A stretch of DNA of 64,000 nucleotides, taken from the NCBI GenBank assembly GCA_025611195.1, contig GCA_025611195.1_4718.2; one strand, given 5' to 3'. The position numbers and the translations under genes are program-made. The stretch is from a phage. The notes beneath the pieces are model-generated. The model searched no databases. It had not been told where the DNA came from and saw nothing but the letters and a program-made list of their open reading frames with translations. Shown piece after piece: positions 1-64,000 of this stretch; position 1 is the first letter of the stretch, and the number at the start of each line of letters is the position of its first letter.

Positions 1-542
1 GGAAAACCAGGTCGGAAAATATATACTTGAATATGTGTTAAAGCGTTATCGTTACCTCCACCAACAGCAACATTACGACGTCCGGATGATGGGAAATATT
101 CTTTTAAGAACAGGGGATCGGTTGCCAATAAAGAAGCAGGCCAAGGATTAGCGGATGCGTCAACATCGAATTCGGTCCATCGCCATTTGCGTCCGGTATC
201 GAACCAGGTTGACGTACCACCGCCACGCACCGCAAGATTGCGTGCATCACGGGCACTGTATATTGATTCGATGTTTCGCCACCCACCTTTTGCGGCGTTT
301 GCCGCATAGCAAATCGCATTACCACCATTCTTCTTTTCGTAAACGGTTCGTTTGATATGAACACGGTCGATAAACGCTTCACCGTATTTGTTGACAAGTG
401 TTTGCGCAATATCACGAAGATCGTGCATATGAAAGGCGATGTCTTCGTTGTGGAACCACGTTGTCGGGTTCCAAACGGTGCCGTTTGGTTCGGCACACAT
501 CGATCTGATATTGTTGCGCTGATTAATCGCGATAAAGCCCAT
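1..542 (-). CDS. hypothetical protein, N-terminal part only (gene runs off window start)
   Basis: Minus-strand frame from ATG at 542 (GAGGTGG upstream) is open to the window edge, about 180 codons (MGFIAINQRNN...). Absent from the ORF track because it has no in-window stop. Replaces ORF 104..496, which is in another frame. Confidence 0.5.
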   Translation of the reverse strand, partial: MGFIAINQRNNIRSMCAEPNGTVWNPTTWFHNEDIAFHMHDLRDIAQTLVNKYGEAFIDRVHIKRTVYEKKNGGNAICYAANAAKGGWRNIESIYSARDARNLAVRGGGTSTWFDTGRKWRWTEFDVDASANPWPASLLATDPLFLKEYFPSSGRRNVAVGGGNDNALTHIQVYIFRPGF

Positions 543-616
543 GGTCCACCTCGTTCCTGTTCTCGAAGGAAATTTCATACGATGACGCCATAACAGCTCC
601 CCCATCCCCCCAACCC

Positions 617-648
617 GTAAGGGAAGGGAGGATGTAAGGGAAGGAGGA
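617..648. repeat. tandem direct repeat GTAAGGGAAGG(G)AGGA x2 in intergenic spacer
   Basis: Two adjacent purine-rich copies between the lipoprotein gene stop and the next start, flanked by a C-rich run (CCCCCATCCCCCC). Confidence 0.4.
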
Positions 649-657
649 GCTATTTAA

Positions 658-1161
658 TTACTCGCTGACAACCTCAACGGAACTGGGATCGGCGATCAGC
701 GCACGGTCGGTAGAACAATTGAAGAAGACCATGCCAACACCATCGCCGTTCGAGTTCAGGGTTGAACTTACGTAAGACAATGTTGGTTTATTCATGCGGT
801 AGAAGCGTTCGTTGGTGGTGGTATTGAACCCCAGATCAACGTAGTCTTTCACCGTGGTGTACAGCTGGGTGGACTCGAAAACGGTTACCGGAGAGTCAAC
901 GGTAAACTGACTACCTTCGTCCACAATCAGAACCTTATCGTTCCAGATTTCAGTGGTTGAGAACTTCGGTTTCCAGTGTTCGAATTCCTGGGTTGCTCCC
1001 CAGCAGGAATACACAGCGAGATCGCTGTTCTTCTCAACCGGCTTCAAACCCACCAGTTGTGTCAGGCCTTTATCCAGATTCGGTAAGCCTTCCAGTGTAG
1101 CACACCCACCCAGAGAAAGTACCATCAACATACCGAGAATAATCGCGCAAAGTTTCTTCAT
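658..1161 (-). CDS. predicted lipoprotein
   Basis: N-terminus MKKLCAIILGMLMVLSLGGC has a signal peptide and lipobox (LGGC). AAGGAAA Shine-Dalgarno before ATG. Lies just downstream of the tail fibre and its chaperone. Confidence 0.7.
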   Translation of the reverse strand: MKKLCAIILGMLMVLSLGGCATLEGLPNLDKGLTQLVGLKPVEKNSDLAVYSCWGATQEFEHWKPKFSTTEIWNDKVLIVDEGSQFTVDSPVTVFESTQLYTTVKDYVDLGFNTTTNERFYRMNKPTLSYVSSTLNSNGDGVGMVFFNCSTDRALIADPSSVEVVSE

Positions 1162-1205
1162 CGTCGGATTTCCTTATGTGTTAACGGAAGTGATTTCCAT
1201 AGTAA

Positions 1206-1622
1206 TTACACAGTTTTAGGAAATTCCGGCCAGTCGATATTTGGCGCAGCATCGGTATCGATAGCCGTCACCTCGTCAATGTAATCCAAAACAGCATTAA
1301 GTTGGGCTGTTTCTTCCGGAGTCAGTTTTCGCCCAGCCCGTAATTTTAACTGAATAAGATCAATGGAAGCTAGCGCAGAATCAATCAAAGATTTTTTCAT
1401 CTGTTCTGCCTCGGCGACGAGATCTTCGTGTTGCCGCTCGGGTTCCGGGGGTGCGGTAAACTCACCATTTGAGTATAACCAACCTATTCCAGGCGACACG
1501 GCTACCGTATCGCTAATGCTGACCAACTGTTGATTGTCAGATACATCGAGCTCTGCTTCGCCATCGTAAACAATCGTGTTTACTACTACCCCATTTTCAA
1601 TAACAGCGTATGATGTACTCAT
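1206..1622 (-). CDS. tfa: tail fibre assembly chaperone (lambda Tfa-like)
   Basis: C-terminal region (AEAEQMKKSL...TDAAPNIDWPEFP) resembles the lambda Tfa C-terminus (AEETKKSL...TSTAPDIEWPAVP). Start set at the ATG that overlaps the fibre stop (TAATG); the ORF-track start at 1646 is further upstream. Confidence 0.8.
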   Translation of the reverse strand: MSTSYAVIENGVVVNTIVYDGEAELDVSDNQQLVSISDTVAVSPGIGWLYSNGEFTAPPEPERQHEDLVAEAEQMKKSLIDSALASIDLIQLKLRAGRKLTPEETAQLNAVLDYIDEVTAIDTDAAPNIDWPEFPKTV

Positions 1623-4600
1623 TACATAAACTCCTCGATGATGCAAATCCCGTCAGCGCCACGCCCACCACGCATAACGGTTCCAGTGTAACCGTTATCG
1701 TAAGCGCCGCCACCGCCCGAACCTCGTGCGAGGCCGTTTGACCCACCGCCAACAGCTGCACGACCACCGCCACCCCAATATGACGCACCCCCACCACCAC
1801 ATACAGGAAATGCGCCAGCTTGACCGTCATCACCATCACCACCTGAAATGCGTATATCCCCGGTACTAGGTACACCACCGCTGCCACCGCCAGTGTTTGT
1901 GACGGTTGTTTTTCCTGCACCTTGCCCACCGGGAGCAGTCAGCAGGGATGCAAATTTACTATCCCCGCCCCTGTTTCCAGTTGTTGCCCCGGAACCGCCA
2001 GTGCCACCAGAACCAATTACAACAGAATAACTAGTAGCTGCTACCGTTATAACCGAAATTACTGTTGCCCCGGCCCCACCGCCAGCACCAAAAAACGTTT
2101 CGCTGCCGGAAAAAGCCTGACAACCGCCGCCACCGCCACCGCCGCCGGTTATCGTTACTCTAATCCGTTTTGTTCCTTGTGTTGGGGTGTACGTCCCTGA
2201 CGATGTGAAAACACGCATGTTCAGTAAACGTCCGACATATCCACTAGAATCGGCTAAACCAAGATCTTTAGCTGCTAACGTGATATTAGCTGTGCCATCG
2301 AAAGGTTTACCGTTAATCGTGCGTGCCGTCTGCAGCTTCGTGGCCGTTGCTGCGTTTCCTGATGTATTCTGGTTTCCCGCGGCGTTAACACCTGGTAGAT
2401 TGATGTTCGCACTACCGTCGAAAGACACCCCACCAATAGTGCGGGCTGTTTTCAGTTTTGTCGCCGTGGCAGCATTACCGGTCGTGTCTTGGTTACCGGT
2501 GGTGTTTACCCCAGGTAGGTTGATATTGGCTGTTCCGTTAAATGAAACACCACCAATCGTCCTTGCCGTTTGCAACTTCGTTGCGGATGCCGCATTCCCC
2601 GTGGTGTTTTGGTTACCCGTCGCATTCACGCCTGGGATGCTATCCTTAGATGTGTAGATCTGTGCCCATTCCGACCAGTTCGAGTCGGCCGCATCACGAC
2701 GTGAACGTAGGTAAGCTGGAGCGTGTGCGCCTGAGGTACCTGACCACCCAATGAGGATTTCACCTTCACCGACCGATGAAGCCCCTTTAAGATGAATGAT
2801 GTTACCATAAGCGGTGGGATATCCGTTATTGTACGCTTCATACATCTGGATGCCCGCATTGCTGCCCTGAGCCGTGTTAGCTAAGGCCGTAACACGACCT
2901 TTGGAAGCGAGAGCGTTAATACTGAAGCTAATATCCTTAGTACCGTCAAAGGCGACCCCATTAATCTTCCGTGCTGTTTGGAGTTTCGTAGCAGTAGCCG
3001 CATTACCAGAGGTACTCTGATTACCTGCTTTGTTCACGCCCGGTAAATCAATGTTGGCTGTTCCATCAAAGGACACACCCCCGATGGTTCTCGCTGTCTG
3101 GAGTTTTGTTGCTGAACCAGCGTTTCCAGAAGTGCTTTGATTACCTGCCGCGTTGACACCCGGTAGGTCAATGCTAGCAGAACCATCAAAAGAAACTCCA
3201 CCGATCGTGATCGGTGTTTTCAATTTCGTGGCTGTCGCAGCATTACCCGTCGTATTCTGATTGCCAGCAGCATTAACACCAGGTAATGCGATATCGGTCG
3301 TACCATCGAACGCAACACCACCGACTTTACGGGCGGTCTGTAGCTTGGTCGCTGTAGCCGCGTTGCCGCTGGTATTTTGCGTGCCTGCTTTATTTACGCC
3401 AGGCAAATCAATGTTCGCAGTACCATCAAAAGAAACACCCCCGATGGTTCTCGCGGTCTCAAGTTTGGTTGCGCTTCCTGCGTTTCCGCTGGTGCTTTGA
3501 TTTCCCGCTGCATCAACACCTGGTAGACTGATGCTGGCCGAACCATCGAAACTCACACCGCCGATAGTAACAGCGGTTTTCAACTTCGTCGCCGTTGCTG
3601 CGTTACCGGTTGTATTTTGATTGCCTGTCGCATTAACGCCCGGTAATACAATATCCGCTGTTCCGTCAAAGGCAACGCCACCGATTCTACGTGCAGTTTG
3701 TAGCTTGGTTGCACTAGCAGCGTTACCGCTGGTATTCTGGGTGCCAGCTTTGTTAACACCGGGGAGATCGATATTAGCAGAACCATCGAAGCTGACGCCA
3801 CCTATCGTTCTTGCAGTAGCGAGTTTAGCTGCTGTGGCTGCATTATTACCCACTTTCAGCCAATCATCCCATGGACCATCCTGGCCGTTCCATGATGCCG
3901 TTAAACTACGTACGTAAATATTGCCGGTACGTACAGTGTAACGTTGCGTTCCACCGAATTGTCCGGCAGGGAGCACTTCAAGGTAACCTGCAGCATTTGC
4001 TTCAGGGAAATTGTGGGCGACGTCCGCGTTCGTTGATACTGGTTTAGACCAAATACCCACAGACGCTTCAACCGGACCGTAAGTATTCAGATTTGCGTCG
4101 GTGGGGAGCTGTCCTCGAAAACGTTGGAATTGTGTTGCCGATAACCCCAACGTTGTTTGCATGCTTTCAATGCTGGATTGCTGTAGTAACGTTCGTGCTG
4201 TCGACGTAATCACGGCAAGCGCAACTTTATTAACGCCGGTGAAATACGGGAGTTTGTCTGCTGATGTCGCTAAACCTGAAAAGGCGGTCAGTAATGCGTT
4301 AAGGGGCTGCTTCCCAGCTAACGCATTTGTTACCGTCGTTGCGAAATTAGGATCACTTCCTATAGCTCGAGCCAGCTTATTAAGCGTATTTAGCGTCGCT
4401 GGTGATGAGTCGATCAGCGCTGCGATCGCACGCATCACAAATTCCGTGTTGGCAATCTGTTGACTGCTATTGTTAACTGCTGCGGTGGGCGCTGCTGGCG
4501 TACCAGTGAATACAGGGCTATTAAGATCCGCTTTGAGGGCGATGAGGCGTTTAAGCGCTTCGACATCAACTTTCAGGTTTTCCCATCCGATGAGAGAACC

Positions 4601-5500
4601 ACCACCGCTGGTATGATAACGGTTGTACCAGAAGTCACCGTTAACACCCAAAAAGAATATTCCCTTCTCTTCGTTTTGTGGGCCGGAACTATTTCGTGAT
4701 GCGCTGATATATTTGATTTTAATAAGGCCGTTAAACACCACTCCTGGGATTATTTCGCTGCTTCCAGCTAACTGTGATACTTGGTAAATCCCCGGGGTCG
4801 CGGCTTTAACCCACGTTAAGAATTCTGTTACTCCAGAGTTACCACTGAAATTCTTAACGTCGGTAAGTATCGCACCATAACCGAACATACCGGGCAGAGC
4901 AACTCGCCCGTTGGTACGGTCACGAATATTTGATGCGACCACAGGTAGCTGTTTACGAACGTTATTAACCGCCTTTGGTGTGGCCGATTTTGTCTCATCG
5001 TCACTATCGATGGCATTGCTCAGGATGGTCAGTCCTCGCGTAGCAGTAGTTGCATCAGGAAGAAATGCGTTATCCAACACCTTAAGCTGTATTGCACTCG
5101 TATTACTAACAACGACATGCATCTGACAGTTAAGAACGCTAGTTGCGCCTTCGGTAGGCGTAGGCTTATATCTTTCTGGCGCACTGCAGACGGCAATCAG
5201 AACACCCTTGTCGTCGTACAGACCGATCTCACGTACCCAGAACCCACCTTGACCAGCAGGAATAATACCCTCAACGACAATCCTGGTTGTACTATCGCCA
5301 TCCGCATGGATATTAGAAACTTCCCCACGATAAACTTCGTGAACAAGCGCTGTTTGGCTGGCGGTCGGGGTTGGTGTCGAGCCGTTACCATCACCAACGG
5401 CAAAGTGTGTGATTTTTAGTTTCTCACCGTCGGGAAGTAACGCAGCGGTGATACGTTCTGCTCCTTTATCGGTAACTACCGTTTTATATGCTGTACTCAT
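1622..5500 (-). CDS. tail fibre protein (P2 gpH-like N-terminus, repeat shaft, glycine-rich C-terminal tip)
   Basis: 1292 aa. N-terminus (KTVVTDKGAERITAALLPDGEKLKITHFAVGDG...GGFWVREIGLYDDKGVLIAV) matches the P2 gpH tail-collar fibre N-terminal domain. About eleven 38-aa shaft repeats (TATKLKTARTIGGVSFDGSANIDLPGVNAAGNQ). Poly-Gly C-terminal domain. Followed by Tfa. Confidence 0.9.
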   Translation of the reverse strand: MSTAYKTVVTDKGAERITAALLPDGEKLKITHFAVGDGNGSTPTPTASQTALVHEVYRGEVSNIHADGDSTTRIVVEGIIPAGQGGFWVREIGLYDDKGVLIAVCSAPERYKPTPTEGATSVLNCQMHVVVSNTSAIQLKVLDNAFLPDATTATRGLTILSNAIDSDDETKSATPKAVNNVRKQLPVVASNIRDRTNGRVALPGMFGYGAILTDVKNFSGNSGVTEFLTWVKAATPGIYQVSQLAGSSEIIPGVVFNGLIKIKYISASRNSSGPQNEEKGIFFLGVNGDFWYNRYHTSGGGSLIGWENLKVDVEALKRLIALKADLNSPVFTGTPAAPTAAVNNSSQQIANTEFVMRAIAALIDSSPATLNTLNKLARAIGSDPNFATTVTNALAGKQPLNALLTAFSGLATSADKLPYFTGVNKVALAVITSTARTLLQQSSIESMQTTLGLSATQFQRFRGQLPTDANLNTYGPVEASVGIWSKPVSTNADVAHNFPEANAAGYLEVLPAGQFGGTQRYTVRTGNIYVRSLTASWNGQDGPWDDWLKVGNNAATAAKLATARTIGGVSFDGSANIDLPGVNKAGTQNTSGNAASATKLQTARRIGGVAFDGTADIVLPGVNATGNQNTTGNAATATKLKTAVTIGGVSFDGSASISLPGVDAAGNQSTSGNAGSATKLETARTIGGVSFDGTANIDLPGVNKAGTQNTSGNAATATKLQTARKVGGVAFDGTTDIALPGVNAAGNQNTTGNAATATKLKTPITIGGVSFDGSASIDLPGVNAAGNQSTSGNAGSATKLQTARTIGGVSFDGTANIDLPGVNKAGNQSTSGNAATATKLQTARKINGVAFDGTKDISFSINALASKGRVTALANTAQGSNAGIQMYEAYNNGYPTAYGNIIHLKGASSVGEGEILIGWSGTSGAHAPAYLRSRRDAADSNWSEWAQIYTSKDSIPGVNATGNQNTTGNAASATKLQTARTIGGVSFNGTANINLPGVNTTGNQDTTGNAATATKLKTARTIGGVSFDGSANINLPGVNAAGNQNTSGNAATATKLQTARTINGKPFDGTANITLAAKDLGLADSSGYVGRLLNMRVFTSSGTYTPTQGTKRIRVTITGGGGGGGGCQAFSGSETFFGAGGGAGATVISVITVAATSYSVVIGSGGTGGSGATTGNRGGDSKFASLLTAPGGQGAGKTTVTNTGGGSGGVPSTGDIRISGGDGDDGQAGAFPVCGGGGASYWGGGGRAAVGGGSNGLARGSGGGGAYDNGYTGTVMRGGRGADGICIIEEFM
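2290..2640 (-). repeat. intragenic tandem repeat block, about 3 x 114 bp (fibre shaft repeats)
   Basis: Imperfect 114-bp units within the fibre gene, each encoding a ...TARTIGGVSFDG..NI.LPGVN..GNQ.T.GNAA... unit. Confidence 0.8.
2925..3840 (-). repeat. intragenic tandem repeat block, about 8 x 114 bp with 342-bp higher-order periodicity
   Basis: Same 114-bp unit as 2290..2640. Three unit subtypes (K-, R- and V-type) recur in order, giving a 342-bp supra-repeat. Separated from the other block by a roughly 260-bp non-repeat insert. Confidence 0.8.
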
Positions 5501-5508
5501 GGTGTTTT

Positions 5509-6036
5509 TTATCCTGGATAAATAGTGATGATATCACCAATGACCGTTGTGGCACCGGCGTAAAGATGAGCCGGAGATACATCGTGTTGGTTTGTCACGG
5601 TAAGATCCAATCGACCACGCCAAACCATGGAGGTATTCGCGATGGGGATAGAAATCTTTTTGGATATATCGTCACGAAAATCAATAACAGTGGCAAGGGT
5701 AACTGTATCAAAGTCAACGTCGGGGTCAAAGACGAACCCGTATTGATCTGAAATCGCCCGAATAATCGCGTGTATAGTTGTTGTCTTAACAGACTCTAAA
5801 ACGATTTTTACTGGTATTCCTAGAAATGCCTTCGCAATATCGCGTCGAGCGTAAACGATAAAACTTTCACCGTTCCACCTTGTTCCTTCATTTGCCGTGA
5901 CGATCACTTTTGCCCTGTTAGCACCGGAACTTCCATCCAAGACTAATGTAAGATCGGAGCTGTTGAATACGCTACTGTTACGTCTGTTTATCAACGACGT
6001 CAGTTCGTCTTTCCATGGCGGGTAAAGTGAACACAT
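5509..6036 (-). CDS. short paralog carrying only the shared N-terminal module of the fibre-associated family
   Basis: MCSLYPPWKDELTSLINRRN...YARRDIAKAFLGIPVKIVL aligns to the N-termini of the 6194..7948, 11599..12429 and 48293..49744 products. Start moved to ATG 6036 (GGAGGAGGG upstream). Stop is 8 nt from the fibre start. Confidence 0.6.
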   Translation of the reverse strand: MCSLYPPWKDELTSLINRRNSSVFNSSDLTLVLDGSSGANRAKVIVTANEGTRWNGESFIVYARRDIAKAFLGIPVKIVLESVKTTTIHAIIRAISDQYGFVFDPDVDFDTVTLATVIDFRDDISKKISIPIANTSMVWRGRLDLTVTNQHDVSPAHLYAGATTVIGDIITIYPG

Positions 6037-6125
6037 ATGTGCACCCTCCTCCAACATAACCAGATTAAATATATATTTCTTAAACGTGGGACACGATTCG
6101 AGATAAACGTAAACGGCCTTAACGA

Positions 6126-6181
6126 CCGCATAAAATTCCGCGCATATTACCCCTCTATCCCGACAAAGCGAGATAGAGGGG
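6126..6181 (-). promoter_or_regulatory. intergenic stem-loop (CCCCTCTATC/GATAGAGGGG, 12-nt loop) followed on the minus strand by TTTTATGCGG
   Basis: Perfect 10-bp inverted repeat at 6150..6181 between the stop of 6194..7948 and the start of 5509..6036; TTTTATGCGG at 6126..6135 in minus orientation. Confidence 0.5.
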
Positions 6182-6193
6182 AGGATAATACGA

Positions 6194-7948
6194 TTATGCT
6201 GCTACATATCCAGGCCAACGTTCTCTTGGCCAGTTTGTTGCGCCCTGTCCAACGTTGTCCTTACCAGAAATTACGTTACTTACATCCCATCCACTCAGAT
6301 CCTGATTGAACGCGGTGTTTTCGCGCATCATGAGATCGATCTTACGTAGTGAACGGGTATTCCAGCCGGAAATGTCTTGGTTGAATGCTGTATTGTAGGC
6401 AAACATGTTAGACACGCTTTGTAATTTTGAGGTGTTCCAACCACTGATGTCGCTATTGAACGGCATGCTTGAGAACATGCTGCTCGCATCAACAAGGCTG
6501 TCGGTTTTCCAATTAACCAGTTTATCACCATCAAGTGCAGCGCTGCTGCTGAACATAAAACTCATGTCGTTAACTTTGGACACATCCCATTTATCCAACC
6601 CGTTACCCACGAACGCAGGACAGGACGAGAACATATAACTCATATTAGTAACCCGACTCACATTCCATTTACTGAAGTCGAGGTTAAGTTTCTGACACCC
6701 TAAGAAGGTTTTAGACATGTTGGTGATACGACTAACATCCCACTCTTGGATGTTGGGGTCGTTAAGTGTCGTTAAATAGTTGAACAACATCGCTAACGAC
6801 GTCCATTTCTCTGGAATCCGGTTTGGTACCGTACGAAGCGATGCGAGGTTGTTGGTTGACGGAGAGCAGAACATGCCGTTATCCCAATTTACGATCTCCG
6901 TAATTTTGGACCCTTTGATCGTCTGAGTGACGTTACCATCTTTCACCATACCTGTAGCGACGATGGTATATTCACCGGTGTCCGCATAATCGTGGGAGTA
7001 GGAGTTGTTGCTTGAGGTCTCCGTTACTTTATTCCCATCACCCCAATCGATATTGACCTTATCCCATCCACCTAGATAGAACTGTACTTTGCCTCCGGTG
7101 GCTTTTAGGATGTATTTACCCCCATTGTCTGTATAATAACAGACGACCATCGAACCGTACAGATTACCTATCTGCCAATCATCCTTTTGCGTTATTGCGA
7201 TTTGCGCCGCACCACGCTGTACGAAGAGTACCGTACGATTCTCGGCAGTCTGTAATGTGGTTATTGCCTGAGCCTTATCGTCCTCGCTAATTTCGCCAGA
7301 CACCACCAAAGCGCTTAACATCCTTTCGAAGTATTCGATCGGTAACTCGGTTCCAACAGACTTATCAACAGACGATACGGCAAGATCACCCAATGCTGCG
7401 GTGGTAGCCAACGCCAATGAACCCTTGGTCATATCTGTTTCTTGGATGTAATGCAGTCCTGTAAGCTGGTACGCTTGAATAATAGTAATCAGGTTCAGCG
7501 TATCGTTAACGACCTGTACCTGTAAATTCCCGGACCATACATAACTGCTTTCAGCAATCGGTAGTTCGACCGACTGAATACCCGATGTTTCAAAGGTGAT
7601 CTTCTTATTAAGATCGGTTTCCAGGAAATCAACCGCGAGGTCGAAATTCATGCCGTACTTTTCAGCGATGGAATCTACGATATTCTTGAAAGCAACATCT
7701 GTGCTTACGATAAAACGTAACGGAATTCCTGTAAACGCTTTAGCGATATCTCGACGAACATACGTAAGCGATTGTTCGAAGAAATAGGGACTGTTATCTC
7801 CAGGCTTGATGGTTACCTGACACGCTTCAGGATATTCAGCTGGGATGAACGATTCGAATTTAACATCAGATTCCTTCAACGAAAGCTTGTTATTTCGGTT
7901 CACTAACGCCAGAAGATCGGCTTTCCATCCGGGGTAAACTGTAGACAT
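6194..7948 (-). CDS. fibre-family protein: shared N-terminal module plus C-terminal DUF285/BspA-type repeats
   Basis: N-terminus MSTVYPGWKADLLALVNRNN... is paralogous to three other products. C-terminal half has repeated WDVS.V.NMS.MF..C.AFNQDISGW units typical of DUF285 (Mycoplasma/BspA-like) repeats. Start moved to ATG 7948 (GGAGTG upstream). Confidence 0.7.
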   Translation of the reverse strand: MSTVYPGWKADLLALVNRNNKLSLKESDVKFESFIPAEYPEACQVTIKPGDNSPYFFEQSLTYVRRDIAKAFTGIPLRFIVSTDVAFKNIVDSIAEKYGMNFDLAVDFLETDLNKKITFETSGIQSVELPIAESSYVWSGNLQVQVVNDTLNLITIIQAYQLTGLHYIQETDMTKGSLALATTAALGDLAVSSVDKSVGTELPIEYFERMLSALVVSGEISEDDKAQAITTLQTAENRTVLFVQRGAAQIAITQKDDWQIGNLYGSMVVCYYTDNGGKYILKATGGKVQFYLGGWDKVNIDWGDGNKVTETSSNNSYSHDYADTGEYTIVATGMVKDGNVTQTIKGSKITEIVNWDNGMFCSPSTNNLASLRTVPNRIPEKWTSLAMLFNYLTTLNDPNIQEWDVSRITNMSKTFLGCQKLNLDFSKWNVSRVTNMSYMFSSCPAFVGNGLDKWDVSKVNDMSFMFSSSAALDGDKLVNWKTDSLVDASSMFSSMPFNSDISGWNTSKLQSVSNMFAYNTAFNQDISGWNTRSLRKIDLMMRENTAFNQDLSGWDVSNVISGKDNVGQGATNWPRERWPGYVAA

Positions 7949-7966
7949 AAGCACTCCAAAGTTCAT

Positions 7967-7983
7967 GGGGCGGTAACCGCCCC
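7967..7983 (-). promoter_or_regulatory. GC-rich stem-loop GGGGCGG-TAA-CCGCCCC
   Basis: Perfect 7-bp stem between the stop of 7989..11585 and the start of 6194..7948. Confidence 0.45.
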
Positions 7984-7988
7984 GTTGG

Positions 7989-10900
7989 TTAAATTGTTGG
8001 TTTAATATCGCGTAATAGGGCGATATAATAGCCTAATCCTCGGAGGATCTCCCCGCTCCAGAAACCAAAATACATTCCGTCTCTGCCGAGATTAGCACTA
8101 TCTGGTGCAGGACTCCACCCACCATTCATTGCGTCATCAACGGTGTAACGGTTTATGTAGTTCTCAACGATCTCGTTATAAACATTAACAGCAACAGAAT
8201 AGCCTTTATCGTTGGGATGTTCGTACAACATCGCTAACGACGCTCCGGCTAACCATAATCCCGCCATATGACCAGTAAAGTCGTTCGGGATAAAGGTAGG
8301 GGGTTTATCCATCGGAAAATCCGTAGGAGACCGATAGGCGTTTTCCTGCTGATACGTAAACAAGAAATCGATCCAATGACTGATGTAAGTGGATAACTTC
8401 TCAGGGACAGCCAAACCACGATCAAGCAGTCCTGCATAAAGCCTCACCGCTGAAAAGAAAGCCCTCGGCTGATAACCAGACCATGCTGTCTGATCGCCGA
8501 AGTGGTACATCGTAAAATCATTAACTTTTGATCCGCTTGGCGCATCCCAACGATCCCACACGTACGCACTCGCACCCGGCCCTAAAACCCCGAATTTCTG
8601 ATAATACCACTGTTGTGAGTCATACCAGAAATTCACAACATTCTGGATCATAAGGTCACGTCGTTCAGCCGGTACGTCCATATCCAGGAAGACCCATGGA
8701 TGTTGGTAGCCGGGATAAGGCTGCCCGCGCCAACTGTCGAACGTCGGTGCGTTAGGGATATAGTTGTTCGAGAACGGAATAATACCCGGAGTATAAGGCA
8801 ACGGATCGAGACGCTGGTTGACAATCGTGCAATCACCAACCCGTAATGTTCCCTCCGCCTCAAAGGTTGCTTTTAACGTAAACAGCATGGTATATCCGTC
8901 ATCCGTGGTGTAAGTTGATGGCGGATTGTTGATGGTGTAAAGCTTAAATACCCCTTCAGCGATATCGCTGTCATCGGGCAAGAACAAAATTTCAGTTGAG
9001 CCATCACCCCACACAGGTGCAGAAGGTTTAGGGTCAGTATCCGTGTGGTTCGGTTGATACCCCGAGAGCGTCCATCCGGTAGCCGAAAGCGTCAACGTAT
9101 TTCTTGATGTGGTGGTCGGTAGCATCTGCCACCATCGCCAACCATTCGCATCTTCTACACGAACGTTGAAGTCAATCGACGCGAAATAACTGACCTGTCT
9201 TACGATCTGTTTTGCTGTTGGATTGAATTCAAATTGCCCGCCTGCCGCAGTAAGTTGTGCTTTTAAGAACAACCCATCCCAGGAATCTTCCGCCGCTTCG
9301 CTGAATTCTGTTGTGATTGCGACATCGTCTTTCCAGCCGACTTTATCGGCCGATATCAGCACAGAACCCGTAACAGCATCACCGGTTGGCGTTGAAGCTT
9401 CATCAACCGCATCAGCAGGAATCAACGAGCCTATTTTGAAATCCCATCCTTTCGGTTCAACGCTGGAAGGTAATACCAGCTTATACGTTTTGGCTTTCGC
9501 TTCGGTTTTGTCCAAAGAAAGCGATAACGAGATCTCAACCGGAATTGCAAGGCCTGTCGTATCTTTACCTCCGCAGGTTACACGAAGAATCGATTCGCGA
9601 TTTACGCGGAACGGAATGGCCTGCTGTTCGAGGTAAATTTGTGCTGAAGATGCTTGAATCACGATCCAGCCATCGGTATCACGCGTGATTGTGAACGGCG
9701 CTTTCGATGGGTATGTATACGTGTAAGCGATACCGTCGGTATCGTAACGATTGGTTCCTTTTACCTGACGGAAGAACTTATCGTTGGCGTCGATACGGGT
9801 ATATTCTTCAATTGTAAACAAAGATGCCTTGTACGCTTTCTGATAGCGCTCCTGCTGCGTTAAACGGTATAAGGTGTAGGCTGATTCACAAAACCACTGT
9901 TCGGCGTCTGACGCGTTTCCCATGTAGTCTCTGGTGACTGGCACCTGGATCGGTCGGTTATGCTGACATTCATTCGTTTTAATAAGGTATCCGCCATATT
10001 CAACAGGAACACGGGGTGCCCATGCAACCAAGTAAGAACCGTTGACGGATTTATCTTTGAGTACGATGGTGCCCACCTCATCGTCGGTACACGCTGCAAG
10101 ATCGTCCCCGTCGGCACTTACGTAACGTTTTGTGCGTAACGCAACTTTCTCGATAGGAAACACCGTACCCTTTGTATTCCAGTCAATTGTCCCATCATCA
10201 TTGGTTTTGAACACGTCCGCGTTCAAATTCTGCCAGCCGAGTTTACCCTCATAGACCTTAACAACAAGATCCGCGTATTCCCCGAACGTTGGTGCACCAT
10301 GTGCTATTTTTCCAATACCGTTGGTGAATGTAACCACTGTGTCATGGAAACCACCATGTGTTGGGTAATCGTCTTTTGCAAGAGGATAATGGGCCAACAC
10401 AGGCTGTTTACCATTAACAATCCAGTTAGCGATCCAGCGTGCTGGTGTATCCGGTGGTTCAAGGCCTGCATAGAACGCTTTTATATACGCATCGAACGAT
10501 GATTCTGCTAATGTAAGATAGTGCGCTTTAAGTTTGGTATCATCCGTTGTATGACTGAATATACCAGCACCCAGAATTAACAACGACTGTCCTTCTGTTG
10601 TCGCGTCACCGTCTGGTTGTGCTTCTTGTCGTGTTGCTGCGATGAAATGGCGATTGTTTACCATTACCCCGCTTTCATTTAACACGTAATGATCGGTTTC
10701 TGGGTTGGTAAACGTTCCTGTATTTCGGGTTAAGAAGCTTGCATGGCCGTAACCAACGAAATTAACCGGCGACGCTGTAATCATCCATTTACCGATAAGT
10801 TGGGCGACGTCGTTATAACGCTCCGATGCGGTGATTTGTTTCACGTACCAATCTTTACGGTTGAATGTCCAAAGCAGGAAGTAATACGTGGCATTGATTT

Positions 10901-11585
10901 CCATTACCGGAAACGTCGGTGTTAACGGCTCCAGCGTTAAGTAGTTGCTCCAATCAATCTGCCCACCAACAACCGACGGGGTAATCTCTAATAACTGACA
11001 CCATTCATAACGGTCCGACACACTACTGGACGTTGCTGGTAAAGGTAACTTGTATACGCCAGTACGATTCAGATTGAATGCTTTCCTAGCTGATCCTAAA
11101 TCAACATAAATACCGGATGATGCGTTTGCACTAGATGTCTCCAAAGCACCTAGCGTTGACCGATACATTGAGATGACCAGCGTATCTTTCCAGTAAGGGT
11201 TATCCTTGGTTGGTTCTAGTGCGATTTGTGCAAAGATGCTGTTCTGTGTCCCTAACTGGTATGTTGCACTTAAAGATTCTTCTGTGAAGTAACTTTCTGC
11301 AATCGCCAGATGGAACTGCTCGTTCAATAACGCGAGTGCCGCTCGACCAGAAACCGCTTCATTACCGGTTTCTTTTTTCATGATTGCGCCGAACGGAAAC
11401 AGTGTCGCGAATGACCGTTTTGGTTTATTAACCGTAACCGTCCCCGTGTAATTTCCAACACCATCAAGTTTTTGACTATCGCCGACAGCAGTGACTGTGA
11501 CGCCATCAACTGGGATATCTGTTTTGTTTAGTGCGTTGAGTTGGTCGACCAGATCCTGTTTATCATCAGGTAAGAATGTCGTCAT
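7989..11585 (-). CDS. large protein in the tail-fibre module (function unknown)
   Basis: 1198-aa ORF, tightly packed with neighbours and embedded among fibre-family genes. No catalytic motif recognised with confidence; a virion structural role is inferred from context only. Confidence 0.65.
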   Translation of the reverse strand: MTTFLPDDKQDLVDQLNALNKTDIPVDGVTVTAVGDSQKLDGVGNYTGTVTVNKPKRSFATLFPFGAIMKKETGNEAVSGRAALALLNEQFHLAIAESYFTEESLSATYQLGTQNSIFAQIALEPTKDNPYWKDTLVISMYRSTLGALETSSANASSGIYVDLGSARKAFNLNRTGVYKLPLPATSSSVSDRYEWCQLLEITPSVVGGQIDWSNYLTLEPLTPTFPVMEINATYYFLLWTFNRKDWYVKQITASERYNDVAQLIGKWMITASPVNFVGYGHASFLTRNTGTFTNPETDHYVLNESGVMVNNRHFIAATRQEAQPDGDATTEGQSLLILGAGIFSHTTDDTKLKAHYLTLAESSFDAYIKAFYAGLEPPDTPARWIANWIVNGKQPVLAHYPLAKDDYPTHGGFHDTVVTFTNGIGKIAHGAPTFGEYADLVVKVYEGKLGWQNLNADVFKTNDDGTIDWNTKGTVFPIEKVALRTKRYVSADGDDLAACTDDEVGTIVLKDKSVNGSYLVAWAPRVPVEYGGYLIKTNECQHNRPIQVPVTRDYMGNASDAEQWFCESAYTLYRLTQQERYQKAYKASLFTIEEYTRIDANDKFFRQVKGTNRYDTDGIAYTYTYPSKAPFTITRDTDGWIVIQASSAQIYLEQQAIPFRVNRESILRVTCGGKDTTGLAIPVEISLSLSLDKTEAKAKTYKLVLPSSVEPKGWDFKIGSLIPADAVDEASTPTGDAVTGSVLISADKVGWKDDVAITTEFSEAAEDSWDGLFLKAQLTAAGGQFEFNPTAKQIVRQVSYFASIDFNVRVEDANGWRWWQMLPTTTSRNTLTLSATGWTLSGYQPNHTDTDPKPSAPVWGDGSTEILFLPDDSDIAEGVFKLYTINNPPSTYTTDDGYTMLFTLKATFEAEGTLRVGDCTIVNQRLDPLPYTPGIIPFSNNYIPNAPTFDSWRGQPYPGYQHPWVFLDMDVPAERRDLMIQNVVNFWYDSQQWYYQKFGVLGPGASAYVWDRWDAPSGSKVNDFTMYHFGDQTAWSGYQPRAFFSAVRLYAGLLDRGLAVPEKLSTYISHWIDFLFTYQQENAYRSPTDFPMDKPPTFIPNDFTGHMAGLWLAGASLAMLYEHPNDKGYSVAVNVYNEIVENYINRYTVDDAMNGGWSPAPDSANLGRDGMYFGFWSGEILRGLGYYIALLRDIKPTI

Positions 11586-11598
11586 TATTTACTCCGCC

Positions 11599-12429
11599 TT
11601 AATCGTAACTGAAATAAAGTTTGCTGCTGACGCCGCTATCGGAATGAGGTTTTAATACCAGAACAGAGCTTCCGAACGACGGAAGTATCGGAACATTTAA
11701 ATCGTTTGCGTCGGCAACTTTTCCATTATAAACGACACTGGCTGTTGTGATAAGTTCCCAAGCTAAGGCATAACTCATTGAAATCAGTGAAGAGGCTAAA
11801 CGGAATGCGTTGTATCCTTCAGGAGAATCTCCAACCGACAATGAACGTATCGCATCTTGCGGTGGTAAATTTAGCTTGATGCCGTAGGTGCTAAACGTGT
11901 GGAAATCCCCTTGTTTACTATCTTCTGGATAATAAGAGGTTAGCGGTTCTCGCACCGTAATCAGTTCGCTAATATCGGTATTTACCGCTTTTCGCGCGAG
12001 GAATTGAAACGTACCGTACCACGATGCTGATGCATCAGAACGAATAGGAACAGTTATGGTTTTCTCGCCGCTTTCAAATTCAATCTGTGTCGCTAACATT
12101 GAAGAATCAAAGATCGTTAAATCGATCTTCAACCCATACTTCTTAAACAGCTGCGTTAAGCAGTCTGCTATAGTCGTCATATCAGCAACGACAATAAAAG
12201 GTTGGTGTTTGATAAAGAGCTTATTAATGTCTCGACGTTGAAGATAAACCTGTACCGGGTCTTCGATATAGTAAGTCGATTGTGATGTGGGGACTATAGA
12301 AAGGCGTAGCCGACCTGATGCACCATACCAGGCTGGCGTTAGCGTAATGTCTGACAGGGATAACGGATGCTGGAGATCGGTGTTTATTTTAGATAACACT
12401 TCCTCTTGCCATGATGCTTCAGGATACAT
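11599..12429 (-). CDS. fibre-family paralog (shared N-terminal module, distinct C-terminus)
   Basis: N-terminus MYPEASWQEEVLSKIN...YLQRRDINKLF aligns with the shared module. GAGG before ATG. Confidence 0.6.
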   Translation of the reverse strand: MYPEASWQEEVLSKINTDLQHPLSLSDITLTPAWYGASGRLRLSIVPTSQSTYYIEDPVQVYLQRRDINKLFIKHQPFIVVADMTTIADCLTQLFKKYGLKIDLTIFDSSMLATQIEFESGEKTITVPIRSDASASWYGTFQFLARKAVNTDISELITVREPLTSYYPEDSKQGDFHTFSTYGIKLNLPPQDAIRSLSVGDSPEGYNAFRLASSLISMSYALAWELITTASVVYNGKVADANDLNVPILPSFGSSVLVLKPHSDSGVSSKLYFSYD

Positions 12430-12488
12430 GCTGACCTCATAGATGATCGTTGATAGGAAAGAGACCTAATTCATACCATGGGAACCTC

Positions 12489-12543
12489 AAAAAAAAAAAA
12501 CAAAAATAGGAAAACGGTGCTCATCCTTTTAGGGATGAGCACC
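12489..12543 (-). terminator. rho-independent terminator (minus strand)
   Basis: Perfect 11-bp stem GGTGCTCATCC / GGATGAGCACC with 6-nt loop, followed on the minus strand by a long U-tract (plus-strand A-run at 12489..12514). Sits downstream of 12565..13143. Confidence 0.8.
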
Positions 12544-12564
12544 GCGTACCGTTATATCGAATGA

Positions 12565-13143
12565 TTAGTAAGGAATCAGATCGTTAAGCTTTTCTTCTTC
12601 GATGACAAAGAAGTTGTTCTGGTCGTCTAAATCTGTTAACAGGACTTGTCCGACAGTAAAGCACGTGCCACCCTTCTTAGGCATCCATACCGGCTCATTC
12701 GTTACCTTATCGGGATACCATTTGAAACGATTGGTATCTAAGAAGAACGCTGCTTTGTTCGCTTTATCCGTTGAATGATAACTAACCAATGCAGGCCATT
12801 CAATCCAGGTATTTGTGCACGGCACATGTAAAGGATACCATGCACGCCAGCGTTTGCCTGGCTTGTTAGGATCAACCCAATACTCGGCAGTCAATACAGC
12901 ATCTTTATAATGTTTCTGTATTAACATTTCGAGCACAAGCTCATTACCCTTTGGTGAATCTAAAGTCACTTCAGCCATATAAAGGGATTTAGGTAATCCA
13001 GACTGTTTTGCGGGTGGTATTACGACACCGGTAACCAACGGTCTGCTCGGCTTACGCTTCTGTTCTTTCCGATGTGTGTAAAGGAATAGCCCGATAGCTG
13101 CGGCAACAAGTATAATAAACAACACTACCTTAATCCAATTCAT
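12565..13143 (-). CDS. membrane-anchored protein
   Basis: N-terminal hydrophobic helix (NWIKVVLFIILVAAAIGLFLY) followed by basic residues. ATGA overlap with the upstream gene. Confidence 0.6.
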   Translation of the reverse strand: MNWIKVVLFIILVAAAIGLFLYTHRKEQKRKPSRPLVTGVVIPPAKQSGLPKSLYMAEVTLDSPKGNELVLEMLIQKHYKDAVLTAEYWVDPNKPGKRWRAWYPLHVPCTNTWIEWPALVSYHSTDKANKAAFFLDTNRFKWYPDKVTNEPVWMPKKGGTCFTVGQVLLTDLDDQNNFFVIEEEKLNDLIPY

Positions 13144-13889
13144 TCGTCAATATCTCCTTCTACAAACAGAGTCAATTTGATTTCAGGATCATAGAACATA
13201 GTAATCACACCATCTTGCTCTACTGAACGTTGCGCTGTCCATATTAACTGTTCATCCCGAATATCAAATTTATGCCGCTCATCACTCACCACGGCTTCCG
13301 CATCAACGTAATGGTAAACATCACCGAGAGGATTCTCAATCCAGCCGCGTACCATCAAACGTTCTTTTTGTTTACGTGTAAAGAAGCGATAAGGATCTTC
13401 GCACGTGCGCCATACATCCCCGTTCCCGCTGACCAGCTCATCATAAACTTTAGAGAGTTCGTCAGGTACCGGAATCAAAATGTTATCTTGATAGTTCGAC
13501 CAGAAACGACGTACATCTTGGATCAGCTCATCGTCCTGCAGTTTGATTACCGCGTCACTATGATCGATTTTAACAGTATCGATATCAAGACGGGTAAACG
13601 GAAGAGCGTCTAGGTTTACCGCAGCGACATCGATCCGATCATGATGAACATAAACCCACCCATCAAACCACCGGTAACCATCAGCTTGATATAGCGTTGT
13701 GTGGTATCTGACGACGTTGATGTCTTCAAACGATTCTAATAAGGCTTTAGCTGCTAAAAGCGGTGAAAAGTTCTTTGATTGTCCTGGTTTACGTATCTCT
13801 TCTTTGATGAACAATTTACCAAGCAGTGGGTGTTCGATAACAAAACCACAGGAAAGCATGATGCTTCCTTGATAGCGAGGTTCTTGCAT
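13140..13889 (-). CDS. hypothetical protein
   Basis: 249-aa ORF with GAGGAATAGG before ATG. Confidence 0.55.
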   Translation of the reverse strand: MQEPRYQGSIMLSCGFVIEHPLLGKLFIKEEIRKPGQSKNFSPLLAAKALLESFEDINVVRYHTTLYQADGYRWFDGWVYVHHDRIDVAAVNLDALPFTRLDIDTVKIDHSDAVIKLQDDELIQDVRRFWSNYQDNILIPVPDELSKVYDELVSGNGDVWRTCEDPYRFFTRKQKERLMVRGWIENPLGDVYHYVDAEAVVSDERHKFDIRDEQLIWTAQRSVEQDGVITMFYDPEIKLTLFVEGDIDE

Positions 13890-14064
13890 TTCCTATTCCT
13901 CAAACAAATGATTGTCTTTTACGCGACACGATTACAAGTACACAGGTTACTGAATTTCTGTAAGAGTTAATTTTCGTAAACTAAAAGAAAATGTATCCGT
14001 GTTTCCTGGTTCTTCCCCTCCACAGCCTCAGGAAGAGAAGAACCGTTTGCTAAGTTGTTATATA

Positions 14065-14313
14065 TTAAAATGCATTGATTGGGCTGTTCAATGCTTTATC
14101 ACGGATTTGAATCGCCGCCAGCATTGCTTTCTGGTACGAATCGTAAGCATCAACAGAAACAGTCGTATCAACCAATTCCTTTAATGCTGATTCAGCCGCT
14201 TTTACGCGGACGCGGAACTTGGTGATTGCGTTATCTTTGTTACGATAAACCGTGATGTGGTGCAGCGGTTGAACTTTGGTTTTAACGGATTTAGTTGCTT
14301 TGATCGTTTTCAT
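14065..14313 (-). CDS. hypothetical small protein
   Basis: 82-aa ORF with AAGGAAA Shine-Dalgarno; preceded by the stem-loop/TTATGC element. Confidence 0.5.
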   Translation of the reverse strand: MKTIKATKSVKTKVQPLHHITVYRNKDNAITKFRVRVKAAESALKELVDTTVSVDAYDSYQKAMLAAIQIRDKALNSPINAF

Positions 14314-14360
14314 GATGATTTCCTTCTTTATTAGGATGATTACATTTAGTCAGTTTAACA

Positions 14361-14392
14361 GCATAAACCCTTCCCGCGTAAGGCAGGAAGGG
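14361..14392 (-). promoter_or_regulatory. stem-loop CCCTTCC/GGAAGGG followed on the minus strand by TTTATGCTG
   Basis: Inverted repeat 14368..14374 / 14386..14392 between the stop of 14407..14904 and the start of 14065..14313; TTTATGCTGT read on the minus strand (plus 14358..14367). Confidence 0.5.
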
Positions 14393-14406
14393 CATACGGA
14401 TTTGTT

Positions 14407-14904
14407 TTACGCGTGTCGTCGTTTACCAAAGAAAATGTGATTGTCTACCACGGTGATATTGGTAGCGTGTTTTCTGAAATGTTTAGGGCGAAGATGTTTC
14501 GCGTTAAAGAATACGGCTCCTCGTGTTGGGTCGGCTTTATGGTAAGCCGCAATGTCAGTATAACGTAATGTTGCGACCTCTCGTGCTATCGCTCTTGCCC
14601 GCTCAAAAGCGGCATGATCGCGTATGACAATTCGTTGTTGTCTTGCCCAGGGGAATTGACCTCTTTGCAGTACGACGTCTCTGACGTTCGTAGGGAATCG
14701 GTAGTCCATAGATCGATTATGTATTAAAAACGCCACGGAGTATTGCCCTTTTACAGATTCGCCTCTGGCTTCCATATACACAGCGCATGCGACGATTTCT
14801 TTCCGGCAATCGATTCTAGGTCCTGCGTTCACCGATGCTTGACTTAACGGTGCGATAAGCAACATAACAAGCCCTAAAACCAACGTGTGTAAAATACCTT
14901 GCAT
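14407..14904 (-). CDS. secreted cell-wall hydrolase, SleB/Hydrolase_2 family (candidate endolysin)
   Basis: IVACAVYMEARGESVKGQYSVAFLIHNR matches the SleB-type cell-wall hydrolase signature. Start moved to ATG 14904, giving a signal-peptide-like N-terminus MQGILHTLVLGLVMLLIAPLSQASV. Confidence 0.75.
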   Translation of the reverse strand: MQGILHTLVLGLVMLLIAPLSQASVNAGPRIDCRKEIVACAVYMEARGESVKGQYSVAFLIHNRSMDYRFPTNVRDVVLQRGQFPWARQQRIVIRDHAAFERARAIAREVATLRYTDIAAYHKADPTRGAVFFNAKHLRPKHFRKHATNITVVDNHIFFGKRRHA

Positions 14905-14974
14905 CTTAATTAACCTCACGATAAGGTGCTGTCCACTGGCGTCTTGATAACGCATCCCGTCTATCGGGTTGTTC

Positions 14975-15140
14975 TATTCAGCGGGCAGCAGGTTAGCGTC
15001 AGATGTTTGCCCGACATCCACGACAGAAATAAACGGTACTGAAAATGCGGTCTCCTCTGGTTTGGCAATAAACATAACGTTGGATAACAGAACCCATTTC
15101 CCGCATCCAACGCGGTAAAGGTGTACATCGTTTGAATTCA
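14975..15140 (-). CDS. possible small ORF (55 aa)
   Basis: Open frame MNSNDVHLYRVGCGKWVLL... in the gap between the hydrolase and 15159..15461. Weak Shine-Dalgarno; below the ORF-track size cutoff. Confidence 0.25.
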
Positions 15141-15158
15141 TATAGTTTCTCAAAGATG

Positions 15159-15461
15159 TTAACCTCTACCGTCGAGCCACAAGTTGTATTTCTCACGAGC
15201 GTCGGGATCACGATAGATGCGACGATACCTTAATTCCGGTAATAATCCGGTTCGCACTAACTCATCCGTTAACTTTCTACGACGTTCTACGCCGTTATGG
15301 ATACGACGTAACTCACGAAAGTTAAGCGGTGTTTGTTTCATTAGAACCCCCATTACGATCGGGCGATGATCAATTTCATACAGCGATAATACACCACGTA
15401 TTTCATCTAATACCCGCTCGCGATCGATTAGTATTCGATCATGATATTTTAATTGTTCCAT
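15159..15461 (-). CDS. hypothetical protein
   Basis: 100-aa ORF directly downstream of the holin-like gene. Confidence 0.5.
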   Translation of the reverse strand: MEQLKYHDRILIDRERVLDEIRGVLSLYEIDHRPIVMGVLMKQTPLNFRELRRIHNGVERRRKLTDELVRTGLLPELRYRRIYRDPDAREKYNLWLDGRG

Positions 15462-15487
15462 AACAGTTGCTCTCGTTTCAGGGGGAG

Positions 15488-15691
15488 TTAAGTATTGTGT
15501 TTATTCCTACCTACATTCCTCAACAGTGTAACGATAACGAATACCGCTACCATCAAGAAGACGAACCATAACCCCACGTTAATTCGGACTGCTGGTTCAT
15601 CTACCATGAAGAACATCATCCCACAAAAACCAATTACCATCCATGCTAAAACCATCCCCGTTAATCCCCGTAGTAGCATATGTCCCATCAT
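15488..15691 (-). CDS. small two-TM membrane protein (holin-like)
   Basis: Start moved to ATG 15691 (AAGGAG upstream). 67 aa with two hydrophobic helices and a charged C-terminus (RNVGRNKHNT). Lies next to the SleB-type hydrolase. Confidence 0.5.
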   Translation of the reverse strand: MMGHMLLRGLTGMVLAWMVIGFCGMMFFMVDEPAVRINVGLWFVFLMVAVFVIVTLLRNVGRNKHNT

Positions 15692-15701
15692 GAACTCCTT
15701 C

Positions 15702-15872
15702 TTACTTCTTCTGATAGAGCGATGATTCAAATTTTAGAAACACCGCTAACGCGAGTGCGAGTAATAACGCACGTACCCACATACCTCCTTGACAACTGTT
15801 GTACAACATAAAGACCAGAGCGATGCCGCCCATATGTAGGCGGCACTTATCGAACAGTGTTGGTTTATACAT
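15702..15872 (-). CDS. possible small membrane ORF (56 aa)
   Basis: Frame MYKPTLFDK...MWVRALLLALALAVFLKFESSLYQKK is hydrophobic and ends just before the holin-like Shine-Dalgarno. No clear Shine-Dalgarno of its own. Confidence 0.25.
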   Translation of the reverse strand: MYKPTLFDKCRLHMGGIALVFMLYNSCQGGMWVRALLLALALAVFLKFESSLYQKK

Positions 15873-16074
15873 AGGAGATTAAACGTTGAATGATTTTTAC
15901 TTTGCCTTTACCCGGACCTTTCTTGCGACGATTCAACAGACGGATACGGTTTCCAATTACGGAATCGCCATCATAATCAGCCTGGAACTGTGATAAAAAA
16001 GCAGGTTGTACCCGGTCGACACCAGGATTGCTATAGAAACGATTGAAACTTAAAAGATGGTTAGTTGGAATCAT
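15865..16074 (-). CDS. small basic protein with KKGPGKGK motif
   Basis: Start moved to ATG 16074 (AAGGA upstream). C-terminus IGNRIRLLNRRKKGPGKGKVKII resembles three small proteins at 33866..34431. Confidence 0.4.
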   Translation of the reverse strand: MIPTNHLLSFNRFYSNPGVDRVQPAFLSQFQADYDGDSVIGNRIRLLNRRKKGPGKGKVKIIQRLISYV

Positions 16075-16092
16075 TGTATTGTCCTTATTCAA

Positions 16093-16443
16093 TTATTTAC
16101 CCAGATAGAGGTATTCGCCACCCTGAATAACACCGGTTGATGGGTCAACCAGTATGCGAACCCGCGCGTAGGTCTTGAAAGAGGGGTTGAAAACTTCGAA
16201 GTCAGCCACTTTCAATTTCACGCTGGGATTGATTGGATTCTTAACTCCTGGAAGTTCTTTCGGTAATCCGAAGTCGACTCCATATTCTTCAAGGTCTGCT
16301 GGTGTCATGCTCTCCATGGCCATGTAGATTGCTTTTGCTTTATCGTAAACCTCTGGGCTATCCAGCAACCCAGCCTGCGCTGAACCGACAACACTACCGA
16401 ACAGAATAGCAACAGCAACAAACAATTTAGTTAACGTTTTCAT
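16093..16443 (-). CDS. small secreted protein
   Basis: Signal peptide MKTLTKLFVAVAILFGSVVGSAQA with an AQA-G cleavage-type site. Confidence 0.6.
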   Translation of the reverse strand: MKTLTKLFVAVAILFGSVVGSAQAGLLDSPEVYDKAKAIYMAMESMTPADLEEYGVDFGLPKELPGVKNPINPSVKLKVADFEVFNPSFKTYARVRILVDPSTGVIQGGEYLYLGK

Positions 16444-16479
16444 GATATTTTCCTCGAAAGTAAAATGTTACAATACCTA

Positions 16480-16902
16480 TTAACGTACGGCTGCTACGCT
16501 GTTAGCGCATGCCTGAATATCATCGGTATTTACGATGATGGTTTCGTTAAACGCACGAATACGCGCACGACGGGCTTCTTTAAGGCTGGCGATTGCATTA
16601 GCAGCTTGATCTGTATTCGCAAGGCTAATAACCGGGATCAAACGCATATCCGGACTGCAGATATTCAATGCCTGGTATACACGTCCATTGATTCCTACGG
16701 TATCAGACATCGGATAGTGCGCGCGACATTGAAATTGACCCATGACAACAAGCGAACGATCGGAGATACCAATCTGATAACGACCGTCTTCGCTGTAGGT
16801 ATAGCAGTTATTCCCACGAGCCATCCAGTTAGCTTGCGCTTGTGCACTAACAAAAGCCAGGGTAGCGACGATAGCGAATGCGATATTTTTGAACAGTTTC
16901 AT
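16480..16902 (-). CDS. small secreted protein
   Basis: Start moved to ATG 16902 (AAGGAT upstream). Signal peptide MKLFKNIAFAIVATLAFVSAQAQA. Confidence 0.6.
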   Translation of the reverse strand: MKLFKNIAFAIVATLAFVSAQAQANWMARGNNCYTYSEDGRYQIGISDRSLVVMGQFQCRAHYPMSDTVGINGRVYQALNICSPDMRLIPVISLANTDQAANAIASLKEARRARIRAFNETIIVNTDDIQACANSVAAVR

Positions 16903-16960
16903 GATAAAGATCCTTATTGAAATAAAATCGGTATAAAGCCCCCCATTTAGGGGGACCTGA

Positions 16961-17278
16961 TTAGTTTGCACTTAAGAAATGACCCAGAACCGTTACGATT
17001 GGAAACAGTCCCGTAACCGTATTATCGCCCGAAAACATCATCTTTGAGTCGTTAACGGTGATGAAACGGATGTCGGTTGCGGATCCGTCGATAGCGACAA
17101 AACGCATCGAGTTTGGTGGAAGATCCTCAACAACTTCCACGAGGTGTTCACGATTTTCAAAGGCTTCTTTAACACGACGCATGAAACGAATCAATGTTCC
17201 TTCAGCGTCGGCTTCCAAATGACCTAAGATATCGCGATTATTGCGAATAGCGAATACAGTCATTTTAAACATACACAT
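16961..17278 (-). CDS. hypothetical protein
   Basis: 105-aa ORF with AAGAGGA before ATG; preceded by the TATATTAC-containing element. Confidence 0.5.
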   Translation of the reverse strand: MCMFKMTVFAIRNNRDILGHLEADAEGTLIRFMRRVKEAFENREHLVEVVEDLPPNSMRFVAIDGSATDIRFITVNDSKMMFSGDNTVTGLFPIVTVLGHFLSAN

Positions 17279-17319
17279 CTTGACATCCTCTTATATTGGA
17301 TTGCTTGCTAATAATTCAA

Positions 17320-17368
17320 GGTGAAGCTGATTACTGCATTGCTTCACCTAGGTAATATAGCCGTGAAA
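17320..17368 (-). promoter_or_regulatory. candidate early-type promoter: TTTCACGGCTATATTAC followed by 8-bp stem-loop
   Basis: Minus strand reads TTTCACGGCTATATTAC (plus 17352..17368), then hairpin GGTGAAGC...GCTTCACC (17320..17348), about 73 nt upstream of ATG 17278. The same 17-mer recurs at 45952..45968 and, as a variant, at 63985..64000. Confidence 0.5.
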
Positions 17369-17386
17369 ATTAATGCGTTAATTCAT

Positions 17387-18340
17387 TCACGTCCTTGCTT
17401 TATAGGGTTGGATCTCATTGATACGTTTAACCACAACCTCAGGGAAAAGTTTGAGGATTTCGTCAGGTGGTGTCGTACCTTCTGTCCAACGATAACGTTC
17501 AACCTTCTCGATGCGTGGACTCCCTCCGACGTCAGCGATACGAAAGATACAGGCGATGCCTAAATCAAAACACACGCTGTAAATATCTTCCGTGCCCCCT
17601 TTATCAGCAAGTATTTTCGCAAAATGCTCGTTATCAGGAAGAATGGCTAAATTACGTATACACCAAACGTTATTACCCATTTCTTCAAGTTTTGGGTAGG
17701 TTAAAGTGTGTCCGTATTGTGTTAACCATCGATGATTTTCTAGGTAGAAGTCCTTATCCCCTGGCCGGTAACCCAATATCACTCTGGTGTAGAAGAGATT
17801 GGGCATGTCGAGCAGTTCTTGAATCGTTGGACCGGTATACTCCCAGAGACAGATTTGTTTGCGGTCTATATCGTAATCTGTGACGTTACTCACCTCCCAA
17901 CTTATCGTAAGTTCGTCAACAACATGCCAACCGAAAGTGTGTTCGCCGCCAAGCAGATTAACAATAGCTGATATCTCATGCTTGTCAAATACCCCCAAAT
18001 TACACGGTGGCTGCATCGTACGTAATGGTTCCCACAACACACTGTAATCATAGAGCAAATGGCGACATAAACTTTTTGTTAAGGGTGTATGTTCAGTAAA
18101 CAGTGGAAGAATCACCGTATCTAACAGTGGACGTAATGGATGGTTGTCAGGTGGTAGAGGAGAAACCAGACGACCTCCTTCTTTAGGGTAATCAAGACCA
18201 AACCCGTAACGCTCCGAAATGAGTGCGATCAGCACTTTTGCTACGCGGTTACGCAACATGCGATGGATATCATCACTGTAACTGAATTTAGGTCTATTAC
18301 CGCAAACGAAGGTGATGTATCTAGGCGTTAGTTCAGCCAT
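17387..18340 (-). CDS. hypothetical protein
   Basis: 317-aa ORF; no motif recognised. Confidence 0.55.
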   Translation of the reverse strand: MAELTPRYITFVCGNRPKFSYSDDIHRMLRNRVAKVLIALISERYGFGLDYPKEGGRLVSPLPPDNHPLRPLLDTVILPLFTEHTPLTKSLCRHLLYDYSVLWEPLRTMQPPCNLGVFDKHEISAIVNLLGGEHTFGWHVVDELTISWEVSNVTDYDIDRKQICLWEYTGPTIQELLDMPNLFYTRVILGYRPGDKDFYLENHRWLTQYGHTLTYPKLEEMGNNVWCIRNLAILPDNEHFAKILADKGGTEDIYSVCFDLGIACIFRIADVGGSPRIEKVERYRWTEGTTPPDEILKLFPEVVVKRINEIQPYKART

Positions 18341-18349
18341 GGTCTTTCC

Positions 18350-18796
18350 TTAATCCAAATAGTACGTGATGGATAGGTCTTTTCCATCGAACACGATATC
18401 CGTGCAGTCATGGATTGTCGGCAACACCATTTTTGCCGCTACTGGAACATACGCCTGCAACTCCATGAGGTTGTCCATACGGAATGCACGGCGCACCATC
18501 AACGGTGTTAGCGTAAACGTTACGCTGACGTTACCGCCCTGAGTCAAGTGCATTATCGCATGCCCGTGATCGCACCAACAATGGTTTTCGATCCATCCGG
18601 TGTAAATCAGAATGTTTTTATCTTCGTCGTAATAAGCAATACCGGTCTGCTTTAAACGACTGGTAAATCGAGAAGCTTGCTCGTAGCCCGCACGCAACAT
18701 TCGAGCAACCAGTCGGGTATTGTTAGCAATTCGATTCTGTTCGTTGGTTTTTGTGGTTTTGAAAAGTTCGATACGTTCTGCTTTTGTAATTTGCAT
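18350..18796 (-). CDS. hypothetical protein
   Basis: 148-aa ORF. Confidence 0.5.
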   Translation of the reverse strand: MQITKAERIELFKTTKTNEQNRIANNTRLVARMLRAGYEQASRFTSRLKQTGIAYYDEDKNILIYTGWIENHCWCDHGHAIMHLTQGGNVSVTFTLTPLMVRRAFRMDNLMELQAYVPVAAKMVLPTIHDCTDIVFDGKDLSITYYLD

Positions 18797-18798
18797 GA

Positions 18799-19215
18799 TT
18801 ACTGTCCTAATGAATTGCGTTTAAATAATTGGATGTATGGGGTACCGAATAAAGGGTTGTATGACTGTATTTGGTTCTCCTCTGACTCGTAATACTCGAT
18901 AGGCCACGATACTGGTTTAGGTAGACGATCTAATGCTTGCAACACAGCAAGTTTAACTCTACTACTTTCAACCGGAAATGGGAGTGCCGTTGACGAACAG
19001 AATACTCGTGTTCGATGTAGGTAAATGAGACGCCGTTGCAGCTTAGATAAACGCCTACGCTTGATTAAGAAACCCGTTACATGGCAATCGGGATGATCGC
19101 AGTGATACCGTATACTATCGAAATACACCTCTTCTCTTCTAACAACGAGATACTTTATCGCTTGCATGAAAGAGTAGCGGCGTAATTCTCCATTAGCCAA
19201 CTTAACACGAATCAT
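18799..19215 (-). CDS. hypothetical protein
   Basis: 138-aa ORF with Cys/His cluster (YHCDHPDCH). Confidence 0.45.
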   Translation of the reverse strand: MIRVKLANGELRRYSFMQAIKYLVVRREEVYFDSIRYHCDHPDCHVTGFLIKRRRLSKLQRRLIYLHRTRVFCSSTALPFPVESSRVKLAVLQALDRLPKPVSWPIEYYESEENQIQSYNPLFGTPYIQLFKRNSLGQ

Positions 19216-19814
19216 TACTTAGGTTCCAGTATTGGTCCGAACAACCAGAATGTCAGACGCTGGTAAACCTGTTCGATGACGGCGGCTTCTGTTTGCTCTT
19301 CTAGTGCTTTCCCTTTCTTATGTTGTATTTCTGGCGGGATGTCTCCGCTGTAAACATACTCTGTTGAGAAGTCCCACGCCAACCGTTTACCGAAAGTGGG
19401 TAAGAACACCTCTTCGAATCGGAACGCTTTCGAATTCCAATGAAGCAGCTGATCGGATTCAACATGTAAAGCTTTATTACGTTTGCTTGGCATGTTTCCG
19501 AAGTACTGAACGATAGCTGATTTCATAACCCGATCGACGAAGTCTTTGGCTTCGGCCTCATCGAGGGGAGGCAAGCGATGCGACAGATTCAACTTACGTT
19601 GTTCGATATCGATCTTACGCATTGCTTTAATCAAATCACTAGGGACGATTTTACCTTTATGTCCTTCCTGTCGGTGTACGAAACACCCCTGGAATAGCAC
19701 GCAAAGTTCTTGAGGTGCGGTACTTTCCATTCGTCCGTAAGCAACGATCACCGAACGTCGACGGTCAATAACTTCACGGATAAACCGCGGCTCAGTAATA
19801 CTCACCACTGTCAT
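19215..19814 (-). CDS. hypothetical protein
   Basis: 199-aa ORF. Confidence 0.5.
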   Translation of the reverse strand: MTVVSITEPRFIREVIDRRRSVIVAYGRMESTAPQELCVLFQGCFVHRQEGHKGKIVPSDLIKAMRKIDIEQRKLNLSHRLPPLDEAEAKDFVDRVMKSAIVQYFGNMPSKRNKALHVESDQLLHWNSKAFRFEEVFLPTFGKRLAWDFSTEYVYSGDIPPEIQHKKGKALEEQTEAAVIEQVYQRLTFWLFGPILEPK

Positions 19815-19858
19815 TTAAAGCCCTCTTTATCTTTTTCCATTTCTCTTTACATAACCAA

Positions 19859-20545
19859 TTAAGACGTCGCCATCTTATCTTCCAGAGACTTCTTCGGTAA
19901 ACCATGGATAACTCCTTCCGGGGTTAAGAACACACAGTCTGGATTCTGCGTTCGTGAGCGGTCGTCTGGACTGTTCAACGAGAACAGCAACGCAGAAATA
20001 CCTTTCGTCCGATTTAATGCCGCTACGATCACATCAAGCTGTCGCAGCGCATCCGACACCGTTCGATGAGGAACAATACGTGACTGTTTGAAGCTGGCTA
20101 ACCGCCAAGTCTCGAACAAACAACGTAGTTTAAACACGTCGGACGGAATAGCAGTAGATCCCTGTTCGATAACCTCAACACGATCAGCTTCAGGATAACC
20201 TACAGCAACCGCACTAAAGTGTCTTACCCCATTATGAAAATCATCGATAGATGCTTCGGCGTATTTACATACCGTACCAGAAACGACCATCACTTTTGCT
20301 AAACCGCGATAATTGATCGTCAATGGAATACGAAATACGCGCAAAGCATGTTCTGGATTTAATGAGACGTCGTTAACCTTTGTTGCGGTCAACTTACCAC
20401 GCTCGTAACGTGCGGTGAACGGCAGCCCGTCATAAACGGGATTAATCACAACGCCCCCTGGGGAGGCGTTAGCGTTAAGATGGACATTAAGCCAATCGGA
20501 TACTTCCTGTCTACTAGTTACGATTAACATAAAACGGTCCTCCAT
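19859..20545 (-). CDS. hypothetical protein
   Basis: Start moved to ATG 20545 (AAAGGAAAAG upstream), which removes the overlap with the methyltransferase gene. Confidence 0.5.
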   Translation of the reverse strand: MEDRFMLIVTSRQEVSDWLNVHLNANASPGGVVINPVYDGLPFTARYERGKLTATKVNDVSLNPEHALRVFRIPLTINYRGLAKVMVVSGTVCKYAEASIDDFHNGVRHFSAVAVGYPEADRVEVIEQGSTAIPSDVFKLRCLFETWRLASFKQSRIVPHRTVSDALRQLDVIVAALNRTKGISALLFSLNSPDDRSRTQNPDCVFLTPEGVIHGLPKKSLEDKMATS

Positions 20546-20555
20546 TTCTTTTCCT

Positions 20556-21206
20556 TTATTCATGACGAGTATCTTCCAAATCATCCCTTTGTTTTGTAAA
20601 TTCTGATTGCTTGCGATAAACCGTCCATGAATCGTATATGCCGTGAAAGTTCAAATGACGTGCATTTAAGTTAACGGTGAATTCTTCCACAGAGGAGAAA
20701 TCCGAACGAAGCATCGAATGGAAGGCGTCATCTCCGGTGCAGCCCCCGTATCCCTCACCCTGATAGATCAAAAGCTGATGTGGTTGAATACGCGCGGCAA
20801 CCAACGCAGCTTGTGGTTCGTCGTAAGGTGGCCATGACAGTAAAATAACATCGTACTGTGAAAGATCGATGTTTGTGTAGTCGACCTGCTGAATGTCCTC
20901 GATAAACGGATGGGGATGTACTTTAATATCGTACGCGGTAACATCCTCTACACCGAGTTTACGCAGGACGTAAGTCAGGTAACCTGTCCCACAACCCAAG
21001 TCAGCGACGCGTCGCCCGTAACAGATGTTCGCTAACTGGAGCGCGGTATCCATAGTTAACAACGACCATCCAACGCGTTGTGTGTATTCTTCACGTACAT
21101 CCCATTGTTGATGGAACGTCATGGGTTCTATGATATTAGCAAGCTGCTGGTACGGCAACGGCATTTTGGTTTCGCCTTGCGTGAGTAAAGCAATAACATC
21201 GTTCAT
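20556..21206 (-). CDS. SAM-dependent methyltransferase (Rossmann fold), substrate unknown
   Basis: Motif I VADLGCGTGY, then about 45 aa later ILLSWPPY, resembling the (D/N/S)PPY motif IV of amino-methyltransferases. Start moved to ATG 21206 (AAGGAAAC upstream). Confidence 0.65.
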   Translation of the reverse strand: MNDVIALLTQGETKMPLPYQQLANIIEPMTFHQQWDVREEYTQRVGWSLLTMDTALQLANICYGRRVADLGCGTGYLTYVLRKLGVEDVTAYDIKVHPHPFIEDIQQVDYTNIDLSQYDVILLSWPPYDEPQAALVAARIQPHQLLIYQGEGYGGCTGDDAFHSMLRSDFSSVEEFTVNLNARHLNFHGIYDSWTVYRKQSEFTKQRDDLEDTRHE

Positions 21207-21223
21207 TTTGTTTCCTTTTATCA

Positions 21224-21249
21224 GCATAAACCCTCCCATACCGGGAGGG
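21224..21249 (-). promoter_or_regulatory. stem-loop CCCTCCC-ATACC-GGGAGGG followed on the minus strand by TTTATGCTG
   Basis: Perfect 7-bp stem at 21231..21249 just after the stop of 21255..21683; TTTATGC at 21224..21230 (minus), 15 nt before the methyltransferase Shine-Dalgarno. Confidence 0.55.
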
Positions 21250-21254
21250 CACGA

Positions 21255-21683
21255 TTATTCATTTTCAATAACTTTAAGATTCGGTGTACCGAGCGTTTTC
21301 TTCACCAACGCCTCAGCAATGCGTTTCTCGATGAAATCGGTCGCATTGCTTCCGTCTATCGTACGCATATCACCACGGAAATTGTTGAAGACCATAAACA
21401 AGTCACACCCGTCGATAGGTATCGCAAGATCGTAACTGACTTGTGATGCGGTGAAATGGACGCCAACGACAACGGCGGGAACGAATTCAACCGCCATGTT
21501 ATCTCCTTCTTCTCCGGTTCCGAATGGAAGTTCAACACGATCGCCGATAGAGAATTGAGTGACATCATTAATTGCGTTCGTTAATGCAATTCGTTGCATG
21601 TTAGCGATATTTTCATTATTCGCACCACAAGGTAGATCCAGGACTTCTTCCAATGTGAAGAATTTACGATCGAACCAGCTCAT
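21255..21683 (-). CDS. hypothetical protein
   Basis: 142-aa ORF. Confidence 0.5.
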   Translation of the reverse strand: MSWFDRKFFTLEEVLDLPCGANNENIANMQRIALTNAINDVTQFSIGDRVELPFGTGEEGDNMAVEFVPAVVVGVHFTASQVSYDLAIPIDGCDLFMVFNNFRGDMRTIDGSNATDFIEKRIAEALVKKTLGTPNLKVIENE

Positions 21684-21684
21684 G

Positions 21685-22218
21685 TTAATCTCCTTTGTGT
21701 TTTACGGACGATGTTAACCACGATGATCTTACAGTGAAACCCTCAGACTCGTAGAACGCCTGGGCTTCATCGTTATCGGCACGAACATCCAGGCCGATAG
21801 AATGCCCACCACATCGGTAAGCGATGTTACGTGCTTCATTCATCAAGGCGTGGCCGATCCCGCGTCCACGGTATTCCGGTTTTACAACAATCGATGTAAC
21901 ATCGTGAATGCCCATTTGGCTCTCTGTATTCACTTCCAAGAGGCCTACTGGTATCGAAGCGATGGCGTCGATCATAACGACCAACTTTGCGGTGTCCGGT
22001 AAACGCTTCTCTAATTCTAAGGCATCGTACTCGCGTTTTAAATCGGGGATATTCTCAAACATAAACGTGGTAGCCCATGCCTCTGATTCTACATCGTCGA
22101 GAATACGGTACAGCTCACGAATCTGTCGTTTATGCGGGTAAAGGTGTGGATCGGCAGCCGTTGAGGCGATAACGCAATAGAACGGCCGTTCATTAATAAC
22201 TACTGTTTTGATGCTCAC
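21685..22218 (-). CDS. GNAT-family N-acetyltransferase
   Basis: Acetyl-CoA binding motif VVKPEYRGRGIGHALMNEA and C-terminal AQAFYESEGF. Confidence 0.75.
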   Translation of the reverse strand: MSIKTVVINERPFYCVIASTAADPHLYPHKRQIRELYRILDDVESEAWATTFMFENIPDLKREYDALELEKRLPDTAKLVVMIDAIASIPVGLLEVNTESQMGIHDVTSIVVKPEYRGRGIGHALMNEARNIAYRCGGHSIGLDVRADNDEAQAFYESEGFTVRSSWLTSSVKHKGD

Positions 22219-22721
22219 GCTAAAATTCCCTCATTACCTAACAGTCGATTACGGTGACGTCGGTACATTTGACAAAGTGTTGTGATTTGATAAAGTTTGT
22301 TATAACGTAATTCGATACGTTTTTGCACCTCTTTCCATGAAAGTTTATCGTATTGCCGATAACGATGAATTTCATTCAACATACGAAGACGAGTAGGATC
22401 GGTATTCTTTATTGTTGTGAGCTTCACGCGTTGGTATCCACGCTGTAGTCCCGATTCAGAATACGTGACGCCAAACTCATCTTGAATGGTAGTAATTATC
22501 TCCCGCCATCGGCGCTTCTCGCCGTCACGTAAATGGACAACCCGCGATAAGATATCGTTCCGATTACGATGACTCAGTTTAATGTTAAGCATTGAAGCAA
22601 TCGCGCTGATTGCTCTCTGACTCCGCCCTAACGCTTCACCGATCTCTTTCGATGTCATGACGCCAGCGTTTCGGCGTATGAATGCGATTTCGGTTGTTGT
22701 GTATTCTTTACCTGCTGCCAT
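22215..22721 (-). CDS. Myb/GcrA-like HTH protein, tandem paralog 1
   Basis: Repeat YTTTEIAFIRRNAGVMTSKEIGEALGRSQRAISAIASML plus C-terminal W..I....EF......Y motif. ATGA overlap with the next gene. Confidence 0.6.
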   Translation of the reverse strand: MAAGKEYTTTEIAFIRRNAGVMTSKEIGEALGRSQRAISAIASMLNIKLSHRNRNDILSRVVHLRDGEKRRWREIITTIQDEFGVTYSESGLQRGYQRVKLTTIKNTDPTRLRMLNEIHRYRQYDKLSWKEVQKRIELRYNKLYQITTLCQMYRRHRNRLLGNEGILA

Positions 22722-23185
22722 TTTTTACCACGCGTGTTATAATAGTAACGCTGACAAAGATGTGTGTGATGGTACTCCCGTTTGAACTCGACATTGATAA
22801 TGCGAGTAACTTCTCTCCATCTGACCCCTTCATGTCGCAGTGCTGTGATACGGTCTGAAATTTTGCACCATTCATCTGGGTCGTATCGTCGCAGTTTATG
22901 GCGTCGTATTACGGAGGCGACACTCGCTCTCGATCGGCCAAGATGGTTTGACAGTTGTTTAACCGAGTATCTGTGGATATTGTCGCGAATATAGGAAATC
23001 TCGTTGTCCGTATATGCCTCATTGGTTCTTGACGAAGGGAACAACATATACAACTTATTCTTAATCGCGCTTTCTGTGCGTTGAAACACGGTAACCAGAT
23101 CACTAATCGGTGGTCTGGGTATCTGATCCGCGTAATTCTCGAGGCGTGAGAGTTCCTCATCTGTCCAGCGGCGGTACTTGCGCAT
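22655..23185 (-). CDS. Myb/GcrA-like HTH protein, tandem paralog 2
   Basis: Start moved to ATG 23185 (AAGGAG upstream). Repeats RRWTDEELSRL... and YTDNEISYIRDN...LSNHLGRSRASVASVIRRHKL. Confidence 0.7.
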   Translation of the reverse strand: MRKYRRWTDEELSRLENYADQIPRPPISDLVTVFQRTESAIKNKLYMLFPSSRTNEAYTDNEISYIRDNIHRYSVKQLSNHLGRSRASVASVIRRHKLRRYDPDEWCKISDRITALRHEGVRWREVTRIINVEFKREYHHTHLCQRYYYNTRGKKWQQVKNTQQPKSHSYAETLAS

Positions 23186-23660
23186 GGGCAACTCCTTTGT
23201 TTTTCGTGTAATAGCACCAACGTTGATACAACGCATGTTTATTCGTTGTAATCCCAAATTTAACAACAACGTCGTATGTGATAATATTCCAATTTTGGGT
23301 GACGTTAAGTCGTTCCGCGATAAACGCGATAATCGCTTCCCGTTCTTGCTTGGTTAACGCACGACGAATTCCATTAAGTCGTATAAACTGACGAACCGAG
23401 TCATACGAACGGTTTAAATCATACGCAATCTCCCGCAACGATTTTTGTCTGATTACAGACTTGATGTACGCACGTTCTTCTTCCGTATACGGTCGATGCT
23501 TCTGGCGTTGACGTATTCCCAAACGCCCCAGACACGCGTCGATGCTGGCGCGTGTTCGTCCTGCCTGTTGCGCGATTTCATCAATCGTCAGCGACGTGTT
23601 CAAGTACAGATGTGTAACATCTTTTAACTCATCGTTACGCCACGGCCGAGGTCGTCCCAT
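23157..23660 (-). CDS. Myb/GcrA-like HTH protein, tandem paralog 3
   Basis: RPWRNDELKDV...IDEIAQQAGRTRASIDACLGRL and YTEEERAYIKSV...IAYDLNRSYDSVRQFIRL. AAGAGGGA before ATG. Confidence 0.7.
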   Translation of the reverse strand: MGRPRPWRNDELKDVTHLYLNTSLTIDEIAQQAGRTRASIDACLGRLGIRQRQKHRPYTEEERAYIKSVIRQKSLREIAYDLNRSYDSVRQFIRLNGIRRALTKQEREAIIAFIAERLNVTQNWNIITYDVVVKFGITTNKHALYQRWCYYTKNKGVAHAQVPPLDR

Positions 23661-24138
23661 CTTGTATCCCTCTTTTCTTTCTATGATGCCACCAACGCTG
23701 ATAAACAGCTTGCTTCGTACGTGTTATGCCAAAATGCGCATTAACCCGTTCAGCAATGTGGTACCAATCCTGCGTTTCTTCTAACAATGCATCAACGAAG
23801 GCTATGAAGATCTTAGTATCATCCTCGCTTAACCGCTTGAAGCCATGGCGGTGTGCTATTGTTCGAATACTGTTTGGATCTCTGTTTAAATCGCGCGCAA
23901 GCTGTTTGTAACTTTTGTGCTTACAGTGTAGTCTGATATGTTCCAATTCATCGTCGCTGAAACGTTTATGCGGTTTACGGCGTTCGACGTTTAAGTACCT
24001 CAACCTTGATTCGATTGCTCCATACGTCGTTTCCATGATTTCCGCGATTTCACGGATTTTCAATTTCGGACGACGGTCGTACAATTTCAGCAACTGTTCG
24101 TCGTACTGACGATTCCATCGTCGTATAGGTGGTCTCAC
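23635..24138 (-). CDS. Myb/GcrA-like HTH protein, tandem paralog 4
   Basis: GTG start at 24138 with AGGAGAA upstream. RRWNRQYDEQLLKLY...IAEIMETTYGAIESRLRYL and FSDDELEHIRLH...LARDLNRDPNSIRTIAHRH. Confidence 0.65.
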   Translation of the reverse strand: MRPPIRRWNRQYDEQLLKLYDRRPKLKIREIAEIMETTYGAIESRLRYLNVERRKPHKRFSDDELEHIRLHCKHKSYKQLARDLNRDPNSIRTIAHRHGFKRLSEDDTKIFIAFVDALLEETQDWYHIAERVNAHFGITRTKQAVYQRWWHHRKKRGIQDGTTSAVA

Positions 24139-24151
24139 AACTAAGATTCTC

Positions 24152-24619
24152 CTATTCTACGCGTCTTAATGCCTGAGTGTAGTAAAGAGTATGAACTCCG
24201 CTTAACGTGTAATGGGTGTTAAATTCTTTATTGATGATATTCCGTATTCTCTCCCAGGTTTTCTTCTCTTTTCTAAGAGTATGTATTCGGTGATAAATCA
24301 TCTCTCGACGTTGCGCCTTGCATGCGACGATGCCGTAGCGGTAGCAGAGTTTAGCGATCGCGTCCACGCTACGATTGAACATTACCGCGGCTTCTTTCAC
24401 GCTGTGCGTCTTGAGATAATCGGCTAACATTACCCGCTCTTCGAAACAACAATAGCGATGACGCGACATGAGTTTCCAACGCTTGCGATTGCGGTTAATT
24501 CGACCTTGAACCGAACCTTCCGTTCGGCCAAGCCGTACCGCAATCTCTTGCATCGGGATACCGTTTCGATAGAGGGTAATCAACAACGCATCTTCTTCGG
24601 GTGTCCAGTCCTTGACCAT
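24152..24619 (-). CDS. Myb/GcrA-like HTH protein, tandem paralog 5
   Basis: KDWTPEEDALLITLYRNGIPMQEIAVRLGRTEGSVQGRINRN resembles the GcrA N-terminal HTH (WTDE...L...G.S...IA..LG..RNAVIGK..RL). GGGGTGG before ATG. Confidence 0.7.
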   Translation of the reverse strand: MVKDWTPEEDALLITLYRNGIPMQEIAVRLGRTEGSVQGRINRNRKRWKLMSRHRYCCFEERVMLADYLKTHSVKEAAVMFNRSVDAIAKLCYRYGIVACKAQRREMIYHRIHTLRKEKKTWERIRNIINKEFNTHYTLSGVHTLYYTQALRRVE

Positions 24620-24631
24620 AATGCCACCCCA

Positions 24632-27292
<2,661 letters not shown>

Positions 27293-27339
27293 GTTGTCGT
27301 TTCCTCCATACGAAACCAAAAAATTGTCAAAATGTACAT

Positions 27340-27379
27340 CGGCATAACACCCGTGTCCGCCCGCGATGGGAGGGACACG
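27340..27379 (-). promoter_or_regulatory. stem-loop CGTGTCC/GGACACG followed on the minus strand by GTTATGCCG
   Basis: Inverted repeat 27352..27379 after the stop of 27400..28008; TTATGCCG at 27340..27348 (minus) upstream of the 27008..27292 start. Confidence 0.45.
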
Positions 27380-27399
27380 AGCAATACGCTTTTATTTCT

Positions 27400-28008
27400 T
27401 CAAGACTTCACAACACATTCGACTTCGTCGTTCATATAGGCTTCGTATAAAGACAGCACTTCCTTCATTTTAATTTCAGGTAGCGCGACGGAACGAATCG
27501 CTTTCAGGATATTCCGTGTTTGATGATGTTTAACCTTCGCTTCACGTAGTTTACAGAATTGACGGATGCAGGTATTAACTTTACCACCTTCCGCACGTTC
27601 GAGGGCGACGTGCAGTTTCAGATCCAGTAATACTTCCGTGAGTTCCTGGGTGGCGGGATCGTTACGAATAAGTCGCACCGTCCGTTCATCCGGATTCAGC
27701 ATCGTAAGGTACTGAAGCTTGATCTGCTCAGGTACGGGTTTCGTGTTCATCATGATGGTGTCAAACTGTTCCTTAACATCCAACTCATTGAACACATAAC
27801 GTTCGATGTGTACGACGTGCGCTTTTCCTGACTCGCCATAAACCGCCATCGCACGATAGTCATCGAACAACACGACATACATCAGATCTTGTTCCGGTCC
27901 GGTGGTACCATCGATGAGCTTCGGTGCATACTTCTTAAAGAAGCCGCAACGAACCGCCTCATCCGGCATGAGCGTCCACGCATTAACGGGTTGCTTTACG
28001 AGTTCCAT
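27400..28008 (-). CDS. hypothetical protein
   Basis: Start moved to ATG 28008 (GAGGTG upstream). Confidence 0.5.
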   Translation of the reverse strand: MELVKQPVNAWTLMPDEAVRCGFFKKYAPKLIDGTTGPEQDLMYVVLFDDYRAMAVYGESGKAHVVHIERYVFNELDVKEQFDTIMMNTKPVPEQIKLQYLTMLNPDERTVRLIRNDPATQELTEVLLDLKLHVALERAEGGKVNTCIRQFCKLREAKVKHHQTRNILKAIRSVALPEIKMKEVLSLYEAYMNDEVECVVKS

Positions 28009-28276
28009 GTAACACCTCATCAAGATTATCACTTACACCTGGCGGTACCACGATGCCGGTACGAATCACAGCAGCAACTTCCTGCATGCCTTTACCCTTC
28101 AACGCATAGGTTTCATGTACCACATTACGTCGAGTCGTTAATCCAACAAATTTACATACAACCATGTTGTTTTCTGAAAGATAAGCGGTGTCGAGTTCAC
28201 CGTGCAACAATTCTTTTTCTTTGGTATCGATGCCTAATAACGCAATTTGATAAGCGGAAAGTTTCCAATAACGCAT
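27983..28276 (-). CDS. hypothetical protein
   Basis: Start moved to ATG 28276 (GGGTGA upstream). Confidence 0.5.
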   Translation of the reverse strand: MRYWKLSAYQIALLGIDTKEKELLHGELDTAYLSENNMVVCKFVGLTTRRNVVHETYALKGKGMQEVAAVIRTGIVVPPGVSDNLDEVLHGTRKATR

Positions 28277-28292
28277 GTTATCACCCAAACTG

Positions 28293-28709
28293 TTAAGAAG
28301 CGTCCTGTTTAATGTTGATGACTATTTCCGTTCGAACCGGATTGGTCAGTACGGTCTGCATGCGTTCAAGCATCATTGGGTTATCCGTAACCACCACATC
28401 GGCGTAACACAACGGATGACTTTCGAACGCTTCGGTGTCACTTACTAACAGAACGCCCATCACATTTACGTATTGCGGTATGCGACCACGAATGCGTTGC
28501 CACATGTCTTGAGTAAGGTCTTCGCTTTCTAATGCAACCACGACAACAGGACTGATATTTACCGGGAAACGCGGATGCACCGTGCGGCGAAACGTTATCC
28601 AGCTTTCGACGTGGGATAATGCAAGCTCGAGAGAACAGCATTTTGGAGAAATCTGTATGTTTATTTGCTGAATCAATGAAAGGGGGTTTTGTACAGTCGC
28701 TTCAGCCAT
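28293..28709 (-). CDS. hypothetical protein
   Basis: 138-aa ORF abutting the upstream gene. Confidence 0.5.
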   Translation of the reverse strand: MAEATVQNPLSLIQQINIQISPKCCSLELALSHVESWITFRRTVHPRFPVNISPVVVVALESEDLTQDMWQRIRGRIPQYVNVMGVLLVSDTEAFESHPLCYADVVVTDNPMMLERMQTVLTNPVRTEIVINIKQDAS

Positions 28710-29687
28710 TTACTTTTTCCTGAAAATCAATGTCGGTAAGCCGTTTCTTACAGCATAATACAACACTAAGAGGTTAATCTTGCCTGCGGATACCGTAAGC
28801 ATTTTACGACGACGCGGTAAACTAACCGGTACCGTCGACGCCATCGTCGCACTGTTCTTGAACGTTTGGGAATAACGTCGCAGCGACGCTTCACCTAACA
28901 ACGGAAGGAACAGATCTTCGGTAAGAATATCATCGCAGATATACGTAATCGCAAGTAACGGCGGATTCCACTCGTTCAGGAACTCGAAAATCTCGTTTGC
29001 GATACCCAATACATTATTAGGAAGCGGAACCTCACGAACGTATTTCTGATTGCCTTTATCCAGCAGGATTCTCGACATACAGTAGTCGTGGATTATACCC
29101 GCAACGTCATCGGCTGTTTCTGCCGTCTGCATCAACGCTTGTGCTTCTTCCCAAGCCAGCTGACGTTTTGTTTCGTAATAGGTTGGTTTCAAAACCGCGT
29201 AAAAATCATGGATTAAACGACCAACGTCGCCACGGGTTTTCTCAGCCAGCGCGATTGCGTACGCTTTCTTCTCCGCATCCGTTAAGATCTGATTACGCCA
29301 CAGTTCATATTCGTCTAACAGCTCGGTGTATTTGGCGGTCCAGTCAGAGGAAAGATAATAACCGATGCTATCAATCAACGCCTTCGTTAAAACACCCAGA
29401 CGTTCGCGTCTCGGATCGACCGACGGCTCATAGACGAAAGGCAGCTTCGGTTTTTCAAAACCACTGGCTACGACGGTATCTGAAAAAGCGTTCGCGAAAA
29501 CACCCATCGGTTTCCATGACGTAAGGAGATCCTGATATAGCATCGGATGAACGTTATTGATCGCTGTGAATTTATCGTCGAAAAGACTCACGCTTGGATG
29601 TTCGGCATTCGCAAGTTCAAAATAAATTATTTCGAGCAACGCCTTTACCGCATCGCGTGTCTTATCGATAGGGCCAACAGAAGCCAT
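28710..29687 (-). CDS. hypothetical protein
   Basis: 325-aa ORF with GAGGA before ATG. Confidence 0.55.
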   Translation of the reverse strand: MASVGPIDKTRDAVKALLEIIYFELANAEHPSVSLFDDKFTAINNVHPMLYQDLLTSWKPMGVFANAFSDTVVASGFEKPKLPFVYEPSVDPRRERLGVLTKALIDSIGYYLSSDWTAKYTELLDEYELWRNQILTDAEKKAYAIALAEKTRGDVGRLIHDFYAVLKPTYYETKRQLAWEEAQALMQTAETADDVAGIIHDYCMSRILLDKGNQKYVREVPLPNNVLGIANEIFEFLNEWNPPLLAITYICDDILTEDLFLPLLGEASLRRYSQTFKNSATMASTVPVSLPRRRKMLTVSAGKINLLVLYYAVRNGLPTLIFRKK

Positions 29688-29701
29688 TTAAATTATCCTC
29701 G

Positions 29702-29968
29702 TTAAAAAGTACCCATGATCGATAGGGCAATATGGTCTTTATTCGCACGCGCTTGTAACGACATATCGAGACCGCTTTTCTTAATATGCCAACGTGCCAC
29801 CAGTTCCGGTTGGTCAACGGAATACAACCCTTCTCGATGTTGATTCAACCATTTAGCAATCGGATGCAATTTATCGGGATTGACCACACCCAATTCCAAG
29901 CCGCCAGGTGTTAATGGTTTAGAATAAAAGTCAAGTGCGTTCCGTAAAAAGTCATCCTCGATGTTCAT
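29702..29968 (-). CDS. hypothetical protein
   Basis: 88-aa ORF; its ATG overlaps the stop of the small upstream ORF (ATGA). Confidence 0.5.
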   Translation of the reverse strand: MNIEDDFLRNALDFYSKPLTPGGLELGVVNPDKLHPIAKWLNQHREGLYSVDQPELVARWHIKKSGLDMSLQARANKDHIALSIMGTF

Positions 29969-30081
29969 CGTAACATACCTACCATGCCAATTACAGCAAA
30001 CAGTACGCCGACGGCGCTATACGCAAGCAGCGCTTTAGCAACCCAAGATTTTATTTCCGTAAGCTCGTCATTATTTACCAT
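29965..30081 (-). CDS. possible small membrane ORF (38 aa)
   Basis: MVNNDELTEIKSWVAKALLAYSAVGVLFAVIGMVGMLR with a hydrophobic C-terminus. Its stop overlaps the next ATG. Below the ORF-track cutoff. Confidence 0.35.
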   Translation of the reverse strand: MVNNDELTEIKSWVAKALLAYSAVGVLFAVIGMVGMLR

Positions 30082-30157
30082 ATCTCACCCCGTTATGTTA
30101 TTGTCTGATCTCATACCTTTACCTAAGCGTATCCCCGCCATTAAGACGGGGTACTTA

Positions 30158-30532
30158 TCACCAGAGACGATTACCTTCCTCGTCCCACCAAGCAATCGCT
30201 TGTGTCGACCCAAATGCGTTAGGGCGTAATGCCATGCCCTTACGGTCAACGATTAACCGCAACTCAGTACCGAACCATTCAATCGAGATAAACAAACCCT
30301 TCCGAATGATTGCTTGATAACCTGATAGCCGTTCAAAGAGTCGTTGAAAAATCTCATCATGTTCACACGACACTAATGCTTCTGAATAGCGCCGCATCGA
30401 TCTTGCGTCAGCGGGTAAACGTGTTTTACAGTCCCACCATAACACAGCGTACATCAATGCGGCATTACGCAATCGTAGTGATTGAACCGGTGTTAATTGT
30501 CGTCCTTCAACATCGTCGATAATAACGTACAT
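30158..30532 (-). CDS. hypothetical protein
   Basis: 124-aa ORF. Confidence 0.5.
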   Translation of the reverse strand: MYVIIDDVEGRQLTPVQSLRLRNAALMYAVLWWDCKTRLPADARSMRRYSEALVSCEHDEIFQRLFERLSGYQAIIRKGLFISIEWFGTELRLIVDRKGMALRPNAFGSTQAIAWWDEEGNRLW

Positions 30533-30538
30533 TGCGTC

Positions 30539-30793
30539 TTATTCCGCACTTGTTTCCTTAACATGAACACATTCCGCATCGATAGTCACGCCGGTAGAAC
30601 GATGGGTCTCGTTGGGAGAATCAAATCCGCCATTGAACAGCATCGCGAACGTGTTATTATCCATACGAGCAAAGGTCTCCGCAATACGATCGGGATGAAA
30701 ATCGGTACGGTTGATGGTCGATTTCACAAAAACTCCTATAAACAATTTAATTATTGGTATTAAGATTAAAGCAGGATCTGCGGACAGCAACAT
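30539..30793 (-). CDS. hypothetical small membrane protein
   Basis: GAAGGTGG before ATG; hydrophobic N-terminus LLSADPALILIPIIKLFIGVFV. Confidence 0.4.
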   Translation of the reverse strand: MLLSADPALILIPIIKLFIGVFVKSTINRTDFHPDRIAETFARMDNNTFAMLFNGGFDSPNETHRSTGVTIDAECVHVKETSAE

Positions 30794-31251
30794 GATTCGT
30801 AACCACCTTCATGCGGTAACGTATTGCTGGTGTCAGGCCAGACAAGCTGAATGCCTGCAACTTTTTTACCATATCGAGCGACAGCAGCTATCGCATACAC
30901 TTCATTGAAGGATTCAATATCCTCAATTTCGCGTACGTCGAGACGCAACGTTTCGCCTGTACCCTTCAAAGTCAGATTGCCATCGAACGCGCCTAACGGG
31001 ATGGTCTTTGCCTTCACCATGAAGTTACCCAGCTTGTTGATTGCCGAACCAAGGGCAGGGCAGTAACCGGACACGAAGATTTCCGGCATTCCGTGTTCGG
31101 TTAGACCAACGGTATACATAAAGCCAGGCTCGTCGCTTCCCTCATCAGGAGCGACACCGACAATAGCCCACTGCTTTTTCTCGATATATTCTTCGACAAA
31201 ATCGTCCAGTTTTGAAAAATTGTTTTCATTAAGTTTAACCGTGTTACTCAT
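30766..31251 (-). CDS. hypothetical protein
   Basis: 161-aa ORF. Confidence 0.5.
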   Translation of the reverse strand: MSNTVKLNENNFSKLDDFVEEYIEKKQWAIVGVAPDEGSDEPGFMYTVGLTEHGMPEIFVSGYCPALGSAINKLGNFMVKAKTIPLGAFDGNLTLKGTGETLRLDVREIEDIESFNEVYAIAAVARYGKKVAGIQLVWPDTSNTLPHEGGYESCCCPQILL

Positions 31252-31525
31252 GTTCTTTATCCTTTAATGCGTTTTCTAACCAACGGACATAACTTTCGCG
31301 ATAAACATGAATATGTCTTTTACCGTCGCGAAAGTTGGGATCAATAAGATGAATCGCAGCGTGGGTTGAGGCAGCCGCATGCTGCAAATGTTTTCGTGTT
31401 AATCGTCCACGTTTTACCCAGCGTTGAATATACCGTGCGTCTGCTGCAAGACAGGTACGTTCATCGATGAAAGGTACCAATACCTGAACGATACTACCGT
31501 AATACACCATCGAACTGTTGAACAT
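31244..31525 (-). CDS. hypothetical protein
   Basis: 93-aa ORF. Confidence 0.45.
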   Translation of the reverse strand: MFNSSMVYYGSIVQVLVPFIDERTCLAADARYIQRWVKRGRLTRKHLQHAAASTHAAIHLIDPNFRDGKRHIHVYRESYVRWLENALKDKEHE

Positions 31526-31555
31526 CTGCGTCTCCGTGCAAATGGATGGGGCGGA

Positions 31556-31864
31556 TTAGTGAAGAATTACTGTTTGCGATCCGTTCTCGTATTCAGCGAG
31601 TAACTCGTCGTACCGACGATCAACTGTCTTGATCGCATTATCAATCTCCGACATGTCTGATACAACAGATCGTTTCGCTTCCAATCGATATACTAACGCA
31701 TCACGCATACCTTCGGCTGCAGCGAGTTCACAGGTTGCTTGATGTTTATTATCCGAAAAGACGAAGAACGGTTTGTTCTCTTCATCAGCCAAGAAGTAGT
31801 CACGAATCGCAGCCAATCTTTCTTCTGGAACCAGTTCACAATTGTTTTCGTTCATTTTCATCAT
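31556..31864 (-). CDS. hypothetical protein
   Basis: 102-aa ORF. Confidence 0.45.
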   Translation of the reverse strand: MMKMNENNCELVPEERLAAIRDYFLADEENKPFFVFSDNKHQATCELAAAEGMRDALVYRLEAKRSVVSDMSEIDNAIKTVDRRYDELLAEYENGSQTVILH

Positions 31865-31869
31865 CTCAC

Positions 31870-32202
31870 TTAAAGTTTTAACGTATTGACGCCGCTTATA
31901 AAGGCGTTGATTTCATTGTCGATGTTACCGGTTTGCTCGATAATCTTCTCCACCATCAATCTTGGTTTGTTGTAAGCGATGCTTACAGCATCGGGTCCAT
32001 TTCCATACACGCTCGCCACGTAAATTCGAAGTTCTTTTAAACGATCAAGTAACAACTGTGCGATTTCCAGAGCTTCTTCTGTGGCGGTCTGTGTGTTGCA
32101 ACCACGTAACTTGTGCTCTAACAGCGAAGTCGCGGCATCGAGCATGGATGTGTATTTACGATAGTTATAAATATCAATTATAGCTGTCTGATTCATATAC
32201 AC
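31870..32202 (-). CDS. hypothetical protein
   Basis: 110-aa ORF. Confidence 0.45.
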   Translation of the reverse strand: MYMNQTAIIDIYNYRKYTSMLDAATSLLEHKLRGCNTQTATEEALEIAQLLLDRLKELRIYVASVYGNGPDAVSIAYNKPRLMVEKIIEQTGNIDNEINAFISGVNTLKL

Positions 32203-32207
32203 GTTGT

Positions 32208-32900
32208 TTATTTGTTAGGGTCAGGTAATACTAGGTATTGCCGGTAAAGAGAGTCGATCGCTTTCCTAATATGGCTTGCTTGAAGACGACGCCCGAGAAA
32301 AGTCTTATAAAAGGGGTTACGGTCCATGTACAGATCATAATTCCATCTCATCACGACTATGACGTTTTTTATAAACAAACGACATTGCATAATGACTGGA
32401 TCGTTATCTTGAGTGTACTTACTCGCGCTACCGATACCACACCTCTTATTAACTTCCCTTAACCGTATTATCACTTTCACGAATTTAATCAGTTCAACCA
32501 ATTGGCGTAAATTACGTCGAAACCAATATTGTCGCCAACCTCTCAATGTTTTATGAAAAGGGCCGAAGAGAGTTCTATACCCACACGCATAAAAACTTAA
32601 TGTAGATTTCGTATAGCTTGTATATACCCTCAGGCTCTTTTTGGCGCTCTCTTTGTCGTAGTAAACAACACGACCAGGTTTATAATTACGGTTATATAAC
32701 TGATCAACACATTCGCCGATTAGACCCACGGTCGACAAACAATCGGTCATGGCTTTAACGGTTTCCGTGTCGTTATACAGTTCTCCTAGCCAGCGAAGCT
32801 GTTCTGCTTTTTCCCGTAAACGACGAATACGTTGCTGCCACCAAAACCATCGAATATCCCGAATAGGTTTCTCTGTCCCTGTATTAGAGTTTGTCGTCAT
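32208..32900 (-). CDS. hypothetical basic, Trp/Arg-rich protein
   Basis: 230-aa ORF. Confidence 0.5.
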   Translation of the reverse strand: MTTNSNTGTEKPIRDIRWFWWQQRIRRLREKAEQLRWLGELYNDTETVKAMTDCLSTVGLIGECVDQLYNRNYKPGRVVYYDKESAKKSLRVYTSYTKSTLSFYACGYRTLFGPFHKTLRGWRQYWFRRNLRQLVELIKFVKVIIRLREVNKRCGIGSASKYTQDNDPVIMQCRLFIKNVIVVMRWNYDLYMDRNPFYKTFLGRRLQASHIRKAIDSLYRQYLVLPDPNK

Positions 32901-33531
32901 TAATACCCTCTATTAGTTGTACGGCAACTTCTCTTTCGGTGTTATAAAAGAACTTACGGTGAAACTGAACAAGAAGTTTTTCGAATTTATGTTGAACGAT
33001 CTTTTTGCGTTCAATATGACCCAGGGAGAGCAAAGCGCCCATGCAACGTACCGCTTGTTCGAGAACTTGTTTCGCGGTATCGTGATCGTCCGGCAACGGT
33101 AAATCTTCCTCGTCATCTTTCGCGATAAGGCGTCTGATGATGTTATCAATACGTATCTCATCACCGTTAATGAAAGCGCCTTTCTCCCATTCATCAAATC
33201 GTTGATGGATTCGACGTTGTAAGTTGGCCCTGTCTTCCATTAACTCTTTCAACTGTTTTTCTAAGTGGGATACGGTACGGCGGTCGGTATCAGTGAAGTT
33301 TTCCGATTCTTTATACCACCAATCATTACGCGCTTGTAGGTCATTGATGCGAGATATTATCCGACGACACTCGTTAACAAACGCATCACCGTTCGATAGC
33401 TCCGTACCGAAATAGCATTTGTATTTATAACGCATAACACGGATTAAACGTTTCGCTAGAAAACCTTGTTTCTCCAGTTTCTTCTTCAGTTGTGCGTATT
33501 TCTCTTCTTTTGTTTCCGCGATATCTTTCAT
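32884..33531 (-). CDS. hypothetical protein
   Basis: 215-aa ORF; ATGA overlap with the next gene. Confidence 0.5.
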   Translation of the reverse strand: MKDIAETKEEKYAQLKKKLEKQGFLAKRLIRVMRYKYKCYFGTELSNGDAFVNECRRIISRINDLQARNDWWYKESENFTDTDRRTVSHLEKQLKELMEDRANLQRRIHQRFDEWEKGAFINGDEIRIDNIIRRLIAKDDEEDLPLPDDHDTAKQVLEQAVRCMGALLSLGHIERKKIVQHKFEKLLVQFHRKFFYNTEREVAVQLIEGINDDKL

Positions 33532-33845
33532 GTCATATTCTCCGCTATATGCTTTAAACTGTTGCGTATACTTTTCAATCGATGGTTAAATCCGGAACGA
33601 TAACATTTCCGTACAACCCTTGGCGCTCGCGCTTTATTCGCCTGATGAAGCTGTTCATTCACCTGCGACGCTATACGTAAACGTTCTAATAAAGACCTCA
33701 ACCGAACGACAACCAACGGTTGTTCTTTCACCTTCTCTAGTTTGAGTAAAGAGTCAATACGAAACTTTATATCGATAATCTGATTCCTGTTTTTGCGGTA
33801 CTGATGAATATACCAGCATCGACGAAAATAGGTGATGCTAAGCAT
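33528..33845 (-). CDS. hypothetical protein
   Basis: Start moved to ATG 33845 (AAGAGGA upstream); the ORF-track start is TTG. Confidence 0.45.
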   Translation of the reverse strand: MLSITYFRRCWYIHQYRKNRNQIIDIKFRIDSLLKLEKVKEQPLVVVRLRSLLERLRIASQVNEQLHQANKARAPRVVRKCYRSGFNHRLKSIRNSLKHIAENMT

Positions 33846-33865
33846 AGGGTAGATCCTCTTCAACG

Positions 33866-34063
33866 CTATCTCCAACAATACATCGGATTAGGTGCTTTAT
33901 GGCATTTATAAATACCTACTTTCTTCTGTCTACCTTTACCTGGGCCTCGTTTAACGCGTTTGTTATAAACACGACCAAAATATCGTGTGGCGATAAATCG
34001 GGATGTATACATCGGGTCGATATATTCTAGCGTACCTGCTTCTGTCACTTCGAGACATTGCAT
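33866..34063 (-). CDS. small basic protein with K-R-G-P-G-K-G motif
   Basis: GRVYNKRVKRGPGKGRQKKVGIYKC; start moved to ATG 34063 (GAGAGGT upstream). Confidence 0.45.
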   Translation of the reverse strand: MQCLEVTEAGTLEYIDPMYTSRFIATRYFGRVYNKRVKRGPGKGRQKKVGIYKCHKAPNPMYCWR

Positions 34064-34088
34064 GCGTAACCTCTCTTTCATCTAAAAG

Positions 34089-34295
34089 TCAGTCCAACAT
34101 AAGCCATGGCATCGCTTTCGCGATAGAATCCACCGCAGCATTTGCGATCCTTCGTTCAGTCGTTGGTACCACGTGCGCCACGAACCGTTTCCCTTTATTG
34201 CAACCTTTCTTGTGTTTTCCTTTGACTAAACGAACACCAATCATGTCGTTGATAACATGATTTAGTATGTGGCGCTGTAGAGAATTAATCATCAC
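34089..34295 (-). CDS. small basic protein with related Lys/Gly motif
   Basis: IGVRLVKGKHKKGCNKGKRFVAHVV; start overlaps the stop of the upstream small ORF. Confidence 0.45.
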   Translation of the reverse strand: MMINSLQRHILNHVINDMIGVRLVKGKHKKGCNKGKRFVAHVVPTTERRIANAAVDSIAKAMPWLMLD

Positions 34296-34431
34296 TTTTA
34301 CTCCAGGCAGAGAAGATTCTCGGTTTTAGTTCTATCTGTCCGCAAATCCAGGTGTATCGCCATTTACCTTTACGAGGACCTTTCTTATTTTTAACGCCTA
34401 TCAGAATACGATAGGGGTATGACCAAGCCAT
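34285..34431 (-). CDS. small basic protein with KNKKGPRKGK motif (48 aa)
   Basis: Not in the ORF track (under 60 aa). ATG at 34431 with AGGAG 7 nt upstream; ILIGVKNKKGPRKGKWRYTWIC; stop overlaps the next start. Confidence 0.45.
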   Translation of the reverse strand: MAWSYPYRILIGVKNKKGPRKGKWRYTWICGQIELKPRIFSAWSKSDD

Positions 34432-34461
34432 TCTAAACTCCTAAAATAAATCTCGATATTC

Positions 34462-34755
34462 TTAATGCAATTGCTTCTTAAAACCTAATTTAAGAAGCGT
34501 CATTCTCTTGTCGATGGTATCCAAGGCTTCCAGCAAGGATTTACGCTGCTCCTTTGTAAGCATATCGACGCGTAGACGTTCGTTAATTTCTGCTTTAAGC
34601 TGTATAGGAAGGGTTTGTGTAAGTATGCTATCAGCCTCCATCTCGTAACTATTTTTCGGTATGGGTAATGCTTCAGTAACACCAGTGAGATAAAAACCGA
34701 TAGTGGTTACTCGCTCATCCATTGCTTCTAACAGTTCAGAACTTACTTCATCCAC
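34462..34755 (-). CDS. hypothetical protein
   Basis: GTG start at 34755 with GGAG 7 nt upstream; alternative ATG at 34722. Confidence 0.4.
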   Translation of the reverse strand: MDEVSSELLEAMDERVTTIGFYLTGVTEALPIPKNSYEMEADSILTQTLPIQLKAEINERLRVDMLTKEQRKSLLEALDTIDKRMTLLKLGFKKQLH

Positions 34756-34772
34756 GATAGTTCTCCGTATTA

Positions 34773-34790
34773 GGGTGGGCGTACCCACCC
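34773..34790 (-). promoter_or_regulatory. stem-loop GGGTGGG-CGTA-CCCACCC
   Basis: Perfect 7-bp stem between the thymidylate synthase stop and the next gene. Confidence 0.45.
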
Positions 34791-34802
34791 CCAGTTGTTA
34801 AT

Positions 34803-35822
34803 TTACACCGCCACCTTAGCCTTGATAGCCGGATGTGATTGATATCCGACGAACACAAAGTCTTCGTAACGGTAATCCGTAATACTTTCCGGTTTACGTA
34901 CGATTGTTAGCTTCGGTAATGGATACGGCTCACGGCTGAGCTGCTCTTTAACCTGTTCGAAGTGGTTGTGATAGATGTGGCAATCTCCACCCGTCCACAC
35001 GAACTCACCAACGTCCATATTCAGCTGTTGGGCAAGCATATGCGTCAGCAACGAATATGATGCGATGTTGAACGGTTTCCCGAGCACTGCGTCGCACGAA
35101 CGCTGGTAAAGCTGACAGGATAAGGCACGTGTTGGTACGTTATGCGCATTCAACCAAAGTTCTGTTTCACTGTGTCGTACATCATCCGTAACCCACTGGG
35201 TTCTTAATACGTCATTGCGTTGAACATAACCAACGCGTTCATCGATGGTGAGCTCGTGGGTATAGAACTGATAAAATGAATGGCACGGAGCGAGATGCAT
35301 ATCGTCTAAATCACCTACGTTCCACGCGCTAACGATGATCCGTCGAGAATCGGGGTCTTCTTTAAGCTGGCGCATCACGTTTGCAATCTGATCGTGATGT
35401 CTAACATACACGAGGTGTTTTAGCATACCGTCATTAAGAATGCCGCAATACTCATAGCCGCGTTGCATCAACTCACGAGTACGTTCTGTATCGTGCGGAA
35501 CAACCACTTTGTAGTCGATCCATTCCCGCCATTGTTTGCCGTAAATCGGTCCTAGATTCCCTTCTTCGTCAGCCCACTCATTCCAAATACGAACACCGTT
35601 ATCTTGAAGATAAGCAACGTTTGTGTCGCCGTTAAGAAACCAGAGCAGTTCGTGGATAACGCTCTTAAGGTGAATCTTCTTGGTGGTTACCAGCGGGAAC
35701 CCTTTCTTCAAGTCAAAACGCATCTGACGTCCGAATACAGAACGGGTCCCGGTGCCTGTACGATCGGCTTTATCACGGCCGTTATCCATGATGTCTTGCA
35801 AAAGGTCCAAATACTGTTTCAT
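34803..35822 (-). CDS. thyA: thymidylate synthase with two insertions
   Basis: Near-colinear with E. coli ThyA (MKQYL.L.Q..., DRTGTGT, LLWFL.GDTN, SAWNV, catalytic [21 protein letters not shown]). Two inserts of about 35 and 40 aa, after WREW and after FYQFY; 339 aa against 264. Confidence 0.9.
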
Positions 35823-36022
35823 TTTAATCCTCTAAGTGTTTCAAGTAGTTCCTGAAATTTGTAACGATATTTAGAATCACTTAACGTGTAACAGCAACCA
35901 CGTAACACGTTATGCGCGTAATCAGCTTGTAAACCACGAACCTTCGGATCCAGTGATAGATTCAATGACGCGTCATCAAAAATCCACGCTTCAATGTTCT
36001 TCTTAGATTCCTTCGTTAACAT
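35819..36022 (-). CDS. hypothetical small protein
   Basis: Start moved to ATG 36022 (GAGGTGA upstream); the ORF-track start lies inside the stem-loop. ATGA overlap with thyA. Confidence 0.45.
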
Positions 36023-36146
36023 CGTTTTCACCTCGTAGTAAAAGTAAATAGAGTTTTGTCGAGACGCCCTAATTACATACAACGTAGGTTCTCCTGGCTT
36101 CAGAGAATTCTTAAAATCCGTTAGTTTTGATGGACAGGATAAGACA

Positions 36147-36175
36147 GCATAAAAGCCTCCCATTACGGGAGGCTT
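36147..36175 (-). promoter_or_regulatory. stem-loop AAGCCTCCC-ATTAC-GGGAGGCTT followed on the minus strand by TTTTATGCTG
   Basis: 9-bp stem 36153..36175 after the stop of 36187..36735; TTTTATGC at 36147..36154 (minus). Confidence 0.55.
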
Positions 36176-36186
36176 CATTAATCAGC

Positions 36187-36735
36187 TTATTTCACAAGAA
36201 CAGCGAATTCGAGAACGTAAATAGCTTCATCGTCCATCGGATTTGTTGTGGTATAGCCAACGAAGCAATAACCCATATCCACGATAAACTCGCTAAGTTT
36301 ATCGATGACTGATGCCTCGATGCGATCATCAACAGACAGACGACATTTACGGGTTATGTTTTGCCCGCGAGGAACACCAGCCAACACGGATAGAAAATGT
36401 ACGATCCGATTATTGGTTGTGAACTGCACGTAATCATCGTAGTGCTTAAGGTCTTTCATCGCAGACTCTACCGTCATCCGGCGACCAGGTGATACATACT
36501 CAGAATAAGAATAAGCTGCAATCGTGCGGCGGTCTTCAGTGAGGTAAGTATTCCCTTCGGGATGATAGCTCTCGATTGTTCCGTCTTCATAGGCGACGGT
36601 TACAACAGGTGCGCCGTACTCGTCGCGACCGAAATCAATCTTACATTTATTCGAAAGCGGTAGAACTGTACAAGGCTTTGCATTGTTCTCATCGGGGAGA
36701 TCGTAACCACTCATCATTTTCAAGAACATAGACAT
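36187..36735 (-). CDS. hypothetical protein, tandem paralog A
   Basis: MSMFLKMMSGYDLPDENNAKPCTV... resembles the 36822..37355 product. Confidence 0.55.
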   Translation of the reverse strand: MSMFLKMMSGYDLPDENNAKPCTVLPLSNKCKIDFGRDEYGAPVVTVAYEDGTIESYHPEGNTYLTEDRRTIAAYSYSEYVSPGRRMTVESAMKDLKHYDDYVQFTTNNRIVHFLSVLAGVPRGQNITRKCRLSVDDRIEASVIDKLSEFIVDMGYCFVGYTTTNPMDDEAIYVLEFAVLVK

Positions 36736-36821
36736 AATAGAACCTCATGATAATAGATAATAGAAATGATAGATAGTACAACAAATTGAGGGGGTATTAT
36801 CCCACCCCCTCGCAGGGATTA

Positions 36822-37355
36822 CTACTTAACGATCGCGATGATTTTGCCGCTCGCACCGGCGTAATATGCTGTTAATTCACCAGTAAACAACTCTTGTAAA
36901 AGACGATTTACGTGACTAACAAAGTTAGGATTGTCTGATTTTACAAACTCGATATTGCGCGTTTGTTTTATATCACGATCGATTAAACGGATTTCCAACA
37001 ACGCACAAATAAGGCGATCGTCGAGTTCACCACTCGCATCCAGCACTTCCCCATACTTCGTAGCACGGACGTCCGCATACATACGGTCAACATCATCCTT
37101 CCCAAAACCACAGGAATAGGCATACGTTGCGATGGTGTTACCATTGTCCATCACATAAACGTTACCACCTGGGTAATCGATAAATCGTTGATCCTTATCA
37201 CCATGAGCGACGAACTCCAGTGTCGGTCTACCCATCGAATCACGGTTGAATTCAATTGTGGTCAAGCGATCTGGTACCACATGCAACGTAAATGGTTTCG
37301 CATTGTTACGATCGCTAGTATCGCAGTTGCCCATTACTTTTACAATAACACTCAT
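36822..37355 (-). CDS. hypothetical protein, tandem paralog B
   Basis: MSVIVKVMGNCDTSDRNNAKPFTL... resembles the 36187..36735 product; AAGGA before ATG. Confidence 0.55.
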   Translation of the reverse strand: MSVIVKVMGNCDTSDRNNAKPFTLHVVPDRLTTIEFNRDSMGRPTLEFVAHGDKDQRFIDYPGGNVYVMDNGNTIATYAYSCGFGKDDVDRMYADVRATKYGEVLDASGELDDRLICALLEIRLIDRDIKQTRNIEFVKSDNPNFVSHVNRLLQELFTGELTAYYAGASGKIIAIVK

Positions 37356-37429
37356 GTTTTATTCCTTAGTAGTCCTAGTAGTAGTATTGAGGAATAGCAC
37401 CTCATTAGATAGTCTATTTTGGTAATGAT

Positions 37430-37729
37430 TTACTGAAACAGGACATTAAACTCGACGAGATACCCATCGGATCTATCACCACGATATCTGTTGCAGAAAA
37501 CACCGAATTTCATCAAGAACTCACATAACTCTTCGGCTTTGTATAACGGAATACGATTTTCGTCGAGCAGAGGACACATATGGCTAACCAGCTCCGACGA
37601 ATCAACGCAACACAAATAAAGAAGGAACCGAACAATAGCTCGGTTCTTAGTGAAGCTCTCGAATTCACCTGCGGTTCTGAACTCATCGAGGAGCTTTGTC
37701 GTTTTCTTCAATCGTTCACGATCAAGCAT
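37430..37729 (-). CDS. hypothetical protein
   Basis: 99-aa ORF with GAGGT before ATG. Confidence 0.5.
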   Translation of the reverse strand: MLDRERLKKTTKLLDEFRTAGEFESFTKNRAIVRFLLYLCCVDSSELVSHMCPLLDENRIPLYKAEELCEFLMKFGVFCNRYRGDRSDGYLVEFNVLFQ

Positions 37730-37742
37730 GTTAACCTCAATA

Positions 37743-37783
37743 CGAACATAACCCTCCTCCGACCCATCAGGGAAGGAGGAGGG
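37743..37783 (-). promoter_or_regulatory. stem-loop CCCTCCTCC/GGAGGAGGG (14-nt loop) followed on the minus strand by TTATGTTCG
   Basis: 9-bp stem 37752..37783 after the stop of 37793..38107; the plus strand carries AATATGCTG on the other side. Confidence 0.5.
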
Positions 37784-37792
37784 AATATGCTG

Positions 37793-38107
37793 TTATTTTG
37801 TTTTAGGTGTTGAACCGTTCTTCTTGAAGTCGGATTCGTATTTCACGTTAGAATCGAGAACCTCACGAACGGTTTTATCCGTACAGCCACGAGCGATGTA
37901 TGCATTAAGATCATCACGTAATTTACGCATTGTTGTTTTATCCGCATCAGAAATATCTGACTTGGTAAGACGGAATGCAATTGCGTCACGGATTTTATTC
38001 AGCGTCGCTGGGTTAATACGCTGTTCTGCAAATACCGCTTTGATGAACTTATCGCTATCTTTCGAAGCGACGGCAGCATCAAGAATCTCAATATGCTTTT
38101 CAGACAT
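37793..38107 (-). CDS. hypothetical protein
   Basis: 104-aa ORF. Confidence 0.5.
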   Translation of the reverse strand: MSEKHIEILDAAVASKDSDKFIKAVFAEQRINPATLNKIRDAIAFRLTKSDISDADKTTMRKLRDDLNAYIARGCTDKTVREVLDSNVKYESDFKKNGSTPKTK

Positions 38108-38163
38108 CTTCTTTCCTTTAATAAACGATCATCGTCATATTCATTGCGCAGGGTACTATCACT

Positions 38164-39387
38164 TCAGTAGCTTAGACATCCCGTGCTACGCGCCAACGCA
38201 ACGTCATATGCATCCATGATCGCATCACCGATAGCGGTATGACGAATCAACGGAATACCCATGTCTGGATACTCTTTGGTACCTAAGATGGATACCGGTT
38301 TGTCTTGATACGCGGCAATCATCGAACGGATATCCTGAACCTGGTTATAACGACAAACTGGCTTAAAGCCTGCTTTACGGAACCAATGTTCTAATTGAGG
38401 CCAATCTGTTTCACCGCGAGCAAGATAATAGAAGGTATCCTTACCGTAGTATTCGGTCATCTCATCACGGATATTGTTAACAAATGCATTTACTGTAGCA
38501 ATGGCTTCTTTATAGTCCATCACTCCGACATGCTGAAAACAATAGTCGCGCGCTTCCTTCGGTGCTTTGGTTTGCCACCATTCTACCGTGGACTTACTAA
38601 TATCACCGCCATCAGCGATTTGACCGTAAACGTCAGGGAAGATATCTATACGTGGACCGTTAATAACAGATTCTGGATTAGCTAGATCAAAGAACAAGAT
38701 GCCGATTTCCAGCAGTACCCCGTTCTTTTCCAGACTGAGATTCTCCACATCCAGGCAAAACGCAGGTTTCTCTACCGCTGAAAAATCAAAATATTCTTCG
38801 AGGCGCGGCGTTGGTTCGGCGGCGAAAAACGTCTCATGAATGAACTGGGCGAATGTCTTATTCTCTGCTACTAAGTCAATACCCAATTTACTTAGCAGAG
38901 GTATAATTGCACGGTCGTTGTACTCCATTACCACCAACTCTTGGCTTTTGATAGAACGACCAATTGAGTAAAAAAGATGAACGATATCTAACGGTTTGTA
39001 CGGAGCCTCAAAAGTTGTTCCCTGGAACGACTCAGCCAGCGCCTTATGCGTTTCTTCACGATGATTCATCAGTTGGAAAATAGCACAGCGCAGATAATGC
39101 CGTAATGTTATCTCGTGAAGGTGTGATGTATCTTCCTGAAATAACGTCATGAAACCGTGATATGTATAATACTCGCCTCTTTGAATTTCTTCGAGGAGTT
39201 CTTTGTCCCCATTTATTTCCTCTGGTGTTATCGGTTCGATTTGATCATGGATAATATTGAGCAGGTCACTGCCGTGTACCTTAAACAGTTTTTCAACGCT
39301 AAAATCGGGTAATGTCGCAATTGCTGCGTACATTAATGTTTCTGCGGGATTAAGTTCTTTATTGTCAATTGTGATGGTTAAAGCCAT
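38164..39387 (-). CDS. protein with C-terminal DEDDh (DnaQ-like) 3'-5' exonuclease domain
   Basis: Exo I-like FCLDVENLSL (DxE) and Exo III-like HTAIGDAIMDAYD (H-x4-D). Start moved to ATG 39387 (GAGGT upstream). Confidence 0.55.
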   Translation of the reverse strand: MALTITIDNKELNPAETLMYAAIATLPDFSVEKLFKVHGSDLLNIIHDQIEPITPEEINGDKELLEEIQRGEYYTYHGFMTLFQEDTSHLHEITLRHYLRCAIFQLMNHREETHKALAESFQGTTFEAPYKPLDIVHLFYSIGRSIKSQELVVMEYNDRAIIPLLSKLGIDLVAENKTFAQFIHETFFAAEPTPRLEEYFDFSAVEKPAFCLDVENLSLEKNGVLLEIGILFFDLANPESVINGPRIDIFPDVYGQIADGGDISKSTVEWWQTKAPKEARDYCFQHVGVMDYKEAIATVNAFVNNIRDEMTEYYGKDTFYYLARGETDWPQLEHWFRKAGFKPVCRYNQVQDIRSMIAAYQDKPVSILGTKEYPDMGIPLIRHTAIGDAIMDAYDVALARSTGCLSY

Positions 39388-39412
39388 TTTATTATACCTC
39401 ATCGAAATCAAA

Positions 39413-39754
39413 TTAGTTAAATTCAGGTTTATCAGCAGCCAGACCAAGTCCAGCCAGTATTACGTAATCATACCAAGCTTTTACTTTTGCTTTCGCTTCA
39501 TCTAAACTATCTGCGTTGATGTGCGGAAACTCATCGTTGACTGGGAAAGGTAAATCGCAGTCGTAGCTTGTATAGTCTTTCCAACCTTTCCATTCGATAG
39601 TTAGAGAACCAAAAACGGTCTCAGCAACAACGTGGTTATAGCGACATTCTTCACATGGCGTACGCTCTTCCGACCAAACAAGCTCGTGCTGTGCTAAAAG
39701 TTGTTGTACGACCGATAATGGTTGCTCTTCATTAAGTTCGATACTGTCTATCAC
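39413..39754 (-). CDS. hypothetical protein
   Basis: 113-aa ORF; ATGA overlap. Confidence 0.5.
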   Translation of the reverse strand: MIDSIELNEEQPLSVVQQLLAQHELVWSEERTPCEECRYNHVVAETVFGSLTIEWKGWKDYTSYDCDLPFPVNDEFPHINADSLDEAKAKVKAWYDYVILAGLGLAADKPEFN

Positions 39755-40347
39755 TGTATACCCTCCTTTTCCTTATCGTAATTACTACACATATTGACAA
39801 ACGCAGTATTATCAGACAGCATGCTAACCATCTGACGGATTGCGTCCAACGGTTCAAGTTTAGGATTGATTGATTCACCGGTCAACGCGCTTATTGCTCG
39901 TGTGATCTCAGCCAAATCAACGTTCGGGTCTTTATCATCAATGATGAGCAGACTCTTCGCCGGTTTCTGACGACGTTTGATGATTAACAAATACGTGACA
40001 AGGTTCTCACGCCAAGCGTCAGAATCCAGATTGCGTATCAGGGTTAACGCACGACGTTCTTCCGCCCATGATGGTTTCTCACGGATAACGGGCATGTAAG
40101 ATAATTGCTCAGCAAGCCCTTTCAAACTGACACGGTTGGTGCCACCAGGATGCTCACTAATCCGCAACATCTCGGTTAACAGACGGACATATGCGGTTGT
40201 TGTAGAAACACCCCGCAGCGGCAGGAACAAATTATGTCCCGGAACCCCATCATGACTCAGCGGTGCGATATACGCCATGAATTGACGGATATCGTCATCG
40301 GTCTGTTCTCCAGCAACGAACTTAAACGCTTCACGTAGAACGCTCAC
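39751..40347 (-). CDS. hypothetical protein
   Basis: 198-aa ORF. Confidence 0.5.
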   Translation of the reverse strand: MSVLREAFKFVAGEQTDDDIRQFMAYIAPLSHDGVPGHNLFLPLRGVSTTTAYVRLLTEMLRISEHPGGTNRVSLKGLAEQLSYMPVIREKPSWAEERRALTLIRNLDSDAWRENLVTYLLIIKRRQKPAKSLLIIDDKDPNVDLAEITRAISALTGESINPKLEPLDAIRQMVSMLSDNTAFVNMCSNYDKEKEGIQ

Positions 40348-40633
40348 TACGAAGTCTCCTTAATGTTTCTTTTATATGCAATCTCTTCGGCAAGTACAGA
40401 CGTTTGTACAGATCAACTAACAGATAACGCATAACGGAAGCAACCACCAGGTATTCGCCTTCAGCTTCCGAATAGCGTATCATGTTAATCGGGTAATTCA
40501 AATAAGAATAAGAAAAGAGATCATCATTGGTGAGGCGATGATCTTCAAGATACTGACGAAACAATTCTGCTAAGGCATCGTACTCCATTCCGTAGTAACA
40601 CAACGATACCTGTCTTACCGACAGTCGTTTCAT
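40331..40633 (-). CDS. hypothetical protein
   Basis: 100-aa ORF. Confidence 0.45.
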   Translation of the reverse strand: MKRLSVRQVSLCYYGMEYDALAELFRQYLEDHRLTNDDLFSYSYLNYPINMIRYSEAEGEYLVVASVMRYLLVDLYKRLYLPKRLHIKETLRRLRSERST

Positions 40634-41472
40634 GCTGAGTTACCTTTTAGTTTTCCGCGTATCATGTCAACAACGCGTGAGGGATCAGAAATAACATTAG
40701 CGATAAGATGATCGATAGGTAGGTCGAGAACGATTTTCTTCAGCTGGAAAGTCGTATCTTTACGACGCACGCCGTAGAACACACCATCTTTAAACACAAC
40801 CTCGTACGAAATTGGTAGCTGACTGATAATCGTGTTAGCGTAATCACCCAACCACATCGACCCCGCCATCAAATGCGCACAAACCGCATGACTAATACGC
40901 ACATCTTTGTTCTTCTGGCTAACGTCTTTGATTTTCGACATGGTGACCAGAAGTTCACCGATCTTACTGAGCATATCGTCGTATACCCCAAAGAACTTAA
41001 TCAGTTGTCGGGCACCTAACGATATATATGTTTCTCGCGGTAAGACACAACACACCTGCGGTAACGTCCCAACCCCATAGACACAACTGTGGGGTGACAA
41101 TGGGAGCAAATCAGCAACCGCGTTCTTGATGTTGTTATACTCAACGATATCGTTGAACGGCGAAAGCCCTTTCGTAATCGGTTTATCAATCGCCACATCA
41201 AACTCCGCGAACGTCCATGCTGCTTTACGGGGTTCCCCTTTCTTGTACGGTGGGGCCAGTATCGCAACAACACGAAGTCGATACTCATGTGTATCGCGTA
41301 GCTTAAGTTGGATACCATCATCATCGCCTTCACGCACAAGTGAGTAGCGGCTCGCGCAACCATCACAGACCACCGTTGGTTCGTGTTGACCGTATGCTGC
41401 AAGCATCGGTTTACTAAGATCTTTATCACAGTGTTTACAATGATGATCCTGTTCCTGATAACTGATTTTCAC
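40630..41472 (-). CDS. hypothetical protein with N-terminal zinc ribbon
   Basis: HHCKHCDK...VVCDGCASRY (CxxC...CxxC). Confidence 0.5.
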   Translation of the reverse strand: MKISYQEQDHHCKHCDKDLSKPMLAAYGQHEPTVVCDGCASRYSLVREGDDDGIQLKLRDTHEYRLRVVAILAPPYKKGEPRKAAWTFAEFDVAIDKPITKGLSPFNDIVEYNNIKNAVADLLPLSPHSCVYGVGTLPQVCCVLPRETYISLGARQLIKFFGVYDDMLSKIGELLVTMSKIKDVSQKNKDVRISHAVCAHLMAGSMWLGDYANTIISQLPISYEVVFKDGVFYGVRRKDTTFQLKKIVLDLPIDHLIANVISDPSRVVDMIRGKLKGNSA

Positions 41473-41487
41473 ATCAGGGCTCCTTTG

Positions 41488-42444
41488 TTAATGTAATACG
41501 CGATCTACTGGAATTGTCGACGCGTTGCTGGCGGACAGATTCGTTGCTTTACGATCAGGACTGAATCGACGAGCGTTCTCTTCATGGTAGTTAACCGGGT
41601 TATCCTGTTTCAGCAATTCTATTGCTTCATCAAACGCTAATTCCCTATAACCCTTTGGATATAGGAACAGGGGTTCGTCAATATCCAACCCTTTAACAAA
41701 CTCATGCGACAACCAAACGCTACCATCAGCACTGTAAAGAACAGGCTCAACATCATAATCCAAAACGTATTGATACCAGTAATTAAACAGTTGGGCGATC
41801 CATCGATTACGTAATAAATAATCGATTACAACCGCACTACGCACGCTATGGCACCAGCCGATCTTACCGTCAACTCTCTGCAACAACGTACCGTCATTTG
41901 CTTGGTGGATGACAGCATTAAATAACCAGGCAAGATCGGTTGCGAAAAGTGCCGCTTCTTGAATATCGCTAATGTAGCGCACAGGTATCGTCAGATGAGT
42001 GCGGTAATGCGCCATCGCTTCTTCGTAGTTGTCTCCTTCGATACAGAGAATACCATTTGACGACAGATGCCCCTGATTCAATGACTGACTGATATAAAGA
42101 TCAGCGATCGCGTTAATATGTTCGACGGTACCCAAGGTTAATTCAGACATAAAACGATCAACGTCAACGGACATCGATGTACCGGAAATGAACGGATTGG
42201 CTGGGCGAGCCGTATTAGAGAAAATAATCGACCAGATCGCTTCGTGTTTTTCATCCGATGGGACAAACGAAATATGGCGTTCTGCACTATTAGCATCAAC
42301 AGATACTTCTACTGTTTTCAAGCAGCTAGTACAAACATAACACGTGTTCGGCAACGGCATATCCGAAAACATATCGTAACGAATTGTCGCAATTGAAATA
42401 TCATGTCCGCAGTGAGGGCATGTGGTATCAATAAGTGTTCTCAT
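41488..42444 (-). CDS. hypothetical protein with N-terminal zinc ribbon
   Basis: TTCPHCGHD...CYVCTSCLK. Confidence 0.5.
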   Translation of the reverse strand: MRTLIDTTCPHCGHDISIATIRYDMFSDMPLPNTCYVCTSCLKTVEVSVDANSAERHISFVPSDEKHEAIWSIIFSNTARPANPFISGTSMSVDVDRFMSELTLGTVEHINAIADLYISQSLNQGHLSSNGILCIEGDNYEEAMAHYRTHLTIPVRYISDIQEAALFATDLAWLFNAVIHQANDGTLLQRVDGKIGWCHSVRSAVVIDYLLRNRWIAQLFNYWYQYVLDYDVEPVLYSADGSVWLSHEFVKGLDIDEPLFLYPKGYRELAFDEAIELLKQDNPVNYHEENARRFSPDRKATNLSASNASTIPVDRVLH

Positions 42445-42674
42445 TGTTGAATTCCTTTTGATAAGAATAACTGTATATCGGTAAACTGTTCTTTAGGAAC
42501 ATCGTCGGCAGCCGTTAGAACCTCAGGACCGTGTTCGTTGAGGTAAGCTTCTCGTTGAAGATGATAAAGTCGATTGGCTTCTTGGAACTCAGTGTCCGTC
42601 ATGTAAACCAACTTAAACTTCGAACGTTTATTCGGATTATATCTCTTATTACGTTTCTTTGGTTTCTTCGCCAT
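42441..42674 (-). CDS. small basic protein
   Basis: Start moved to ATG 42674 (GAGG upstream); MAKKPKKRNKRYNPNKRSK. Confidence 0.45.
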   Translation of the reverse strand: MAKKPKKRNKRYNPNKRSKFKLVYMTDTEFQEANRLYHLQREAYLNEHGPEVLTAADDVPKEQFTDIQLFLSKGIQQ

Positions 42675-42686
42675 AATAGCCTCGTG

Positions 42687-42713
42687 AAGGTGGATGGTAC
42701 ACCCATCCACCTT
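42687..42713 (-). promoter_or_regulatory. stem-loop AAGGTGGATGG-TACAC-CCATCCACCTT
   Basis: Perfect 11-bp stem between the stop of 42722..43243 and the start of 42441..42674. Confidence 0.5.
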
Positions 42714-42721
42714 CCTCCATG

Positions 42722-43243
42722 TTAAAGTGCGTTCATTTCTTCAGGTGTGCGTACAGTGCGCGTGTTGGGATCGACCATTGCTGGTACGCCCGCAGGACAT
42801 TTACGGACATCAATCCGCATCTCAGGCTCGATCGGACGAACGCGATACGTTTTACCGTCGTCGGTTAACACCGAAATGGTCAACGCTTGGTTCAATTCAT
42901 TAACGAAGTTCACCAAACGCTGCTGCCCGCCTGCCGACCAGAAGTTGAGATCGGTTTCTCCGCTGAAATAACTGATTCCTTCGGCGGTCCCAATCGTGAT
43001 TTTAACGATGCCCGGATAGTCACGAAGAAGGGGTGCCTGATAACCTTCATCTTCCGTATCCAATTTTACCCACGCGCCTCCCGTAGACAAGCAGTTAACT
43101 TCCAAGGCGGTTGGCGCACTGACTTCTGCCGATGACCAGGTATACATCGTGCCTAGTTTAGCGTGTCCGGTTTCCAGCTCGCTGTAATCCCAAGCGTGTG
43201 CTGATGCCGTAATAAAGAGGGCTGCAAGAAACAACTTTTTCAT
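42722..43243 (-). CDS. secreted protein
   Basis: Signal peptide MKKLFLAALFITASAHA. Confidence 0.6.
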   Translation of the reverse strand: MKKLFLAALFITASAHAWDYSELETGHAKLGTMYTWSSAEVSAPTALEVNCLSTGGAWVKLDTEDEGYQAPLLRDYPGIVKITIGTAEGISYFSGETDLNFWSAGGQQRLVNFVNELNQALTISVLTDDGKTYRVRPIEPEMRIDVRKCPAGVPAMVDPNTRTVRTPEEMNAL

Positions 43244-43298
43244 TCTTTTCGATTCCTATTAAAAGTGACCGATTTCTGTGGTCAGGATTGCTAATACA

Positions 43299-43733
43299 TT
43301 AAATCTGGTTTTGTTTCCGTATTGCACGGTTACGTTTACGTTCTTGGTCTTTGACAGTACCAAGAAACTTCCTTAATTCTGACGGTTCGAGCGTACCCTC
43401 ACGTACCACGCCGTTTTGTTCGATATGGTACGACCAATAACCAACTTCAGCTGTTAAAGATAACGTTGTTGGTTGCGCATCAGGCAACGATCGGGGTGAG
43501 AAAATAAAGAGTAATTCAAAAGGCGTTTCTCGGCTGATGGTGGGACGGATACTAACGTCAAGCCCCTCCCATCGCTGCGGCTTAAATATTCCTCCGGCGG
43601 CGACGATTGTCTCCGAGCGTTGGTCTACAAGCTCAGCTAATTCACGATCGTCATTGAAATAAATATCGTGAAGGATATCTGTGTCGATAAAAAACCCGCG
43701 CTCCAAATCGTGACGAACAATTGAATTCTTCAT
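43299..43733 (-). CDS. hypothetical protein
   Basis: Start moved to ATG 43733; the ORF-track ATG at 43760 is the alternative. Confidence 0.45.
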   Translation of the reverse strand: MKNSIVRHDLERGFFIDTDILHDIYFNDDRELAELVDQRSETIVAAGGIFKPQRWEGLDVSIRPTISRETPFELLFIFSPRSLPDAQPTTLSLTAEVGYWSYHIEQNGVVREGTLEPSELRKFLGTVKDQERKRNRAIRKQNQI

Positions 43734-43807
43734 TCTAACGCCTTTGTTGTTTGTTTTCATGTCCTATACGAACACGAAAAACCGTTAATTTTTACCTTGA
43801 TTGCGTG

Positions 43808-44095
43808 TTAAAATTCCACACCGCGACCGGTCATCGACGAAGGAACCGTGCGATAATAGAAGTAGATGTAATGGTCACGATGGCTAAAATAGTTTTTGCA
43901 AGCATAGAACTCTCCAGATCCAATGAATGATTTAATACGTGTAACTTGAGGGTGTCGTTCGATTAGCGCTCGTAGGACGATTTCCATTTGGTGTGCGCTC
44001 AAGCCTGGTCGAGCTGCGACATGATAATGAAGCTCCTTAAGAAATCGTTTCCAGGGTTCGGGTTGTGTCGACGATCGAGACATCGTTATCTCCAT
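43808..44095 (-). CDS. hypothetical protein
   Basis: 95-aa ORF downstream of a stem-loop/TTATGC element. Confidence 0.45.
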   Translation of the reverse strand: MEITMSRSSTQPEPWKRFLKELHYHVAARPGLSAHQMEIVLRALIERHPQVTRIKSFIGSGEFYACKNYFSHRDHYIYFYYRTVPSSMTGRGVEF

Positions 44096-44114
44096 AGCAG
44101 GTACCGGTAACGCG

Positions 44115-44139
44115 GCATAAACCCTCCCCGAAGGGAGGG
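44115..44139 (-). promoter_or_regulatory. stem-loop CCCTCCC-CGAA-GGGAGGG followed on the minus strand by TTTATGCCG
   Basis: 7-bp stem 44122..44139 after the stop of 44150..44707; TTTATGC at 44115..44121 (minus). Confidence 0.55.
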
Positions 44140-44149
44140 CGGTTAATGA

Positions 44150-44707
44150 TTACTCCATCCATACTTCTTCGTCGTAATGATTTTCTATCGCATTACGCCA
44201 AAAACGTACGGTGTCCAAACTAATCGGTGCGTAAAAATGTTGGTCAACGCCTACATTAAGTCCGTTGGCCTTCGCTAACATACAGCGATGAATATGCCCG
44301 AATAGATTGAAGTAGCCCGGGTTTCTTTCGCTGGGTTTATGGCATAGCCAGTAGGATTCGTCATTGCTAATCGGCAATACCAACGGATGTTCATAAACAG
44401 CAGCAAACCCCATACCGAGCAGTTTATCACGCCACGCGTCGAAGCTTAATCCTGTCGCTTTGTATGCGTCTTCGTCCCAATTCCCCATTACCAATTGAAC
44501 CTGGATATCAGAACGAATGGCTTCCACGAACTCGAACTTACCCCAATCACCTAAATGCCACAACACACTGTTCTTTGGAAGATTGTTGATGGCTTTCAGC
44601 ATATGTTGGTTCATATCGGCGACGCTTGCGAACGGACGGCGTGAATACGTCCATGTACGCTCGCTATCGAAATGGGTATCCGATGTAAAGAAGATGGGTG
44701 GGGTCAT
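44150..44707 (-). CDS. calcineurin-like metallophosphoesterase
   Basis: Motifs SDTHF (D-x-H), LGDWG (GD), GNWDED (GNHD/E-like) and GHIHR (GH-x-H) in canonical order. Confidence 0.75.
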   Translation of the reverse strand: MTPPIFFTSDTHFDSERTWTYSRRPFASVADMNQHMLKAINNLPKNSVLWHLGDWGKFEFVEAIRSDIQVQLVMGNWDEDAYKATGLSFDAWRDKLLGMGFAAVYEHPLVLPISNDESYWLCHKPSERNPGYFNLFGHIHRCMLAKANGLNVGVDQHFYAPISLDTVRFWRNAIENHYDEEVWME

Positions 44708-45186
44708 TGATCTAATTGCTCCAGAAATGCGCGACCCGATTTACTTGCTTTTAAATGCTGTTCTGCGGAAGTAAGCAGAAGATCGGTTGGTGTGAATGCA
44801 GCGCTACCTTTCCACGCCGTTTTCAGTTTACCCTTTTCGATACTGAACTGAATCAGTTGTTGGGTACCGAAGTTAAGCGTGTTCGTCGCGGCGCTAAATA
44901 CACCACCCATCATGCTGTAACCAAAGACTTTCACATTTTCCGTGTAGAAGTCATTGTCGATCAATTTGTTCTGGAGCTCGAGTTGATCGGACGGCAGCAA
45001 TCCCCCATCAAAGACACTTAAAATACCAGCCAGGCGATACATACTCACCTTCCCTGCAACGCCCACCACGTAATTGCCATACACGGTTTCTTCCAGTTTA
45101 GCAACAACGGTGCGATCGTCGGAGGTTTTCATCGAAACCTCAATACCATCACCAACTTCTGTCAACGTTAAATCAACGATACTCAT
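44704..45186 (-). CDS. hypothetical protein
   Basis: 160-aa ORF; ATGA overlap with the phosphoesterase gene. Confidence 0.5.
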   Translation of the reverse strand: MSIVDLTLTEVGDGIEVSMKTSDDRTVVAKLEETVYGNYVVGVAGKVSMYRLAGILSVFDGGLLPSDQLELQNKLIDNDFYTENVKVFGYSMMGGVFSAATNTLNFGTQQLIQFSIEKGKLKTAWKGSAAFTPTDLLLTSAEQHLKASKSGRAFLEQLDQ

Positions 45187-45208
45187 TCATCATTCTCCGC
45201 TTTCATGT

Positions 45209-45895
45209 TTAACACATGATTTCACCATGTTTCTTTTCAACATACGTATAAACATCATCCAAATAAGCAATGAGTTTATCCCGATTTGCACAAAGCGATT
45301 TAATCACCGCAATCTCTTTCATATAAAGCTGCTGACCTAACGCCGGATAAGTAATCCAAGCATAGCCGTCAGGCGCAAATTTAGAAATAAGATAATCGGC
45401 GGTTTCCTGTAGTGCGAACTCTTTACTCATCTGACCGTAACGATGTTCGATTGCACGGATACCAAAACGTTCGCTATCCAGACGACCCATATCCGCCAAA
45501 CGAAGCACCTGAGAAGCAACCGAGCTACGTGGACCGGAGTATGAGGCGCGGTGTTCAGCAATAAGTACACGTATCTCCTCGATGTCTTCTGGTGTGAAAA
45601 TATGTTGCTCGTTACGAAGCAGGATAACCGATGCACGAATACCTCCGATAAGGTGGTGGTACGTTCTGTTTTCGTGGCATGCAATATCATGCATAAAAGC
45701 GGCAGTTAATAGACGACGACGTTCCGTGGGTCTGATGATGCCAACCACATCGGCAAGTTCATTTGCCAATTCGACAACAGCAAGCACGTGTTCTTCTTGA
45801 TGAGCAAGATCATTTTTACGAATATTATCAATTACTTCAGTGCGTGTTTCCTGAGATAAGAAATTTAGACAATCCAACGAATATAAAGATTTCAT
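45209..45895 (-). CDS. HD-domain phosphohydrolase
   Basis: H...HD...D pattern (HVLAV ... AAFMHDIA ... D). AAAGAGG before ATG. Preceded by the TATATTAC element. Confidence 0.6.
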   Translation of the reverse strand: MKSLYSLDCLNFLSQETRTEVIDNIRKNDLAHQEEHVLAVVELANELADVVGIIRPTERRRLLTAAFMHDIACHENRTYHHLIGGIRASVILLRNEQHIFTPEDIEEIRVLIAEHRASYSGPRSSVASQVLRLADMGRLDSERFGIRAIEHRYGQMSKEFALQETADYLISKFAPDGYAWITYPALGQQLYMKEIAVIKSLCANRDKLIAYLDDVYTYVEKKHGEIMC

Positions 45896-45944
45896 CGCAC
45901 GTACCTCTTTGAATCGGTAGATAGATTAATAGATATTGATTACT

Positions 45945-45968
45945 CACGTAAGTAATATAGCCGTGAAA
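45945..45968 (-). promoter_or_regulatory. candidate early-type promoter: TTTCACGGCTATATTAC (second copy)
   Basis: Exact 17-mer shared with 17352..17368, minus orientation, about 56 nt upstream of ATG 45895, followed by the imperfect palindrome TTACGTGAGTAA. Lies in the divergent intergenic region 45896..46111. Confidence 0.5.
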
Positions 45969-46048
45969 GGATTTGTGTTGGTCCGTTTCGATGCCCATCG
46001 TATTTTATGGATTGTCGAATGACGTCATTTTTAAGGGACATCCCCGAC

Positions 46049-46088
46049 CTCCTCCCCACACCTTTCCTGGGGAGGAGTTTTATCATAC
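46049..46088 (+). promoter_or_regulatory. stem-loop CTCCTCCCC/GGGGAGGAG followed by TTTTATCATAC, upstream of plus-strand helicase gene
   Basis: 9-bp stem at 46049..46077, then TTTTATCATAC at 46078..46088, 24 nt before ATG 46112. The same TTTTATCATAC occurs at 54712..54722. Confidence 0.45.
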
Positions 46089-46111
46089 TTTCTATTAATT
46101 CGAGCGCGATT

Positions 46112-48193
46112 ATGTTGGATAGAATCAATCGTTTAATGAACCGAATGACGGTTAAAAATCAGAGTAACAATACCGTGCATATCGGGGGTATCGATGCGTG
46201 GCGTCTTTCAGATGACATTCAGCGTATATGGGGTACCTCCCGATTTATGAAACACATGTTTCGTAATTTCTCTTCTAGTGGACTCAGTCTCCACAACTTT
46301 TACCTTCCCGATTTCGTTTATATTCTCGAAACGATCATCGAAGCAAAGAATACCCGTAGTAACAAACGCATGCTGAAACACCTTATCGAGATACTACTGC
46401 AGGAAACATGGTTGCAAAATACCACCATCGAGCAGCCTGCAATCCTCGATAAAGCACGCATGAACAAAATGCTAACGCTCTCTTTGTTCGATTATCAAGA
46501 TGAGTTCATCGACATCTATAACCGTAATGTACCTAAGTATCGACTGAAAGGATACGTGTGTGCGATGGGTGCTGGTGCTGGTAAAACGATCACAGCATTG
46601 GCATTAAGCGCCGCAATGAACGTCGATGTATTTGTGGTCTGCTGCCCTAAGAACACCATGCGTTCAGCATGGCAATCCGATGTAAACAAAGCCATCGTTG
46701 ATCCTGCAACAGAAACCGCGTTCTGGTCGGATACAATGCCACCATCACAGCTGCAGAAAAGCGATAAATACTATTTTTTACATTACGAATCGATGGGCTT
46801 ATTAAACGATGTGATGATCAAGCATAAACGCACAGCGAAGCGCGTTCTTATTGTTGTTGACGAAAGCCATAACTTCAACGACAAGAACAGCCAACGTTCC
46901 CAGCGACTGGTTGATCTTGTACAGACAATGCGTCAAACCATGAATGCGGATGTGCACGTCTTGTTTATGTCGGGTACGCCTGTTAAACAGATGGGTTCTG
47001 AGATGATCCCATGTTTAGGTTGTATCGATCCGATGTTCCAAGGACAGGTGGTCGATAGCTTCAAAGCAATTTACGGTTTAACCAGCAGCCGTGCTAACGA
47101 TATCCTCAGACATCGTCTTGGGTTCATGATGCATGTCGTACCTAAAGAGGCTTACCGTAAAACCCGTCCGGAAGTTCAGGACGTTTACGTGAAGCTCCCT
47201 AACGGTAGCGATTATACCATCTCGAGCATTCGTGACGACATGGCGATATTTGTACGCGATCGGGCGAAGTATTACAAGGATAACTGGGGACATTACCGAA
47301 AGATTTTTGATGATGCCTTGGACTACTATCGTAAGACTATTCGTACCGACGGAGAACGTAAAGAGCTATCTCGATACGAATCGATTGTTGCGCGTTTCCA
47401 GAAAGGTTACGATCCCGTCAGAGACAAAGAAGATGCGATGTTCTGCAACGCGTTTGAAAAACGTTCCATCATGCCAGTTCTTCCTTCTGATTTAAGGGTT
47501 GCTTTCAAAGACGCCAAGAGCGTCATCAAGTACGTTGGGTTGAAAATTCAGGGTGAAGCGTTGGCGCGTGTTCTGGGCGCAGCGCGCATTCGGTGTCATG
47601 TCGACATGGTGGAATACATCGACTTCGAAGAGTACATCAATAACGCCGAAGCCAAAGTGTTGATCTTCACATCGTACGTTCAGGTGGTTGAACGCGTCGA
47701 TAACATGCTTCGTGATGCGGGCTTCTTACCGGAACCCATTTACGGGAAGACCAACAAAAACATCAACCAAATACTTGCCCGTCTACGCGACGATCCTGAC
47801 AGCGGTCCCGCTATCGCAACATTTGATAGCTTAGCTGAAGGGGTTCCGATGCTGATGTGTAATGTGGGTCTTTTCCTGAACAACCCGTGGCGCTCATCCG
47901 ATGAAATCCAAGCCATCAGCCGTCTCGATCGTGTAGGGCAAACGCAACCTGTTCGGATTTATCGTTTCATGTTAGATACAGGAAGCGAAGGTAACGTTTC
48001 TACACGTAGCCACGAAATCATGGAGTTAAGTCGGCAGCTTGTTGAAGAAATCACGGGCGTCAAATACGTGGTGAACAAGCAAGATGATGTTAACTTGCAG
48101 GAAACGTTAGCGATGGAAGGATACGATCAATACGTTACCGTAAACACCTCGGAATACGATATTAAACCACGACCTGCGTTCTTGGAATGGTAA
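46112..48193 (+). CDS. SNF2-family helicase/ATPase
   Basis: Motif I MGAGAGKT, motif II VVDESHNF, motif III FMSGTPV, motif VI QAISRLDRVGQ. Start moved to ATG 46112. Confidence 0.8.
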   Translation: MLDRINRLMNRMTVKNQSNNTVHIGGIDAWRLSDDIQRIWGTSRFMKHMFRNFSSSGLSLHNFYLPDFVYILETIIEAKNTRSNKRMLKHLIEILLQETWLQNTTIEQPAILDKARMNKMLTLSLFDYQDEFIDIYNRNVPKYRLKGYVCAMGAGAGKTITALALSAAMNVDVFVVCCPKNTMRSAWQSDVNKAIVDPATETAFWSDTMPPSQLQKSDKYYFLHYESMGLLNDVMIKHKRTAKRVLIVVDESHNFNDKNSQRSQRLVDLVQTMRQTMNADVHVLFMSGTPVKQMGSEMIPCLGCIDPMFQGQVVDSFKAIYGLTSSRANDILRHRLGFMMHVVPKEAYRKTRPEVQDVYVKLPNGSDYTISSIRDDMAIFVRDRAKYYKDNWGHYRKIFDDALDYYRKTIRTDGERKELSRYESIVARFQKGYDPVRDKEDAMFCNAFEKRSIMPVLPSDLRVAFKDAKSVIKYVGLKIQGEALARVLGAARIRCHVDMVEYIDFEEYINNAEAKVLIFTSYVQVVERVDNMLRDAGFLPEPIYGKTNKNINQILARLRDDPDSGPAIATFDSLAEGVPMLMCNVGLFLNNPWRSSDEIQAISRLDRVGQTQPVRIYRFMLDTGSEGNVSTRSHEIMELSRQLVEEITGVKYVVNKQDDVNLQETLAMEGYDQYVTVNTSEYDIKPRPAFLEW

Positions 48194-48196
48194 TTA

Positions 48197-48233
48197 AGAA
48201 GCTCTGCCTGATGTCAGGCAGAGCTTTATGCTG
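48197..48233 (+). terminator. rho-independent terminator after the helicase gene, followed by TTTATGCTG
   Basis: At least 10-bp stem GCTCTGCCTG / CAGGCAGAGC with a 4-nt loop, directly after stop TAA (48191..48193), followed by TTTATGCTGCG. Confidence 0.75.
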
Positions 48234-48292
48234 CGTTCGCTGCAAAATCGTATGACGTATATGCGTTGTACTTATTAAATAGGACTGAATAC

Positions 48293-49744
48293 ATGAAACT
48301 CAAACAAAGCTGGAAAGACGAACTTCTTGCGTTAGTAAATAGCAAAAACAGTTTACAGCTGACATTAGACGACGTAAAATTTGAACTAACTGAACCGGTA
48401 AGCGAAGTGCCCGGAACGGTTACTGTCACGATCAAACCGAACGATGATAGCCGTTACTTTAACGAGCAGTCTCTGACCTACGTTCGTCGAGACATCGCTA
48501 AAAACTTCACCGGGATCCCGTTACGGGTTATCGTTAAAAATGATACCGCCGTAAAGGATATCATCAACACGATCGCTGAACGTTACGGATTGGTATTTGA
48601 CACAACCGTCGACTTCCTCGAATCCGAGCTGAATAAACAAATTACGTTCGCAGACACCGGTATTAAAGACATCACGGTTCCGGTTGCAAACACGTCTTAT
48701 GTTTGGGCTGGTAATCTTCAGTTCAACATTGCTAACGATACGTTAAGCTTGATTACGATCATCAAGAAAACCGATCTTACGAATCTGGTTTATCTGGATG
48801 GTGTTGAAGCTGATACAACGGGATCGTTACTATTAGCAACGACCTCGGTTATCGACGAAAACGGAAATACCGAAACAACTGAAGGTGTCCTTGACGCCGC
48901 GCACTTCCAGAATGTCCTGAACGTCATGGTTCGTTATGGTGATATTACCAACGAACAAATGCAACAAGCAATGCAGACAATTAACCAAAGCGAAGACGTT
49001 CGTAGAGTAGAGGTGAGATCATACGGTGACGCCGAATTACTGGTAACCACCAAGAAAGATTGGGCTATCGGTAGCCTTAAGGGTGCTATGGCTGTTGGAC
49101 GCGCTTCACCTAAACCGATCCAATACGTTCTTAAAACAAAAGGCGGCAGCATTATATTATCATTAAATGGTTGGACAAATGTTTCCATCGATTGGGGTGA
49201 TGGGAATAAGACGACGGAGGACTCAGTCGATAATGAATATCGGCACAATTATACGGACACTACAGAACGTACGATCGTCGCTACGGGTACCCCTACCAAC
49301 GTTGAAGATACAGAGGTACAGCAAAGCTTCACCGGTGGTAACATTACAGAAATCGTTGACTGGAACAACGGATTACCTAAGGCCCCATCATTACTTGCGG
49401 CGAACAGTTTAACTAAGGTTCCTAATTATATCCCGGCATACTGGACATCGTTAGAAGGTATGTTTACGAGATGTAGCGTTATTAACGACGTGAACATCAC
49501 CAAATGGAACACCCGCAACATTACTTCAATGAAGGACCTCTTCTACGGTTGCGCTGCGTTCAACCAACCGATCGGTTCGTGGGATGTTTCGTCTGTTAAG
49601 AATATCGACAATATGTTGTCTGGATGCTTCGCGTTCAATCAGGATCTGAGTGGTTGGACATTCCCGGCAGGCACTTCACACATTAACTACGACGCCATGA
49701 CCGCCGTGTGGAGTACTGAACACAAACCACACTTCACCGAGTAA
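48293..49744 (+). CDS. fibre-family paralog on the plus strand: shared N-terminal module plus DUF285/BspA-type repeats
   Basis: MKLKQSWKDELLALVNSKN...YVRRDIAKNFTGIPLRVIV aligns with the 6194..7948 product. C-terminus has the same TSMKDLFYGCAAFNQPIGSWDVSSV units. Start moved to ATG 48293 (AGGA upstream). Confidence 0.7.
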   Translation: MKLKQSWKDELLALVNSKNSLQLTLDDVKFELTEPVSEVPGTVTVTIKPNDDSRYFNEQSLTYVRRDIAKNFTGIPLRVIVKNDTAVKDIINTIAERYGLVFDTTVDFLESELNKQITFADTGIKDITVPVANTSYVWAGNLQFNIANDTLSLITIIKKTDLTNLVYLDGVEADTTGSLLLATTSVIDENGNTETTEGVLDAAHFQNVLNVMVRYGDITNEQMQQAMQTINQSEDVRRVEVRSYGDAELLVTTKKDWAIGSLKGAMAVGRASPKPIQYVLKTKGGSIILSLNGWTNVSIDWGDGNKTTEDSVDNEYRHNYTDTTERTIVATGTPTNVEDTEVQQSFTGGNITEIVDWNNGLPKAPSLLAANSLTKVPNYIPAYWTSLEGMFTRCSVINDVNITKWNTRNITSMKDLFYGCAAFNQPIGSWDVSSVKNIDNMLSGCFAFNQDLSGWTFPAGTSHINYDAMTAVWSTEHKPHFTE

Positions 49745-49762
49745 AAAAAATAGTTAGCATAT

Positions 49763-49795
49763 CTTCCTCCCTACCCATAACGGGCGGGGAGGAAG
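49763..49795. terminator. bidirectional stem-loop at convergent gene junction
   Basis: CTTCCTCCC / GGGAGGAAG 9-bp stem with 15-nt loop between the plus gene (stop 49744, then an A-run) and the minus gene (stop 49813). Flanked by AGCATAT and TTTATG. Confidence 0.6.
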
Positions 49796-49812
49796 GTTTA
49801 TGTGGCTATGAC

Positions 49813-50151
49813 TTAGAACCAGAGTTCTTTCATGAGGTAGGCTTCCATATCGTAGATAAGCCACTCGTCAGGAATTTCTAAAGGATCGTCTTCGGTTAAG
49901 GTCAGCATGTGCAGGGCGAACGCACGCTTAATATCGTTCAGCAGTTTCTCGTCGTCGTAACCTTCAGGTAACTTACGGTCTACCAGTTGGGTTTGTTTAT
50001 AGACAGCACAGAACGCTTCTGGGCTGTGTTTGTCCATCGGAAATTGTTCAGCAGCCTGAACCATCGTCAACGTCCAGCTTACAACATTGTAGCGCTCACC
50101 GTTAATTTCACTGAACTGATCATCGATTAAACAGATTTGTTGTACGTTCAT
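49813..50151 (-). CDS. hypothetical acidic protein
   Basis: 112-aa ORF; ATGA overlap. Confidence 0.5.
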   Translation of the reverse strand: MNVQQICLIDDQFSEINGERYNVVSWTLTMVQAAEQFPMDKHSPEAFCAVYKQTQLVDRKLPEGYDDEKLLNDIKRAFALHMLTLTEDDPLEIPDEWLIYDMEAYLMKELWF

Positions 50152-51041
50152 TCATTTTCTCCATTCTTATCTTGGTCGCAATCACACTCTTCGACGTCTT
50201 TCTTACTTAAACGCAAGACACCAAGTGCGGCATGCTTGAGTTCTTGCAACGCGCTTTTCAGCTGACCTTCTTCATCGAAATCAAAATACTTCTCGTTGTA
50301 GCTTAATGCTGGAATCATATTTACGAGAGGCTCGATGGCAGGCATCAACATTTCAATAACAACCTTAGGATCAACAAAGCGTTCAAACCCTTCAGGAAGT
50401 TTGCTCGCCACAACCTTATCGTTCTTGATGAAGAATTTGTTCTTGAATAAATCGTCAAGAATAGCGTTCTCTTCATCCGTACGTTTTGCGTGAGGACGAT
50501 CGATCATCTGCACAAACACATCACTCAACGCTTCAGGCAGGGTCGGATTTTCACGAAGAGAAGTTCCAGCCGGAATTTCAATATCGATCTTTGCCCACTC
50601 AACAACCTGGTGATCTCGTGTGTAGATAACATCGACTTCCCACGCCAGGCCGTCCGGACTTTCCACAGTGTAACGTGTTTTCGCTTGACCTTCCGGAGCC
50701 ATACGCTCAATGGCATCAAACATCTCGACTGGGATTTCGACTTCGCTTTCCGTTGCATCGCCTGGACCACGATACACCTTCGTGGTCATGATGTATTTCG
50801 GTTCTTCGTTATCGATCTGTATCGCACGTGCGCGTACCTGACCTTTCACACCACCAACGGCCGTGTTATCAAACAACCATTGATGTTGCACCATATGTTC
50901 GATTTTTGATGCGACTTGACGAAGACGTTCAACACCGTCCTCAGCCAGTTTACCAAAGAAGACCAGCTCACGTTCCTGCTGTGTCTCACCACTTAACATC
51001 ATTAAATTGGCGATTTGTTTCACGCCTCTTACTTTTGACAT
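50148..51041 (-). CDS. hypothetical protein
   Basis: 297-aa ORF. Confidence 0.55.
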   Translation of the reverse strand: MSKVRGVKQIANLMMLSGETQQERELVFFGKLAEDGVERLRQVASKIEHMVQHQWLFDNTAVGGVKGQVRARAIQIDNEEPKYIMTTKVYRGPGDATESEVEIPVEMFDAIERMAPEGQAKTRYTVESPDGLAWEVDVIYTRDHQVVEWAKIDIEIPAGTSLRENPTLPEALSDVFVQMIDRPHAKRTDEENAILDDLFKNKFFIKNDKVVASKLPEGFERFVDPKVVIEMLMPAIEPLVNMIPALSYNEKYFDFDEEGQLKSALQELKHAALGVLRLSKKDVEECDCDQDKNGENE

Positions 51042-51056
51042 ACATGCTCCGGTTAT

Positions 51057-51094
51057 AAGGGCCTGCTTCGAGGCCCTTCATTGATTTTTTGATT
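51057..51094 (+). promoter_or_regulatory. stem-loop AAGGGCC/GGCCCTT followed on the plus strand by a T-tract
   Basis: Hairpin 51057..51078 then CATTGATTTTTTGATT. Has plus-strand terminator polarity although the flanking genes are on the minus strand. Confidence 0.4.
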
Positions 51095-51110
51095 CCACCA
51101 AACGCTATCG

Positions 51111-52685
51111 TTACAATTCAAAATCTTCATCGATAACGCGCTGGGTAAGCACTTTGTCGCTGAAGAACTCCACCTTGCGCTGATGGTATTTACGATGCGC
51201 TTCGATAGAAGTACATACCAGATACCAGAAGGTTGGCGTCATTCCTTCAAACTTCCCTTTCAGCTGACGCAGTCGCCCCAACACCTGAATGTTACCGGTT
51301 CGTGACCCCATCGCTAACGTCATGAACGCCATCACCAAGTCAGGAAGGTCGATACCCGTACCTGCCGATTTCACCGTCGTAACGCTAATATCGTTATCCA
51401 ACAAGACCATGAAATCTTCTTCAGCCGTATAAGGACCGATCTCTAACTCAGGAATACGTTCACTAAGGTAATGCGACAACGACTTACACATATCGACGGT
51501 TGCACAATACACCAGCATCTTCATACCTTCCTGATACTGGTTCATGAAACCTTTGATGATAACCGTATAGATGAAGTTAAAATACGCGAGTTTGAGTTGC
51601 TTGTTCTTCATGATAGACTGTTCGAATATCGTGTGAGAATAAGAACCCCCAAACCCTTTATATCTGACTTTATCTGTACTGCGTAGTCGATACGTCACGG
51701 CATTTACCGCAATGTATTTCTTGTATTCGCCTTTCGCATAACGGGCTTCTTTCGGATACATCAAATACAACATCCGCTCGATGAACGGATCATCGGACAC
51801 CGCCGTTGCTGACAGATAGATGATTTCCGGAATACTAGCGTAACACTTGACCTTAAACAAGAAATGCAATGCTTCATGGCACTCGTCATGAATCAGAAGG
51901 CCTATGCCGGTCTTTTCCCAAAACTCAGCGGGATGGAAGGCATATGGCGCAACGCAGTTATTCTTCTCGTAGTCCGCAATATAACGTTGGAACATGTTCA
52001 AGGAGAACAATGCGATTTTGAAGTCGAGTTCGCCTTGTTCAACCAAGGTTTGAAACTCCAACATACTGTAACGAGGAATGTCAGGATGCGGTGGATCCTC
52101 CTTAGCGTTCCCGCGTATCTCGATAACATCCCCTGGTTCCATCCCGAAGAAGTTCAGTAGTGAGCTTCGCCAACCTGGCATGTATCTCGGCGACAGAATG
52201 ATACCCGTCCGCACACCGCGTCGGAAGGTAATCTCCTGCGACATGGCCGTTTTTCCCGACCCCGTTTGAGCGGTGTTTAGGCTCATTCTGAAGGGGGTAT
52301 CCTTACCCCCGTCCATGTACTCCAACCATTCTTGCTGATCTTCACGCCATGGGAACTTCCATTTCTTTACGAACTCCACTTCTTTACCTGGTGCCGGATC
52401 GTGGTAAACGATTTCCAACCACTCTTTTCGTATCCCTCGGGAAAAGATAAAATCCAAAAACGATTTCAACTGTTCGCGGAGTAAGTATACCTCACTATAA
52501 TCGCTTCTTGCCGCGGCATACGTGTTTATGGTATCGGTAACCATTCTCCGTGTACGAGGGTCGCGCCGTTTCCTCAGATGCAAACAACGGTCTCGAAGGT
52601 AATGGCCGATAAGATGGGCAAATCGAAGTCCGTATCCGCTCAGCCTCATGCCGTGCGAGAAGACATCGATACGAGCTAACTTCAT
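51111..52685 (-). CDS. SF2 DExH-box helicase
   Basis: Motif I QTGSGKT, motif II LLIHDECH, motif III YLSATAV, motif VI-like QVLGRLRQ. ATGA overlap with the upstream gene. Confidence 0.75.
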   Translation of the reverse strand: MKLARIDVFSHGMRLSGYGLRFAHLIGHYLRDRCLHLRKRRDPRTRRMVTDTINTYAAARSDYSEVYLLREQLKSFLDFIFSRGIRKEWLEIVYHDPAPGKEVEFVKKWKFPWREDQQEWLEYMDGGKDTPFRMSLNTAQTGSGKTAMSQEITFRRGVRTGIILSPRYMPGWRSSLLNFFGMEPGDVIEIRGNAKEDPPHPDIPRYSMLEFQTLVEQGELDFKIALFSLNMFQRYIADYEKNNCVAPYAFHPAEFWEKTGIGLLIHDECHEALHFLFKVKCYASIPEIIYLSATAVSDDPFIERMLYLMYPKEARYAKGEYKKYIAVNAVTYRLRSTDKVRYKGFGGSYSHTIFEQSIMKNKQLKLAYFNFIYTVIIKGFMNQYQEGMKMLVYCATVDMCKSLSHYLSERIPELEIGPYTAEEDFMVLLDNDISVTTVKSAGTGIDLPDLVMAFMTLAMGSRTGNIQVLGRLRQLKGKFEGMTPTFWYLVCTSIEAHRKYHQRKVEFFSDKVLTQRVIDEDFEL

Positions 52686-54688
52686 AACGTGAATACATCC
52701 TCCGGTTTAGGTTCTTTGCGCGGTAAAAGCATGTAGTCGATCGGATGATCCGGCTTCATGGTTGGGATATAACTGTTCGGGTTTTGGAACGCATCCAGTT
52801 GCTCTTGGTGAGCGAACTTCATACTCAAGGAGCGCATGTTCATGTTCTTCTTGAAGGTGCTGAAGTATCGTGTTGTTCCCTGTTTCGGCATGCGATAATC
52901 TTTCGTGTGTGGCGAACGAATCATGCTGGCGTAGAGAATAACATCGAGATGCGAAAGGTTCATTCGCAGACGCTGTGCGCACAAGCGATGCCAATAGTAC
53001 AGCACGTTTGCAACTTCTTCCGGTGTTGCTTCGTCTTCCGAGAGGAACCCGGCACTGAAAGAACCTTTCCCGAATTTGAACTCACGTTCGATTTCTTTTG
53101 CGTATTCCATCATGTTTTTGTGGATTAACGGCATCTGGAATAACGTACGTGAATTGTCCCAATGTTTCAAGTCGAAAATCACAATCCCGTCAGACGTCAC
53201 TTCCCAGCTATGGCGTTTAAGATAACGGATAAACGCTTTACTCGGTACAACAGGACGTCCGCAGAAATCGAAATTGACTTTGAGCTTACGATAGCTTTCA
53301 TCTTTCCTGTCGTAAATCTCCATATCGCAAAGCGTCATGTTAAACAGACGCTGTGGTATCAGCGAACTGATTTCTTCCGCTTCGGCTACATCGTACAACA
53401 TGTTCGCAAGACCTAACTTCATCTTAATCAGCACGTGTTTACCTTTCAGCTCACGTGCGAGTTTGATGTCGTTCATGTTCTGGCTGTAACGAAGGATATG
53501 TTGATATTCCGGTGGGATTGGTGCTGTAGAGACCGTTGACGAACCGTCGTGGTGTTTGGTAGAAAGAATGTTCTGCGTTACCTGTTGCGAGCAGGTACGC
53601 GCTGCGCCATCGCCGACATTATCGGTTAATGCGAAGTTATGACTTAATTCACCATAACACGTTGTGCATACCCCAGCAGGATCGGGATGATGACAATAGT
53701 TAACGGAGCGCATACGCACTGTGGTGCCGATCAATTCTTTCATATGTGGTTGTATCGCTACCAACGAACCGTCATCACGAATAATGAATCGGCCGTGGAA
53801 GCCACGCAGGTCGGTCTCATCACGGATTGGCATCGGGATGGTCTCTCTACTACCACAATCACCAGGATGTAGTCGTTGCACAACCGCTGTCGCTATCTGA
53901 AGTTCACGACCGAAATATTCAGACTTTTTAATCTGCTCTTTGTTGAACAGCAACGATTTCGCCGCAGAACGACTTTCTTTCAAGCTGTCGGGAAGAGAGA
54001 TCAAACCTGACGCGTACGACCGCATTACTGGATCACGGAATATCTCGGAGTTAATATCGGTCAAGAATCCACGCATCCCAATACACTGCAGCACCTGCCC
54101 AATCGAAACGTGTTCGGTTCTTACCGCACGTGCAATAGGGTTTGCATGTAATGTTTTATCGGTGCTCAGTACCTTTGTCAGTTTCTTGTATGCGCTTTCG
54201 ATACCTTCGCGGGTGGGTTCCGCTTCAGCGATGATTTTCTTAACTTCGGGGTGTACGGTAATCTGATAAAAATCATCCGCACAAATAGTTGTTACGTATT
54301 CCTCCAACGCATACGTAAAGAAGTTATACACGTTGTTAAACATATCGAACAGTGCTTTCCAGAGAACCTCACGATTCTCTTGTGGGTAAGCATACATGCA
54401 TTGACGATACGCTGCGCTTTGCAACGCTACCGATGAACCCGCTGTAAACTTACGTTTATCAACCAGGTTCTCTTTTGTCAATGGTGTCTCAGGATACATG
54501 CGATGTACAGACCAGTGCATGTAACTAAAGAAAATGCGTCGCGCACGTAATTCATGAACGCCATCGTCCATCTCGATATATACACGGTCATTAGGCTGTG
54601 CCCACTCGAATACCTCATCAACCGGCCAGTGCATAAGCTCGCGTGCCCTCACACGACGTTTCGTGGTGGTCGTCTGTGTTGTAGTCAT
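52682..54688 (-). CDS. RNA polymerase beta'-like subunit, C-terminal fragment (multisubunit phage RNAP)
   Basis: Colinear similarity to bacterial beta' region F through the trigger loop: CIGMRGFLTDINSEIF (beta' AGMRGLMAKPDGSIIE), bridge-helix-like SRSAAKSLL, VRMRSVNYCHHPDPAGVCTTCYGEL (beta' [22 protein letters not shown]). No NADFDGD motif, so the N-terminal part is encoded elsewhere. Confidence 0.7.
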   Translation of the reverse strand: MTTTQTTTTKRRVRARELMHWPVDEVFEWAQPNDRVYIEMDDGVHELRARRIFFSYMHWSVHRMYPETPLTKENLVDKRKFTAGSSVALQSAAYRQCMYAYPQENREVLWKALFDMFNNVYNFFTYALEEYVTTICADDFYQITVHPEVKKIIAEAEPTREGIESAYKKLTKVLSTDKTLHANPIARAVRTEHVSIGQVLQCIGMRGFLTDINSEIFRDPVMRSYASGLISLPDSLKESRSAAKSLLFNKEQIKKSEYFGRELQIATAVVQRLHPGDCGSRETIPMPIRDETDLRGFHGRFIIRDDGSLVAIQPHMKELIGTTVRMRSVNYCHHPDPAGVCTTCYGELSHNFALTDNVGDGAARTCSQQVTQNILSTKHHDGSSTVSTAPIPPEYQHILRYSQNMNDIKLARELKGKHVLIKMKLGLANMLYDVAEAEEISSLIPQRLFNMTLCDMEIYDRKDESYRKLKVNFDFCGRPVVPSKAFIRYLKRHSWEVTSDGIVIFDLKHWDNSRTLFQMPLIHKNMMEYAKEIEREFKFGKGSFSAGFLSEDEATPEEVANVLYYWHRLCAQRLRMNLSHLDVILYASMIRSPHTKDYRMPKQGTTRYFSTFKKNMNMRSLSMKFAHQEQLDAFQNPNSYIPTMKPDHPIDYMLLPRKEPKPEDVFTL

Positions 54689-54809
54689 TATTGCTTTCCG
54701 ATTTAAATGGTTTTATCATACGGTTTACCAAATCCGTTGGACTTTACTATCGTTGTGATAGCATCGGGAATCCCTTCCCTTAGGTTATGTAGGTGTTAAT
54801 ATATCTCCA

Positions 54810-54831
54810 CTGCTGTCGTAAAGGTCAGCAG
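54810..54831 (-). promoter_or_regulatory. stem-loop CTGCTG/CAGCAG just after the stop of 54834..55319
   Basis: 6-bp stem with 10-nt loop. On the minus strand it is followed by GGAGATATATTAACACC, a TATATTA-containing variant. Confidence 0.35.
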
Positions 54832-54833
54832 CA

Positions 54834-55319
54834 TTATCCAGCTTCCTGTTGTATAGCGTATGGATCCATAGCGTCTGACATATTCGCAAAAACGGTGAGA
54901 ATAAACCCCTTTATCTGTCTCACCTCGGTTACACGAAGCCCTTTATCATTACGGTATACGTTTTCTTCACCAACCAACTTCGGCCTGATAGCATAAACCC
55001 CATCAACAAACGGGAATGTCGGATACGGATAAATACCGATACGAATGATGTTTGGATGATCGCCTAGAAGGTCACGCCCAAATGTATCTACTCTACCGTA
55101 AACCGTTCCATCCACACCCTCCACTTCAATGAGATCATTTCGAATATCCTGAAATAGCTGCTCTAATGTGTCGGCGGGGTACGTATATGCGACACCTAAC
55201 GCTGGGTCCTCAATGGTTTTGACACTGAATCCGTTAAGCCAAACAATCTGTTCATCCGCCCATGTTTCTTCATATACCGTTAATCCATCGCCGTATATGT
55301 TGGCGCGTGCTATCTCCAT
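54834..55319 (-). CDS. hypothetical protein
   Basis: 161-aa ORF with AAGAGGAAA before ATG. Confidence 0.5.
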   Translation of the reverse strand: MEIARANIYGDGLTVYEETWADEQIVWLNGFSVKTIEDPALGVAYTYPADTLEQLFQDIRNDLIEVEGVDGTVYGRVDTFGRDLLGDHPNIIRIGIYPYPTFPFVDGVYAIRPKLVGEENVYRNDKGLRVTEVRQIKGFILTVFANMSDAMDPYAIQQEAG

Positions 55320-55433
55320 AATCTCATTTCCTCTTATACGTTCGGATAGATGACATGTTGGATATACGTTGCCTTTGCATATATTGCTTTATTTCCGTCA
55401 GAAATAACGGAAAATAAAAACAACGACATAGTT

Positions 55434-55463
55434 CCCTCCCACCTCCACATGGGAGAGGGAGGG
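55434..55463 (-). promoter_or_regulatory. stem-loop CCCTCCC/GGGAGGG (16-nt loop) after the stop of 55477..55842
   Basis: 7-bp stem; a second hairpin TTTCCGT...ACGGAAA lies at 55391..55412. Confidence 0.5.
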
Positions 55464-55476
55464 CTATTCGTGTTTA

Positions 55477-55842
55477 TTACTCTATGCTGTCTTCTTCAAC
55501 ACAATCCTCTTCGGAACCGTCGAACGTTTTCTGCACCGCAGTGGTATCCCAGTTGGCAGCGTAATCAGCCATCGCTTCGCGCAACGCTTCTTCACCAGCA
55601 TCGCCAGCCAGATCAAGCACAACCAAACCTTGCGCGACGTTTTGAGCGACAGTATCAATAACGGTTGCATCTTCTTCAAAACTACGTACCGGTTCAATGG
55701 TGCCTACATCAACAGCATAGTTCGTGGTCGCTGTAAGCACGGCGACTTGTAGTGCATCGCTATTATCATCATCATGCAGTGCTGCTTCAATACCGATTGG
55801 ACGGGCCAGTTCTTGCAGTGTTAATTTGCGAATTAAGTTCAT
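55477..55842 (-). CDS. small acidic protein (acidic trio A)
   Basis: Shares LTLQELAR with the 55866..56216 product and VLDL.G with the 56335..56748 product. Confidence 0.5.
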   Translation of the reverse strand: MNLIRKLTLQELARPIGIEAALHDDDNSDALQVAVLTATTNYAVDVGTIEPVRSFEEDATVIDTVAQNVAQGLVVLDLAGDAGEEALREAMADYAANWDTTAVQKTFDGSEEDCVEEDSIE

Positions 55843-55865
55843 TATGTTTTTTCCTCAGGTGAATG

Positions 55866-56216
55866 TTAGCAATCGTTTAAAACTTTTTCGATACGATGGT
55901 TGACGAGTTCATTGAACGACTCTTCAACTTGTTCGATAATTTCATCAACGTCGATATCTAATTGTTGGGGTTGGATAACATGCTCTTTCATGGTTTCTAA
56001 CCAGTATTCGGCTTTAACCATAACGTTAGCTACTTGTTCGACCTGGCTGCGTATGTCGACGATCTGGCAGTCAGGATTTTTAATATCGATGATGTGTCCG
56101 TGCTGATTGATAAAGCCTAGTTTATTCGACGCCTTTACCGCATCGCGGGCAAGTTCTTGCAAGATTAAATTATTTACGTAGTTCACTGCTACGGAACGAT
56201 TTTCTTTATCACTCAT
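55866..56216 (-). CDS. small acidic protein (acidic trio B)
   Basis: Start moved to ATG 56216 (AAGAGGA upstream); the ORF-track N-terminal extension runs through the stem-loop. Confidence 0.5.
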   Translation of the reverse strand: MSDKENRSVAVNYVNNLILQELARDAVKASNKLGFINQHGHIIDIKNPDCQIVDIRSQVEQVANVMVKAEYWLETMKEHVIQPQQLDIDVDEIIEQVEESFNELVNHRIEKVLNDC

Positions 56217-56284
56217 ACCAGGGATCCTCTTTAAGTCTTCACATTCTAGTGTTAAGCAGTTAAAATAAACCGTCCCTTTAATCA

Positions 56285-56323
56285 GCATAAACATCCTCCT
56301 CCTACCATGCGGGCAGGAGGAGG
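56285..56323 (-). promoter_or_regulatory. stem-loop CCTCCTCCT/AGGAGGAGG followed on the minus strand by TTTATGCTG
   Basis: 9-bp stem 56295..56323 after the stop of 56335..56748; TTTATGC at 56285..56291 (minus), about 70 nt upstream of ATG 56216. Confidence 0.55.
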
Positions 56324-56334
56324 CGTAATATGCA

Positions 56335-56748
56335 TCAGAAAGGTGTGCGATTCTTATATTCGAATAATGTCTGAAGGACACATCGTGTTAACGAGTTTTG
56401 TAATTCGATACGTCCTTGTTCTCCGAACAGATCCAACACCATCATCCCTTTTGCTGTTTTCTCTGCCACTTCTTCACAAATCTGTAAATTGTACATGTCG
56501 TCATTGCCGAGTTCCTTTCGACCGATCGAACTGACACGCATCAACTCACCTTTACTATCGCGAACATCGGAGAATGCATCATAGACCGCATCGATGTTCG
56601 CAGAACGCGTCAAACCCTCCGCTTCGCGCCACTCTCGATATGTACCATCAAGCGTTTGTTCCTCGCCCGAGGTTGTTGATTCGCTGTTGGTGGTTGGGCG
56701 AATTAAATGGGGTGTTATCATCGCGATCACGCTGTCGTAATGGTCCAT
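56335..56748 (-). CDS. small acidic protein (acidic trio C)
   Basis: 137-aa ORF immediately downstream of the beta-like gene. Confidence 0.5.
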   Translation of the reverse strand: MDHYDSVIAMITPHLIRPTTNSESTTSGEEQTLDGTYREWREAEGLTRSANIDAVYDAFSDVRDSKGELMRVSSIGRKELGNDDMYNLQICEEVAEKTAKGMMVLDLFGEQGRIELQNSLTRCVLQTLFEYKNRTPF

Positions 56749-56759
56749 CGTTTACCTCG

Positions 56760-58928
56760 TTAGCTTTCGCAGTCATCTGCGTCGATGATTTGTCCGCCAG
56801 CAACGTTCAGTTGATGATACAGAATCCTCAACGCACGGTTGCCACCAATGGGATACTTCTCGAAGTTGGTCGCAATAGGAATCGCTGACGGCTTATCGGT
56901 CGCATAGATGCTTTCAGTGATGCTATCCACCTGTTTTGGATTGTTCGCATAGTCCATAAAGACGCTCGCAAACCATCCGCCAGCGAAGGCGGTAACTTCG
57001 CGATGTTCAGATTCGCCACAGTAACGAGTCGGTTGCTCTTTACCGGGAGAACTGTATTTATCGCTATTACTGAGTTTCGACGGTAATCCATGCGCTTGCA
57101 ATTTAGGGATACCCACAGCCGACCAATCGTTCGCCGTCTTCTCCAACATCATGATGTACGTGTCACCGATCGCAATATCGTTCTTGGTTGTCCGCCACTG
57201 TCCAGAACGCCCGCGGTACCGTACAGGACCTTTCTTCAACGGGAACTCACGAATCAGATTCTCCATACGTTCTGAACCTGCTGCGATACTGTCCGTCGGG
57301 ATATAAACTTCCGTACCGTGGCGCTGTACGTACCGTAAATGATCCCATTTATCCTCATTCGTGATACAGTATTTTTCAACAACCTGTTCCACGAACTCAG
57401 GACTGACGATATAGTAATAGCGCATCAGTGTGTTCCAGGCGGTCTCCAGATCGCCTGCATCCATCACTGGTTTCAGTTCACGCATGATCTGATCACCAAC
57501 GCCGTTGATGTATGGCGCATTAACACGACTTAAACTCATCCTTTTAATTACCGTGCTATCGTCAAACATAAAGTCCGCAACGTTACCCCATTGGTCAACC
57601 GGCATTTCATCGTCTTCCATGATGTCGGTTACGACGAATTTATCGCCTGCCATACCGGTGAATTTAAACCCGATGCCTGGAACAACGTCATACGTGTATG
57701 TGATGGTCACACGCCAATCATCAAGATTCTCTTTACGGTAATCGCGGGTCGGTAACACATGGCGTAGCTGTCCGTTAGGATTGCGGATATCAATACCGTG
57801 TTCAGCGTCAGCCAGGTTCAACCACCACATCACCGTTTGATGATGACGTATCGGCGTACCAACGCGTTCACGTTCGTACTTACGAACAGCATCCTGAATT
57901 CGGGTGTAAAGCAAACCGATTGCGTTCTCGTATTTCAGGAATTGACGATACGGAGGACGCATCTTCTCTTCCATCATAATCGCGCGCTCGCGGGCTTGAC
58001 GTCCAGAACGACGATGTCGATCGCTGACAACATCGATATCCGTTACACGCGCATTCGGTTCAGCGTAAGTGAGATCATCGTAAACATAATCCACACGCTG
58101 AAGATTACACGTCATCATGTCAACAACGCTGAGGATAGGATCTATTTCGCGTGTTGCTGCAAGTAACCCATCCTTACGAATACGCTCACCGTTCTCGGGT
58201 ATCGCTTGATATACCTCATCATCGCCGTAGAGATTAATTGGATATCGTGATTTACCTGATGTGATCGTTCGCTTCTCAATGCCGGTACTGGTGAAATGCT
58301 TCAATACACCACGACGGGCAACGCCACCATCTTCAATACACTGGTAGAAGCTACCGAAACACACCTTGCAATCGCGACCGTAACCCCACTCACGTGTTTC
58401 TTGATTGATCGCTGGGCTTTCCATCAAACGAGAATATCGCGGTACGATCTGGCCTCGACGAAGGGAATGGAACAAGTTGGTTGGTCGAAAACGGAAACCG
58501 TACTGCTGATGCATGATGTGATGCTCAGGCACTTCAAGCAAGCGTAGCTCGTGACGGTTACCATCCTCTTGGTTTTCGTACAGCACGTAATGCATCGTGT
58601 TTGTTTTGATGCTGTTTGCTGTATGTCCTGGTTGAAACCGTGGAATGATATCTATGATGCGAGATTCAACTGGAAACTCTACTGACCAAGTGTTCTGTCC
58701 GTACTGGTATTCAATCCCCGTCGTTAGTCGGGACGGCTTCGCATCTTTGATAACCAACGCTTGGCTAAGATGTCCACCAAACATCGCAGCGCGCTGTGCT
58801 GAGTTATAATGCAATAGCCCGTTAAGTCCAGTCCCTACGCCAGTATACTCCTGTTTAATGGGAATGATTTTACCTTCAGCGATTGCCTGCTTCACAGATT
58901 CATAAAGAGGTTTTTCTTTATAATGCAT
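56760..58928 (-). CDS. RNA polymerase beta-like subunit, C-terminal fragment (multisubunit phage RNAP)
   Basis: Colinear matches to the beta catalytic region: GMAGDKFVV (beta GDKMAGRHGNKG), EDDEMPVDQWGNVAD...KRMSLSR (beta EDMPYDENGTPVD...SRMNIGQ), IGDTYIMMLEKTANDW (beta GYMYMLKLNHLVDDKMHA), GESEHREVTAFAGG (beta GEMEVWALEAYGAA). Start moved to ATG 58928 (AGGAAG upstream). Confidence 0.65.
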   Translation of the reverse strand: MHYKEKPLYESVKQAIAEGKIIPIKQEYTGVGTGLNGLLHYNSAQRAAMFGGHLSQALVIKDAKPSRLTTGIEYQYGQNTWSVEFPVESRIIDIIPRFQPGHTANSIKTNTMHYVLYENQEDGNRHELRLLEVPEHHIMHQQYGFRFRPTNLFHSLRRGQIVPRYSRLMESPAINQETREWGYGRDCKVCFGSFYQCIEDGGVARRGVLKHFTSTGIEKRTITSGKSRYPINLYGDDEVYQAIPENGERIRKDGLLAATREIDPILSVVDMMTCNLQRVDYVYDDLTYAEPNARVTDIDVVSDRHRRSGRQARERAIMMEEKMRPPYRQFLKYENAIGLLYTRIQDAVRKYERERVGTPIRHHQTVMWWLNLADAEHGIDIRNPNGQLRHVLPTRDYRKENLDDWRVTITYTYDVVPGIGFKFTGMAGDKFVVTDIMEDDEMPVDQWGNVADFMFDDSTVIKRMSLSRVNAPYINGVGDQIMRELKPVMDAGDLETAWNTLMRYYYIVSPEFVEQVVEKYCITNEDKWDHLRYVQRHGTEVYIPTDSIAAGSERMENLIREFPLKKGPVRYRGRSGQWRTTKNDIAIGDTYIMMLEKTANDWSAVGIPKLQAHGLPSKLSNSDKYSSPGKEQPTRYCGESEHREVTAFAGGWFASVFMDYANNPKQVDSITESIYATDKPSAIPIATNFEKYPIGGNRALRILYHQLNVAGGQIIDADDCES

Positions 58929-58959
58929 AGGACTTCCTATTATCGAATTGAGGTACGTC

Positions 58960-59313
58960 ATGTCTAACACGCCCCTGAACGACTTTCTTAAGACAAACCC
59001 CGATGACCTCATCCACGATCTTGATTTCAGGAACGTTGTTGAGATGCATCTGGAATATTTCAAAAATGCCGGACTGGTCTCTACGATAGACATACCACCC
59101 GAACGCGCCTACGAATTCGATGGTAACTTTTATGGATTGTGTCGTGTTCTGCTCGGCGAGGGCAGTGAATCAATGCACTGGATCACCATGAGACTCAATG
59201 GTTATCGCGACCCTACGGAATACACGGCCGATGTTCTAACCATGAAGATTGTCGATACAAGCGCAATCAACACATTAAAACAGCAGTACCGCACAATCCA
59301 CTACAGCGCTTAA
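58960..59313 (+). CDS. hypothetical protein (lone plus-strand gene)
   Basis: MSNTPLNDFLKTNPDDLIHDL...; GAGGT 6 nt before ATG 58960. Divergent from the beta-like gene with a 31-bp spacer. Confidence 0.5.
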   Translation: MSNTPLNDFLKTNPDDLIHDLDFRNVVEMHLEYFKNAGLVSTIDIPPERAYEFDGNFYGLCRVLLGEGSESMHWITMRLNGYRDPTEYTADVLTMKIVDTSAINTLKQQYRTIHYSA

Positions 59314-59318
59314 GATAA

Positions 59319-59358
59319 CCCTCCCACAGCGTAAAGCGTAGGGAGGGCATTTATGCCG
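59319..59358. terminator. stem-loop CCCTCCC/GGGAGGG at convergent junction, followed on the plus strand by ATTTATGCCG
   Basis: 7-bp stem 59319..59347 with 15-nt loop between the plus gene stop (59313) and the minus gene stop (59379). Confidence 0.5.
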
Positions 59359-59378
59359 TCGTTCGTTGGCTTAGCACA

Positions 59379-60659
59379 TCAGAAACGATTTACAGTACGT
59401 CCTGTCCACGCACTCAGGATGTTGTTACGTTCCATCTCAGCCCGACGACGTAAACCGTTTGGCGACTGCGGTGCTGGCGGCATCCCCCACCCAGCAGGCT
59501 GCATACCCATACCAGGCCAAGCGGTATTATTGAACATCGTGCCGTTACGTTCCGCGACACGATTCATCAACGCATCAAACGTGCTATTACCTGCCGGTTG
59601 GTTACCACCACTTTCCCACTGATTAGGTTGAACAGGTGCGGTTTTACCTAACAGGTTATCAATCACGTTACTTGTTGCAGCAGGACGCGGTTGCATACCT
59701 TCATGTGCAGCTGCTGATGGATTTGGCTTAACCGTCGGCTGCGGACGACTGTTCAGCGTTACACCCATGTTGTATTTCGCTGGTGGAATCTGACCACGAT
59801 GTTGGGTAATCGGCTCAAAATCCTCGACCCAGGTAACATCGCAATAACCGTTCTCTTTACCGTCGTACTTATCACCAAACAGTTTGATGAGATTGTTCAG
59901 CGGTTCCATCAGCTTCGCGAAGCTGTGGATAAGACAATCGAAATAGGGAGCATGAGGATCGCTTGACCCAGCATTATACGTTTCACTTACTTCACCGGAG
60001 TGAGGGATAACGTACTCAACCAGGTTTCTCAGCATGTTAAGATCTTTCTTGGAAATCTCAACACCACACCAGTACGTTTTCTTATCTTTCGTGCTGATGT
60101 GTTCCTCTTCCATGAACGGGAAAGTAACTACCGCAACACGGGTCATCTTCTTACCCATGTAGGTTGCGCCGGTACGACGAAGATAAATTTTAGACAGCGT
60201 ATACGGTGTGTCGCGTTTCAACCAAACGGTAACCAGTTTGCCCAGGGTCGTTAATGTTTTATCGCTGGCGTCCGCAAGGATGTTGAAGAACTCTTTTTGC
60301 TTCGGTCCGAAACGTTTTGCTTCTTTAGGGTTGATTGCGGTTTCAACCATCCAAATCAGCATAGAACACAGCGTGGCGTTAAAACGAACAACCATCGCGC
60401 GACGCAGGAACTGAAGTACTTCCGATTCGCCGTTCATCACGTCTTCACTTAACGGATGGAACAACACGCGTTCAGCTAACTGGTTTCCGGTACGAACTTC
60501 GGGAACCGGCATCAGCAACGGCATGCTTTCCACGGTAGCGGCAACTGCAACAACTTTACCATCCCCATCCGTAAAACGATATTCTAATTCGTGGGCATCA
60601 TTCTCAAAATAGTTAACGCTTTGCAGCGCTTTGCGATAAGCTTCAATAAGCTTCGACAT
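59379..60659 (-). CDS. hypothetical protein with Gln/Pro/Gly-rich C-terminal tail
   Basis: 426-aa ORF with AAGGAAA before ATG. Confidence 0.55.
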   Translation of the reverse strand: MSKLIEAYRKALQSVNYFENDAHELEYRFTDGDGKVVAVAATVESMPLLMPVPEVRTGNQLAERVLFHPLSEDVMNGESEVLQFLRRAMVVRFNATLCSMLIWMVETAINPKEAKRFGPKQKEFFNILADASDKTLTTLGKLVTVWLKRDTPYTLSKIYLRRTGATYMGKKMTRVAVVTFPFMEEEHISTKDKKTYWCGVEISKKDLNMLRNLVEYVIPHSGEVSETYNAGSSDPHAPYFDCLIHSFAKLMEPLNNLIKLFGDKYDGKENGYCDVTWVEDFEPITQHRGQIPPAKYNMGVTLNSRPQPTVKPNPSAAAHEGMQPRPAATSNVIDNLLGKTAPVQPNQWESGGNQPAGNSTFDALMNRVAERNGTMFNNTAWPGMGMQPAGWGMPPAPQSPNGLRRRAEMERNNILSAWTGRTVNRF

Positions 60660-60687
60660 ATTACGTTTCCTTTTCTTTTACGTCAAC

Positions 60688-60708
60688 GGTCCCCCACAAC
60701 AGGGGACC
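60688..60708 (-). promoter_or_regulatory. stem-loop GGTCCCC-CACAACA-GGGGACC
   Basis: 7-bp stem after the stop of 60715..62301. Confidence 0.45.
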
Positions 60709-60714
60709 TATGGA

Positions 60715-62301
60715 TTAGAAGTTGCCTTTGGTAGTTACCGCATCCACCAGGTTAAACAAATCAACACTCAGCTTGTAAACCTCCTGCTGGCTACGGTTGA
60801 GCAGTGGGCTGTACGCGGACGGGTTGATGTTCGGCATGGTGTACGGAATCGGTGAAGAGCCGTCAACGCTGATCTTGAACTGGCTGTCCAGGAACAGGTT
60901 GATTGCGCCACTCACCATAACCGCGTTCGGGTTGTTACCCAACATGGAGGGCAGGATATTGGTAATCATGTCAGAGCGCATCTGTTCAGCAGCGCGGTTA
61001 CAATCATACCCTTTAATGAACGGTACAGCGTCAGTAACCGCAACCGCCCATTGCCCAGGCATGATACCTAGTTCTGGATGGCCGTGGTTATCAGCAATGA
61101 AACGGAACGATTCCAACATGCGATACGTCATCGCAGCAGGCATCATCGCAGCAAGCGACGAACAGTACAATGTTGGGTAATCGATAACGTCCCAGCTCTG
61201 GCTATCGGTCGGCATCCAGCCAAACTCAGTGGTTGCTGATGTACCGCGACGAGCTTCCACATACGGGAATAACGTTAATACGTCACGGATATGTTCGCCG
61301 AACATCCGTTTCATGTCTACCCAACTCATGCTACCGCTGAAGGCGAATCCCTCATCACGCATGATCGCACCGAATACCGGATGTGCAACCAACGGTTCTT
61401 CACGAACAGCTTGAGCTGCTTCTACGTAAATATCCTCATTCTCTGCGCTACCTGGATGAGACCCGCTTTCGTACGTCTGACGAATAGCCCCGACGTTATC
61501 GAAGGCTTTTCTTAGATAGATGGTTGGGATGTTCGTATCAGCACTCGCTGGTTTGATTTTCTCCGTTGCGAAACACATTGCTGCTTCCACACCACGAAAA
61601 ACCGGTTCCGGTTGCGATTGATAGGAAGAGCGATGGACCACATCAGCGTAGGCTGGATCGAACTGCTGCATCACGTTCTGCATGGCTGGGTCCATGAACT
61701 GGTTATCAAAACCACCATTGCCTACCCAACGTGCTGTCGACGCATAAGTCAGCGTATCCTGAACACGAGTACTGAACTGAACATCACGATTAACAGGGTC
61801 GTATGCGCCAGTCAAAAGGTTCGTTGCGTCCATCGGGGTCGCGCGAACGATTTGCTTACCGAACATATCCGTTGTGGTTGTTTCGGTTACCTGGATTACA
61901 TTCGTGAAGAAGAACACCAGTTCGTTCGGTAGATCGATAGAACGCGTTGTAAACGCATCGAGGCTTACCGAATGGTCGGTGTATCCAGAAATGTAATGGA
62001 CGCGCTTGGTTCCTGGTGCAAGGGCCAAGGATTCTTCCACAGCCATCATGAAATGGAAACGACGTGTGCCCCAACCATTCGCAATCTCCGAAACCCCCTC
62101 AGGTTCTGCAGACTGCTGTAACAAACCGGTTGCAAGCTTATTGATTGCTGATGGGGTTGTTGCCGTACCGAACTTCGTCGTGTTAATAAAGTCTTCGATG
62201 CTACGCATGCTATCTGCATGGAATCGTAGTGGACGACGTTGTACGTTGTTGTACGGTGCGGTTTCAACCATCAGTATTTCACGAACATTCATCGGGATCA
62301 T
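60715..62301 (-). CDS. hypothetical protein (528 aa)
   Basis: Long ORF with AAGAGGAAA before ATG; one of two adjacent 528-aa genes. Confidence 0.6.
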   Translation of the reverse strand: MIPMNVREILMVETAPYNNVQRRPLRFHADSMRSIEDFINTTKFGTATTPSAINKLATGLLQQSAEPEGVSEIANGWGTRRFHFMMAVEESLALAPGTKRVHYISGYTDHSVSLDAFTTRSIDLPNELVFFFTNVIQVTETTTTDMFGKQIVRATPMDATNLLTGAYDPVNRDVQFSTRVQDTLTYASTARWVGNGGFDNQFMDPAMQNVMQQFDPAYADVVHRSSYQSQPEPVFRGVEAAMCFATEKIKPASADTNIPTIYLRKAFDNVGAIRQTYESGSHPGSAENEDIYVEAAQAVREEPLVAHPVFGAIMRDEGFAFSGSMSWVDMKRMFGEHIRDVLTLFPYVEARRGTSATTEFGWMPTDSQSWDVIDYPTLYCSSLAAMMPAAMTYRMLESFRFIADNHGHPELGIMPGQWAVAVTDAVPFIKGYDCNRAAEQMRSDMITNILPSMLGNNPNAVMVSGAINLFLDSQFKISVDGSSPIPYTMPNINPSAYSPLLNRSQQEVYKLSVDLFNLVDAVTTKGNF

Positions 62302-62302
62302 T

Positions 62303-63889
62303 TTATTTTTTTCCTCTTAAATTTACTACATGTTCATTTAATCGAACAACTAATTGCACAAGCTGCTGACGGATATCTGCTGGACAAAGCATCAATCCTT
62401 TACGATCAGCTGGGACTTTCTCAAGGATTTCCGGACCTGCTGCGGAAACATCCCAATCCCATTCACAAAACGCATCAGCCACCATGTTAATACCGACAAC
62501 CGGTAAAGTTGTACGTTCATCTTCATACATGGCATGCGGATACAATTTATTGACGGTAATGACCTCCTGTGGTTTTAACTGATGGATAATCTGGTAAACG
62601 TCGTCGCGTTTAACCTGGATACCTACGGTCAGCGCAGCCAGTTGAGGAAAACCCCAATGGTCTAATAAACACGCTGCGATCGCTAACGCTTTTGCCTGAT
62701 GTACGGCTTCAATCGGTGATAGACTTCTCGCTGGAAGATGGCTATCAAGCAACCATTGTGCCAATGCTCGGCATCCACGGTTGATTGGTTTTAACTCAAC
62801 GCTGTCATCATGTTTAGCGTAGGTGTATCCGTCGTAACGTTTTGCGATACGCGCATACATGTCTTCAACTTTACCGTAAGGTGCCGTTTCATCGATGTCG
62901 TGCAGCACCCGTTCCATCTGGGTAAGATACGCGATGTCGAGAATGAGTACGCGCGGTGAACGTTTATCTTTCACCATCAACGCATCGATCACGCCTTGGC
63001 TATCTTCGTCTTGCGCGTTCCCTCGCGGGGTTTTCTCGCGAATCGGTCCGCTGAAACGTCGTTCCGTACAAAGGTTATTCACATAGCTAAAGATCAACGT
63101 TACCAGGTGCGTACAACTTACCAACACCCCATCTTTAACGACAGGCTGTACGGCTTGGTCCAAATCGCGTACTGCGAGACGGCGAACGATGGCTTGTGAA
63201 CGCAACCAACCGGGTACTTTCTCCGTCGACATGTAATCCACTGTCATCGACAGCGTGATCTTTTTATCACCTGTCTGCGCACGGATATAATCTTCCAGTC
63301 GGTCGTAAGCAGCGATATCATGAATGCGTGTTTTATACATTAACGACATAGCTACTTCTTCTTTACGTACCGTCCCGTACGTTTTCCCTGCGTCAATCAG
63401 AAACTCCGCCCAAATCGGCACCATCAGACGGACGTAGATCGCTAACGCCGTTAACTCAACGTAATCATTTCGTAAATAGGTTTTCTCGGGTATATCATCC
63501 TCACCTAATGTTGTTTTCATGTCCGGCGGTAATTTTACCCAACCTGGGGTATTACACAACGCCAGAATCTCTTCATACACAACCGGTTTGTAAATTTCAC
63601 CAACAGCGCGGCTCAACTCCTCCATTTGTTGTTGTGGAGCAATGTAGTTATCCATCGCTTCACGTGCTTTAACGAACCCTTCGAAGATGTCGTCGATTCG
63701 ACGTGGGTTCTTTTGTTCTATCCAGGCGAGATACTTGTTAATCTCCCGCATCTGATTGCTAGCCATATCCCCATCAATCTTGATGTAACCCTGGCCTGAA
63801 AATTCCACGGTACGTCCGTCACGATGTTTGATGAGATAGTGATCCAGCTTTTCTTTGCCTTGCGTCGTAATGACGGGCACTATGTGCAT
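62303..63889 (-). CDS. hypothetical protein (528 aa)
   Basis: Long ORF with AAGAGG before ATG; preceded by the TATATTAC-like element. Confidence 0.6.
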   Translation of the reverse strand: MHIVPVITTQGKEKLDHYLIKHRDGRTVEFSGQGYIKIDGDMASNQMREINKYLAWIEQKNPRRIDDIFEGFVKAREAMDNYIAPQQQMEELSRAVGEIYKPVVYEEILALCNTPGWVKLPPDMKTTLGEDDIPEKTYLRNDYVELTALAIYVRLMVPIWAEFLIDAGKTYGTVRKEEVAMSLMYKTRIHDIAAYDRLEDYIRAQTGDKKITLSMTVDYMSTEKVPGWLRSQAIVRRLAVRDLDQAVQPVVKDGVLVSCTHLVTLIFSYVNNLCTERRFSGPIREKTPRGNAQDEDSQGVIDALMVKDKRSPRVLILDIAYLTQMERVLHDIDETAPYGKVEDMYARIAKRYDGYTYAKHDDSVELKPINRGCRALAQWLLDSHLPARSLSPIEAVHQAKALAIAACLLDHWGFPQLAALTVGIQVKRDDVYQIIHQLKPQEVITVNKLYPHAMYEDERTTLPVVGINMVADAFCEWDWDVSAAGPEILEKVPADRKGLMLCPADIRQQLVQLVVRLNEHVVNLRGKK

Positions 63890-63962
63890 AACAACCTCTT
63901 TTCGCGGTTCCCTGTTAAAACGTCTTCGGCGACGTCTACCACAAAGGTAACATTTATGTCGC

Positions 63963-64000
63963 CTCTATGACTTTGTTCATAGAGGTAATATAAGCGTGAA
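63963..64000 (-). promoter_or_regulatory. candidate early-type promoter variant: TTCACGCTTATATTAC next to 8-bp stem-loop (truncated by window end)
   Basis: Minus strand reads ...TTCACGCTTATATTAC (plus 63985..64000) then hairpin CTCTATGA...TCATAGAG (63963..63984), about 96 nt upstream of ATG 63889. Same layout as 17320..17368. Confidence 0.4.

Follow-up and report, generated by a model that had tools for sequence, protein, structure and literature searches.

An eight-residue basic loop shared by four small, otherwise dissimilar proteins of a Goslar-like jumbo phage

At the level of sequence, the one notable point of this analysis is an eight-residue loop that is held invariant over four otherwise dissimilar, apparently early phage proteins, which we call A, B, C, and D. 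All of them are encoded in the 64,000-nucleotide stretch of DNA that was analysed, referred to as the window in the following. The only element common to the four proteins is a [KR][KR]-G-[PC]-x-[KR]-G-[KR] loop that follows a hydrophobic strand and precedes a further hydrophobic stretch. A, B, C, and D are genuine protein-coding genes, which is based on purifying selection, on the conservation of reading frame and synteny, and on transcription.

The whole window is Goslar-like: in blastn comparisons it is colinear with positions 97.8–160.8 kb of Goslar at ~92–93% identity. Goslar is a nucleus-forming jumbo phage (chimallivirus) with a genome of 237,307 bp. The window region 33400–34900 shows 96.4% identity to Escherichia phage vB_EcoM_Goslar (MK327938) and matched no phage record other than Goslar; likewise, no match was obtained for the region of the tandem genes C, B, and A (the trio) in complete E. 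coli genomes and plasmids. Nearly every gene of the window is carried on the minus strand. Elsewhere in the window, the 708-nt Goslar gene gp120 is missing, with the blastn alignment jumping from Goslar position 121394 to 122106 at window position ~24955. The tail-fibre-like ORF at 1622..5500 (−; 1292 aa) contains many internal repeats within 2273–4102 and gives multiple off-diagonal blastn matches of 65–82% identity on Goslar 99.5–101.4 kb; with 80–87% to Goslar it is far more diverged than the remaining window. A 590-aa ORF at 6194..7966 (−) combines an N-terminal DUF7941 module (E 3e-23) with DUF285/BspA-type repeats (E 7e-46), and for positions 6207–7951 Goslar has no colinear counterpart, there being just 68% similarity to part of gp161. 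The DUF7941 family has been proposed in a 2026 preprint to form baseplate filaments involved in host recognition. The 590-aa ORF looks like an extra member of this family and may mark a difference in host range from Goslar.

An earlier note on this DNA had described three consecutive small ORFs and a fourth one further away, and all of them exist as described there, with the quoted peptide stretches being exact. The gene for C, the Goslar gp139 ortholog, lies at 34285..34431 (−) and encodes a protein of 48 aa with a pI of 10.2 (MAWSYPYRILIGVKNKKGPRKGKWRYTWICGQIELKPRIFSAWSKSDD) that is 98% identical to gp139. B is the gp138 ortholog (34089..34292, −; 67 aa from the ATG, pI 10.7), whereby an alternative GTG start one codon upstream would yield 68 aa. 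A, the gp137 ortholog (33866..34063, −), comprises 65 aa with a pI of 10.0; its start was set by comparison with Goslar, and a 71-aa product from an upstream ATG was rejected, since that reading is absent from Goslar. D is the gp102 ortholog (15865..16074, −; 69 aa, pI 10.7) and is located 18 kb from the trio. The Goslar counterparts gp139, gp138, gp137, and gp102 are all annotated as hypothetical proteins. Each of the four proteins has 11–14 lysine and arginine residues versus 3–4 aspartate and glutamate residues, and a Shine-Dalgarno-like sequence is found 7–10 nt upstream of all four ORFs.

The trio sits downstream of the thymidylate synthase gene in a dense same-strand block of small genes that are annotated without function. 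The thymidylate synthase gene (gp141 homolog, 34803..35822, −) heads the order thyA-gp140-C-B-A-gp136, with the gp140 homolog (34462..34788, −) directly upstream of C in the same orientation and the gp136 homolog (33528..33845, −) 20 nt downstream of A, both of unassigned function. The stop of C and the start of B overlap by 8 nt (ATGATTAA), whereas B and A are separated by a 25-nt spacer, and all junctions other than C/B measure 20–30 nt. The genes are thus tightly packed, but translational coupling, which had been suggested for the entire trio, is evident only for C/B. Pfam searches with the neighbouring genes gp134–136, gp140, gp142, and gp143 provided no functional context. A scan for σ70 promoters and terminators, which is unsuited to phage RNA polymerases, gave nothing above shuffle expectation. 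On the opposite strand, an 85-aa antisense ORF (34003..34260, +) overlaps A and B; it is probably spurious, as the substitutions fit the minus-strand frames.

The motif of C reads KKGPRKGK (34363..34386, −) and falls within the predicted hairpin loop (residues 15–23). Pattern search and codon comparison located the corresponding motifs of B (KKGCNKGK, 34188..34211, −), A (KRGPGKGR, 33929..33952, −), and D (KKGPGKGK, 15901..15924, −). In a six-frame translation of the 64-kb window, the pattern [KR][KR]G..[KR]G[KR] occurs at only four sites, all of them in A–D, and a six-frame search of the complete Goslar genome (237,307 bp) found it in the same four genes and nowhere else. The number of sites expected by chance, taken from 300 first-order Markov simulations of the window, had a mean of 0.077 and a maximum of 1. 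Thus, the shared hydrophobic-basic-hydrophobic core to which the earlier note had drawn attention is non-random.

Across ~100 ortholog clusters the motif is near-invariant as a peptide, but its codons vary synonymously: GGA/GGG, AAA/AAG, GGT/GGC, and, in B, TGC/TGT exchanges occur, and proline is encoded by CCT, CCC, CCA, or CCG among orthologs and paralogs. Because the codons for a given motif residue differ among orthologs and paralogs, it is the peptide that is under constraint, and this variation rules out a repeat or regulatory element at the DNA level.

Purifying selection was assessed by Nei-Gojobori dN/dS of the window against Goslar and three more strongly diverged Goslar-like genomes, one from IMG/VR (L008) and two from public read assemblies (L009 and L010). 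Against these four genomes, values of 0.03–0.25 were obtained for C and 0.05–0.33 for B. For A the values were 0.28–0.44, one low-count A pair having 1 synonymous and 4 non-synonymous changes, and A evolves fastest among the three tandem genes. The neighbouring gp140 homolog gave 0.04–0.31, and the conserved C-terminal 39 codons of D gave 0.16–0.25 in the window comparisons. Both indels between the window and Goslar in the trio stretch are intergenic. Every relative examined (L008, L009, L010, and Goslar) retains the order thyA-gp140-C-B-A-gp136, so that conservation of both frame and gene order holds in four other Goslar-like genomes; the gp103-D-gp101 neighbourhood is kept at two further loci (L013 and L014).

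Some relatives deviate in individual genes. In L010 (Logan SRR13434647), gp137 is present at positions 2112–2211 as an internally deleted remnant (MQCLEATEE...KAHNPMCYWR*), from which ~45 central codons including the motif are gone, with B and C intact. This remnant implies that A is dispensable in that relative. The same contig carries at 1170–1454 (+), between thyA and the gp140 homolog, an extra 94-aa gene that neither the window nor Goslar possesses and that shows weak helix-turn-helix matches (Mor, HTH_23, and Rrf2; E 0.007–0.02). In L009, the gp139 ortholog (4334–4624, +) is 96 aa long and bears an acidic 48-aa N-terminal extension, without an internal methionine at the usual start, which indicates that fusion of the hairpin module to a different segment is possible.

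These data bear on the very improbable explanation that the ORFs are remnants of larger genes in decay, or a repeat at the DNA level read as protein, with products that have no function. Two resemblances speak for decay. Residues 33–67 of B align with residues ~41–87 of GluRS in a PDB profile search (E 0.17), and the invariant ADYDGD of D is reminiscent of the NADFDGD of the RNA polymerase β' subunit. However, the GluRS E-value is non-significant and is judged to be chance, and an exhaustive profile search with B returned no synthetase. Apart from D, Goslar has a single D[FYW]DGD site, at ~219.0 kb within the putative chitinase gene gp232; hence, D was not derived by copying a polymerase motif of Goslar. 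Moreover, dN/dS is well below 1, the frames are intact across genomes, and the synonymous variation within the motif excludes a DNA-level element. For D, a match to eL8 (E ~1) was also discarded.

Transcript data for the Goslar counterparts are contained in a published RNA-seq experiment, in which control infections were compared with a ChmA knock-down at 30 mpi (doi 10.1101/2023.09.20.558163, Supplementary Table 2). In the control, 174–222 reads were recorded for gp137, 191–219 for gp138, 62–92 for gp139, and 274–322 for gp102. Expressed as reads per kilobase, gp137, gp138, and gp102 reach the order of the major capsid gene, with several-fold lower values for gp139. Hence, all four genes are transcribed during Goslar infection, and the possibility that the ORFs are spurious, lacking conservation and expression, does not hold, since the genes are both conserved and transcribed. 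Under ChmA knock-down, the log2 fold change of the four genes is ~ −1 to +1.3, compared to −3 to −7 for structural genes. According to the authors, the knock-down transcriptome represents the early programme, in which the virion RNA polymerase transcribes an injected genome that is enclosed in a lipid vesicle (doi 10.1101/2023.09.20.558163). The small change under knock-down means that the four genes behave as early genes; we infer the early class of gp102 and gp137–139 from the published table, the authors themselves saying nothing on these genes.

The protein content of the Goslar virion has been determined by LC-MS/MS (doi 10.64898/2026.04.21.720040, Table S4). Within the part of this source that was available, gp102 and gp136–140 are not among the virion proteins listed, and gp103, gp135, and gp146 are, whereby tiny proteins are easier to miss in virion mass spectrometry. 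By inspection, all four proteins would yield tryptic peptides of 8–22 residues, and candidate peptides for their mass spectrometric detection are HILNHVINDMIGVR, FVAHVVPTTER, YTWICGQIELKPR, and VQPAFLSQFQADYDGDSVIGNR. Given these normal-sized peptides and the absence from the proteins listed in that part of the source, appreciable packaging is unlikely. The earlier note had named internal virion proteins as one possibility, and we see hardly any prospect that the four are internal or DNA-condensing proteins packaged with the genome. In their small size and strong basicity they resemble some packaged DNA-binding proteins, but they do not appear among the listed Goslar virion proteins as far as the source was available, although gp103 and gp135 do. 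In addition, their transcription is independent of ChmA, whereas that of structural genes falls 8- to 100-fold.

Regarding the extent of the family, a profile built from the four sequences led to ~100 protein clusters, all of which are A, B, C, or D orthologs and many of which come from contigs of 235–250 kb; those with a name all read “hypothetical protein”. An exhaustive hmmsearch with the B profile against 1.84 billion representatives identified B itself and two further copies of it, one truncated and one frameshifted, and nothing else. In 50,697 phage records searched by tblastn, A and B matched Goslar alone, and the 142 stretches that matched in two pattern scans of IMG/VR for the motif led to just two confirmed Goslar-like contigs. 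Searches of the four proteins, in some cases with longer variants, against Pfam, PHROGs, NCBIfam, and PDB sequences gave nothing significant. In hmmscan against Pfam-A at E ≤ 10, nothing was reported for A, C, and D and only DUF7439 (E 0.14) for B. No description of the four proteins was found in literature searches. As far as these collections reach, the family is confined to Goslar-like phages and belongs to no named family, which agrees with the note's remark that it was not recognised.

The exact C protein is present on 418 public contigs and the exact B protein on 383, many of them 235–259 kb long. Some of these contigs belong to assemblies filed under Salmonella, Shigella, E. coli, or Enterobacter. 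Goslar-like phages thus seem to travel with enterobacterial isolates, either in a carrier state or as contamination.

In order to describe the fold of the shared element, we rely on predicted models. AlphaFold2 predicted for C a long β-hairpin with strands at residues 3–14 and 24–35, the loop NKKGPRKGK at residues 15–23, and a disordered C-terminus. The pLDDT was 92–93 over residues 11–30 in this prediction, which used a 24-sequence family alignment mixing the four subfamilies. A separately deposited prediction for Goslar gp139, the BFVD model, superimposes on the C model with a TM of 0.63. For B, a prediction from its own shallow alignment resulted in a low-confidence helix-disordered loop-helix (pLDDT 55.7, motif region below 50), and the hairpin is consequently supported for C only. 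As to one fold for all four proteins, profile-profile comparisons detect nothing beyond the motif. The best Foldseek matches of C in the PDB were to the DNA-contacting basic hairpin of the methyl-CpG-binding domain (MBD), which were non-significant, with a local rmsd of 0.9 Å over 22 residues. If side chains alternate along strand 1 of the C model, W3, Y5, Y7, I9, I11, and V13 would form a largely aromatic face, which would need to be buried by dimerisation or by a ligand.

Such a face is also a feature of the alternative that the proteins are cationic amphipathic β-hairpin peptides binding anionic phospholipid of the inner membrane or of the early-infection vesicle. They would then resemble arginine- and tryptophan-rich hairpin antimicrobial peptides: C has only 48 aa, is rich in W, Y, K, and R, and is predicted as a hairpin with a largely aromatic face, again provided that side chains alternate, and the genes are expressed while the lipid vesicle exists. 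We nevertheless regard this alternative as improbable. The hydrophobic stretches are too short to span a membrane, B and D are less aromatic, neither a signal peptide nor a disulfide pattern is present, and the strict G-P-x-K-G pattern suggests specific recognition rather than generic charge.

The relation among the four proteins is close only around the motif. In hhalign comparisons, A and D gave an E-value of 5.8e-5 with a probability of 66%, and the remaining pairs gave E-values of 0.006–0.009 with a probability of ~5%, in each case over 13–22 columns round the motif. The joint alignment contains one weak second shared feature, a P...W near the C-terminus of A, B, and C. This feature and the tandem arrangement hint at duplication. 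The four proteins may thus either be old tandem duplicates that diverged outside the loop, or the loop may be a module shared by unrelated proteins; under either origin the loop would be the functional core.

D varies in length. An alignment of 22 orthologs defines its core as a C-terminal ADYDGD-x8-IRLLNRRKKGPGKGKVKIIQRLISYV. Forms of 63, 69, and 96 aa as well as a minimal form of 47 aa (P0092) all keep ADYDG[DE]...IRLLNRxKKGPGKGKVKIxQRLIxYV, and large N-terminal changes are tolerated. The invariant acidic ADYDG[DE] is situated 8 residues before IRLL, with the intervening patch occurring in two allelic versions (SVIGNR-like and VVTRTR). The 96-aa form (L013 and L014, 2501–2791) possesses an internal duplication of ~27 aa (GDRDSDNAVRERIRLLVDRKNSDNY versus ADYDGDSVIGNRIRLLNRRKKGPGKGK), whereby the first copy is without the K/G motif.

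It could also be that the motif is a portable short docking motif on otherwise unrelated proteins, which bind one common protein or compartment and not nucleic acid; we consider this unlikely, but less so than lipid binding. As partners, one could think of the surface of the ribosome, the early-infection vesicle, the machinery for import into the phage nucleus, or a host factor. In agreement with docking, the similarity of the subfamilies is confined to the 13–22 columns round the motif, the motif is far better conserved than its flanks, D retains it while varying N-terminally down to the 47 aa of P0092, and all four genes share one early expression pattern. On the other hand, a structured element rather than a disordered linear motif is suggested by the conservation of the hydrophobic flanks and by the hairpin prediction, and nucleus import in chimalliviruses is reported to depend on folded surfaces and not on linear tags. 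In a specific version of docking, which we hold to be improbable, K-K-G-P-G-K-G would act as a portable address tag that directs several otherwise unrelated early proteins of Goslar-like phages to one common destination, such as the host ribosome, the lipid vesicle, or the nucleus-import route. If true, nucleus-forming phages would thereby gain their first described short targeting motif.

Several known families were compared with the four proteins. The earlier note had likened the motif to AT-hooks, and this likeness turned out to be compositional only, as the G-R-P core is missing from all four proteins and from the orthologs read (RGPGKG, KGCNKG, KGPRKG, and KGPGKG). What the motif has in common with the HMGA-type minor-groove binder, whose core is R-G-R-P, is a short segment of Lys/Arg, Gly, and Pro that could follow a groove or backbone. 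Unlike an AT-hook, it is present in a single copy per protein, with conserved hydrophobic strands on both sides, and is predicted to form a hairpin tip rather than a disordered hook. Basic Gly/Pro-rich loops of ribosomal proteins contact RNA, for example KGPGPGR in uS11, GKGKG in uL16, and KGPKNRK in bL27. Their general pattern of a hydrophobic strand, a K/G/P loop, and a strand or helix in a small, very basic protein is similar, but homology behind the ribosomal-protein likeness raised in the note was not supported: neither the KOW motif nor uL24, uS11, uL16, or bL27 was matched in Pfam at E ≤ 10, and NCBIfam gave nothing relevant. The basic L1 loop of the MBD contacts DNA, and the local hairpin superposition with the C model constitutes a likeness to it; however, there was no significant match to the whole MBD fold. 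A Walker A P-loop, defined by G-x(4)-G-K-[ST] after a β-strand, was dismissed by inspection, because the spacing here is G-x3-G-K, followed by V, W, R, or Q and never by S or T, and the proteins are far too small for an NTPase fold. An EF-hand or DxDxDG site in D was likewise rejected, since ADYDGDSVIGNR has D1, D3, and D5 but, in place of the G6 and E12 of the 12-residue calcium loop, S6 and a non-acidic position 12, and Pfam gave no match.

A broader likeness exists to the small early host-takeover proteins of large lytic phages, which are also tiny ORFans that are encoded in a dense same-strand block, expressed early, partly dispensable, absent from the virion, and present in tandem paralog-like copies. 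In contrast to typical proteins of this kind, four dissimilar proteins here keep one loop under strong constraint, which suggests a shared target and not independent functions. On the basis of the models and comparisons, the four are best described as lineage-restricted small basic hairpin-loop proteins.

As to their role, our tentative preference, to which we assign somewhat less than an even chance, is that the four are early, cytoplasmic hairpin-loop proteins that bind nucleic acid. This binding, which the earlier note had also considered, is plausible; the positive charge, the hairpin prediction, and the Gly/Lys loop are indirect pointers to it, and target and cytoplasmic site of action are inferred. 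The tip of the hairpin, basic, rich in glycine, and flexible, would clamp the phosphate backbone of DNA or RNA, the flanking strands of the hairpin would serve as a scaffold, and their hydrophobic and aromatic residues might mediate dimerisation, oligomerisation, or base stacking. The proteins would be made early, while the phage DNA is still enclosed in the vesicle. With the phage DNA enclosed at that stage, the accessible targets would be the host nucleoid, host RNA, ribosomes, or phage mRNA, and such targets would make an accessory role in host takeover or RNA handling likely. A point against the nucleic-acid reading is that acidic protein surfaces and anionic lipids are equally possible ligands of basic, aromatic hairpins.

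Jumbo phages commonly carry small early genes that are specific to their lineage, and nucleus-forming jumbo phages have many early genes without an assigned function that act before the protein nucleus exists. Since the family is restricted to one lineage and a relative can do without one member, only a modest impact is to be expected unless the target is unusual. At 48–69 aa the proteins are within reach of chemical synthesis or direct expression, and the motif offers a clean mutational handle. That four proteins diverged in everything except one eight-residue loop would suggest that, in the first minutes of infection, they share one molecular target. If this target is host DNA, RNA, or the ribosome, the four genes would add a compact host-takeover module to what is known of these phages; if the motif is a targeting tag, it would bear on protein sorting in nucleus-forming phages.

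Follow-up and report, generated by a model that had tools for sequence, protein, structure and literature searches.

What are the two segments that interrupt an otherwise E. coli-like thymidylate synthase (TS) in a phage genome, and do they alter the chemistry of the enzyme, its assembly, or neither? As a textbook enzyme that is also a drug target, TS has had its structure solved hundreds of times, and insertions into its fold are known: a 50-residue insert in the small domain of the L. casei enzyme and two inserts in the eukaryotic enzymes (human residues 117-128 and 146-153). The gene considered here lies in a 64,000-nucleotide stretch of phage DNA (the window) from a relative of Goslar, a nucleus-forming jumbo phage of E. 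coli, with ∼93% nucleotide identity over 24 kb and a collinear genome. It is read from the minus strand, none having been named in the original prediction, and its parts are as follows.

34803..35822, minus strand: thyA gene, orthologue of Goslar_00141, an ATG-initiated open reading frame for a predicted 339-residue folate-dependent thymidylate synthase, with stop codon
35520..35822, minus strand: core block 1, residues 1-101 (E. coli 1-101), with R21, the phosphate-binding loop, E58, W80, W83 and Y94
35403..35519, minus strand: insert 1, residues 102-140, in place of E. coli loop 102-106; predicted strand-helix-strand-strand module
35259..35402, minus strand: core block 2, residues 141-188 (E. 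coli 107-154), with R160/R161 (E. coli R126/R127), the LAPCH motif and interface strand iii
35283..35285, minus strand: codon of the catalytic cysteine, C180 (E. coli C146), placed by alignment to E. coli ThyA
35127..35258, minus strand: insert 2, residues 189-232, in place of E. coli turn 155-157; predicted extension of beta-hairpin iii/iv with a three-helix bundle
34803..35126, minus strand: core block 3, residues 233-339 and stop codon (E. coli 158-264), with Q240, R241, S242, D244, N252, D280, H282, Y284 and the C-terminus

Identity of the Enzyme

The start codon is preceded at a distance of 9 nucleotides by a GAGG Shine-Dalgarno sequence. The product matches Pfam PF00303 with E=6e-116 (386.7 bits, cut-off 24.3) and exceeds the cut-offs of the NCBIfam thyA equivalogs NF002499 (429.4 bits against 405) and NF002497 (423.3 against 327); TIGR03284 gives 365.1 bits (cut-off 108), and among the PHROGs number 160 (thymidylate synthase) matches best. 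An AF2 model (pLDDT 97.4, pTM 0.94) superposes on E. coli TS with a Foldseek E of 4e-44 and a TMt of 0.96. The final input was a diverse alignment; an alignment of the 120 closest homologues was too uniform and for this reason gave a first model with a poor core (pLDDT 55.8).

Alignment with the PDB chains of E. coli ThyA (EC 2.1.1.45; PDB 2TSC, 1TYS), an enzyme without either insert, yields three colinear blocks in which residues 1-101, 141-188 and 233-339 correspond to E. coli 1-101, 107-154 and 158-264, and the catalytic nucleophile C180 lies in the P-C-H motif of LAPCH; the colinearity and the catalytic cysteine that had been claimed for this protein are thus both there. Also kept are the four phosphate-binding arginines R21, R241, R160 and R161 (E. 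coli R21, R166, R126' and R127'), the residues of proton abstraction, hydride transfer and folate closure (E58, Y94, W80, W83, L143 and F176) and those of uracil specificity, N252, Q240 and H181 (E. coli N177, Q165 and H147; for the roles of N177 and H147 see PMC8670742). The C-terminus, ending in KAKVAV, stops at the position of E. coli I264. In all, 26 of the 27 catalytic, dUMP-binding and folate-binding residues checked are those of E. coli ThyA, the remaining one being the conservative I264V at the C-terminus. Judged from its sequence, the gene is a canonical folate-dependent thyA and the orthologue of Goslar gp141 (QBO63934.1; 92% nucleotide and 94.7% amino acid identity, both inserts present), which is already annotated as a 'putative thymidylate synthase'.

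Position and Fold of the Inserts

Insert 1 runs from I102 to V140 and is followed by R141, so that 39 residues stand directly after WREW where E. coli has 5 (net +34). Insert 2 runs from H189 to R232, with A233 next, and places 44 residues after FYQFYT where E. coli has 3 (net +41). Insertions of about 35 and 40 residues after WREW and FYQFY had been predicted; the sizes and the first site stand, and the second insert begins one residue further on than was thought.

The possibility that the segments arise from a frameshift, an assembly error or a misalignment, or that they are inteins, introns or other mobile elements, can be given practically no weight; nothing was found in its support. They are neither alignment artefact nor frameshift: both inserts are in frame without stops, a separately assembled run yields exactly the same protein, the segments recur in the orthologues of Goslar and of many other genomes, the fold is predicted with confidence across both, and their dN/dS values (below) are less than 1. 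Even mini-inteins are much longer than 39 or 44 residues. The inserts have no N-terminal Cys, Ser or Thr, no C-terminal His-Asn and no Hint match in Pfam, in agreement with the original view that they are too short for inteins.

In the AF2 model insert 1 comprises strand 101-107, helix 112-120 and strands 124-130 and 135-143 (pLDDT ∼97), and insert 2 comprises strand 181-190, helices 193-202, 204-213 and 217-226 and strand 232-244; the former is therefore predicted to be a beta-alpha-beta-beta unit and the latter a bundle of three helices carried by an extended hairpin. None of the solved TS structures searched contains either insert, and the best of them superposes on the whole window protein with a TMq of 0.75; insert 2 alone gave only a chance match among PDB chains (E=1.3). 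We take the second eukaryotic insert, on the basis of the human enzyme, to lie in the same loop as insert 1, which is longer and, in the model, a structured unit. Insert 2, in the interface hairpin iii/iv, has no counterpart in any solved TS searched.

Comparison with Goslar gives dN/dS values of 0.38 for insert 1, 0.056 for insert 2 and 0.105 for the core, and by this measure both inserts are under purifying selection. The window sequence fits the family motifs of insert 1, W.D.[KR][IV]V...GY...V..[KR].[IH]DQI, and insert 2, FQFYT.EL[ST]..ER...LD..[GN][VI]P.R.LS, which are shared by 44 and 80 cluster representatives, respectively. Conservation is 70% for D103, 78% for K/R105, 68% for G122, 76% for Y/F123 and 76% for R/K141 in insert 1, and 90% for R196, 77% for E195, 92% for P230 and 93% for V/I229 in insert 2; a core loop, E. 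coli 192-195, covaries with whether insert 2 is there. Both inserts are slightly acidic (pI 6.0 for insert 1 and 5.4 for insert 2) and show no recognisable family match, and thus they give no positive indication of any particular partner or ligand.

Distribution among Phages

The ThyAs of SPN3US (gp229), Erwinia phages Caitlin, phiEaH2 and Asesino, and Cronobacter phage CR5 are orthologues that carry the same two inserts at 58-63% amino acid identity, and inserts with the shared motifs are present in Goslar, SPN3US, Caitlin and CR5, insert 1 of CR5 being shorter than that of the window protein. Further away, both inserts can be recognised by motif in the TS of the PhiKZ-like phage PA_ZH1 (46-49% identity), and a model of the 201phi2-1 enzyme (BFVD B3FJL1) superposes over the whole window protein with a Foldseek TMq of 0.93 at 36% identity. 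These enzymes of the PhiKZ type (PhiKZ gp235) and of 201phi2-1 have a third insert of ∼120 residues between W83 and G88, the site of the L. casei insert.

Among the 131 nearest representatives of clusters at 50% identity, 62 have insertions at both sites, 21 at site 1 only, 29 at site 2 only and 19 at neither, with lengths from 0 to ∼280 residues at site 1 and from 0 to 93 at site 2. The modules are separable, as phages Stratton and Delftia RG-2014 carry insert 2 only and Klebsiella phage fENko-Kae01 carries insert 1 only; on this distribution the two inserts are independent of each other. In those relatives with 100-280 residues at the site of insert 1 a Pfam scan found the TS domain only and no intein or endonuclease, the sole exception being one sub-threshold NUMOD-like match. 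The description of the insertions as phage-specific is correct to the extent that no bacterial ThyA examined has them, but they are not specific to this genome, given the 62 of 131 representatives with both. From their spread among homologous sequences, the inserts are old, conserved features of many phage ThyAs and not a recent or genome-specific novelty; our literature searches found no paper that describes them. An N4-like schitovirus, a Klebsiella phage of 360 kb and a circular element of 110 kb also have one or both, and a role specific to the phage nucleus was rejected because of such carriers, which are not known to form a nucleus.

Origin of the Gene

The similarity to E. coli ThyA had been interpreted as the result of a recent acquisition from an enterobacterial host. 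Across 5426 complete E. coli genomes the gene is matched only at ∼69% nucleotide identity, in the three core blocks, and a codon-by-codon comparison with thyA of E. coli 042 gives 67.7% over the core and 44.5% at third codon positions, with no tract of high identity. Because identity to host thyA is so low any such acquisition was not recent, and the nearest relatives of the protein are phage proteins with the same inserts. At the amino acid level the core is 68.9% identical to that of E. coli (264 core positions) and 64-68.6% identical to those of assorted unrelated bacteria; a contig scan with exact query peptides, which is a biased sample, recovered only 264-residue bacterial ThyAs and shows that a core identity of ∼68% is also reached outside the enterobacteria. 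In a neighbor-joining tree the enteric jumbo-phage clade stands beside E. coli ThyA and the divergent representatives form a star, a placement that fits a single ancient origin of the inserts awkwardly unless rates differ strongly or recombination occurred.

Goslar differs from the window protein in a divergent patch at residues 234-253, with Q165A (E. coli numbering) and LPACH, where the window protein is canonical. Gene conversion by host thyA was considered as the source of the canonical patch and rejected, because its identity to E. coli (33 of 45 nucleotides) is not out of line with that found elsewhere in the gene.

Chemistry

It had also been suggested that the inserts retune the enzyme toward a dUMP-modifying activity, for example that of a dUMP hydroxymethylase serving thymidine hypermodification. 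In its favour, the hydroxymethylases that act on dUMP and dCMP are homologues of TS (PMC8989533), T4 gp42 and the phage dUMP enzymes belonging to the same superfamily and using the same covalent Cys mechanism, and Q165 is lost in some close relatives (Q165A in Goslar; CFYMMRSND in a 222-kb group), although not in the window protein. Against it stand the retention of N177, H147, Y94, E58, W80, W83, Q165 and the C-terminal position, together with scores above the thyA equivalog cut-offs. At E. coli position 177, where dCMP hydroxymethylases have Asp, the window protein has Asn252; it further differs from the hydroxymethylases in keeping the hydride-transfer residues, in clustering with ThyA models and in having no companion genes in the lists and annotation described below, and models of the T4 gp42 type superpose poorly on it (TMq 0.54).

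The companions of base-replacement pathways are 5-HMUDK, aGPT-Pplase and dTTPase/dTMPase (PMC8989533). For the 83 ORFs of the window, neither these (5-hmU kinase, aGPT-Pplase, dTTPase/dTMPase) nor a glycosyltransferase was present among the best 25 of 36 Pfam families or among the best 25 of 83 PHROG families, and they are absent from the Goslar annotation, in which most genes are unannotated, over all but ∼100-119.6 kb; the same annotation lists a thymidylate kinase, a further point against the suggestion. Since no thymidine-modification genes were found in these sets, a hydroxymethylase role appears unlikely for a protein with these residues. The inserts, moreover, lie about one strand-length from the catalytic centre of their own subunit, and we regard a shift to dUMP modification as very improbable. 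Nothing in the sequence suggests that the inserts change TS chemistry; those of L. casei and the eukaryotes are likewise surface insertions tolerated without such a change. For annotation purposes this is a normal thyA, evidence neither of recent host gene capture nor of thymidine hypermodification.

The Dimer Interface and the Role of the Inserts

In order to place the inserts relative to the partner subunit we used the alignment to carry positions over from the structures of the human and L. casei enzymes, and their location in the dimer is inferred in this sense. L. casei T155 corresponds to E. coli T103, one of the residues that insert 1 replaces, and according to two titles listed in PMC13479805 (Gokhale 1994; Velanker 1999), an engineered disulfide joins T155 with E188' 'across the dimer interface'. 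Y187, just before insert 2, aligns with human Y202, which lies at the interface perimeter adjoining the phosphate-binding loop of the partner (PMC9831607); in the human Y202C mutant the modified residue CME202 makes water-mediated contacts to D173/R175 of its own subunit and to K47', T55' and D254' of the partner (PMC9831607). Because both insertion points map in this way to the perimeter of the interface of the obligate TS dimer, the original proposal that they affect oligomerisation or regulation is plausible.

The reading that we favour, with somewhat more than even confidence, is that of a canonical dTMP-making ThyA with two old, autonomously folded modules at the interface perimeter that bring no new chemistry and tune the dimer and its cross-subunit elements. 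The enzyme would convert dUMP and CH2-THF to dTMP and DHF by canonical chemistry and most likely make dTMP available to the phage thymidylate kinase in the cytoplasm of the infected cell; in infections of the PhiPA3 type TS-GFP is reported to be kept out of the phage nucleus, and chimallivirus TS is reported to be cytoplasmic (PMC9067925). Both modules would have come down by inheritance in a phage ThyA lineage that is large and old. Insert 1 would be grafted on the loop after WREW, opposite the catalytic-loop segment of the partner, and insert 2 would form the tip of an elongated interface hairpin, beside the R126/R127 pair of its own subunit and the phosphate-binding loop of the other. From these positions they may enlarge or buttress the homodimer and tune cross-subunit active-site elements, with consequences, speculative at this stage, for stability, half-sites behaviour or regulation, and they might lead assembly to favour phage-phage dimers over mixed ones with host ThyA, which is 69% identical. 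Counting against this reading, insert 1 is dispensable in nature, as in Stratton, and only loosely conserved in sequence.

The inserts could instead be functionally neutral surface decorations, loops at two permissive sites of TS kept only because they fold stably. Both sites are hot spots of insertion and deletion with the wide length ranges given above, all combinations of the two occur, Stratton keeps the gene without insert 1, and the human sequence has an 8-residue insert at the site that insert 1 occupies. Neutrality sits poorly with motifs kept across clusters less than 50% identical (as at R196, E195 and P230), with a dN/dS for insert 2 below that of the core, with a fold that E. coli phages share with Pseudomonas phages at 36% identity and with a core loop that covaries with insert 2, and we consider it unlikely, if the strongest competitor. 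Somewhat less probable still is that the modules serve as docking sites for partners in a phage dNTP-synthesis complex or for a phage or host regulator and do not act within the TS dimer. T4 Td is a reported member of a dNTP synthetase complex, the modules are predicted to be autonomously folded and exposed, and they are conserved in phages while missing from every bacterial ThyA examined. Their carriers, however, are very different (chimalliviruses, an N4-like schitovirus, a 110-kb circular element), and because these share few other genes a common docking partner is not obvious; nor was any conserved gene seen beside thyA across Goslar, SPN3US, Caitlin and CR5.

A more specific form of the tuning that we favour, and a doubtful one, is that insert 2, with its almost invariant pair E195 and R196, reaches the phosphate-binding loop and active-site entrance of the partner and, with insert 1, which would face the catalytic loop of the partner, makes up a phage-specific cross-subunit gate. 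If true, it could act on half-of-the-sites behaviour or on allosteric control, or block mixed dimers with the closely similar host ThyA, and would amount to an undescribed regulatory layer on a much-studied enzyme, common to many phage ThyAs. The modules are conserved in a large and diverse set that includes the model phages PhiKZ, 201phi2-1, SPN3US and Goslar and, by analogy with the known structures, would sit where two subunits share active-site elements, which makes the hypothesis concrete and cheap to test. A knock-down of PhiKZ TS gave only a weak phenotype (PMC12571901), and the enzyme itself may therefore be non-essential.

Thymidylate Synthase Gene and Its Inserts

The thyA gene encodes a 339-aa thymidylate synthase (TS, ThyA). 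Its start and the stop of the ORF before it overlap, and a ribosome-binding site, GAGG, lies 9 nt upstream. The product matches Pfam PF00303 end to end (E=6e-116), has 'thymidylate synthase' as its best PHROG, exceeds the curated cut-offs of two NCBIfam thyA equivalogs (NF002499, 429 vs 405 bits; NF002497, 423 vs 327) and was classed as ThyA by every membership test that could be applied. Against E. coli ThyA PDB chains it aligns in three colinear blocks (1-101/1-101, 141-188/107-154 and 233-339/158-264), so that the predicted colinearity is borne out. The blocks are separated by two inserts:

34803..35822, minus strand: thyA, 339-aa ORF with ATG start (ORF list)
35403-35519, minus strand: insert 1, aa 102-140, 39 aa in place of 5 (alignment to E. 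coli ThyA)
35127-35258, minus strand: insert 2, aa 189-232, 44 aa in place of 3 (alignment to E. coli ThyA)

The original prediction placed these after WREW and FYQFY; both are present, with insert 2 beginning one residue past FYQFY. Since the reading frame is unbroken through both inserts and an identical protein was called on an independent public assembly, they are genuine, and a frameshift or alignment artefact can be discounted almost entirely. Nor are they inteins, for which the original prediction had judged them too short; the protein fails the tests for that class.

The gene is 92% identical in nucleotides and 94.7% in amino acids to Goslar_00141 (gp141, 'putative thymidylate synthase') of Escherichia phage vB_EcoM_Goslar, which is reported to be a nucleus-forming jumbo phage of the Chimalliviridae, and a 24-kb region around it is collinear with Goslar (92.9% identity, 97% coverage). 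The window therefore comes from a close relative of Goslar.

Conservation of the Active Site

Of 27 catalytic, dUMP- or folate-binding residues compared with E. coli ThyA (Ec numbering), 26 are identical; the remaining one, which keeps its terminal position, is the conservative change I264V. Those checked include R21, E58, W80, W83, Y94, R126/R127, L143, C146, H147, Q165, R166, S167, D169, N177, D205, H207, Y209 and the C-terminus; N177 is accepted as setting the preference for uracil vs cytosine, and H147 and Y94 are part of the proton-abstraction network (PMC8670742). Thymidine hypermodification requires a dUMP hydroxymethylase in addition to 5-hmU DNA kinase, aGPT-Pplase/AADT, dTTPase/dTMPase and related genes (PMC8989533). 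No hypermodification genes were seen in the 83 window ORFs among the best 25 of 36 Pfam and best 25 of 83 PHROG families, none is annotated in the sparse Goslar annotation (read for all but about 100-119.6 kb), and the window ThyA does not classify as a hydroxymethylase. Goslar_00008 is annotated as thymidylate kinase, the enzyme that follows TS on the normal route to dTTP. Taken together, the retained residues, the lack of companion genes in these sets and the Goslar kinase make a changed product unlikely; the suggested shift to a dUMP-modifying activity is not supported, and we regard an altered product as highly improbable.

Predicted Structure

The model was obtained with AlphaFold2 on a diverse alignment, as a shallow one predicted the core poorly, and every segment lies above low confidence (pLDDT 97.4, pTM 0.94). 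Insert 1 is predicted to form a strand (101-107), a helix (112-120) and two further strands (124-130, 135-143), and insert 2 to lengthen strands iii/iv (181-190, 232-244) and add helices 193-202, 204-213 and 217-226. The best solved structure, E. coli TS, covers the core only (query-normalised TM-score 0.75, TMt 0.96), and all solved TS structures differ from the window ThyA in lacking both modules. Insert 2 has no counterpart among them, and a search of the PDB with insert 2 alone gave no match; insert 1 occupies the same loop as the short second insert of eukaryotic TS. Among models of viral proteins, that of the 201phi2-1 thymidylate synthase can be superposed on the query (TMq 0.93) even though the two are only 36% identical in sequence, so that, at the level of models, chimalliviruses of E. 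coli and Pseudomonas share the structure of both modules. Sequence in the core loop Ec192-195 (window 267-270) varies according to whether insert 2 is present (mutual information 0.28-0.57, possibly confounded by phylogeny), which suggests that the insert 2 helical bundle packs there.

The protein is thus a canonical ThyA with two conserved accessory modules, predicted to be well folded. The gene itself is already in GenBank as thymidylate synthase and models of relatives are in BFVD, yet no paper describing the inserts was found in our literature search, making this an undescribed variant of a known enzyme and a question of structural enzymology rather than a new system.

Distribution of the Inserts

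Related ThyAs (337-351 aa, 58-65% identity) are encoded by SPN3US-like Salmonella phages, Erwinia phages Caitlin, phiEaH2 and Asesino, Cronobacter phage CR5, Escherichia phage EC001 and many 220-227-kb contigs of E. coli, Salmonella and Shigella assemblies. When aligned, all of them have both inserts; the exception is Erwinia phage Stratton, which is without insert 1, and in CR5 insert 1 is shorter. A profile-free exhaustive search of 1.84 billion cluster representatives, from which the nearest 150 were taken (131 of usable length), gave insertions at both sites in 62, at site 1 only in 21, at site 2 only in 29 and at neither in 19. The relatives have in common W.D.[KR][IV]V...(helix)...GY...V..[KR].[IH]DQI in insert 1 (K/R105 78%, Y/F123 76% conserved) and FQFYT.EL[ST]..ER...LD..[GN][VI]P.R.LS in insert 2 (V/I229 93%, P230 92%, R196 90%, E195 77%). 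Because Delftia phage RG-2014 (Schitoviridae, 74 kb) carries insert 2 only, Klebsiella phage fENko-Kae01 (360 kb) insert 1 only and the 110-kb circular Klebsiella element GArcari-2022b both, the inserts extend beyond nucleus-forming phages. They are inherited, widespread and modular.

The 488-aa ThyA of PhiKZ-like Pseudomonas phage PA_ZH1 (locus L091:601-2064) has both motifs and a third insert of ~120 aa, which in PhiKZ-type enzymes lies between W83 and G88, where L. casei TS has its small-domain insert, and which Goslar/SPN3US clade ThyAs lack. Across PhiKZ-type ThyAs (PA_ZH1; proteins P0129, P0149, P0198, P0146) it spans ~40-120 aa with a conserved KPETAxY...T.E. Separately, the insert 1 site holds 250-280 aa in some relatives and 100-200 aa in others (P0123, P0130, P0143, P0159, P0185), in none of which a Pfam domain, intein or clear endonuclease signature was found in the large insertion.

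A 344-aa two-insert ThyA (P0007, P0013, P0064 and others) is carried by NZ_CP173450.1 (184278-201284), the circular 'plasmid' (221,873 bp) of a clinical E. coli, which encodes almost entirely hypothetical proteins and a giant SLT-domain protein; the family is on dozens of 220-227-kb contigs of E. coli/Salmonella/Shigella assemblies. The 222-kb replicon looks like a jumbo phage carried episomally in clinical enterobacteria; a search of the phage collection gave no close relative.

Origin and Divergence

Recent acquisition from an enterobacterial host, as originally proposed, is unsupported because nucleotide similarity to host genes is low and amino acid identity is similar to that of unrelated bacteria. 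All 5426 of 5426 complete E. coli genomes match thyA at only ~69% nt, in three core pieces; a codon-by-codon comparison with thyA of E. coli 042 gives 67.7% identity over the core and 44.5% at third positions, with at most 37/45 in any 45-nt window. Core amino acid identity is 68.9% to E. coli and 64-68.6% to ThyAs of unrelated bacteria, among them Paenibacillus, Acidobacteriota and Alphaproteobacteria MAGs, a set that is query-biased by scan design. A neighbor-joining tree of the core, with divergent members star-like and bacterial sampling poor, places the enteric jumbo-phage clade sister to E. coli ThyA, and the CR5 core is 79.9% identical to E. coli; an old gammaproteobacterial-type ancestry for the core of this clade is therefore possible. 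The sister placement is the sole observation that sits uneasily with the inserts having arisen only once, in the distant past.

Comparison of the window with Goslar gives a dN/dS of 0.056 in insert 2, 0.105 in the core and 0.38 in insert 1, the last from only ten differences. One patch, window 35064-35123 (aa 234-253) against 12700-12759 of the Goslar locus L001, is identical at 25/45 nt where the gene overall is at 92%, and P0002 departs from the window protein over the same residues as does Goslar gp141. In these two proteins the patch carries Ec Q162M, Y164L and Q165A, with LAPCH becoming LPACH; ThyA of the 222-kb group has CFYMMRSND and GVD instead of GGD. Usually invariant TS positions drift in this clade. 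A host-thyA conversion tract was considered as the source of the difference and rejected, the window patch being identical to E. coli at 33/45 nt, as expected from the rest of the gene.

Proposed Position at the Dimer Interface and Possible Role

To place the inserts in the dimer, contacts known from published structures were carried over by means of the alignment. T155 of L. casei corresponds to Ec T103, within the loop that insert 1 replaces, and L. casei E188 to Ec G136 (window G170), in the stretch linking strand ii to the catalytic Cys; T155C/E188C is described as bridging the dimer interface by two symmetric disulfides (Gokhale 1994 and Velanker 1999, cited in PMC13479805). Human Y202 is equivalent to Y153 of E. 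coli and to window Y187, which precedes insert 2 by two residues. In the Y202C mutant the modified cysteine, CME202, contacts through water its own D173/R175 (Ec D124/R126) as well as partner K47', T55' and D254' (Ec K18', T26', D205'), residues on either side of the phosphate-binding loop and active-site end of the partner (PMC9831607). From these contacts we infer that both inserts leave the core at the edge of the obligate-dimer interface, where insert 1 would face the partner's catalytic-loop segment and insert 2 would adjoin the R126/R127 pair donated to the partner's active site. The inserts may thereby extend the interface and contact cross-subunit active-site elements; more speculatively, they could make the phage homodimer more stable, adjust its half-sites behaviour or regulation, or discourage mixed dimers with the host enzyme, in which interface residues F30 and Y153 are the same as in the window protein.

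Neutral decoration at two indel-permissive loops is a less probable reading; the scatter of single-site carriers speaks for it and the conservation of insert residues against it. Docking sites for other proteins are somewhat less probable still, and altered chemistry, set beside the intact active site, is very doubtful. The enzyme thus serves an auxiliary nucleotide-supply function, as chimallivirus TS is reported to stay cytoplasmic (PMC9067925) and PhiKZ TS knock-down has weak effects only (PMC12571901).

Neighboring Genes

Upstream of thyA, ORF 35819-36178 (minus) is 119 aa by mechanical call; its real start is probably internal, since the counterpart is 67 aa in Goslar (Goslar_00142) and on contig L097. 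Two ORFs just upstream of thyA, 36187-36735 and 36822-37355 (minus; 182 and 177 aa), look like tandem paralogues with a common N-terminal pattern M..K.M....D..D.NNAKP. Across the window, the ORF set includes several small paralogous families (DUF7941, four ORFs; PHROG 323, 'transcriptional regulator, D5-like', five; DUF285, two), a GNAT acetyltransferase, an HD hydrolase and an NAD-dependent DNA ligase.

Follow-up and report, generated by a model that had tools for sequence, protein, structure and literature searches.

Organization of the locus

Two adjacent genes, here called A and B, occupy positions 36187 to 37355 of the window, by which we mean the entire 64,000-nucleotide stretch of phage DNA that was analyzed. 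They belong to a small array positioned between a capsid latch gene and thyA, with a short gene (gp142) and a gene for an Rv2179c-like exonuclease among the other flanking genes. The features of this segment are as follows.

34803–35822: thymidylate synthase gene (thyA), flanking gene
36153–36175 (36148–36175 including TATG), minus strand: hairpin 3' of A, −19.9 kcal/mol, z −4.75, AAGCCTCCC-GTAAT-GGGAGGCTT
36187–36735, minus strand: gene A, ORF of 182 aa, orthologue of Goslar gp143 (96% amino acid identity)
36190–36495, minus strand: predicted C-domain of A, ~residues 81–182, H-H-H-E-H-E-E, homologous to ORF C and to the C-half of P0126
36496–36735, minus strand: predicted N-domain of A, ~residues 1–80, seven short beta strands, family HMM E 3.5e-27
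36788–36811, minus strand: hairpin 3' of B, −20.9 kcal/mol, z −2.6, GAGGGGGTGGG-ATAATA-CCCCCTC followed by a T-rich tail
36822–37355, minus strand: gene B, ORF of 177 aa, orthologue of Goslar gp144 (~97–99% amino acid identity)
37107–37355, minus strand: predicted N-domain of B, ~residues 1–83, family HMM E 5.6e-24
37356–37429, minus strand: spacer between ORF C and B, with the conserved array leader TATCTAATGAGGTG.(A/T)ATTCCTCA.TACTAC
37430–37729, minus strand: ORF C, 99 aa, a stand-alone A-type C-terminal domain
37747–37785, minus strand: hairpin 3' of the capsid latch gene, −25.6 kcal/mol, then TTATG, 25 nt upstream of the ORF C start
37793–38107: capsid latch gene, gp146 in Goslar, 104 aa, flanking gene

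A 2-kb query around the gene pair matches Escherichia phage vB_EcoM_Goslar over its full length with 94.3% nucleotide identity, and this match identifies the window as coming from a Goslar-like nucleus-forming jumbo phage, an isolate distinct from Goslar itself. Goslar is a nucleus-forming jumbo phage that the literature places in the Chimalliviridae. Its gp143 (QBO63936 / YP_009820828) and gp144 (QBO63937 / YP_009820829) are the orthologues of A and B, with gene order, terminators and flanking genes alike, and its record carries both (Goslar_00143 and Goslar_00144) on the minus strand as 'hypothetical protein'. The Goslar GenBank record has no annotation of ORF C on the minus strand; otherwise the two differ in nothing of substance.

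Relationship between A and B

BLASTP aligns residues 1–78 of A with residues 1–81 of B with 28 of 81 positions identical (35%; E 8e-13), a similarity far beyond chance, and gives no alignment beyond the first ~80 residues. When A and B are compared by phmmer with all 712 stop-to-stop ORFs of the window they match one another reciprocally (E ~1e-10), an HMM of 94 family sequences recovers only these two, and neither search finds a third ORF with an N-domain in the window. Alignment of the two orthologue families by hhalign gives a probability of 98.3% (E 1.8e-14) for the N-halves. The motifs MS..K.M...D..NNAKP and GN.Y...T.A.Y.YS are shared in this part, and the conserved family columns K6, M8, D15, K20, G61-N62, Y64 and T71 are present in both proteins. 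By these comparisons A and B are true paralogs with sequence likeness confined to the first ~80 residues. The original prediction, of a tandem paralog pair of unknown function encoding similar adjacent proteins of about 180 residues, is thus borne out in its homology, span and protein lengths, but the similarity is restricted to the N-terminal portions.

The C-halves of A and B show no sequence or profile signal (hhalign probability 0.1–0.2%), and none emerges when the comparison is repeated with the bridging members P0126, P0128 and C, the first two of which are encoded by the related phages described below. A comparison of the C-half of A with that of D, another member from those relatives, is weak (E 0.033), and the C-halves of family members fall into at least three sequence groups. 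At the nucleotide level A and B have no similarity by blastn with short words, and the gene-pair region contains no DNA that is repeated within the window.

ORF C aligns over its full length with residues 81–182 of A (BLASTP E 1e-7, with support from phmmer). It has 97% amino acid identity in Goslar, is called as a gene in the related metagenomic contigs L003 and L012, and has a dN/dS of 0.11–0.17; substitutions fall at third positions of the minus-strand frame in 11 of 17 cases relative to L003 and 14 of 20 relative to L012. Goslar_00145, a plus-strand GenBank CDS lying over ORF C, has the opposite substitution pattern and is probably a mis-call. A tblastn search with ORF C matches Goslar only, giving no further stand-alone relatives of the C-domain. 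Each domain, as defined by these alignments, also exists alone: ORF C is a separate gene for the C-domain of A, and the N-domain occurs as proteins of ~80 aa.

Predicted structures

AlphaFold2 models were computed from input alignments composed of the orthologues and ~30 diverse relatives of the N-domain. The model of A (mean pLDDT 91.9, pTM 0.80) predicts an N-terminal all-beta domain with strands at residues 3–8, 22–27, 32–37, 43–48, 54–57, 63–67 and 70–75, followed by a C-terminal alpha/beta domain with elements H83–94, H99–106, H109–118, E127–132, H141–153, E157–163 and E173–181. The model of B (mean pLDDT 84.9, pTM 0.58) has the same two-domain plan, although its C-half is too diverged from that of A for recognition by sequence, and the predicted elements follow the order of those in A with nearly equal lengths. 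Structure prediction, which the original prediction had proposed as a check, thus yields a single order of elements for the two proteins – seven strands, then H-H-H-E-H-E-E – and the models support paralogy across the whole gene with a fast-evolving C-half, the comparison being one of secondary-structure order and not of superposition.

Foldseek comparison with the PDB returns nothing convincing, the best E values (A, 0.08; B, 0.15) being accompanied by TM scores of ~0.2. Among predicted viral structures, the model of A matches Goslar gp143 and then uncharacterized proteins of other chimalliviruses (Erwinia MadMel, Pseudomonas Phabio and 201phi2-1) and of the Caulobacter phage CcrSC. Weak repeated matches to Big_3_5 and InlB-B-repeat proteins had raised the possibility of an Ig-like N-domain, and this was set aside as Foldseek gives it no support.

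Hairpins and expression signals

Both open reading frames are on the minus strand, an observation that bears on where the hairpins stand relative to the genes. The original prediction had each gene preceded by a GGAGG-type or GAGGGGGT hairpin. The two hairpins are present and stable, but in the minus-strand reading direction each follows its gene. GGGAGG and GAGGGGG form the stem arms of these hairpins, and the Shine-Dalgarno sequences are GAGG for A, AAGGA for B and GAGG for ORF C. Both hairpins are annotated as 'putative transcriptional terminator' in Goslar; the one following A is directly followed by TTTTATG (TATG at 36151–36148), and the one following B is identical to that after B', the counterpart of B in L003. 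By sequence and position they are intrinsic terminators, unrelated in sequence to one another and 3' of the genes. Their interpretation as ribosome-binding or duplicated elements was rejected on the grounds of their 3' location, their differing sequences and the terminator annotation in Goslar.

Strong hairpins of the CCCTCC...GGAGGG type occupy many intergenic spacers of the window, and at least eleven minus-strand hairpins end 0–4 nt before TATG, the motif that marks late promoters and start sites for the PhiKZ non-virion RNA polymerase (PMC4666361). Because such hairpins recur across the spacers of the window they appear to serve as general punctuation of transcripts, unlinked to duplication. 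The hairpin that follows the capsid latch gene is predicted to be a terminator and, with its adjoining TTATG, offers a candidate TATG-type promoter for a unit composed of C and B, the promoter role being suggested by analogy with PhiKZ. There is no terminator between C and B, the spacer having no stable structure (−3.8 kcal/mol). No sigma-70-like promoter was found upstream of the genes, which is the expectation for a phage with RNA polymerases of its own. For the leader of B, a middle promoter of the PhiKZ type was considered and rejected, as the window has 8 occurrences of TTACC-N11-16-TA(A)TG where 4.5 are expected, which is no enrichment.

Age of the duplication and selection on the two copies

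Among dozens of Goslar-like contigs the orthologues of A form 36 clusters with 68–97% identity and those of B form 89 clusters with 64–99% identity. Nei-Gojobori comparisons among the window, Goslar and two diverged relatives give whole-gene dN/dS values of 0.05–0.13 for A and 0.07–0.15 for B, with N-halves at 0.02–0.06 and C-halves at 0.08–0.22; no sign of positive selection was seen in the pairs tested. The dN/dS analysis, also among the checks initially proposed, thus reveals purifying selection and two copies that have long been kept, each maintained separately, by these estimates, across diverged genomes.

These data bear directly on the initial suggestion of a recent tandem duplication in which each copy carries its own upstream GGAGG-type or GAGGGGGT hairpin. 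The genes are adjacent and of similar length, they share an N-terminal motif, and a G+C-rich hairpin stands beside each of them. The absence of nucleotide similarity, the restriction of amino acid identity to 35% over 80 residues, and the separate conservation of A and B in diverged relatives all run against it, as do hairpins that differ in sequence, lie 3' of the genes as annotated terminators in Goslar, and have similar counterparts punctuating the whole window. We therefore reject a recent duplication, and the hairpins give no indication of one. Because nucleotide similarity is absent, amino acid identity is only 35% over 80 residues and each copy is under its own purifying selection, the duplication is, on this evidence, old.

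A variable array in close relatives

The locus was compared with those of Goslar-like contigs whose flanks are 89–95% identical to the window. Between the 104-aa latch gene and thyA or a DUF7448 gene, these genomes and the window carry from one to four members of the family. Their contents, in order of transcription where more than one is present, are as follows.

L011 (236 kb): P0126 only, a divergent A-type allele in the slot of A
Window and Goslar: C, B, A
L005: D, B', A
L003: C, D (200 aa), B', A
L012: C, E (P0128, a B-like paralog), B, A

Every variant, L003, L005, L011 and L012 included, opens its array with the conserved leader TATCTAATGAGGTG.AATTCCTCA.TACTAC, which precedes B, D, E or P0126. 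The D and E cassettes are inserted within this leader, each with its own hairpin, and are bounded by the microhomology (A/G)TTACTAC. In relatives a gene encoding DUF7448 lies between A and gp142; the window and Goslar lack it, and the junction, at 36090–36095, is sharp. Because relatives carry one to four cassettes, the members appear to be individually dispensable accessory genes and not core replication or virion genes.

Alleles also differ within the array. Between B of the window and B' of L003 and L005 the synonymous sites are saturated while the N-half of the protein is ~90% conserved, and the adjoining A is ~95% identical. Identity falls from ~90% to ~40% along the gene, and recombination in B at the point where its two domains meet was considered, but dS in the N-half is already 0.7–1.4. 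This indicates that the whole B allele is old and that its N-half is merely more constrained, such that domain swapping is not shown. Likewise, E was rejected as a recent copy of B, the sole nucleotide match between them being 26 nt.

The GC contents of A, B and C are 0.452, 0.438 and 0.433, and that of the window is 0.458 with a standard deviation of 0.028 in 550-nt windows; the base composition of the three genes is within the norm of the genome and gives no indication that they were imported recently. A neighbour-joining tree of 155 N-domains, drawn without support values, places the Goslar-group sequences A, B, D, E, P0126 and P0127 in one clade of eight tips, which fits a lineage-specific expansion.

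These observations permit a second account of the pair, in which A and B are independently acquired members of one mobile phage family that entered the same insertion hotspot. The N-domain of A is nearer to the L011 allele P0126 (distance 0.45) than to B (>0.6), the locus takes foreign cassettes such as D, E and DUF7448, and the C-halves of A and B have no sequence similarity. Against this account are the single Goslar-group clade, subject to the absence of support values in that tree, the match of A and B in length and in order of predicted secondary-structure elements through the C-half, and a GC content of both genes equal to that of the genome. We regard independent acquisition as unlikely, and treat A and B in what follows as old, diverged paralogs.

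Distribution of the N-domain family

The N-domains of A and B were combined in a profile, and a search of 1.84 billion representative proteins with it recovered 182 representative clusters at E<=1e-3, with 31 of these at 1e-10. The domain starts at residue 1–6 in nearly all matches listed, and at residue 1–19 in all but three of 150 listed representatives, the exceptions being P0171 and the long repeat proteins P0246 and P0260. Roughly 60% of the matches listed are 72–115 aa long and consist of the domain alone; the others have unrelated C-terminal extensions and range up to 481 aa. Two long repeat proteins (Big_3_5 and LRR/InlB-B-repeat) have weak matches in multiple stretches, which we take to be due to chance.

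By hmmscan against PHROGs, B scores 3.3e-7 and 6.2e-6 and A scores 2.4e-3 and 6.4e-3, and the matches of the A and B profile, stand-alone relatives included, hit phrog_10337 at 1e-9 to 1e-13. These scores place the N-domain of A and B in the family of phrog_10337 and phrog_10807, both labeled 'unknown function'. The 99-position profile of phrog_10337 and the 379-position profile of phrog_10807 (Erwinia RAY gp198 type) match the N-terminal ~80 residues of A and B, whose C-terminal alpha/beta domain is present in neither; with respect to phrog_10337, A (2.4e-3) and B (3.3e-7) are weak, divergent members. Pfam has no match to A or B at E<=1, NCBIfam has no match to the family, and PDB sequences give only short chance matches; across the searches made, no relative has a solved structure or a name.

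Searching with the consensus N-domain by tblastn identifies 78 phage records, all 'hypothetical', of which 35 are from Caulobacter phages, 19 from Erwinia phages (mostly RAY-like) and 12 from Acinetobacter phages of ~45 kb. Further carriers include 201phi2-1 (gp34), Phabio, Viktualia, Proteus phage 10, Pseudomonas phages and Goslar, such that the family is spread among phages of Proteobacteria. Most of the consensus-matched records have one copy per genome, and the Goslar-like phages have two to four. Neither PhiKZ nor PhiPA3 has a record among the matches listed from tblastn with the consensus N-domain (all but 18 of its records) and a 201phi2-1-type member; the family is for this reason, as far as these matches reach, not a chimallivirus core gene, and functional data from PhiKZ were not transferred to A and B, there being no PhiKZ homologue among the matches listed. 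In smaller phages the stand-alone homologue is an isolated small gene with large flanking spacers, located at module boundaries. We found no discussion of Goslar gp143 or gp144, or of 201phi2-1 gp34, in the literature consulted.

Detection in virions

Mass spectrometry of Goslar virions lists HOV27_gp143 (20,637.5 Da) with 3 peptides and an estimated 4.5–10.5 copies per virion, and HOV27_gp144 (19,832.5 Da) with 2 peptides and 1.1–2.6 copies per virion, which amounts to ~7 and ~1.7 copies, respectively (Table S4, bioRxiv 10.64898/2026.04.21.720040). The listed masses agree with the translated Goslar genes. The same table gives values of ~170 for PhuZ and ~126 for chimallin, though these are not parts of the virion (bioRxiv 10.64898/2026.04.21.720040). 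Since PhuZ and chimallin score above 100 alongside them, the trace values for gp143 and gp144 show that the proteins are made and are not proof of a structural role, although a genuine low-copy place in the virion would be compatible with them.

The main rival to an accessory role is one in morphogenesis, in which A and B would be low-copy proteins of the virion or associated with head assembly, for example a vertex- or portal-associated factor or an assembly chaperone. Both Goslar orthologues are detected in purified virions, and the estimate for gp143 of ~4.5–10.5 copies is in the range of true 6-copy components; however, gp143 and gp144 are absent from the 28 modelled Goslar virion proteins and from the abundant unmodelled ones that are listed, and the non-virion PhuZ and chimallin contaminate the preparation at levels 10–100 times higher. 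The array adjoins the gene for gp146, the 104-aa neighbour that is the capsid 'latch' protein (bioRxiv 10.64898/2026.04.21.720040), although structural parts seldom show a copy number that ranges from 1 to 4 among near-identical genomes. Similarly, 201phi2-1 gp34 is encoded near tail tube and sheath genes, but its annotation has no mass-spectrometry note whereas those of its neighbours gp30, gp32 and gp36 have one. The stand-alone homologue is encoded no more than a few kb from terminase, portal or head genes in six smaller phages or contigs, and it is this tendency that keeps the morphogenesis reading alive, even though regions adjacent to terminase genes are also classic insertion sites of accessory genes. 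Taken together, we judge a role in the virion or its assembly to be improbable.

Proposed role and comparison with known systems

The explanation that we favor, and hold to be reasonably probable, is that A and B are old, diverged paralogs carried in accessory cassettes of the moron type and encoding non-structural, host-directed proteins, a role that is suggested by variation in gene content and by domain architecture. A and B would be members of a small tandem gene family expanded in the Goslar-like chimalliviruses, in which each cassette would consist of a leader, an ORF and a terminator hairpin, arrayed between the latch gene and thyA. A strongly constrained beta domain at the N-terminus, linked to C-terminal portions that evolve fast or can be exchanged, suggests a shared module for docking or assembly whose specificity varies. 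In the mechanism we propose, binding or assembly would be the shared task of the constrained N-domain, and specificity would come from the variable C-domain of ~95–100 residues, which evolves much faster, such that the proteins might act as non-structural factors on a host or phage partner, in the manner of host-takeover or counter-defence proteins. Counted against a host-directed role were the lack of functional homology, the finding of purifying selection only, and the ordinary base composition.

A more specific proposal, which we put forward tentatively and consider rather doubtful, is that the ~80-residue N-terminal all-beta module (PHROG 10337) may be a previously undescribed fold, and may also be a widespread module, portable between phages, by which variable C-terminal 'effector' domains are docked onto a conserved target in the host or the phage. 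If the docking reading is correct, nucleus-forming phages would have in the Goslar-type array (C, D/E, B, A) a locus that diversifies for interaction with the host or for counter-defence.

The genes themselves have already been deposited for Goslar, and the family exists as a PHROG without characterization. The value here lies in the description of a confident two-domain model without a solved structural relative, of an N-terminal module that recurs, among unrelated phages of Proteobacteria, in at least 182 clusters of proteins, and of a locus at which jumbo phages with near-identical genomes differ through cassette turnover. Goslar can be studied experimentally as a model in which CRISPRi-ART knock-down, GFP localization and cryo-EM are available, and the family is thus directly testable; should it prove to be a host-directed or counter-defence module, the definition of the domain would allow its recognition in many phages.

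Among the paralogous families of chimalliviruses, those of PF12699 and DUF7941 have been described (bioRxiv 10.64898/2026.04.21.720040), and since Pfam scans gave no match, A and B correspond to neither. The PF12699 inner-body and DUF7941 families of Goslar and PhiKZ are abundant virion proteins present at 50–2,150 copies, whereas that of A and B is seen in virions at trace level; DUF7941 occurs in chimalliviruses alone, while the family of A and B is also present in phages of 45–60 kb and in phiCbK-like phages.

The closer comparison is with the autonomous accessory gene cassettes of phage genomes, for which Juhala, Hendrix and co-workers developed the concept of morons. Unlike morons, the A and B cassettes have no sigma-70 promoter and no difference in base composition from their flanks, and they are paralogous to one another where morons are unrelated imports. 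Like morons, they are variably present between genes that adjoin one another in close relatives, and factor-independent terminators of their own follow A, B, D and E; the dispensability of individual members, the organization in self-contained units, the patchy spread across unrelated phages and the absence from the abundant virion proteome are the traits on which the likeness rests.

Gene annotation around the paralog array

Coding assignments in and beside the array concern the following features.

37430-37729, minus strand: ORF C (99 aa), a stand-alone copy of the C-terminal domain of gene A, supported by substitution patterns and homology
37580-37813, plus strand: equivalent of Goslar_00145, a CDS in the Goslar GenBank/RefSeq records
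37793-38107, minus strand: 104-aa gene, orthologue of Goslar gp146
35819-36178, minus strand: 119-aa ORF, gp142 orthologue, over-extended
34803-35822, minus strand: thymidylate synthase, 339 aa

Across 37430-37813, both substitution patterns and homology favor the minus-strand ORF C over the plus-strand Goslar_00145, which is thus likely to be a mis-annotation. The 119-aa ORF is over-extended relative to Goslar gp142, which has 67 aa and a corresponding start near 36022; its extra N-terminal stretch crosses a terminator hairpin (36153-36175) and an indel junction (36090-36095). At this junction a DUF7448 (PF24240) gene is cleanly missing from the interval between gene A and gp142 in the window and in Goslar, whereas four related contigs carry it there, with products of 287-294 aa.

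L003 7281-8165: DUF7448 gene
L005 7281-8144: DUF7448 gene
L011 6664-7527: DUF7448 gene
L012 2325-3209: DUF7448 gene

The length of the thymidylate synthase is conserved across all related contigs, and since typical bacterial ThyA is noticeably shorter than 339 aa, the phage enzyme may carry insertions. Goslar gp146 is the capsid 'latch' protein, present in 55 copies (2026 Goslar cryo-EM preprint, bioRxiv 10.64898/2026.04.21.720040); its GenBank label is still hypothetical.

Intergenic signals

Strong hairpins of the CCCTCC...GGAGGG type terminate 0-4 nt upstream of TATG on the minus strand of the window, and TATG sites preceded by a stable hairpin are approximately three times commoner than background.

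56289, 55430, 49761, 44119, 37750, 36151, 27346, 21228, 14365, 6146 and 592, minus strand: TATG following a hairpin

Some of the hairpins are bidirectional and have a TATG on either strand, and the arrangement looks like punctuation by a terminator joined to a late promoter of the PhiKZ-type non-virion RNA polymerase. A near-identical intergenic string, tcacggcTATATTAC, lies upstream of two minus-strand gene blocks and is a candidate phage-specific (early?) promoter motif.

17359 and 45959, minus strand, also 63992: tcacggcTATATTAC string

The paralog array is headed in every variant by a conserved leader, TATCTAATGAGGTG.AATTCCTCA.TACTAC, containing a small GAGG...CCTC inverted repeat. The extra cassettes D and E sit within this leader, inserted at (A/G)TTACTAC microhomology.

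Window 37380-37425, minus strand: array leader
L003 5250-5300; L005 5240-5300; L012 350-400; L011 5920-5960: array leader

Occurrence and distant synteny

Goslar-like contigs of ~235-249 kb with the A/B genes are present in many NCBI assemblies labelled as bacteria, namely Salmonella enterica, E. coli (including O157), Shigella flexneri and Enterobacter hormaechei (proteins P0002, P0021, P0030, P0035 and P0037-P0079), which suggests that clinical and food isolates often carry the phage or are sequenced together with it. The sole family members in Erwinia phage RAY and Pseudomonas phage Phabio, gp198 and gp463 respectively, are each followed within ~1 kb by a tRNA-Asn gene (L002 6821-6898 in RAY; L010 4318-4393 in Phabio), a shared order that hints at conserved synteny of the family locus among distant chimalliviruses.

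Follow-up and report, generated by a model that had tools for sequence, protein, structure and literature searches.

Gene and reading frame

The 64,000-nucleotide stretch of phage DNA analysed here (the window) carries on its minus strand, at positions 38164..39387, a complete coding sequence of 407 amino acids, whose open reading frame, start codon and ribosome-binding site were read from the nucleotide sequence. Translation starts at an ATG at 39387..39385 and stops at a TGA at 38166..38164, with a Shine-Dalgarno motif, GAGG, located on the same strand at 39397..39400, 9 nt 5' of the ATG, this motif being specific to the type A cassette described below. Mechanically, the reading frame can be extended to a TTG at 39447. 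However, such an extension overlaps the upstream gene, whose stop codon lies at 39415..39413, and hence the ATG at 39387, which agrees with the Goslar annotation, is the sensible start. The gene of the original prediction thus corresponds to a real minus-strand reading frame with exactly these limits. Its product is the orthologue of Goslar gp147 (YP_009820832; UniProt A0A482GDY9), with 85% amino acid identity over the full length and 91.9% nucleotide identity over 6 kb around the gene, and the genome that hosts it is that of a Goslar-like, nucleus-forming jumbo phage (Chimalliviridae). The two proteins share the two-domain architecture, the type A N-terminal domain and the genomic position, and differ most at residues 121-165 of the N-terminal domain. 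RefSeq already names Goslar gp147 a "3'-5' exoribonuclease", which is an annotation only, taken from the Pfam domain, and a literature search for gp147 found no paper that mentions it.

Directly before the start codon lies the best sigma-70-like match of the region (39420..39391, 10 of 12 positions). This site was rejected as a promoter, since its -10 element shares nucleotides with the spacer that separates the ribosome-binding site from the ATG, fewer such sites occur here than shuffling predicts (10 as compared to 22.8 expected), and transcription in Goslar-like phages is carried out by phage-encoded RNA polymerases.

The C-terminal exonuclease domain

The C-terminal part of the protein, residues 206-407 (38164..38772 with the stop codon, minus strand), is assigned on sequence grounds, over residues ~206-400, to the DEDDh 3'-5' exonucleases of the T4 DexA/Rv2179c family. 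It matches Pfam PF16473 with 52.8 bits against a gathering threshold of 27 bits (E 5.1e-14), over residues 211-393 and profile positions 4-170 of 177, and its best PHROG match is PHROG 255 "exonuclease" (E 1.4e-26), the label that T4 dexA itself carries; an NCBIfam search gave no match. A profile of chimallivirus exonuclease domains built without DexA matches the T4 DexA structure (PDB 8kel) over the whole domain with an E of 2e-9; this was obtained with the broader profile of five sequences, whereas a narrow profile of four nuclease domains found no match in the PDB. Among solved structures, the sequence profiles reach only that of T4 DexA, a DNA exonuclease. All five DEDDh residues align with those of DexA and are invariant in six aligned homologues, including DexA, RAY gp064, SA002 and P0024: the Exo I motif D213-V-E215 (38743..38751, minus strand) with D7/E9, the Exo II aspartate D328 (38404..38406, minus strand) with D119, and the Exo III motif H383-TAIG-D388 (38224..38241, minus strand), which is of the H-x4-D type defining the "h" subtype, with H186/D191. 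Residues D7, E9, D119, H186 and D191 are listed as the catalytic residues of DexA (PMC12153337).

The D-x-E and H-x4-D motifs from which a DnaQ/RNase T-like nuclease had originally been proposed are thus not due to chance, given the PF16473, PHROG 255 and 8kel matches, and the assignment stands. Its extent had been underestimated, as the nuclease occupies the C-terminal half (~200 residues) of the protein and not the C-terminal third. The domain evolves with a dN/dS of 0.06-0.20. An AlphaFold2 model of the full protein, computed from a shallow alignment of 22 homologues, has a mean pLDDT of 47.9, with values below 50 over residues 189-407. This model weighs neither way on an RNase H-like alpha/beta fold, to which the whole-domain profile match with the crystallized T4 DexA lends indirect support.

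Among relatives of solved structure, the domain is nearest to T4 DexA (exonuclease A; PDB 8kel/8ken), with which it shares ~25% identity and which is likewise a phage accessory enzyme, linked to nucleotide supply (PMC12153337). However, DexA is a stand-alone protein of 227 residues, and its family is typically ~220-230 residues long, while the window protein has 407 residues with an extra N-terminal domain of 205. DexA uses W152 and D169 in the recognition of 5hmC-DNA, and W152 is needed for activity on 5hmC-DNA (PMC12153337). D169 is kept as D362 of the window protein, while W152 is replaced by N348 and is substituted in all chimallivirus homologues; nothing points to hydroxymethylcytosine DNA in Goslar-like phages. 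Mycobacterium tuberculosis Rv2179c, the founder of PF16473, is a DEDDh 3'-5' exonuclease of the same Pfam family, but is bacterial and single-domain. Direct sequence matches to its PDB entries were absent from PDB searches with the window protein or the profiles. It is reported as an exoribonuclease (Abendroth et al. 2014, J Biol Chem 289:2139, as cited in PMC10534295), and hence of these two members of the PF16473/DexA family one, DexA, is a DNA exonuclease and the other, Rv2179c, an RNA exonuclease. E. coli Pol III epsilon (DnaQ) and RNase T have the same set of motifs (D-x-E, D and H-x4-D), but no detectable direct sequence similarity, and the window protein is without a polymerase-binding tail. 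The exonuclease half is ordinary, and is already annotated in the reference phage.

The N-terminal domain and its two alleles

Residues 1-205, encoded by 38773..39387 (minus strand), constitute an orphan domain, for which no homologue was found beyond Goslar-like phages. The domain proper covers residues 1 to ~188, and the last ~17 residues form a flexible, acidic linker. The domain is predicted to be mostly alpha-helical with an N-terminal beta-hairpin, and is acidic, with a pI of 4.9 and a net charge of -17. It retrieved only its own cluster by phmmer among 1.84 billion representative proteins, and a profile combining types A and B found only Goslar-like proteins among 5.8 billion. Neither Pfam nor PHROGs yielded a credible match, PDB sequences gave nothing below an E of 0.3, bacterial genomes, scanned at one per species, yielded no relative, and the ORFs of the window, taken in all six frames, include no paralogue. 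An AlphaFold2 model of the domain alone, computed with types A and B, is of low confidence (pLDDT 55.6, pTM 0.53), and with it Foldseek found a best E of 1.7 in the PDB and only Goslar gp147 itself in BFVD. These searches bear out the original description of a separate, unrecognizable N-terminal module devoid of known motifs, although its length is ~205 residues rather than the ~250 suggested. Its dN/dS of 0.31-0.36 indicates that it is translated and under constraint. As compared to the nuclease, with its 0.06-0.20, it evolves faster, with a hot spot at residues ~121-165.

The N-terminal coding sequence belongs to an allelic cassette (38780..39420, minus strand), of type A in the window, which also includes the intergenic region with its own ribosome-binding site. 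In close relatives, an unalignable type B segment takes its place. L012 has flanks with 96.8% and 92.2% identity to the window and L002 has flanks with ~82%, but in both of them nucleotide similarity vanishes exactly between 39421 and 38779, and type B loci have an intergenic sequence and a ribosome-binding site unlike those of type A. The A and B protein domains are only ~18% identical, but are collinear and homologous (hhalign E 3.8e-5), appear to have a common hydrophobic core pattern with divergent surfaces, and carry the same net charge of -17. Distribution of the two types does not follow the flanking DNA: the upstream flank of the window is 95.8% and 95.4% identical to type B loci, as compared to 92.8% to type A Goslar. 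Among several hundred Goslar-like contigs, both alleles are common and each occurs in assemblies labelled E. coli, Salmonella and Shigella, without correlation between allele type and host genus label. Mosaic exchange, seen also in the downstream flank, is common throughout Goslar-like genomes, and cassette exchange alone is hence not specific evidence for a role in counter-defence. Frameshifted alleles lacking motifs II and III occur on full-length phage contigs (P0010). With ~18% identity within genomes that are 92-97% identical around it, the N-terminal domain is among the sharpest allelic dimorphisms of the locus. The new observation is that Goslar-like phages carry either of two exchangeable N-terminal alleles on a DexA-type exonuclease. 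A and B may represent two old alleles, swapped between phages by recombination at fixed junctions.

Proposed function and rival explanations

In more distant relatives, the exonuclease is found alone, without the N-terminal domain, as in P0024 (244 aa), Salmonella phage SA002 (220 aa) and Erwinia phage RAY (gp064, 250 aa). RAY gp064 and SA002 ACSA002_0540 have homologous exonuclease domains with 22-30% identity and the same position in nucleus-forming jumbo phages, but are 220-250 residues long and lack the N-terminal domain. Since relatives have the exonuclease alone, the N-terminal domain appears as an added unit in the Goslar-like lineage. The ORF upstream of the stand-alone exonucleases of L004 and L006 was considered as a detached form of this domain and was rejected, its sequence being unrelated and without an HMM match. 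The order of genes is conserved in five lineages (Goslar, L002, L004, SA002 and RAY), in which the exonuclease is followed by two to four small genes and then by thymidylate synthase, RAY gp064 thus being a homologue at the syntenic position upstream of thymidylate synthase. In L004, the latter gene is interrupted by a homing endonuclease, and in distant relatives the stand-alone exonuclease has an AcrVA2-like gene two genes downstream of it. Nucleotide-metabolism genes found nearby encode thymidylate synthase, an HD phosphohydrolase and a metallophosphoesterase; the neighbours are almost all uncharacterized, and this "nucleotide-metabolism block" amounts to a few genes several kb apart.

On balance, we lean towards reading the two modules together as an exonuclease that scavenges nucleotides in the cytoplasm and is tethered to a rapidly evolving adaptor domain. 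The C-terminal module would employ two-metal-ion catalysis to cut mononucleotides singly from free 3' ends, acting probably outside the phage nucleus, in the cytoplasm of the host, where fragments of host nucleic acids would be trimmed to mononucleotides. The likeliest substrate would be the host chromosome, degraded by Goslar, with RNA as a possible one, and the mononucleotides would feed the products of the nearby thymidylate synthase, HD phosphohydrolase and metallophosphoesterase genes. Host DNA as the source of mononucleotides is suggested by homology, by the thyA synteny and by the degradation of host DNA in Goslar infection, in which the chromosome is largely degraded by 60 min (bioRxiv 10.1101/2021.10.25.465362). 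The N-terminal domain might be a lineage-specific addition to an otherwise stand-alone exonuclease, most likely an adaptor or regulatory module that may bind a protein partner or control oligomerization rather than bind nucleic acid, a role to which its charge, modularity and evolutionary pattern faintly point. Among the three roles originally proposed (proofreading, degradation of host DNA and RNA processing), degradation and salvage of host nucleic acids is favoured because of the synteny with thymidylate synthase, because T4 DexA is the closest solved relative, and because RAY gp064 is cytoplasmic. DexA is a scavenger of host DNA that yields mononucleotides (PMC12153337), and a GFP fusion of RAY gp064 gives a diffuse cytoplasmic signal outside the phage nucleus (PMC10299810). 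However, RAY gp064 is without the N-terminal domain, so that its location may not transfer to the window protein. Furthermore, host DNA is degraded by Goslar but not by RAY, which has the homologue yet leaves host DNA undegraded (bioRxiv 10.1101/2021.10.25.465362; PMC10299810), and hence the enzyme does not suffice to break down the chromosome, and this may not be its dedicated task.

This latter point bears on an enzyme directed at RNA, since retention of the gene in RAY despite the absence of host DNA degradation (PMC10299810) would be in line with a 3'-5' exoribonuclease like that of M. tuberculosis, active in the decay of host mRNA, tRNA or rRNA, which would serve shut-off and the salvage of ribonucleotides, or in the cytoplasmic trimming of phage transcripts. 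Pfam has named the family after an exoribonuclease, RefSeq gives the same kind of name to gp147, and the cytoplasmic RAY homologue shares its compartment with mRNA and ribosomes (PMC10299810). Such an activity is nevertheless judged unlikely, if still to be reckoned with, as the only solved structure within reach of the profiles is that of a DNA exonuclease, the best PHROG match is the DexA family, and the syntenic thymidylate synthase is a deoxynucleotide enzyme. We know of no sequence feature that separates RNA-specific from DNA-specific members of the family. Placing the enzyme inside the phage nucleus, as a proofreading or 3'-end-resecting enzyme of replication or recombination, whose N-terminal domain docks to the phage polymerase, clamp or recombinase or mediates import, is the least probable of the explanations considered. 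DEDDh enzymes do include the proofreading epsilon subunit, whose active site the DexA site matches (PMC12153337), T4 DexA also acts on phage DNA in intron homing (PMC12153337), a homing endonuclease interrupts the thymidylate synthase of the related L004, and an added N-terminal domain could alter localization. However, the RAY homologue is kept out of the nucleus and is counted among accessory, not core, genes (PMC10299810), and because of its cytoplasmic location proofreading is disfavoured; the frameshifted alleles of the P0010 type argue against an essential role, and alleles so divergent are hard to square with docking on conserved core replication proteins.

The dimorphism itself has led us to consider counter-defence, in which the N-terminal domain would recognize a variable immune component of the host or of a competing phage and direct the exonuclease to an effector or signal made of nucleic acid (for instance retron msDNA, guide RNAs or oligonucleotide messengers), or would itself act as an inhibitor or decoy. 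Two deeply diverged alleles at high frequency, recombined between near-identical phages, the faster evolution with its hot spot, the acidic charge of both types and the AcrVA2-like gene of distant relatives are consistent with this proposal. It is nonetheless quite improbable, as the dN/dS of the domain reflects relaxed or purifying rather than overall positive selection, allele type is uncorrelated with host genus label, mosaic exchange is common across these genomes, PADLOC gave no match, and no Pfam or PHROG match of the domain to anti-defence or defence proteins was found. Equally doubtful is the specific form in which the domain would be a balanced, recombining specificity module, its two ancient alleles being maintained within one phage population since each recognizes its own variant of a factor from the host or a rival phage, and retargeting a housekeeping DexA-type exonuclease to a nucleic-acid-protein complex such as an immune effector. 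If true, the enzyme would be a nuclease whose targeting head can be exchanged, and to our knowledge no such design has been described for DexA/Rv2179c enzymes.

If the N-terminal domain proves to be a mere oligomerization or stability module, the present finding is a routine refinement of annotation. Under the preferred reading as a scavenging enzyme with an adaptor, Goslar-like nucleus-forming phages have equipped a normally stand-alone exonuclease with an orphan domain, which the allelic dimorphism marks as a candidate surface for interaction with the host cell. The DNA of chimalliviruses is enclosed in a protein shell, and hence it is the cytoplasmic phage enzymes that directly meet host nucleic acids and host defences. 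Binding partners of the A and B alleles could thus reveal how the breakdown of host DNA or RNA is organized in these phages, or could uncover a new interface of host-phage conflict.

The gene, its surroundings and the nuclease domain

Between positions 36000 and 42000 the window shares 91.9% nucleotide identity and an identical gene order with Escherichia phage vB_EcoM_Goslar, the sole isolate phage matched, and hence is part of a Goslar-like phage genome. A member of the Chimalliviridae, Goslar is a jumbo phage (237 kb) that forms a nucleus; Goslar-like genomes are common, as contigs of ~235-250 kb in assemblies that carry the label E. coli, Salmonella or Shigella. No tRNA or tmRNA genes were found across the whole window (1..64000), and the GC skew stays below zero over almost its entire length, which agrees with most genes lying on the minus strand. 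The exonuclease gene is read on the minus strand from ATG at 39387 to TGA at 38164 (407 aa), with GAGG 9 nt 5' of the start codon and the stop of the upstream gene only 25 nt ahead of it. Its product is 85% identical to Goslar gp147, whose RefSeq name, '3'-5' exoribonuclease', is owed to the Pfam domain. Among sigma-70-like promoter matches in the 11-kb region, the best (39391..39420, minus strand; TTAACT, 18 nt, TATAAT; 10/12) lies directly 5' of this start codon, within intergenic sequence specific to one of two alleles (type A). It is probably a chance match, as fewer such sites occur in the region than in shuffled sequence (10 vs 22.8).

The original prediction had placed a DEDDh domain with D-x-E and H-x4-D motifs in the C-terminal third, behind ~250 aa of unrecognisable sequence. 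Both motifs are present (D-V-E, aa 213-215; H-x4-D, aa 383-388) and are not chance occurrences, since the protein matches Pfam PF16473 (Rv2179c-like; aa 211-393, E 5e-14, twice the gathering score) and PHROG 255 'exonuclease' (E 1.4e-26), of which T4 dexA is a member. The domain, however, fills the C-terminal half, and the part preceding it measures ~205 aa. With a single sequence as query, the PDB returned only a weak match, 8kel (T4 DexA, 227 aa, 'exodeoxyribonuclease'; E 0.35), while a profile that combined five exonuclease domains (window protein, one type-B relative, the homologue P0024, SA002 of Salmonella and RAY of Erwinia) and left DexA out matched 8kel over the whole domain at E 2e-9. 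Joint alignment pairs D213, E215, D328, H383 and D388 with DexA D7, E9, D119, H186 and D191, residues equated in the DexA structure paper with D12/E14/D103/H162/D167 of DNA polymerase III epsilon (PMC12153337), and D362 with the conserved DexA D169. The nuclease domain is under strong constraint (dN/dS 0.06-0.20); AlphaFold modelling of the full protein gave pLDDT <50 over aa 189-407 from an alignment of only 22 close homologues, a shortfall of the method that does not speak against the fold. These comparisons identify the product as a DEDDh exonuclease of the DexA/Rv2179c family, predicted to be catalytically intact and linker-fused to an orphan dimorphic domain. Sharing its Pfam and PHROG families with T4 DexA, it would work like that enzyme, but it is not a plain member of the DexA family, since DexA stands alone and the window protein does not, and since it lacks the 5hmC-recognition tryptophan: DexA W152, needed for action on hydroxymethylcytosine DNA (PMC12153337), is replaced by an asparagine.

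Downstream, Goslar gp145 is the only gene annotated against the direction of the block (window 37580..37813, plus strand). An overlapping 99-aa minus-strand ORF (37430..37729) is intact in nine of the ten relatives searched, with no match in locus L018, and reaches 97-98% protein identity among relatives, whereas the plus-strand ORF has stop codons in 4/10; it is probable that the true gene is the minus-strand ORF and that gp145 was annotated in error. The adjacent hypothetical homologues of gp143 (36187..36735) and gp144 (36822..37355), both on the minus strand and without a Pfam match, are paralogous over the N-terminal ~80 aa (35% identity, E 7.5e-13). The Goslar annotation has a terminator after each, and a strong terminator-like hairpin lies nearby at 36811..36788.

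Origin and alleles of the N-terminal domain

That the N-terminal part has no recognisable relative holds: a phmmer search of 1.84 billion representative proteins with aa 1-205 found its own cluster and nothing else, among 5.8 billion proteins a profile built on types A and B matched only Goslar-like proteins, and PDB sequences, Pfam and PHROGs gave no credible match. There is no paralogue within the window. A low-confidence AF2 model (pLDDT 55.6, pTM 0.53) has a short N-terminal beta-hairpin followed by an all-alpha part, and fold searches with it recovered nothing except Goslar gp147 itself. The domain is acidic (pI 4.9, net charge -17, the latter likewise in type B), which counts against a classical nucleic-acid-binding domain. 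Its dN/dS of 0.31-0.36 marks it as translated and constrained, less so than the nuclease, with a substitution hot spot at aa ~121-165 that coincides with the worst-predicted AF2 stretch (aa 121-160).

In distant relatives the same genomic position holds a stand-alone exonuclease, followed by 2-4 small genes and thymidylate synthase: P0024 in locus L004 (244 aa, 48% identical), P0029 in locus L006, and the enzymes of SA002 (220 aa) and RAY (gp064, 250 aa). Hence the ancestor was probably a DexA-like single-domain enzyme, to which Goslar-like phages added the N-domain. The ORF 5' of the stand-alone genes, considered as its counterpart, is unrelated in sequence. In L004 (3438..6171) thymidylate synthase lies in two ORFs split by a GIY-YIG/NUMOD3 (I-TevI-like) homing endonuclease gene, which suggests that thyA holds a mobile intron there, like T4 td. 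In L004 (1566..2453) and L006 (7350..8234), the stand-alone exonuclease is followed, one to two genes on, by a ~295-aa gene with an AcrVA2-like (PF26125) Pfam match; window genes at the corresponding position have no Pfam match.

Homologues fall into two classes, type A (407-409 aa; window and Goslar) and type B (437-442 aa, with a longer acidic linker), whose nuclease domains are ~90% identical and whose N-domains are only ~18% identical. Even so, the two N-domains align collinearly, with homology still detectable (hhalign E 3.8e-5 over 181 columns), and the positions conserved between them are mostly hydrophobic. Compared with the window, locus L012 has 96.8% identity on the upstream side and 92.2% on the downstream side, with zero similarity exactly between 39421 and 38779, and the more distant L002 has the same breakpoints. 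The junctions fall in the final codons of the gene upstream and in the codons for A-V|E-K-P-A-F; each allele comes with an intergenic region and RBS of its own. The 11 loci with DNA hold no third type. Upstream of the gene, the window's flank most resembles that of two type-B loci (95.8% and 95.4%, vs 92.8% for type-A Goslar); this incongruence between allele type and flanks indicates exchange of the cassette by recombination. Both types are frequent (roughly 380 vs 200 member sequences in the clusters examined), and each is found under E. coli, Salmonella and Shigella labels. The DNA downstream of the gene is itself mosaic among Goslar-like phages, four of six type-B loci (L015-L018) being only 57-70% identical to the window over 1.5 kb, vs 95% for L012. 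The type-A homologue P0010 (three member sequences, on contigs of up to 247 kb) shows further N-domain divergence over aa ~117-195 and a frameshift after ~aa 312, by which Exo II and Exo III are lost. This may reflect a gene that some phages can do without, or an error of assembly; that such alleles, lacking motifs II and III, sit on full-length phage contigs suggests dispensability.

Possible function

The exonuclease would work in the cytoplasm, as its syntenic homologue RAY gp064, encoded by an accessory gene, is spread diffusely through the cytoplasm and lies outside the phage nucleus (PMC10299810), although gp064, unlike the window protein, has no N-domain. It may there finish host nucleic acid breakdown to mononucleotides, given this role of T4 DexA (PMC12153337), the host chromosome being largely degraded by 60 min in Goslar infection (bioRxiv 10.1101/2021.10.25.465362), and the company of genes for thymidylate synthase, an HD phosphohydrolase and a metallophosphoesterase; RAY, however, has the enzyme, yet host DNA is not degraded (PMC10299810). 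The N-domain would be a protein-interaction or regulatory module.

As to substrate, the exonuclease family also includes an RNase, and an RNA-directed enzyme is a plausible alternative, inseparable by sequence from the breakdown role. A counter-defence nuclease with a polymorphic targeting head would best explain the N-domain dimorphism, but is improbable given an N-domain dN/dS <1, allele types that do not correlate with host, no similarity found to known anti-defence proteins, and mosaicism that is general in Goslar-like genomes. Least likely is a proofreading or recombination enzyme inside the phage nucleus, since its RAY homologue lies in the cytoplasm, since the gene is an accessory one and at times broken, and since docking domains only 18% identical fit poorly with conserved core partners.

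The exonuclease annotation was already known, while the orphan N-domain, recently acquired and behaving as a two-allele cassette, appears to be undescribed in the literature, and would gain weight if its two alleles bind different host factors.
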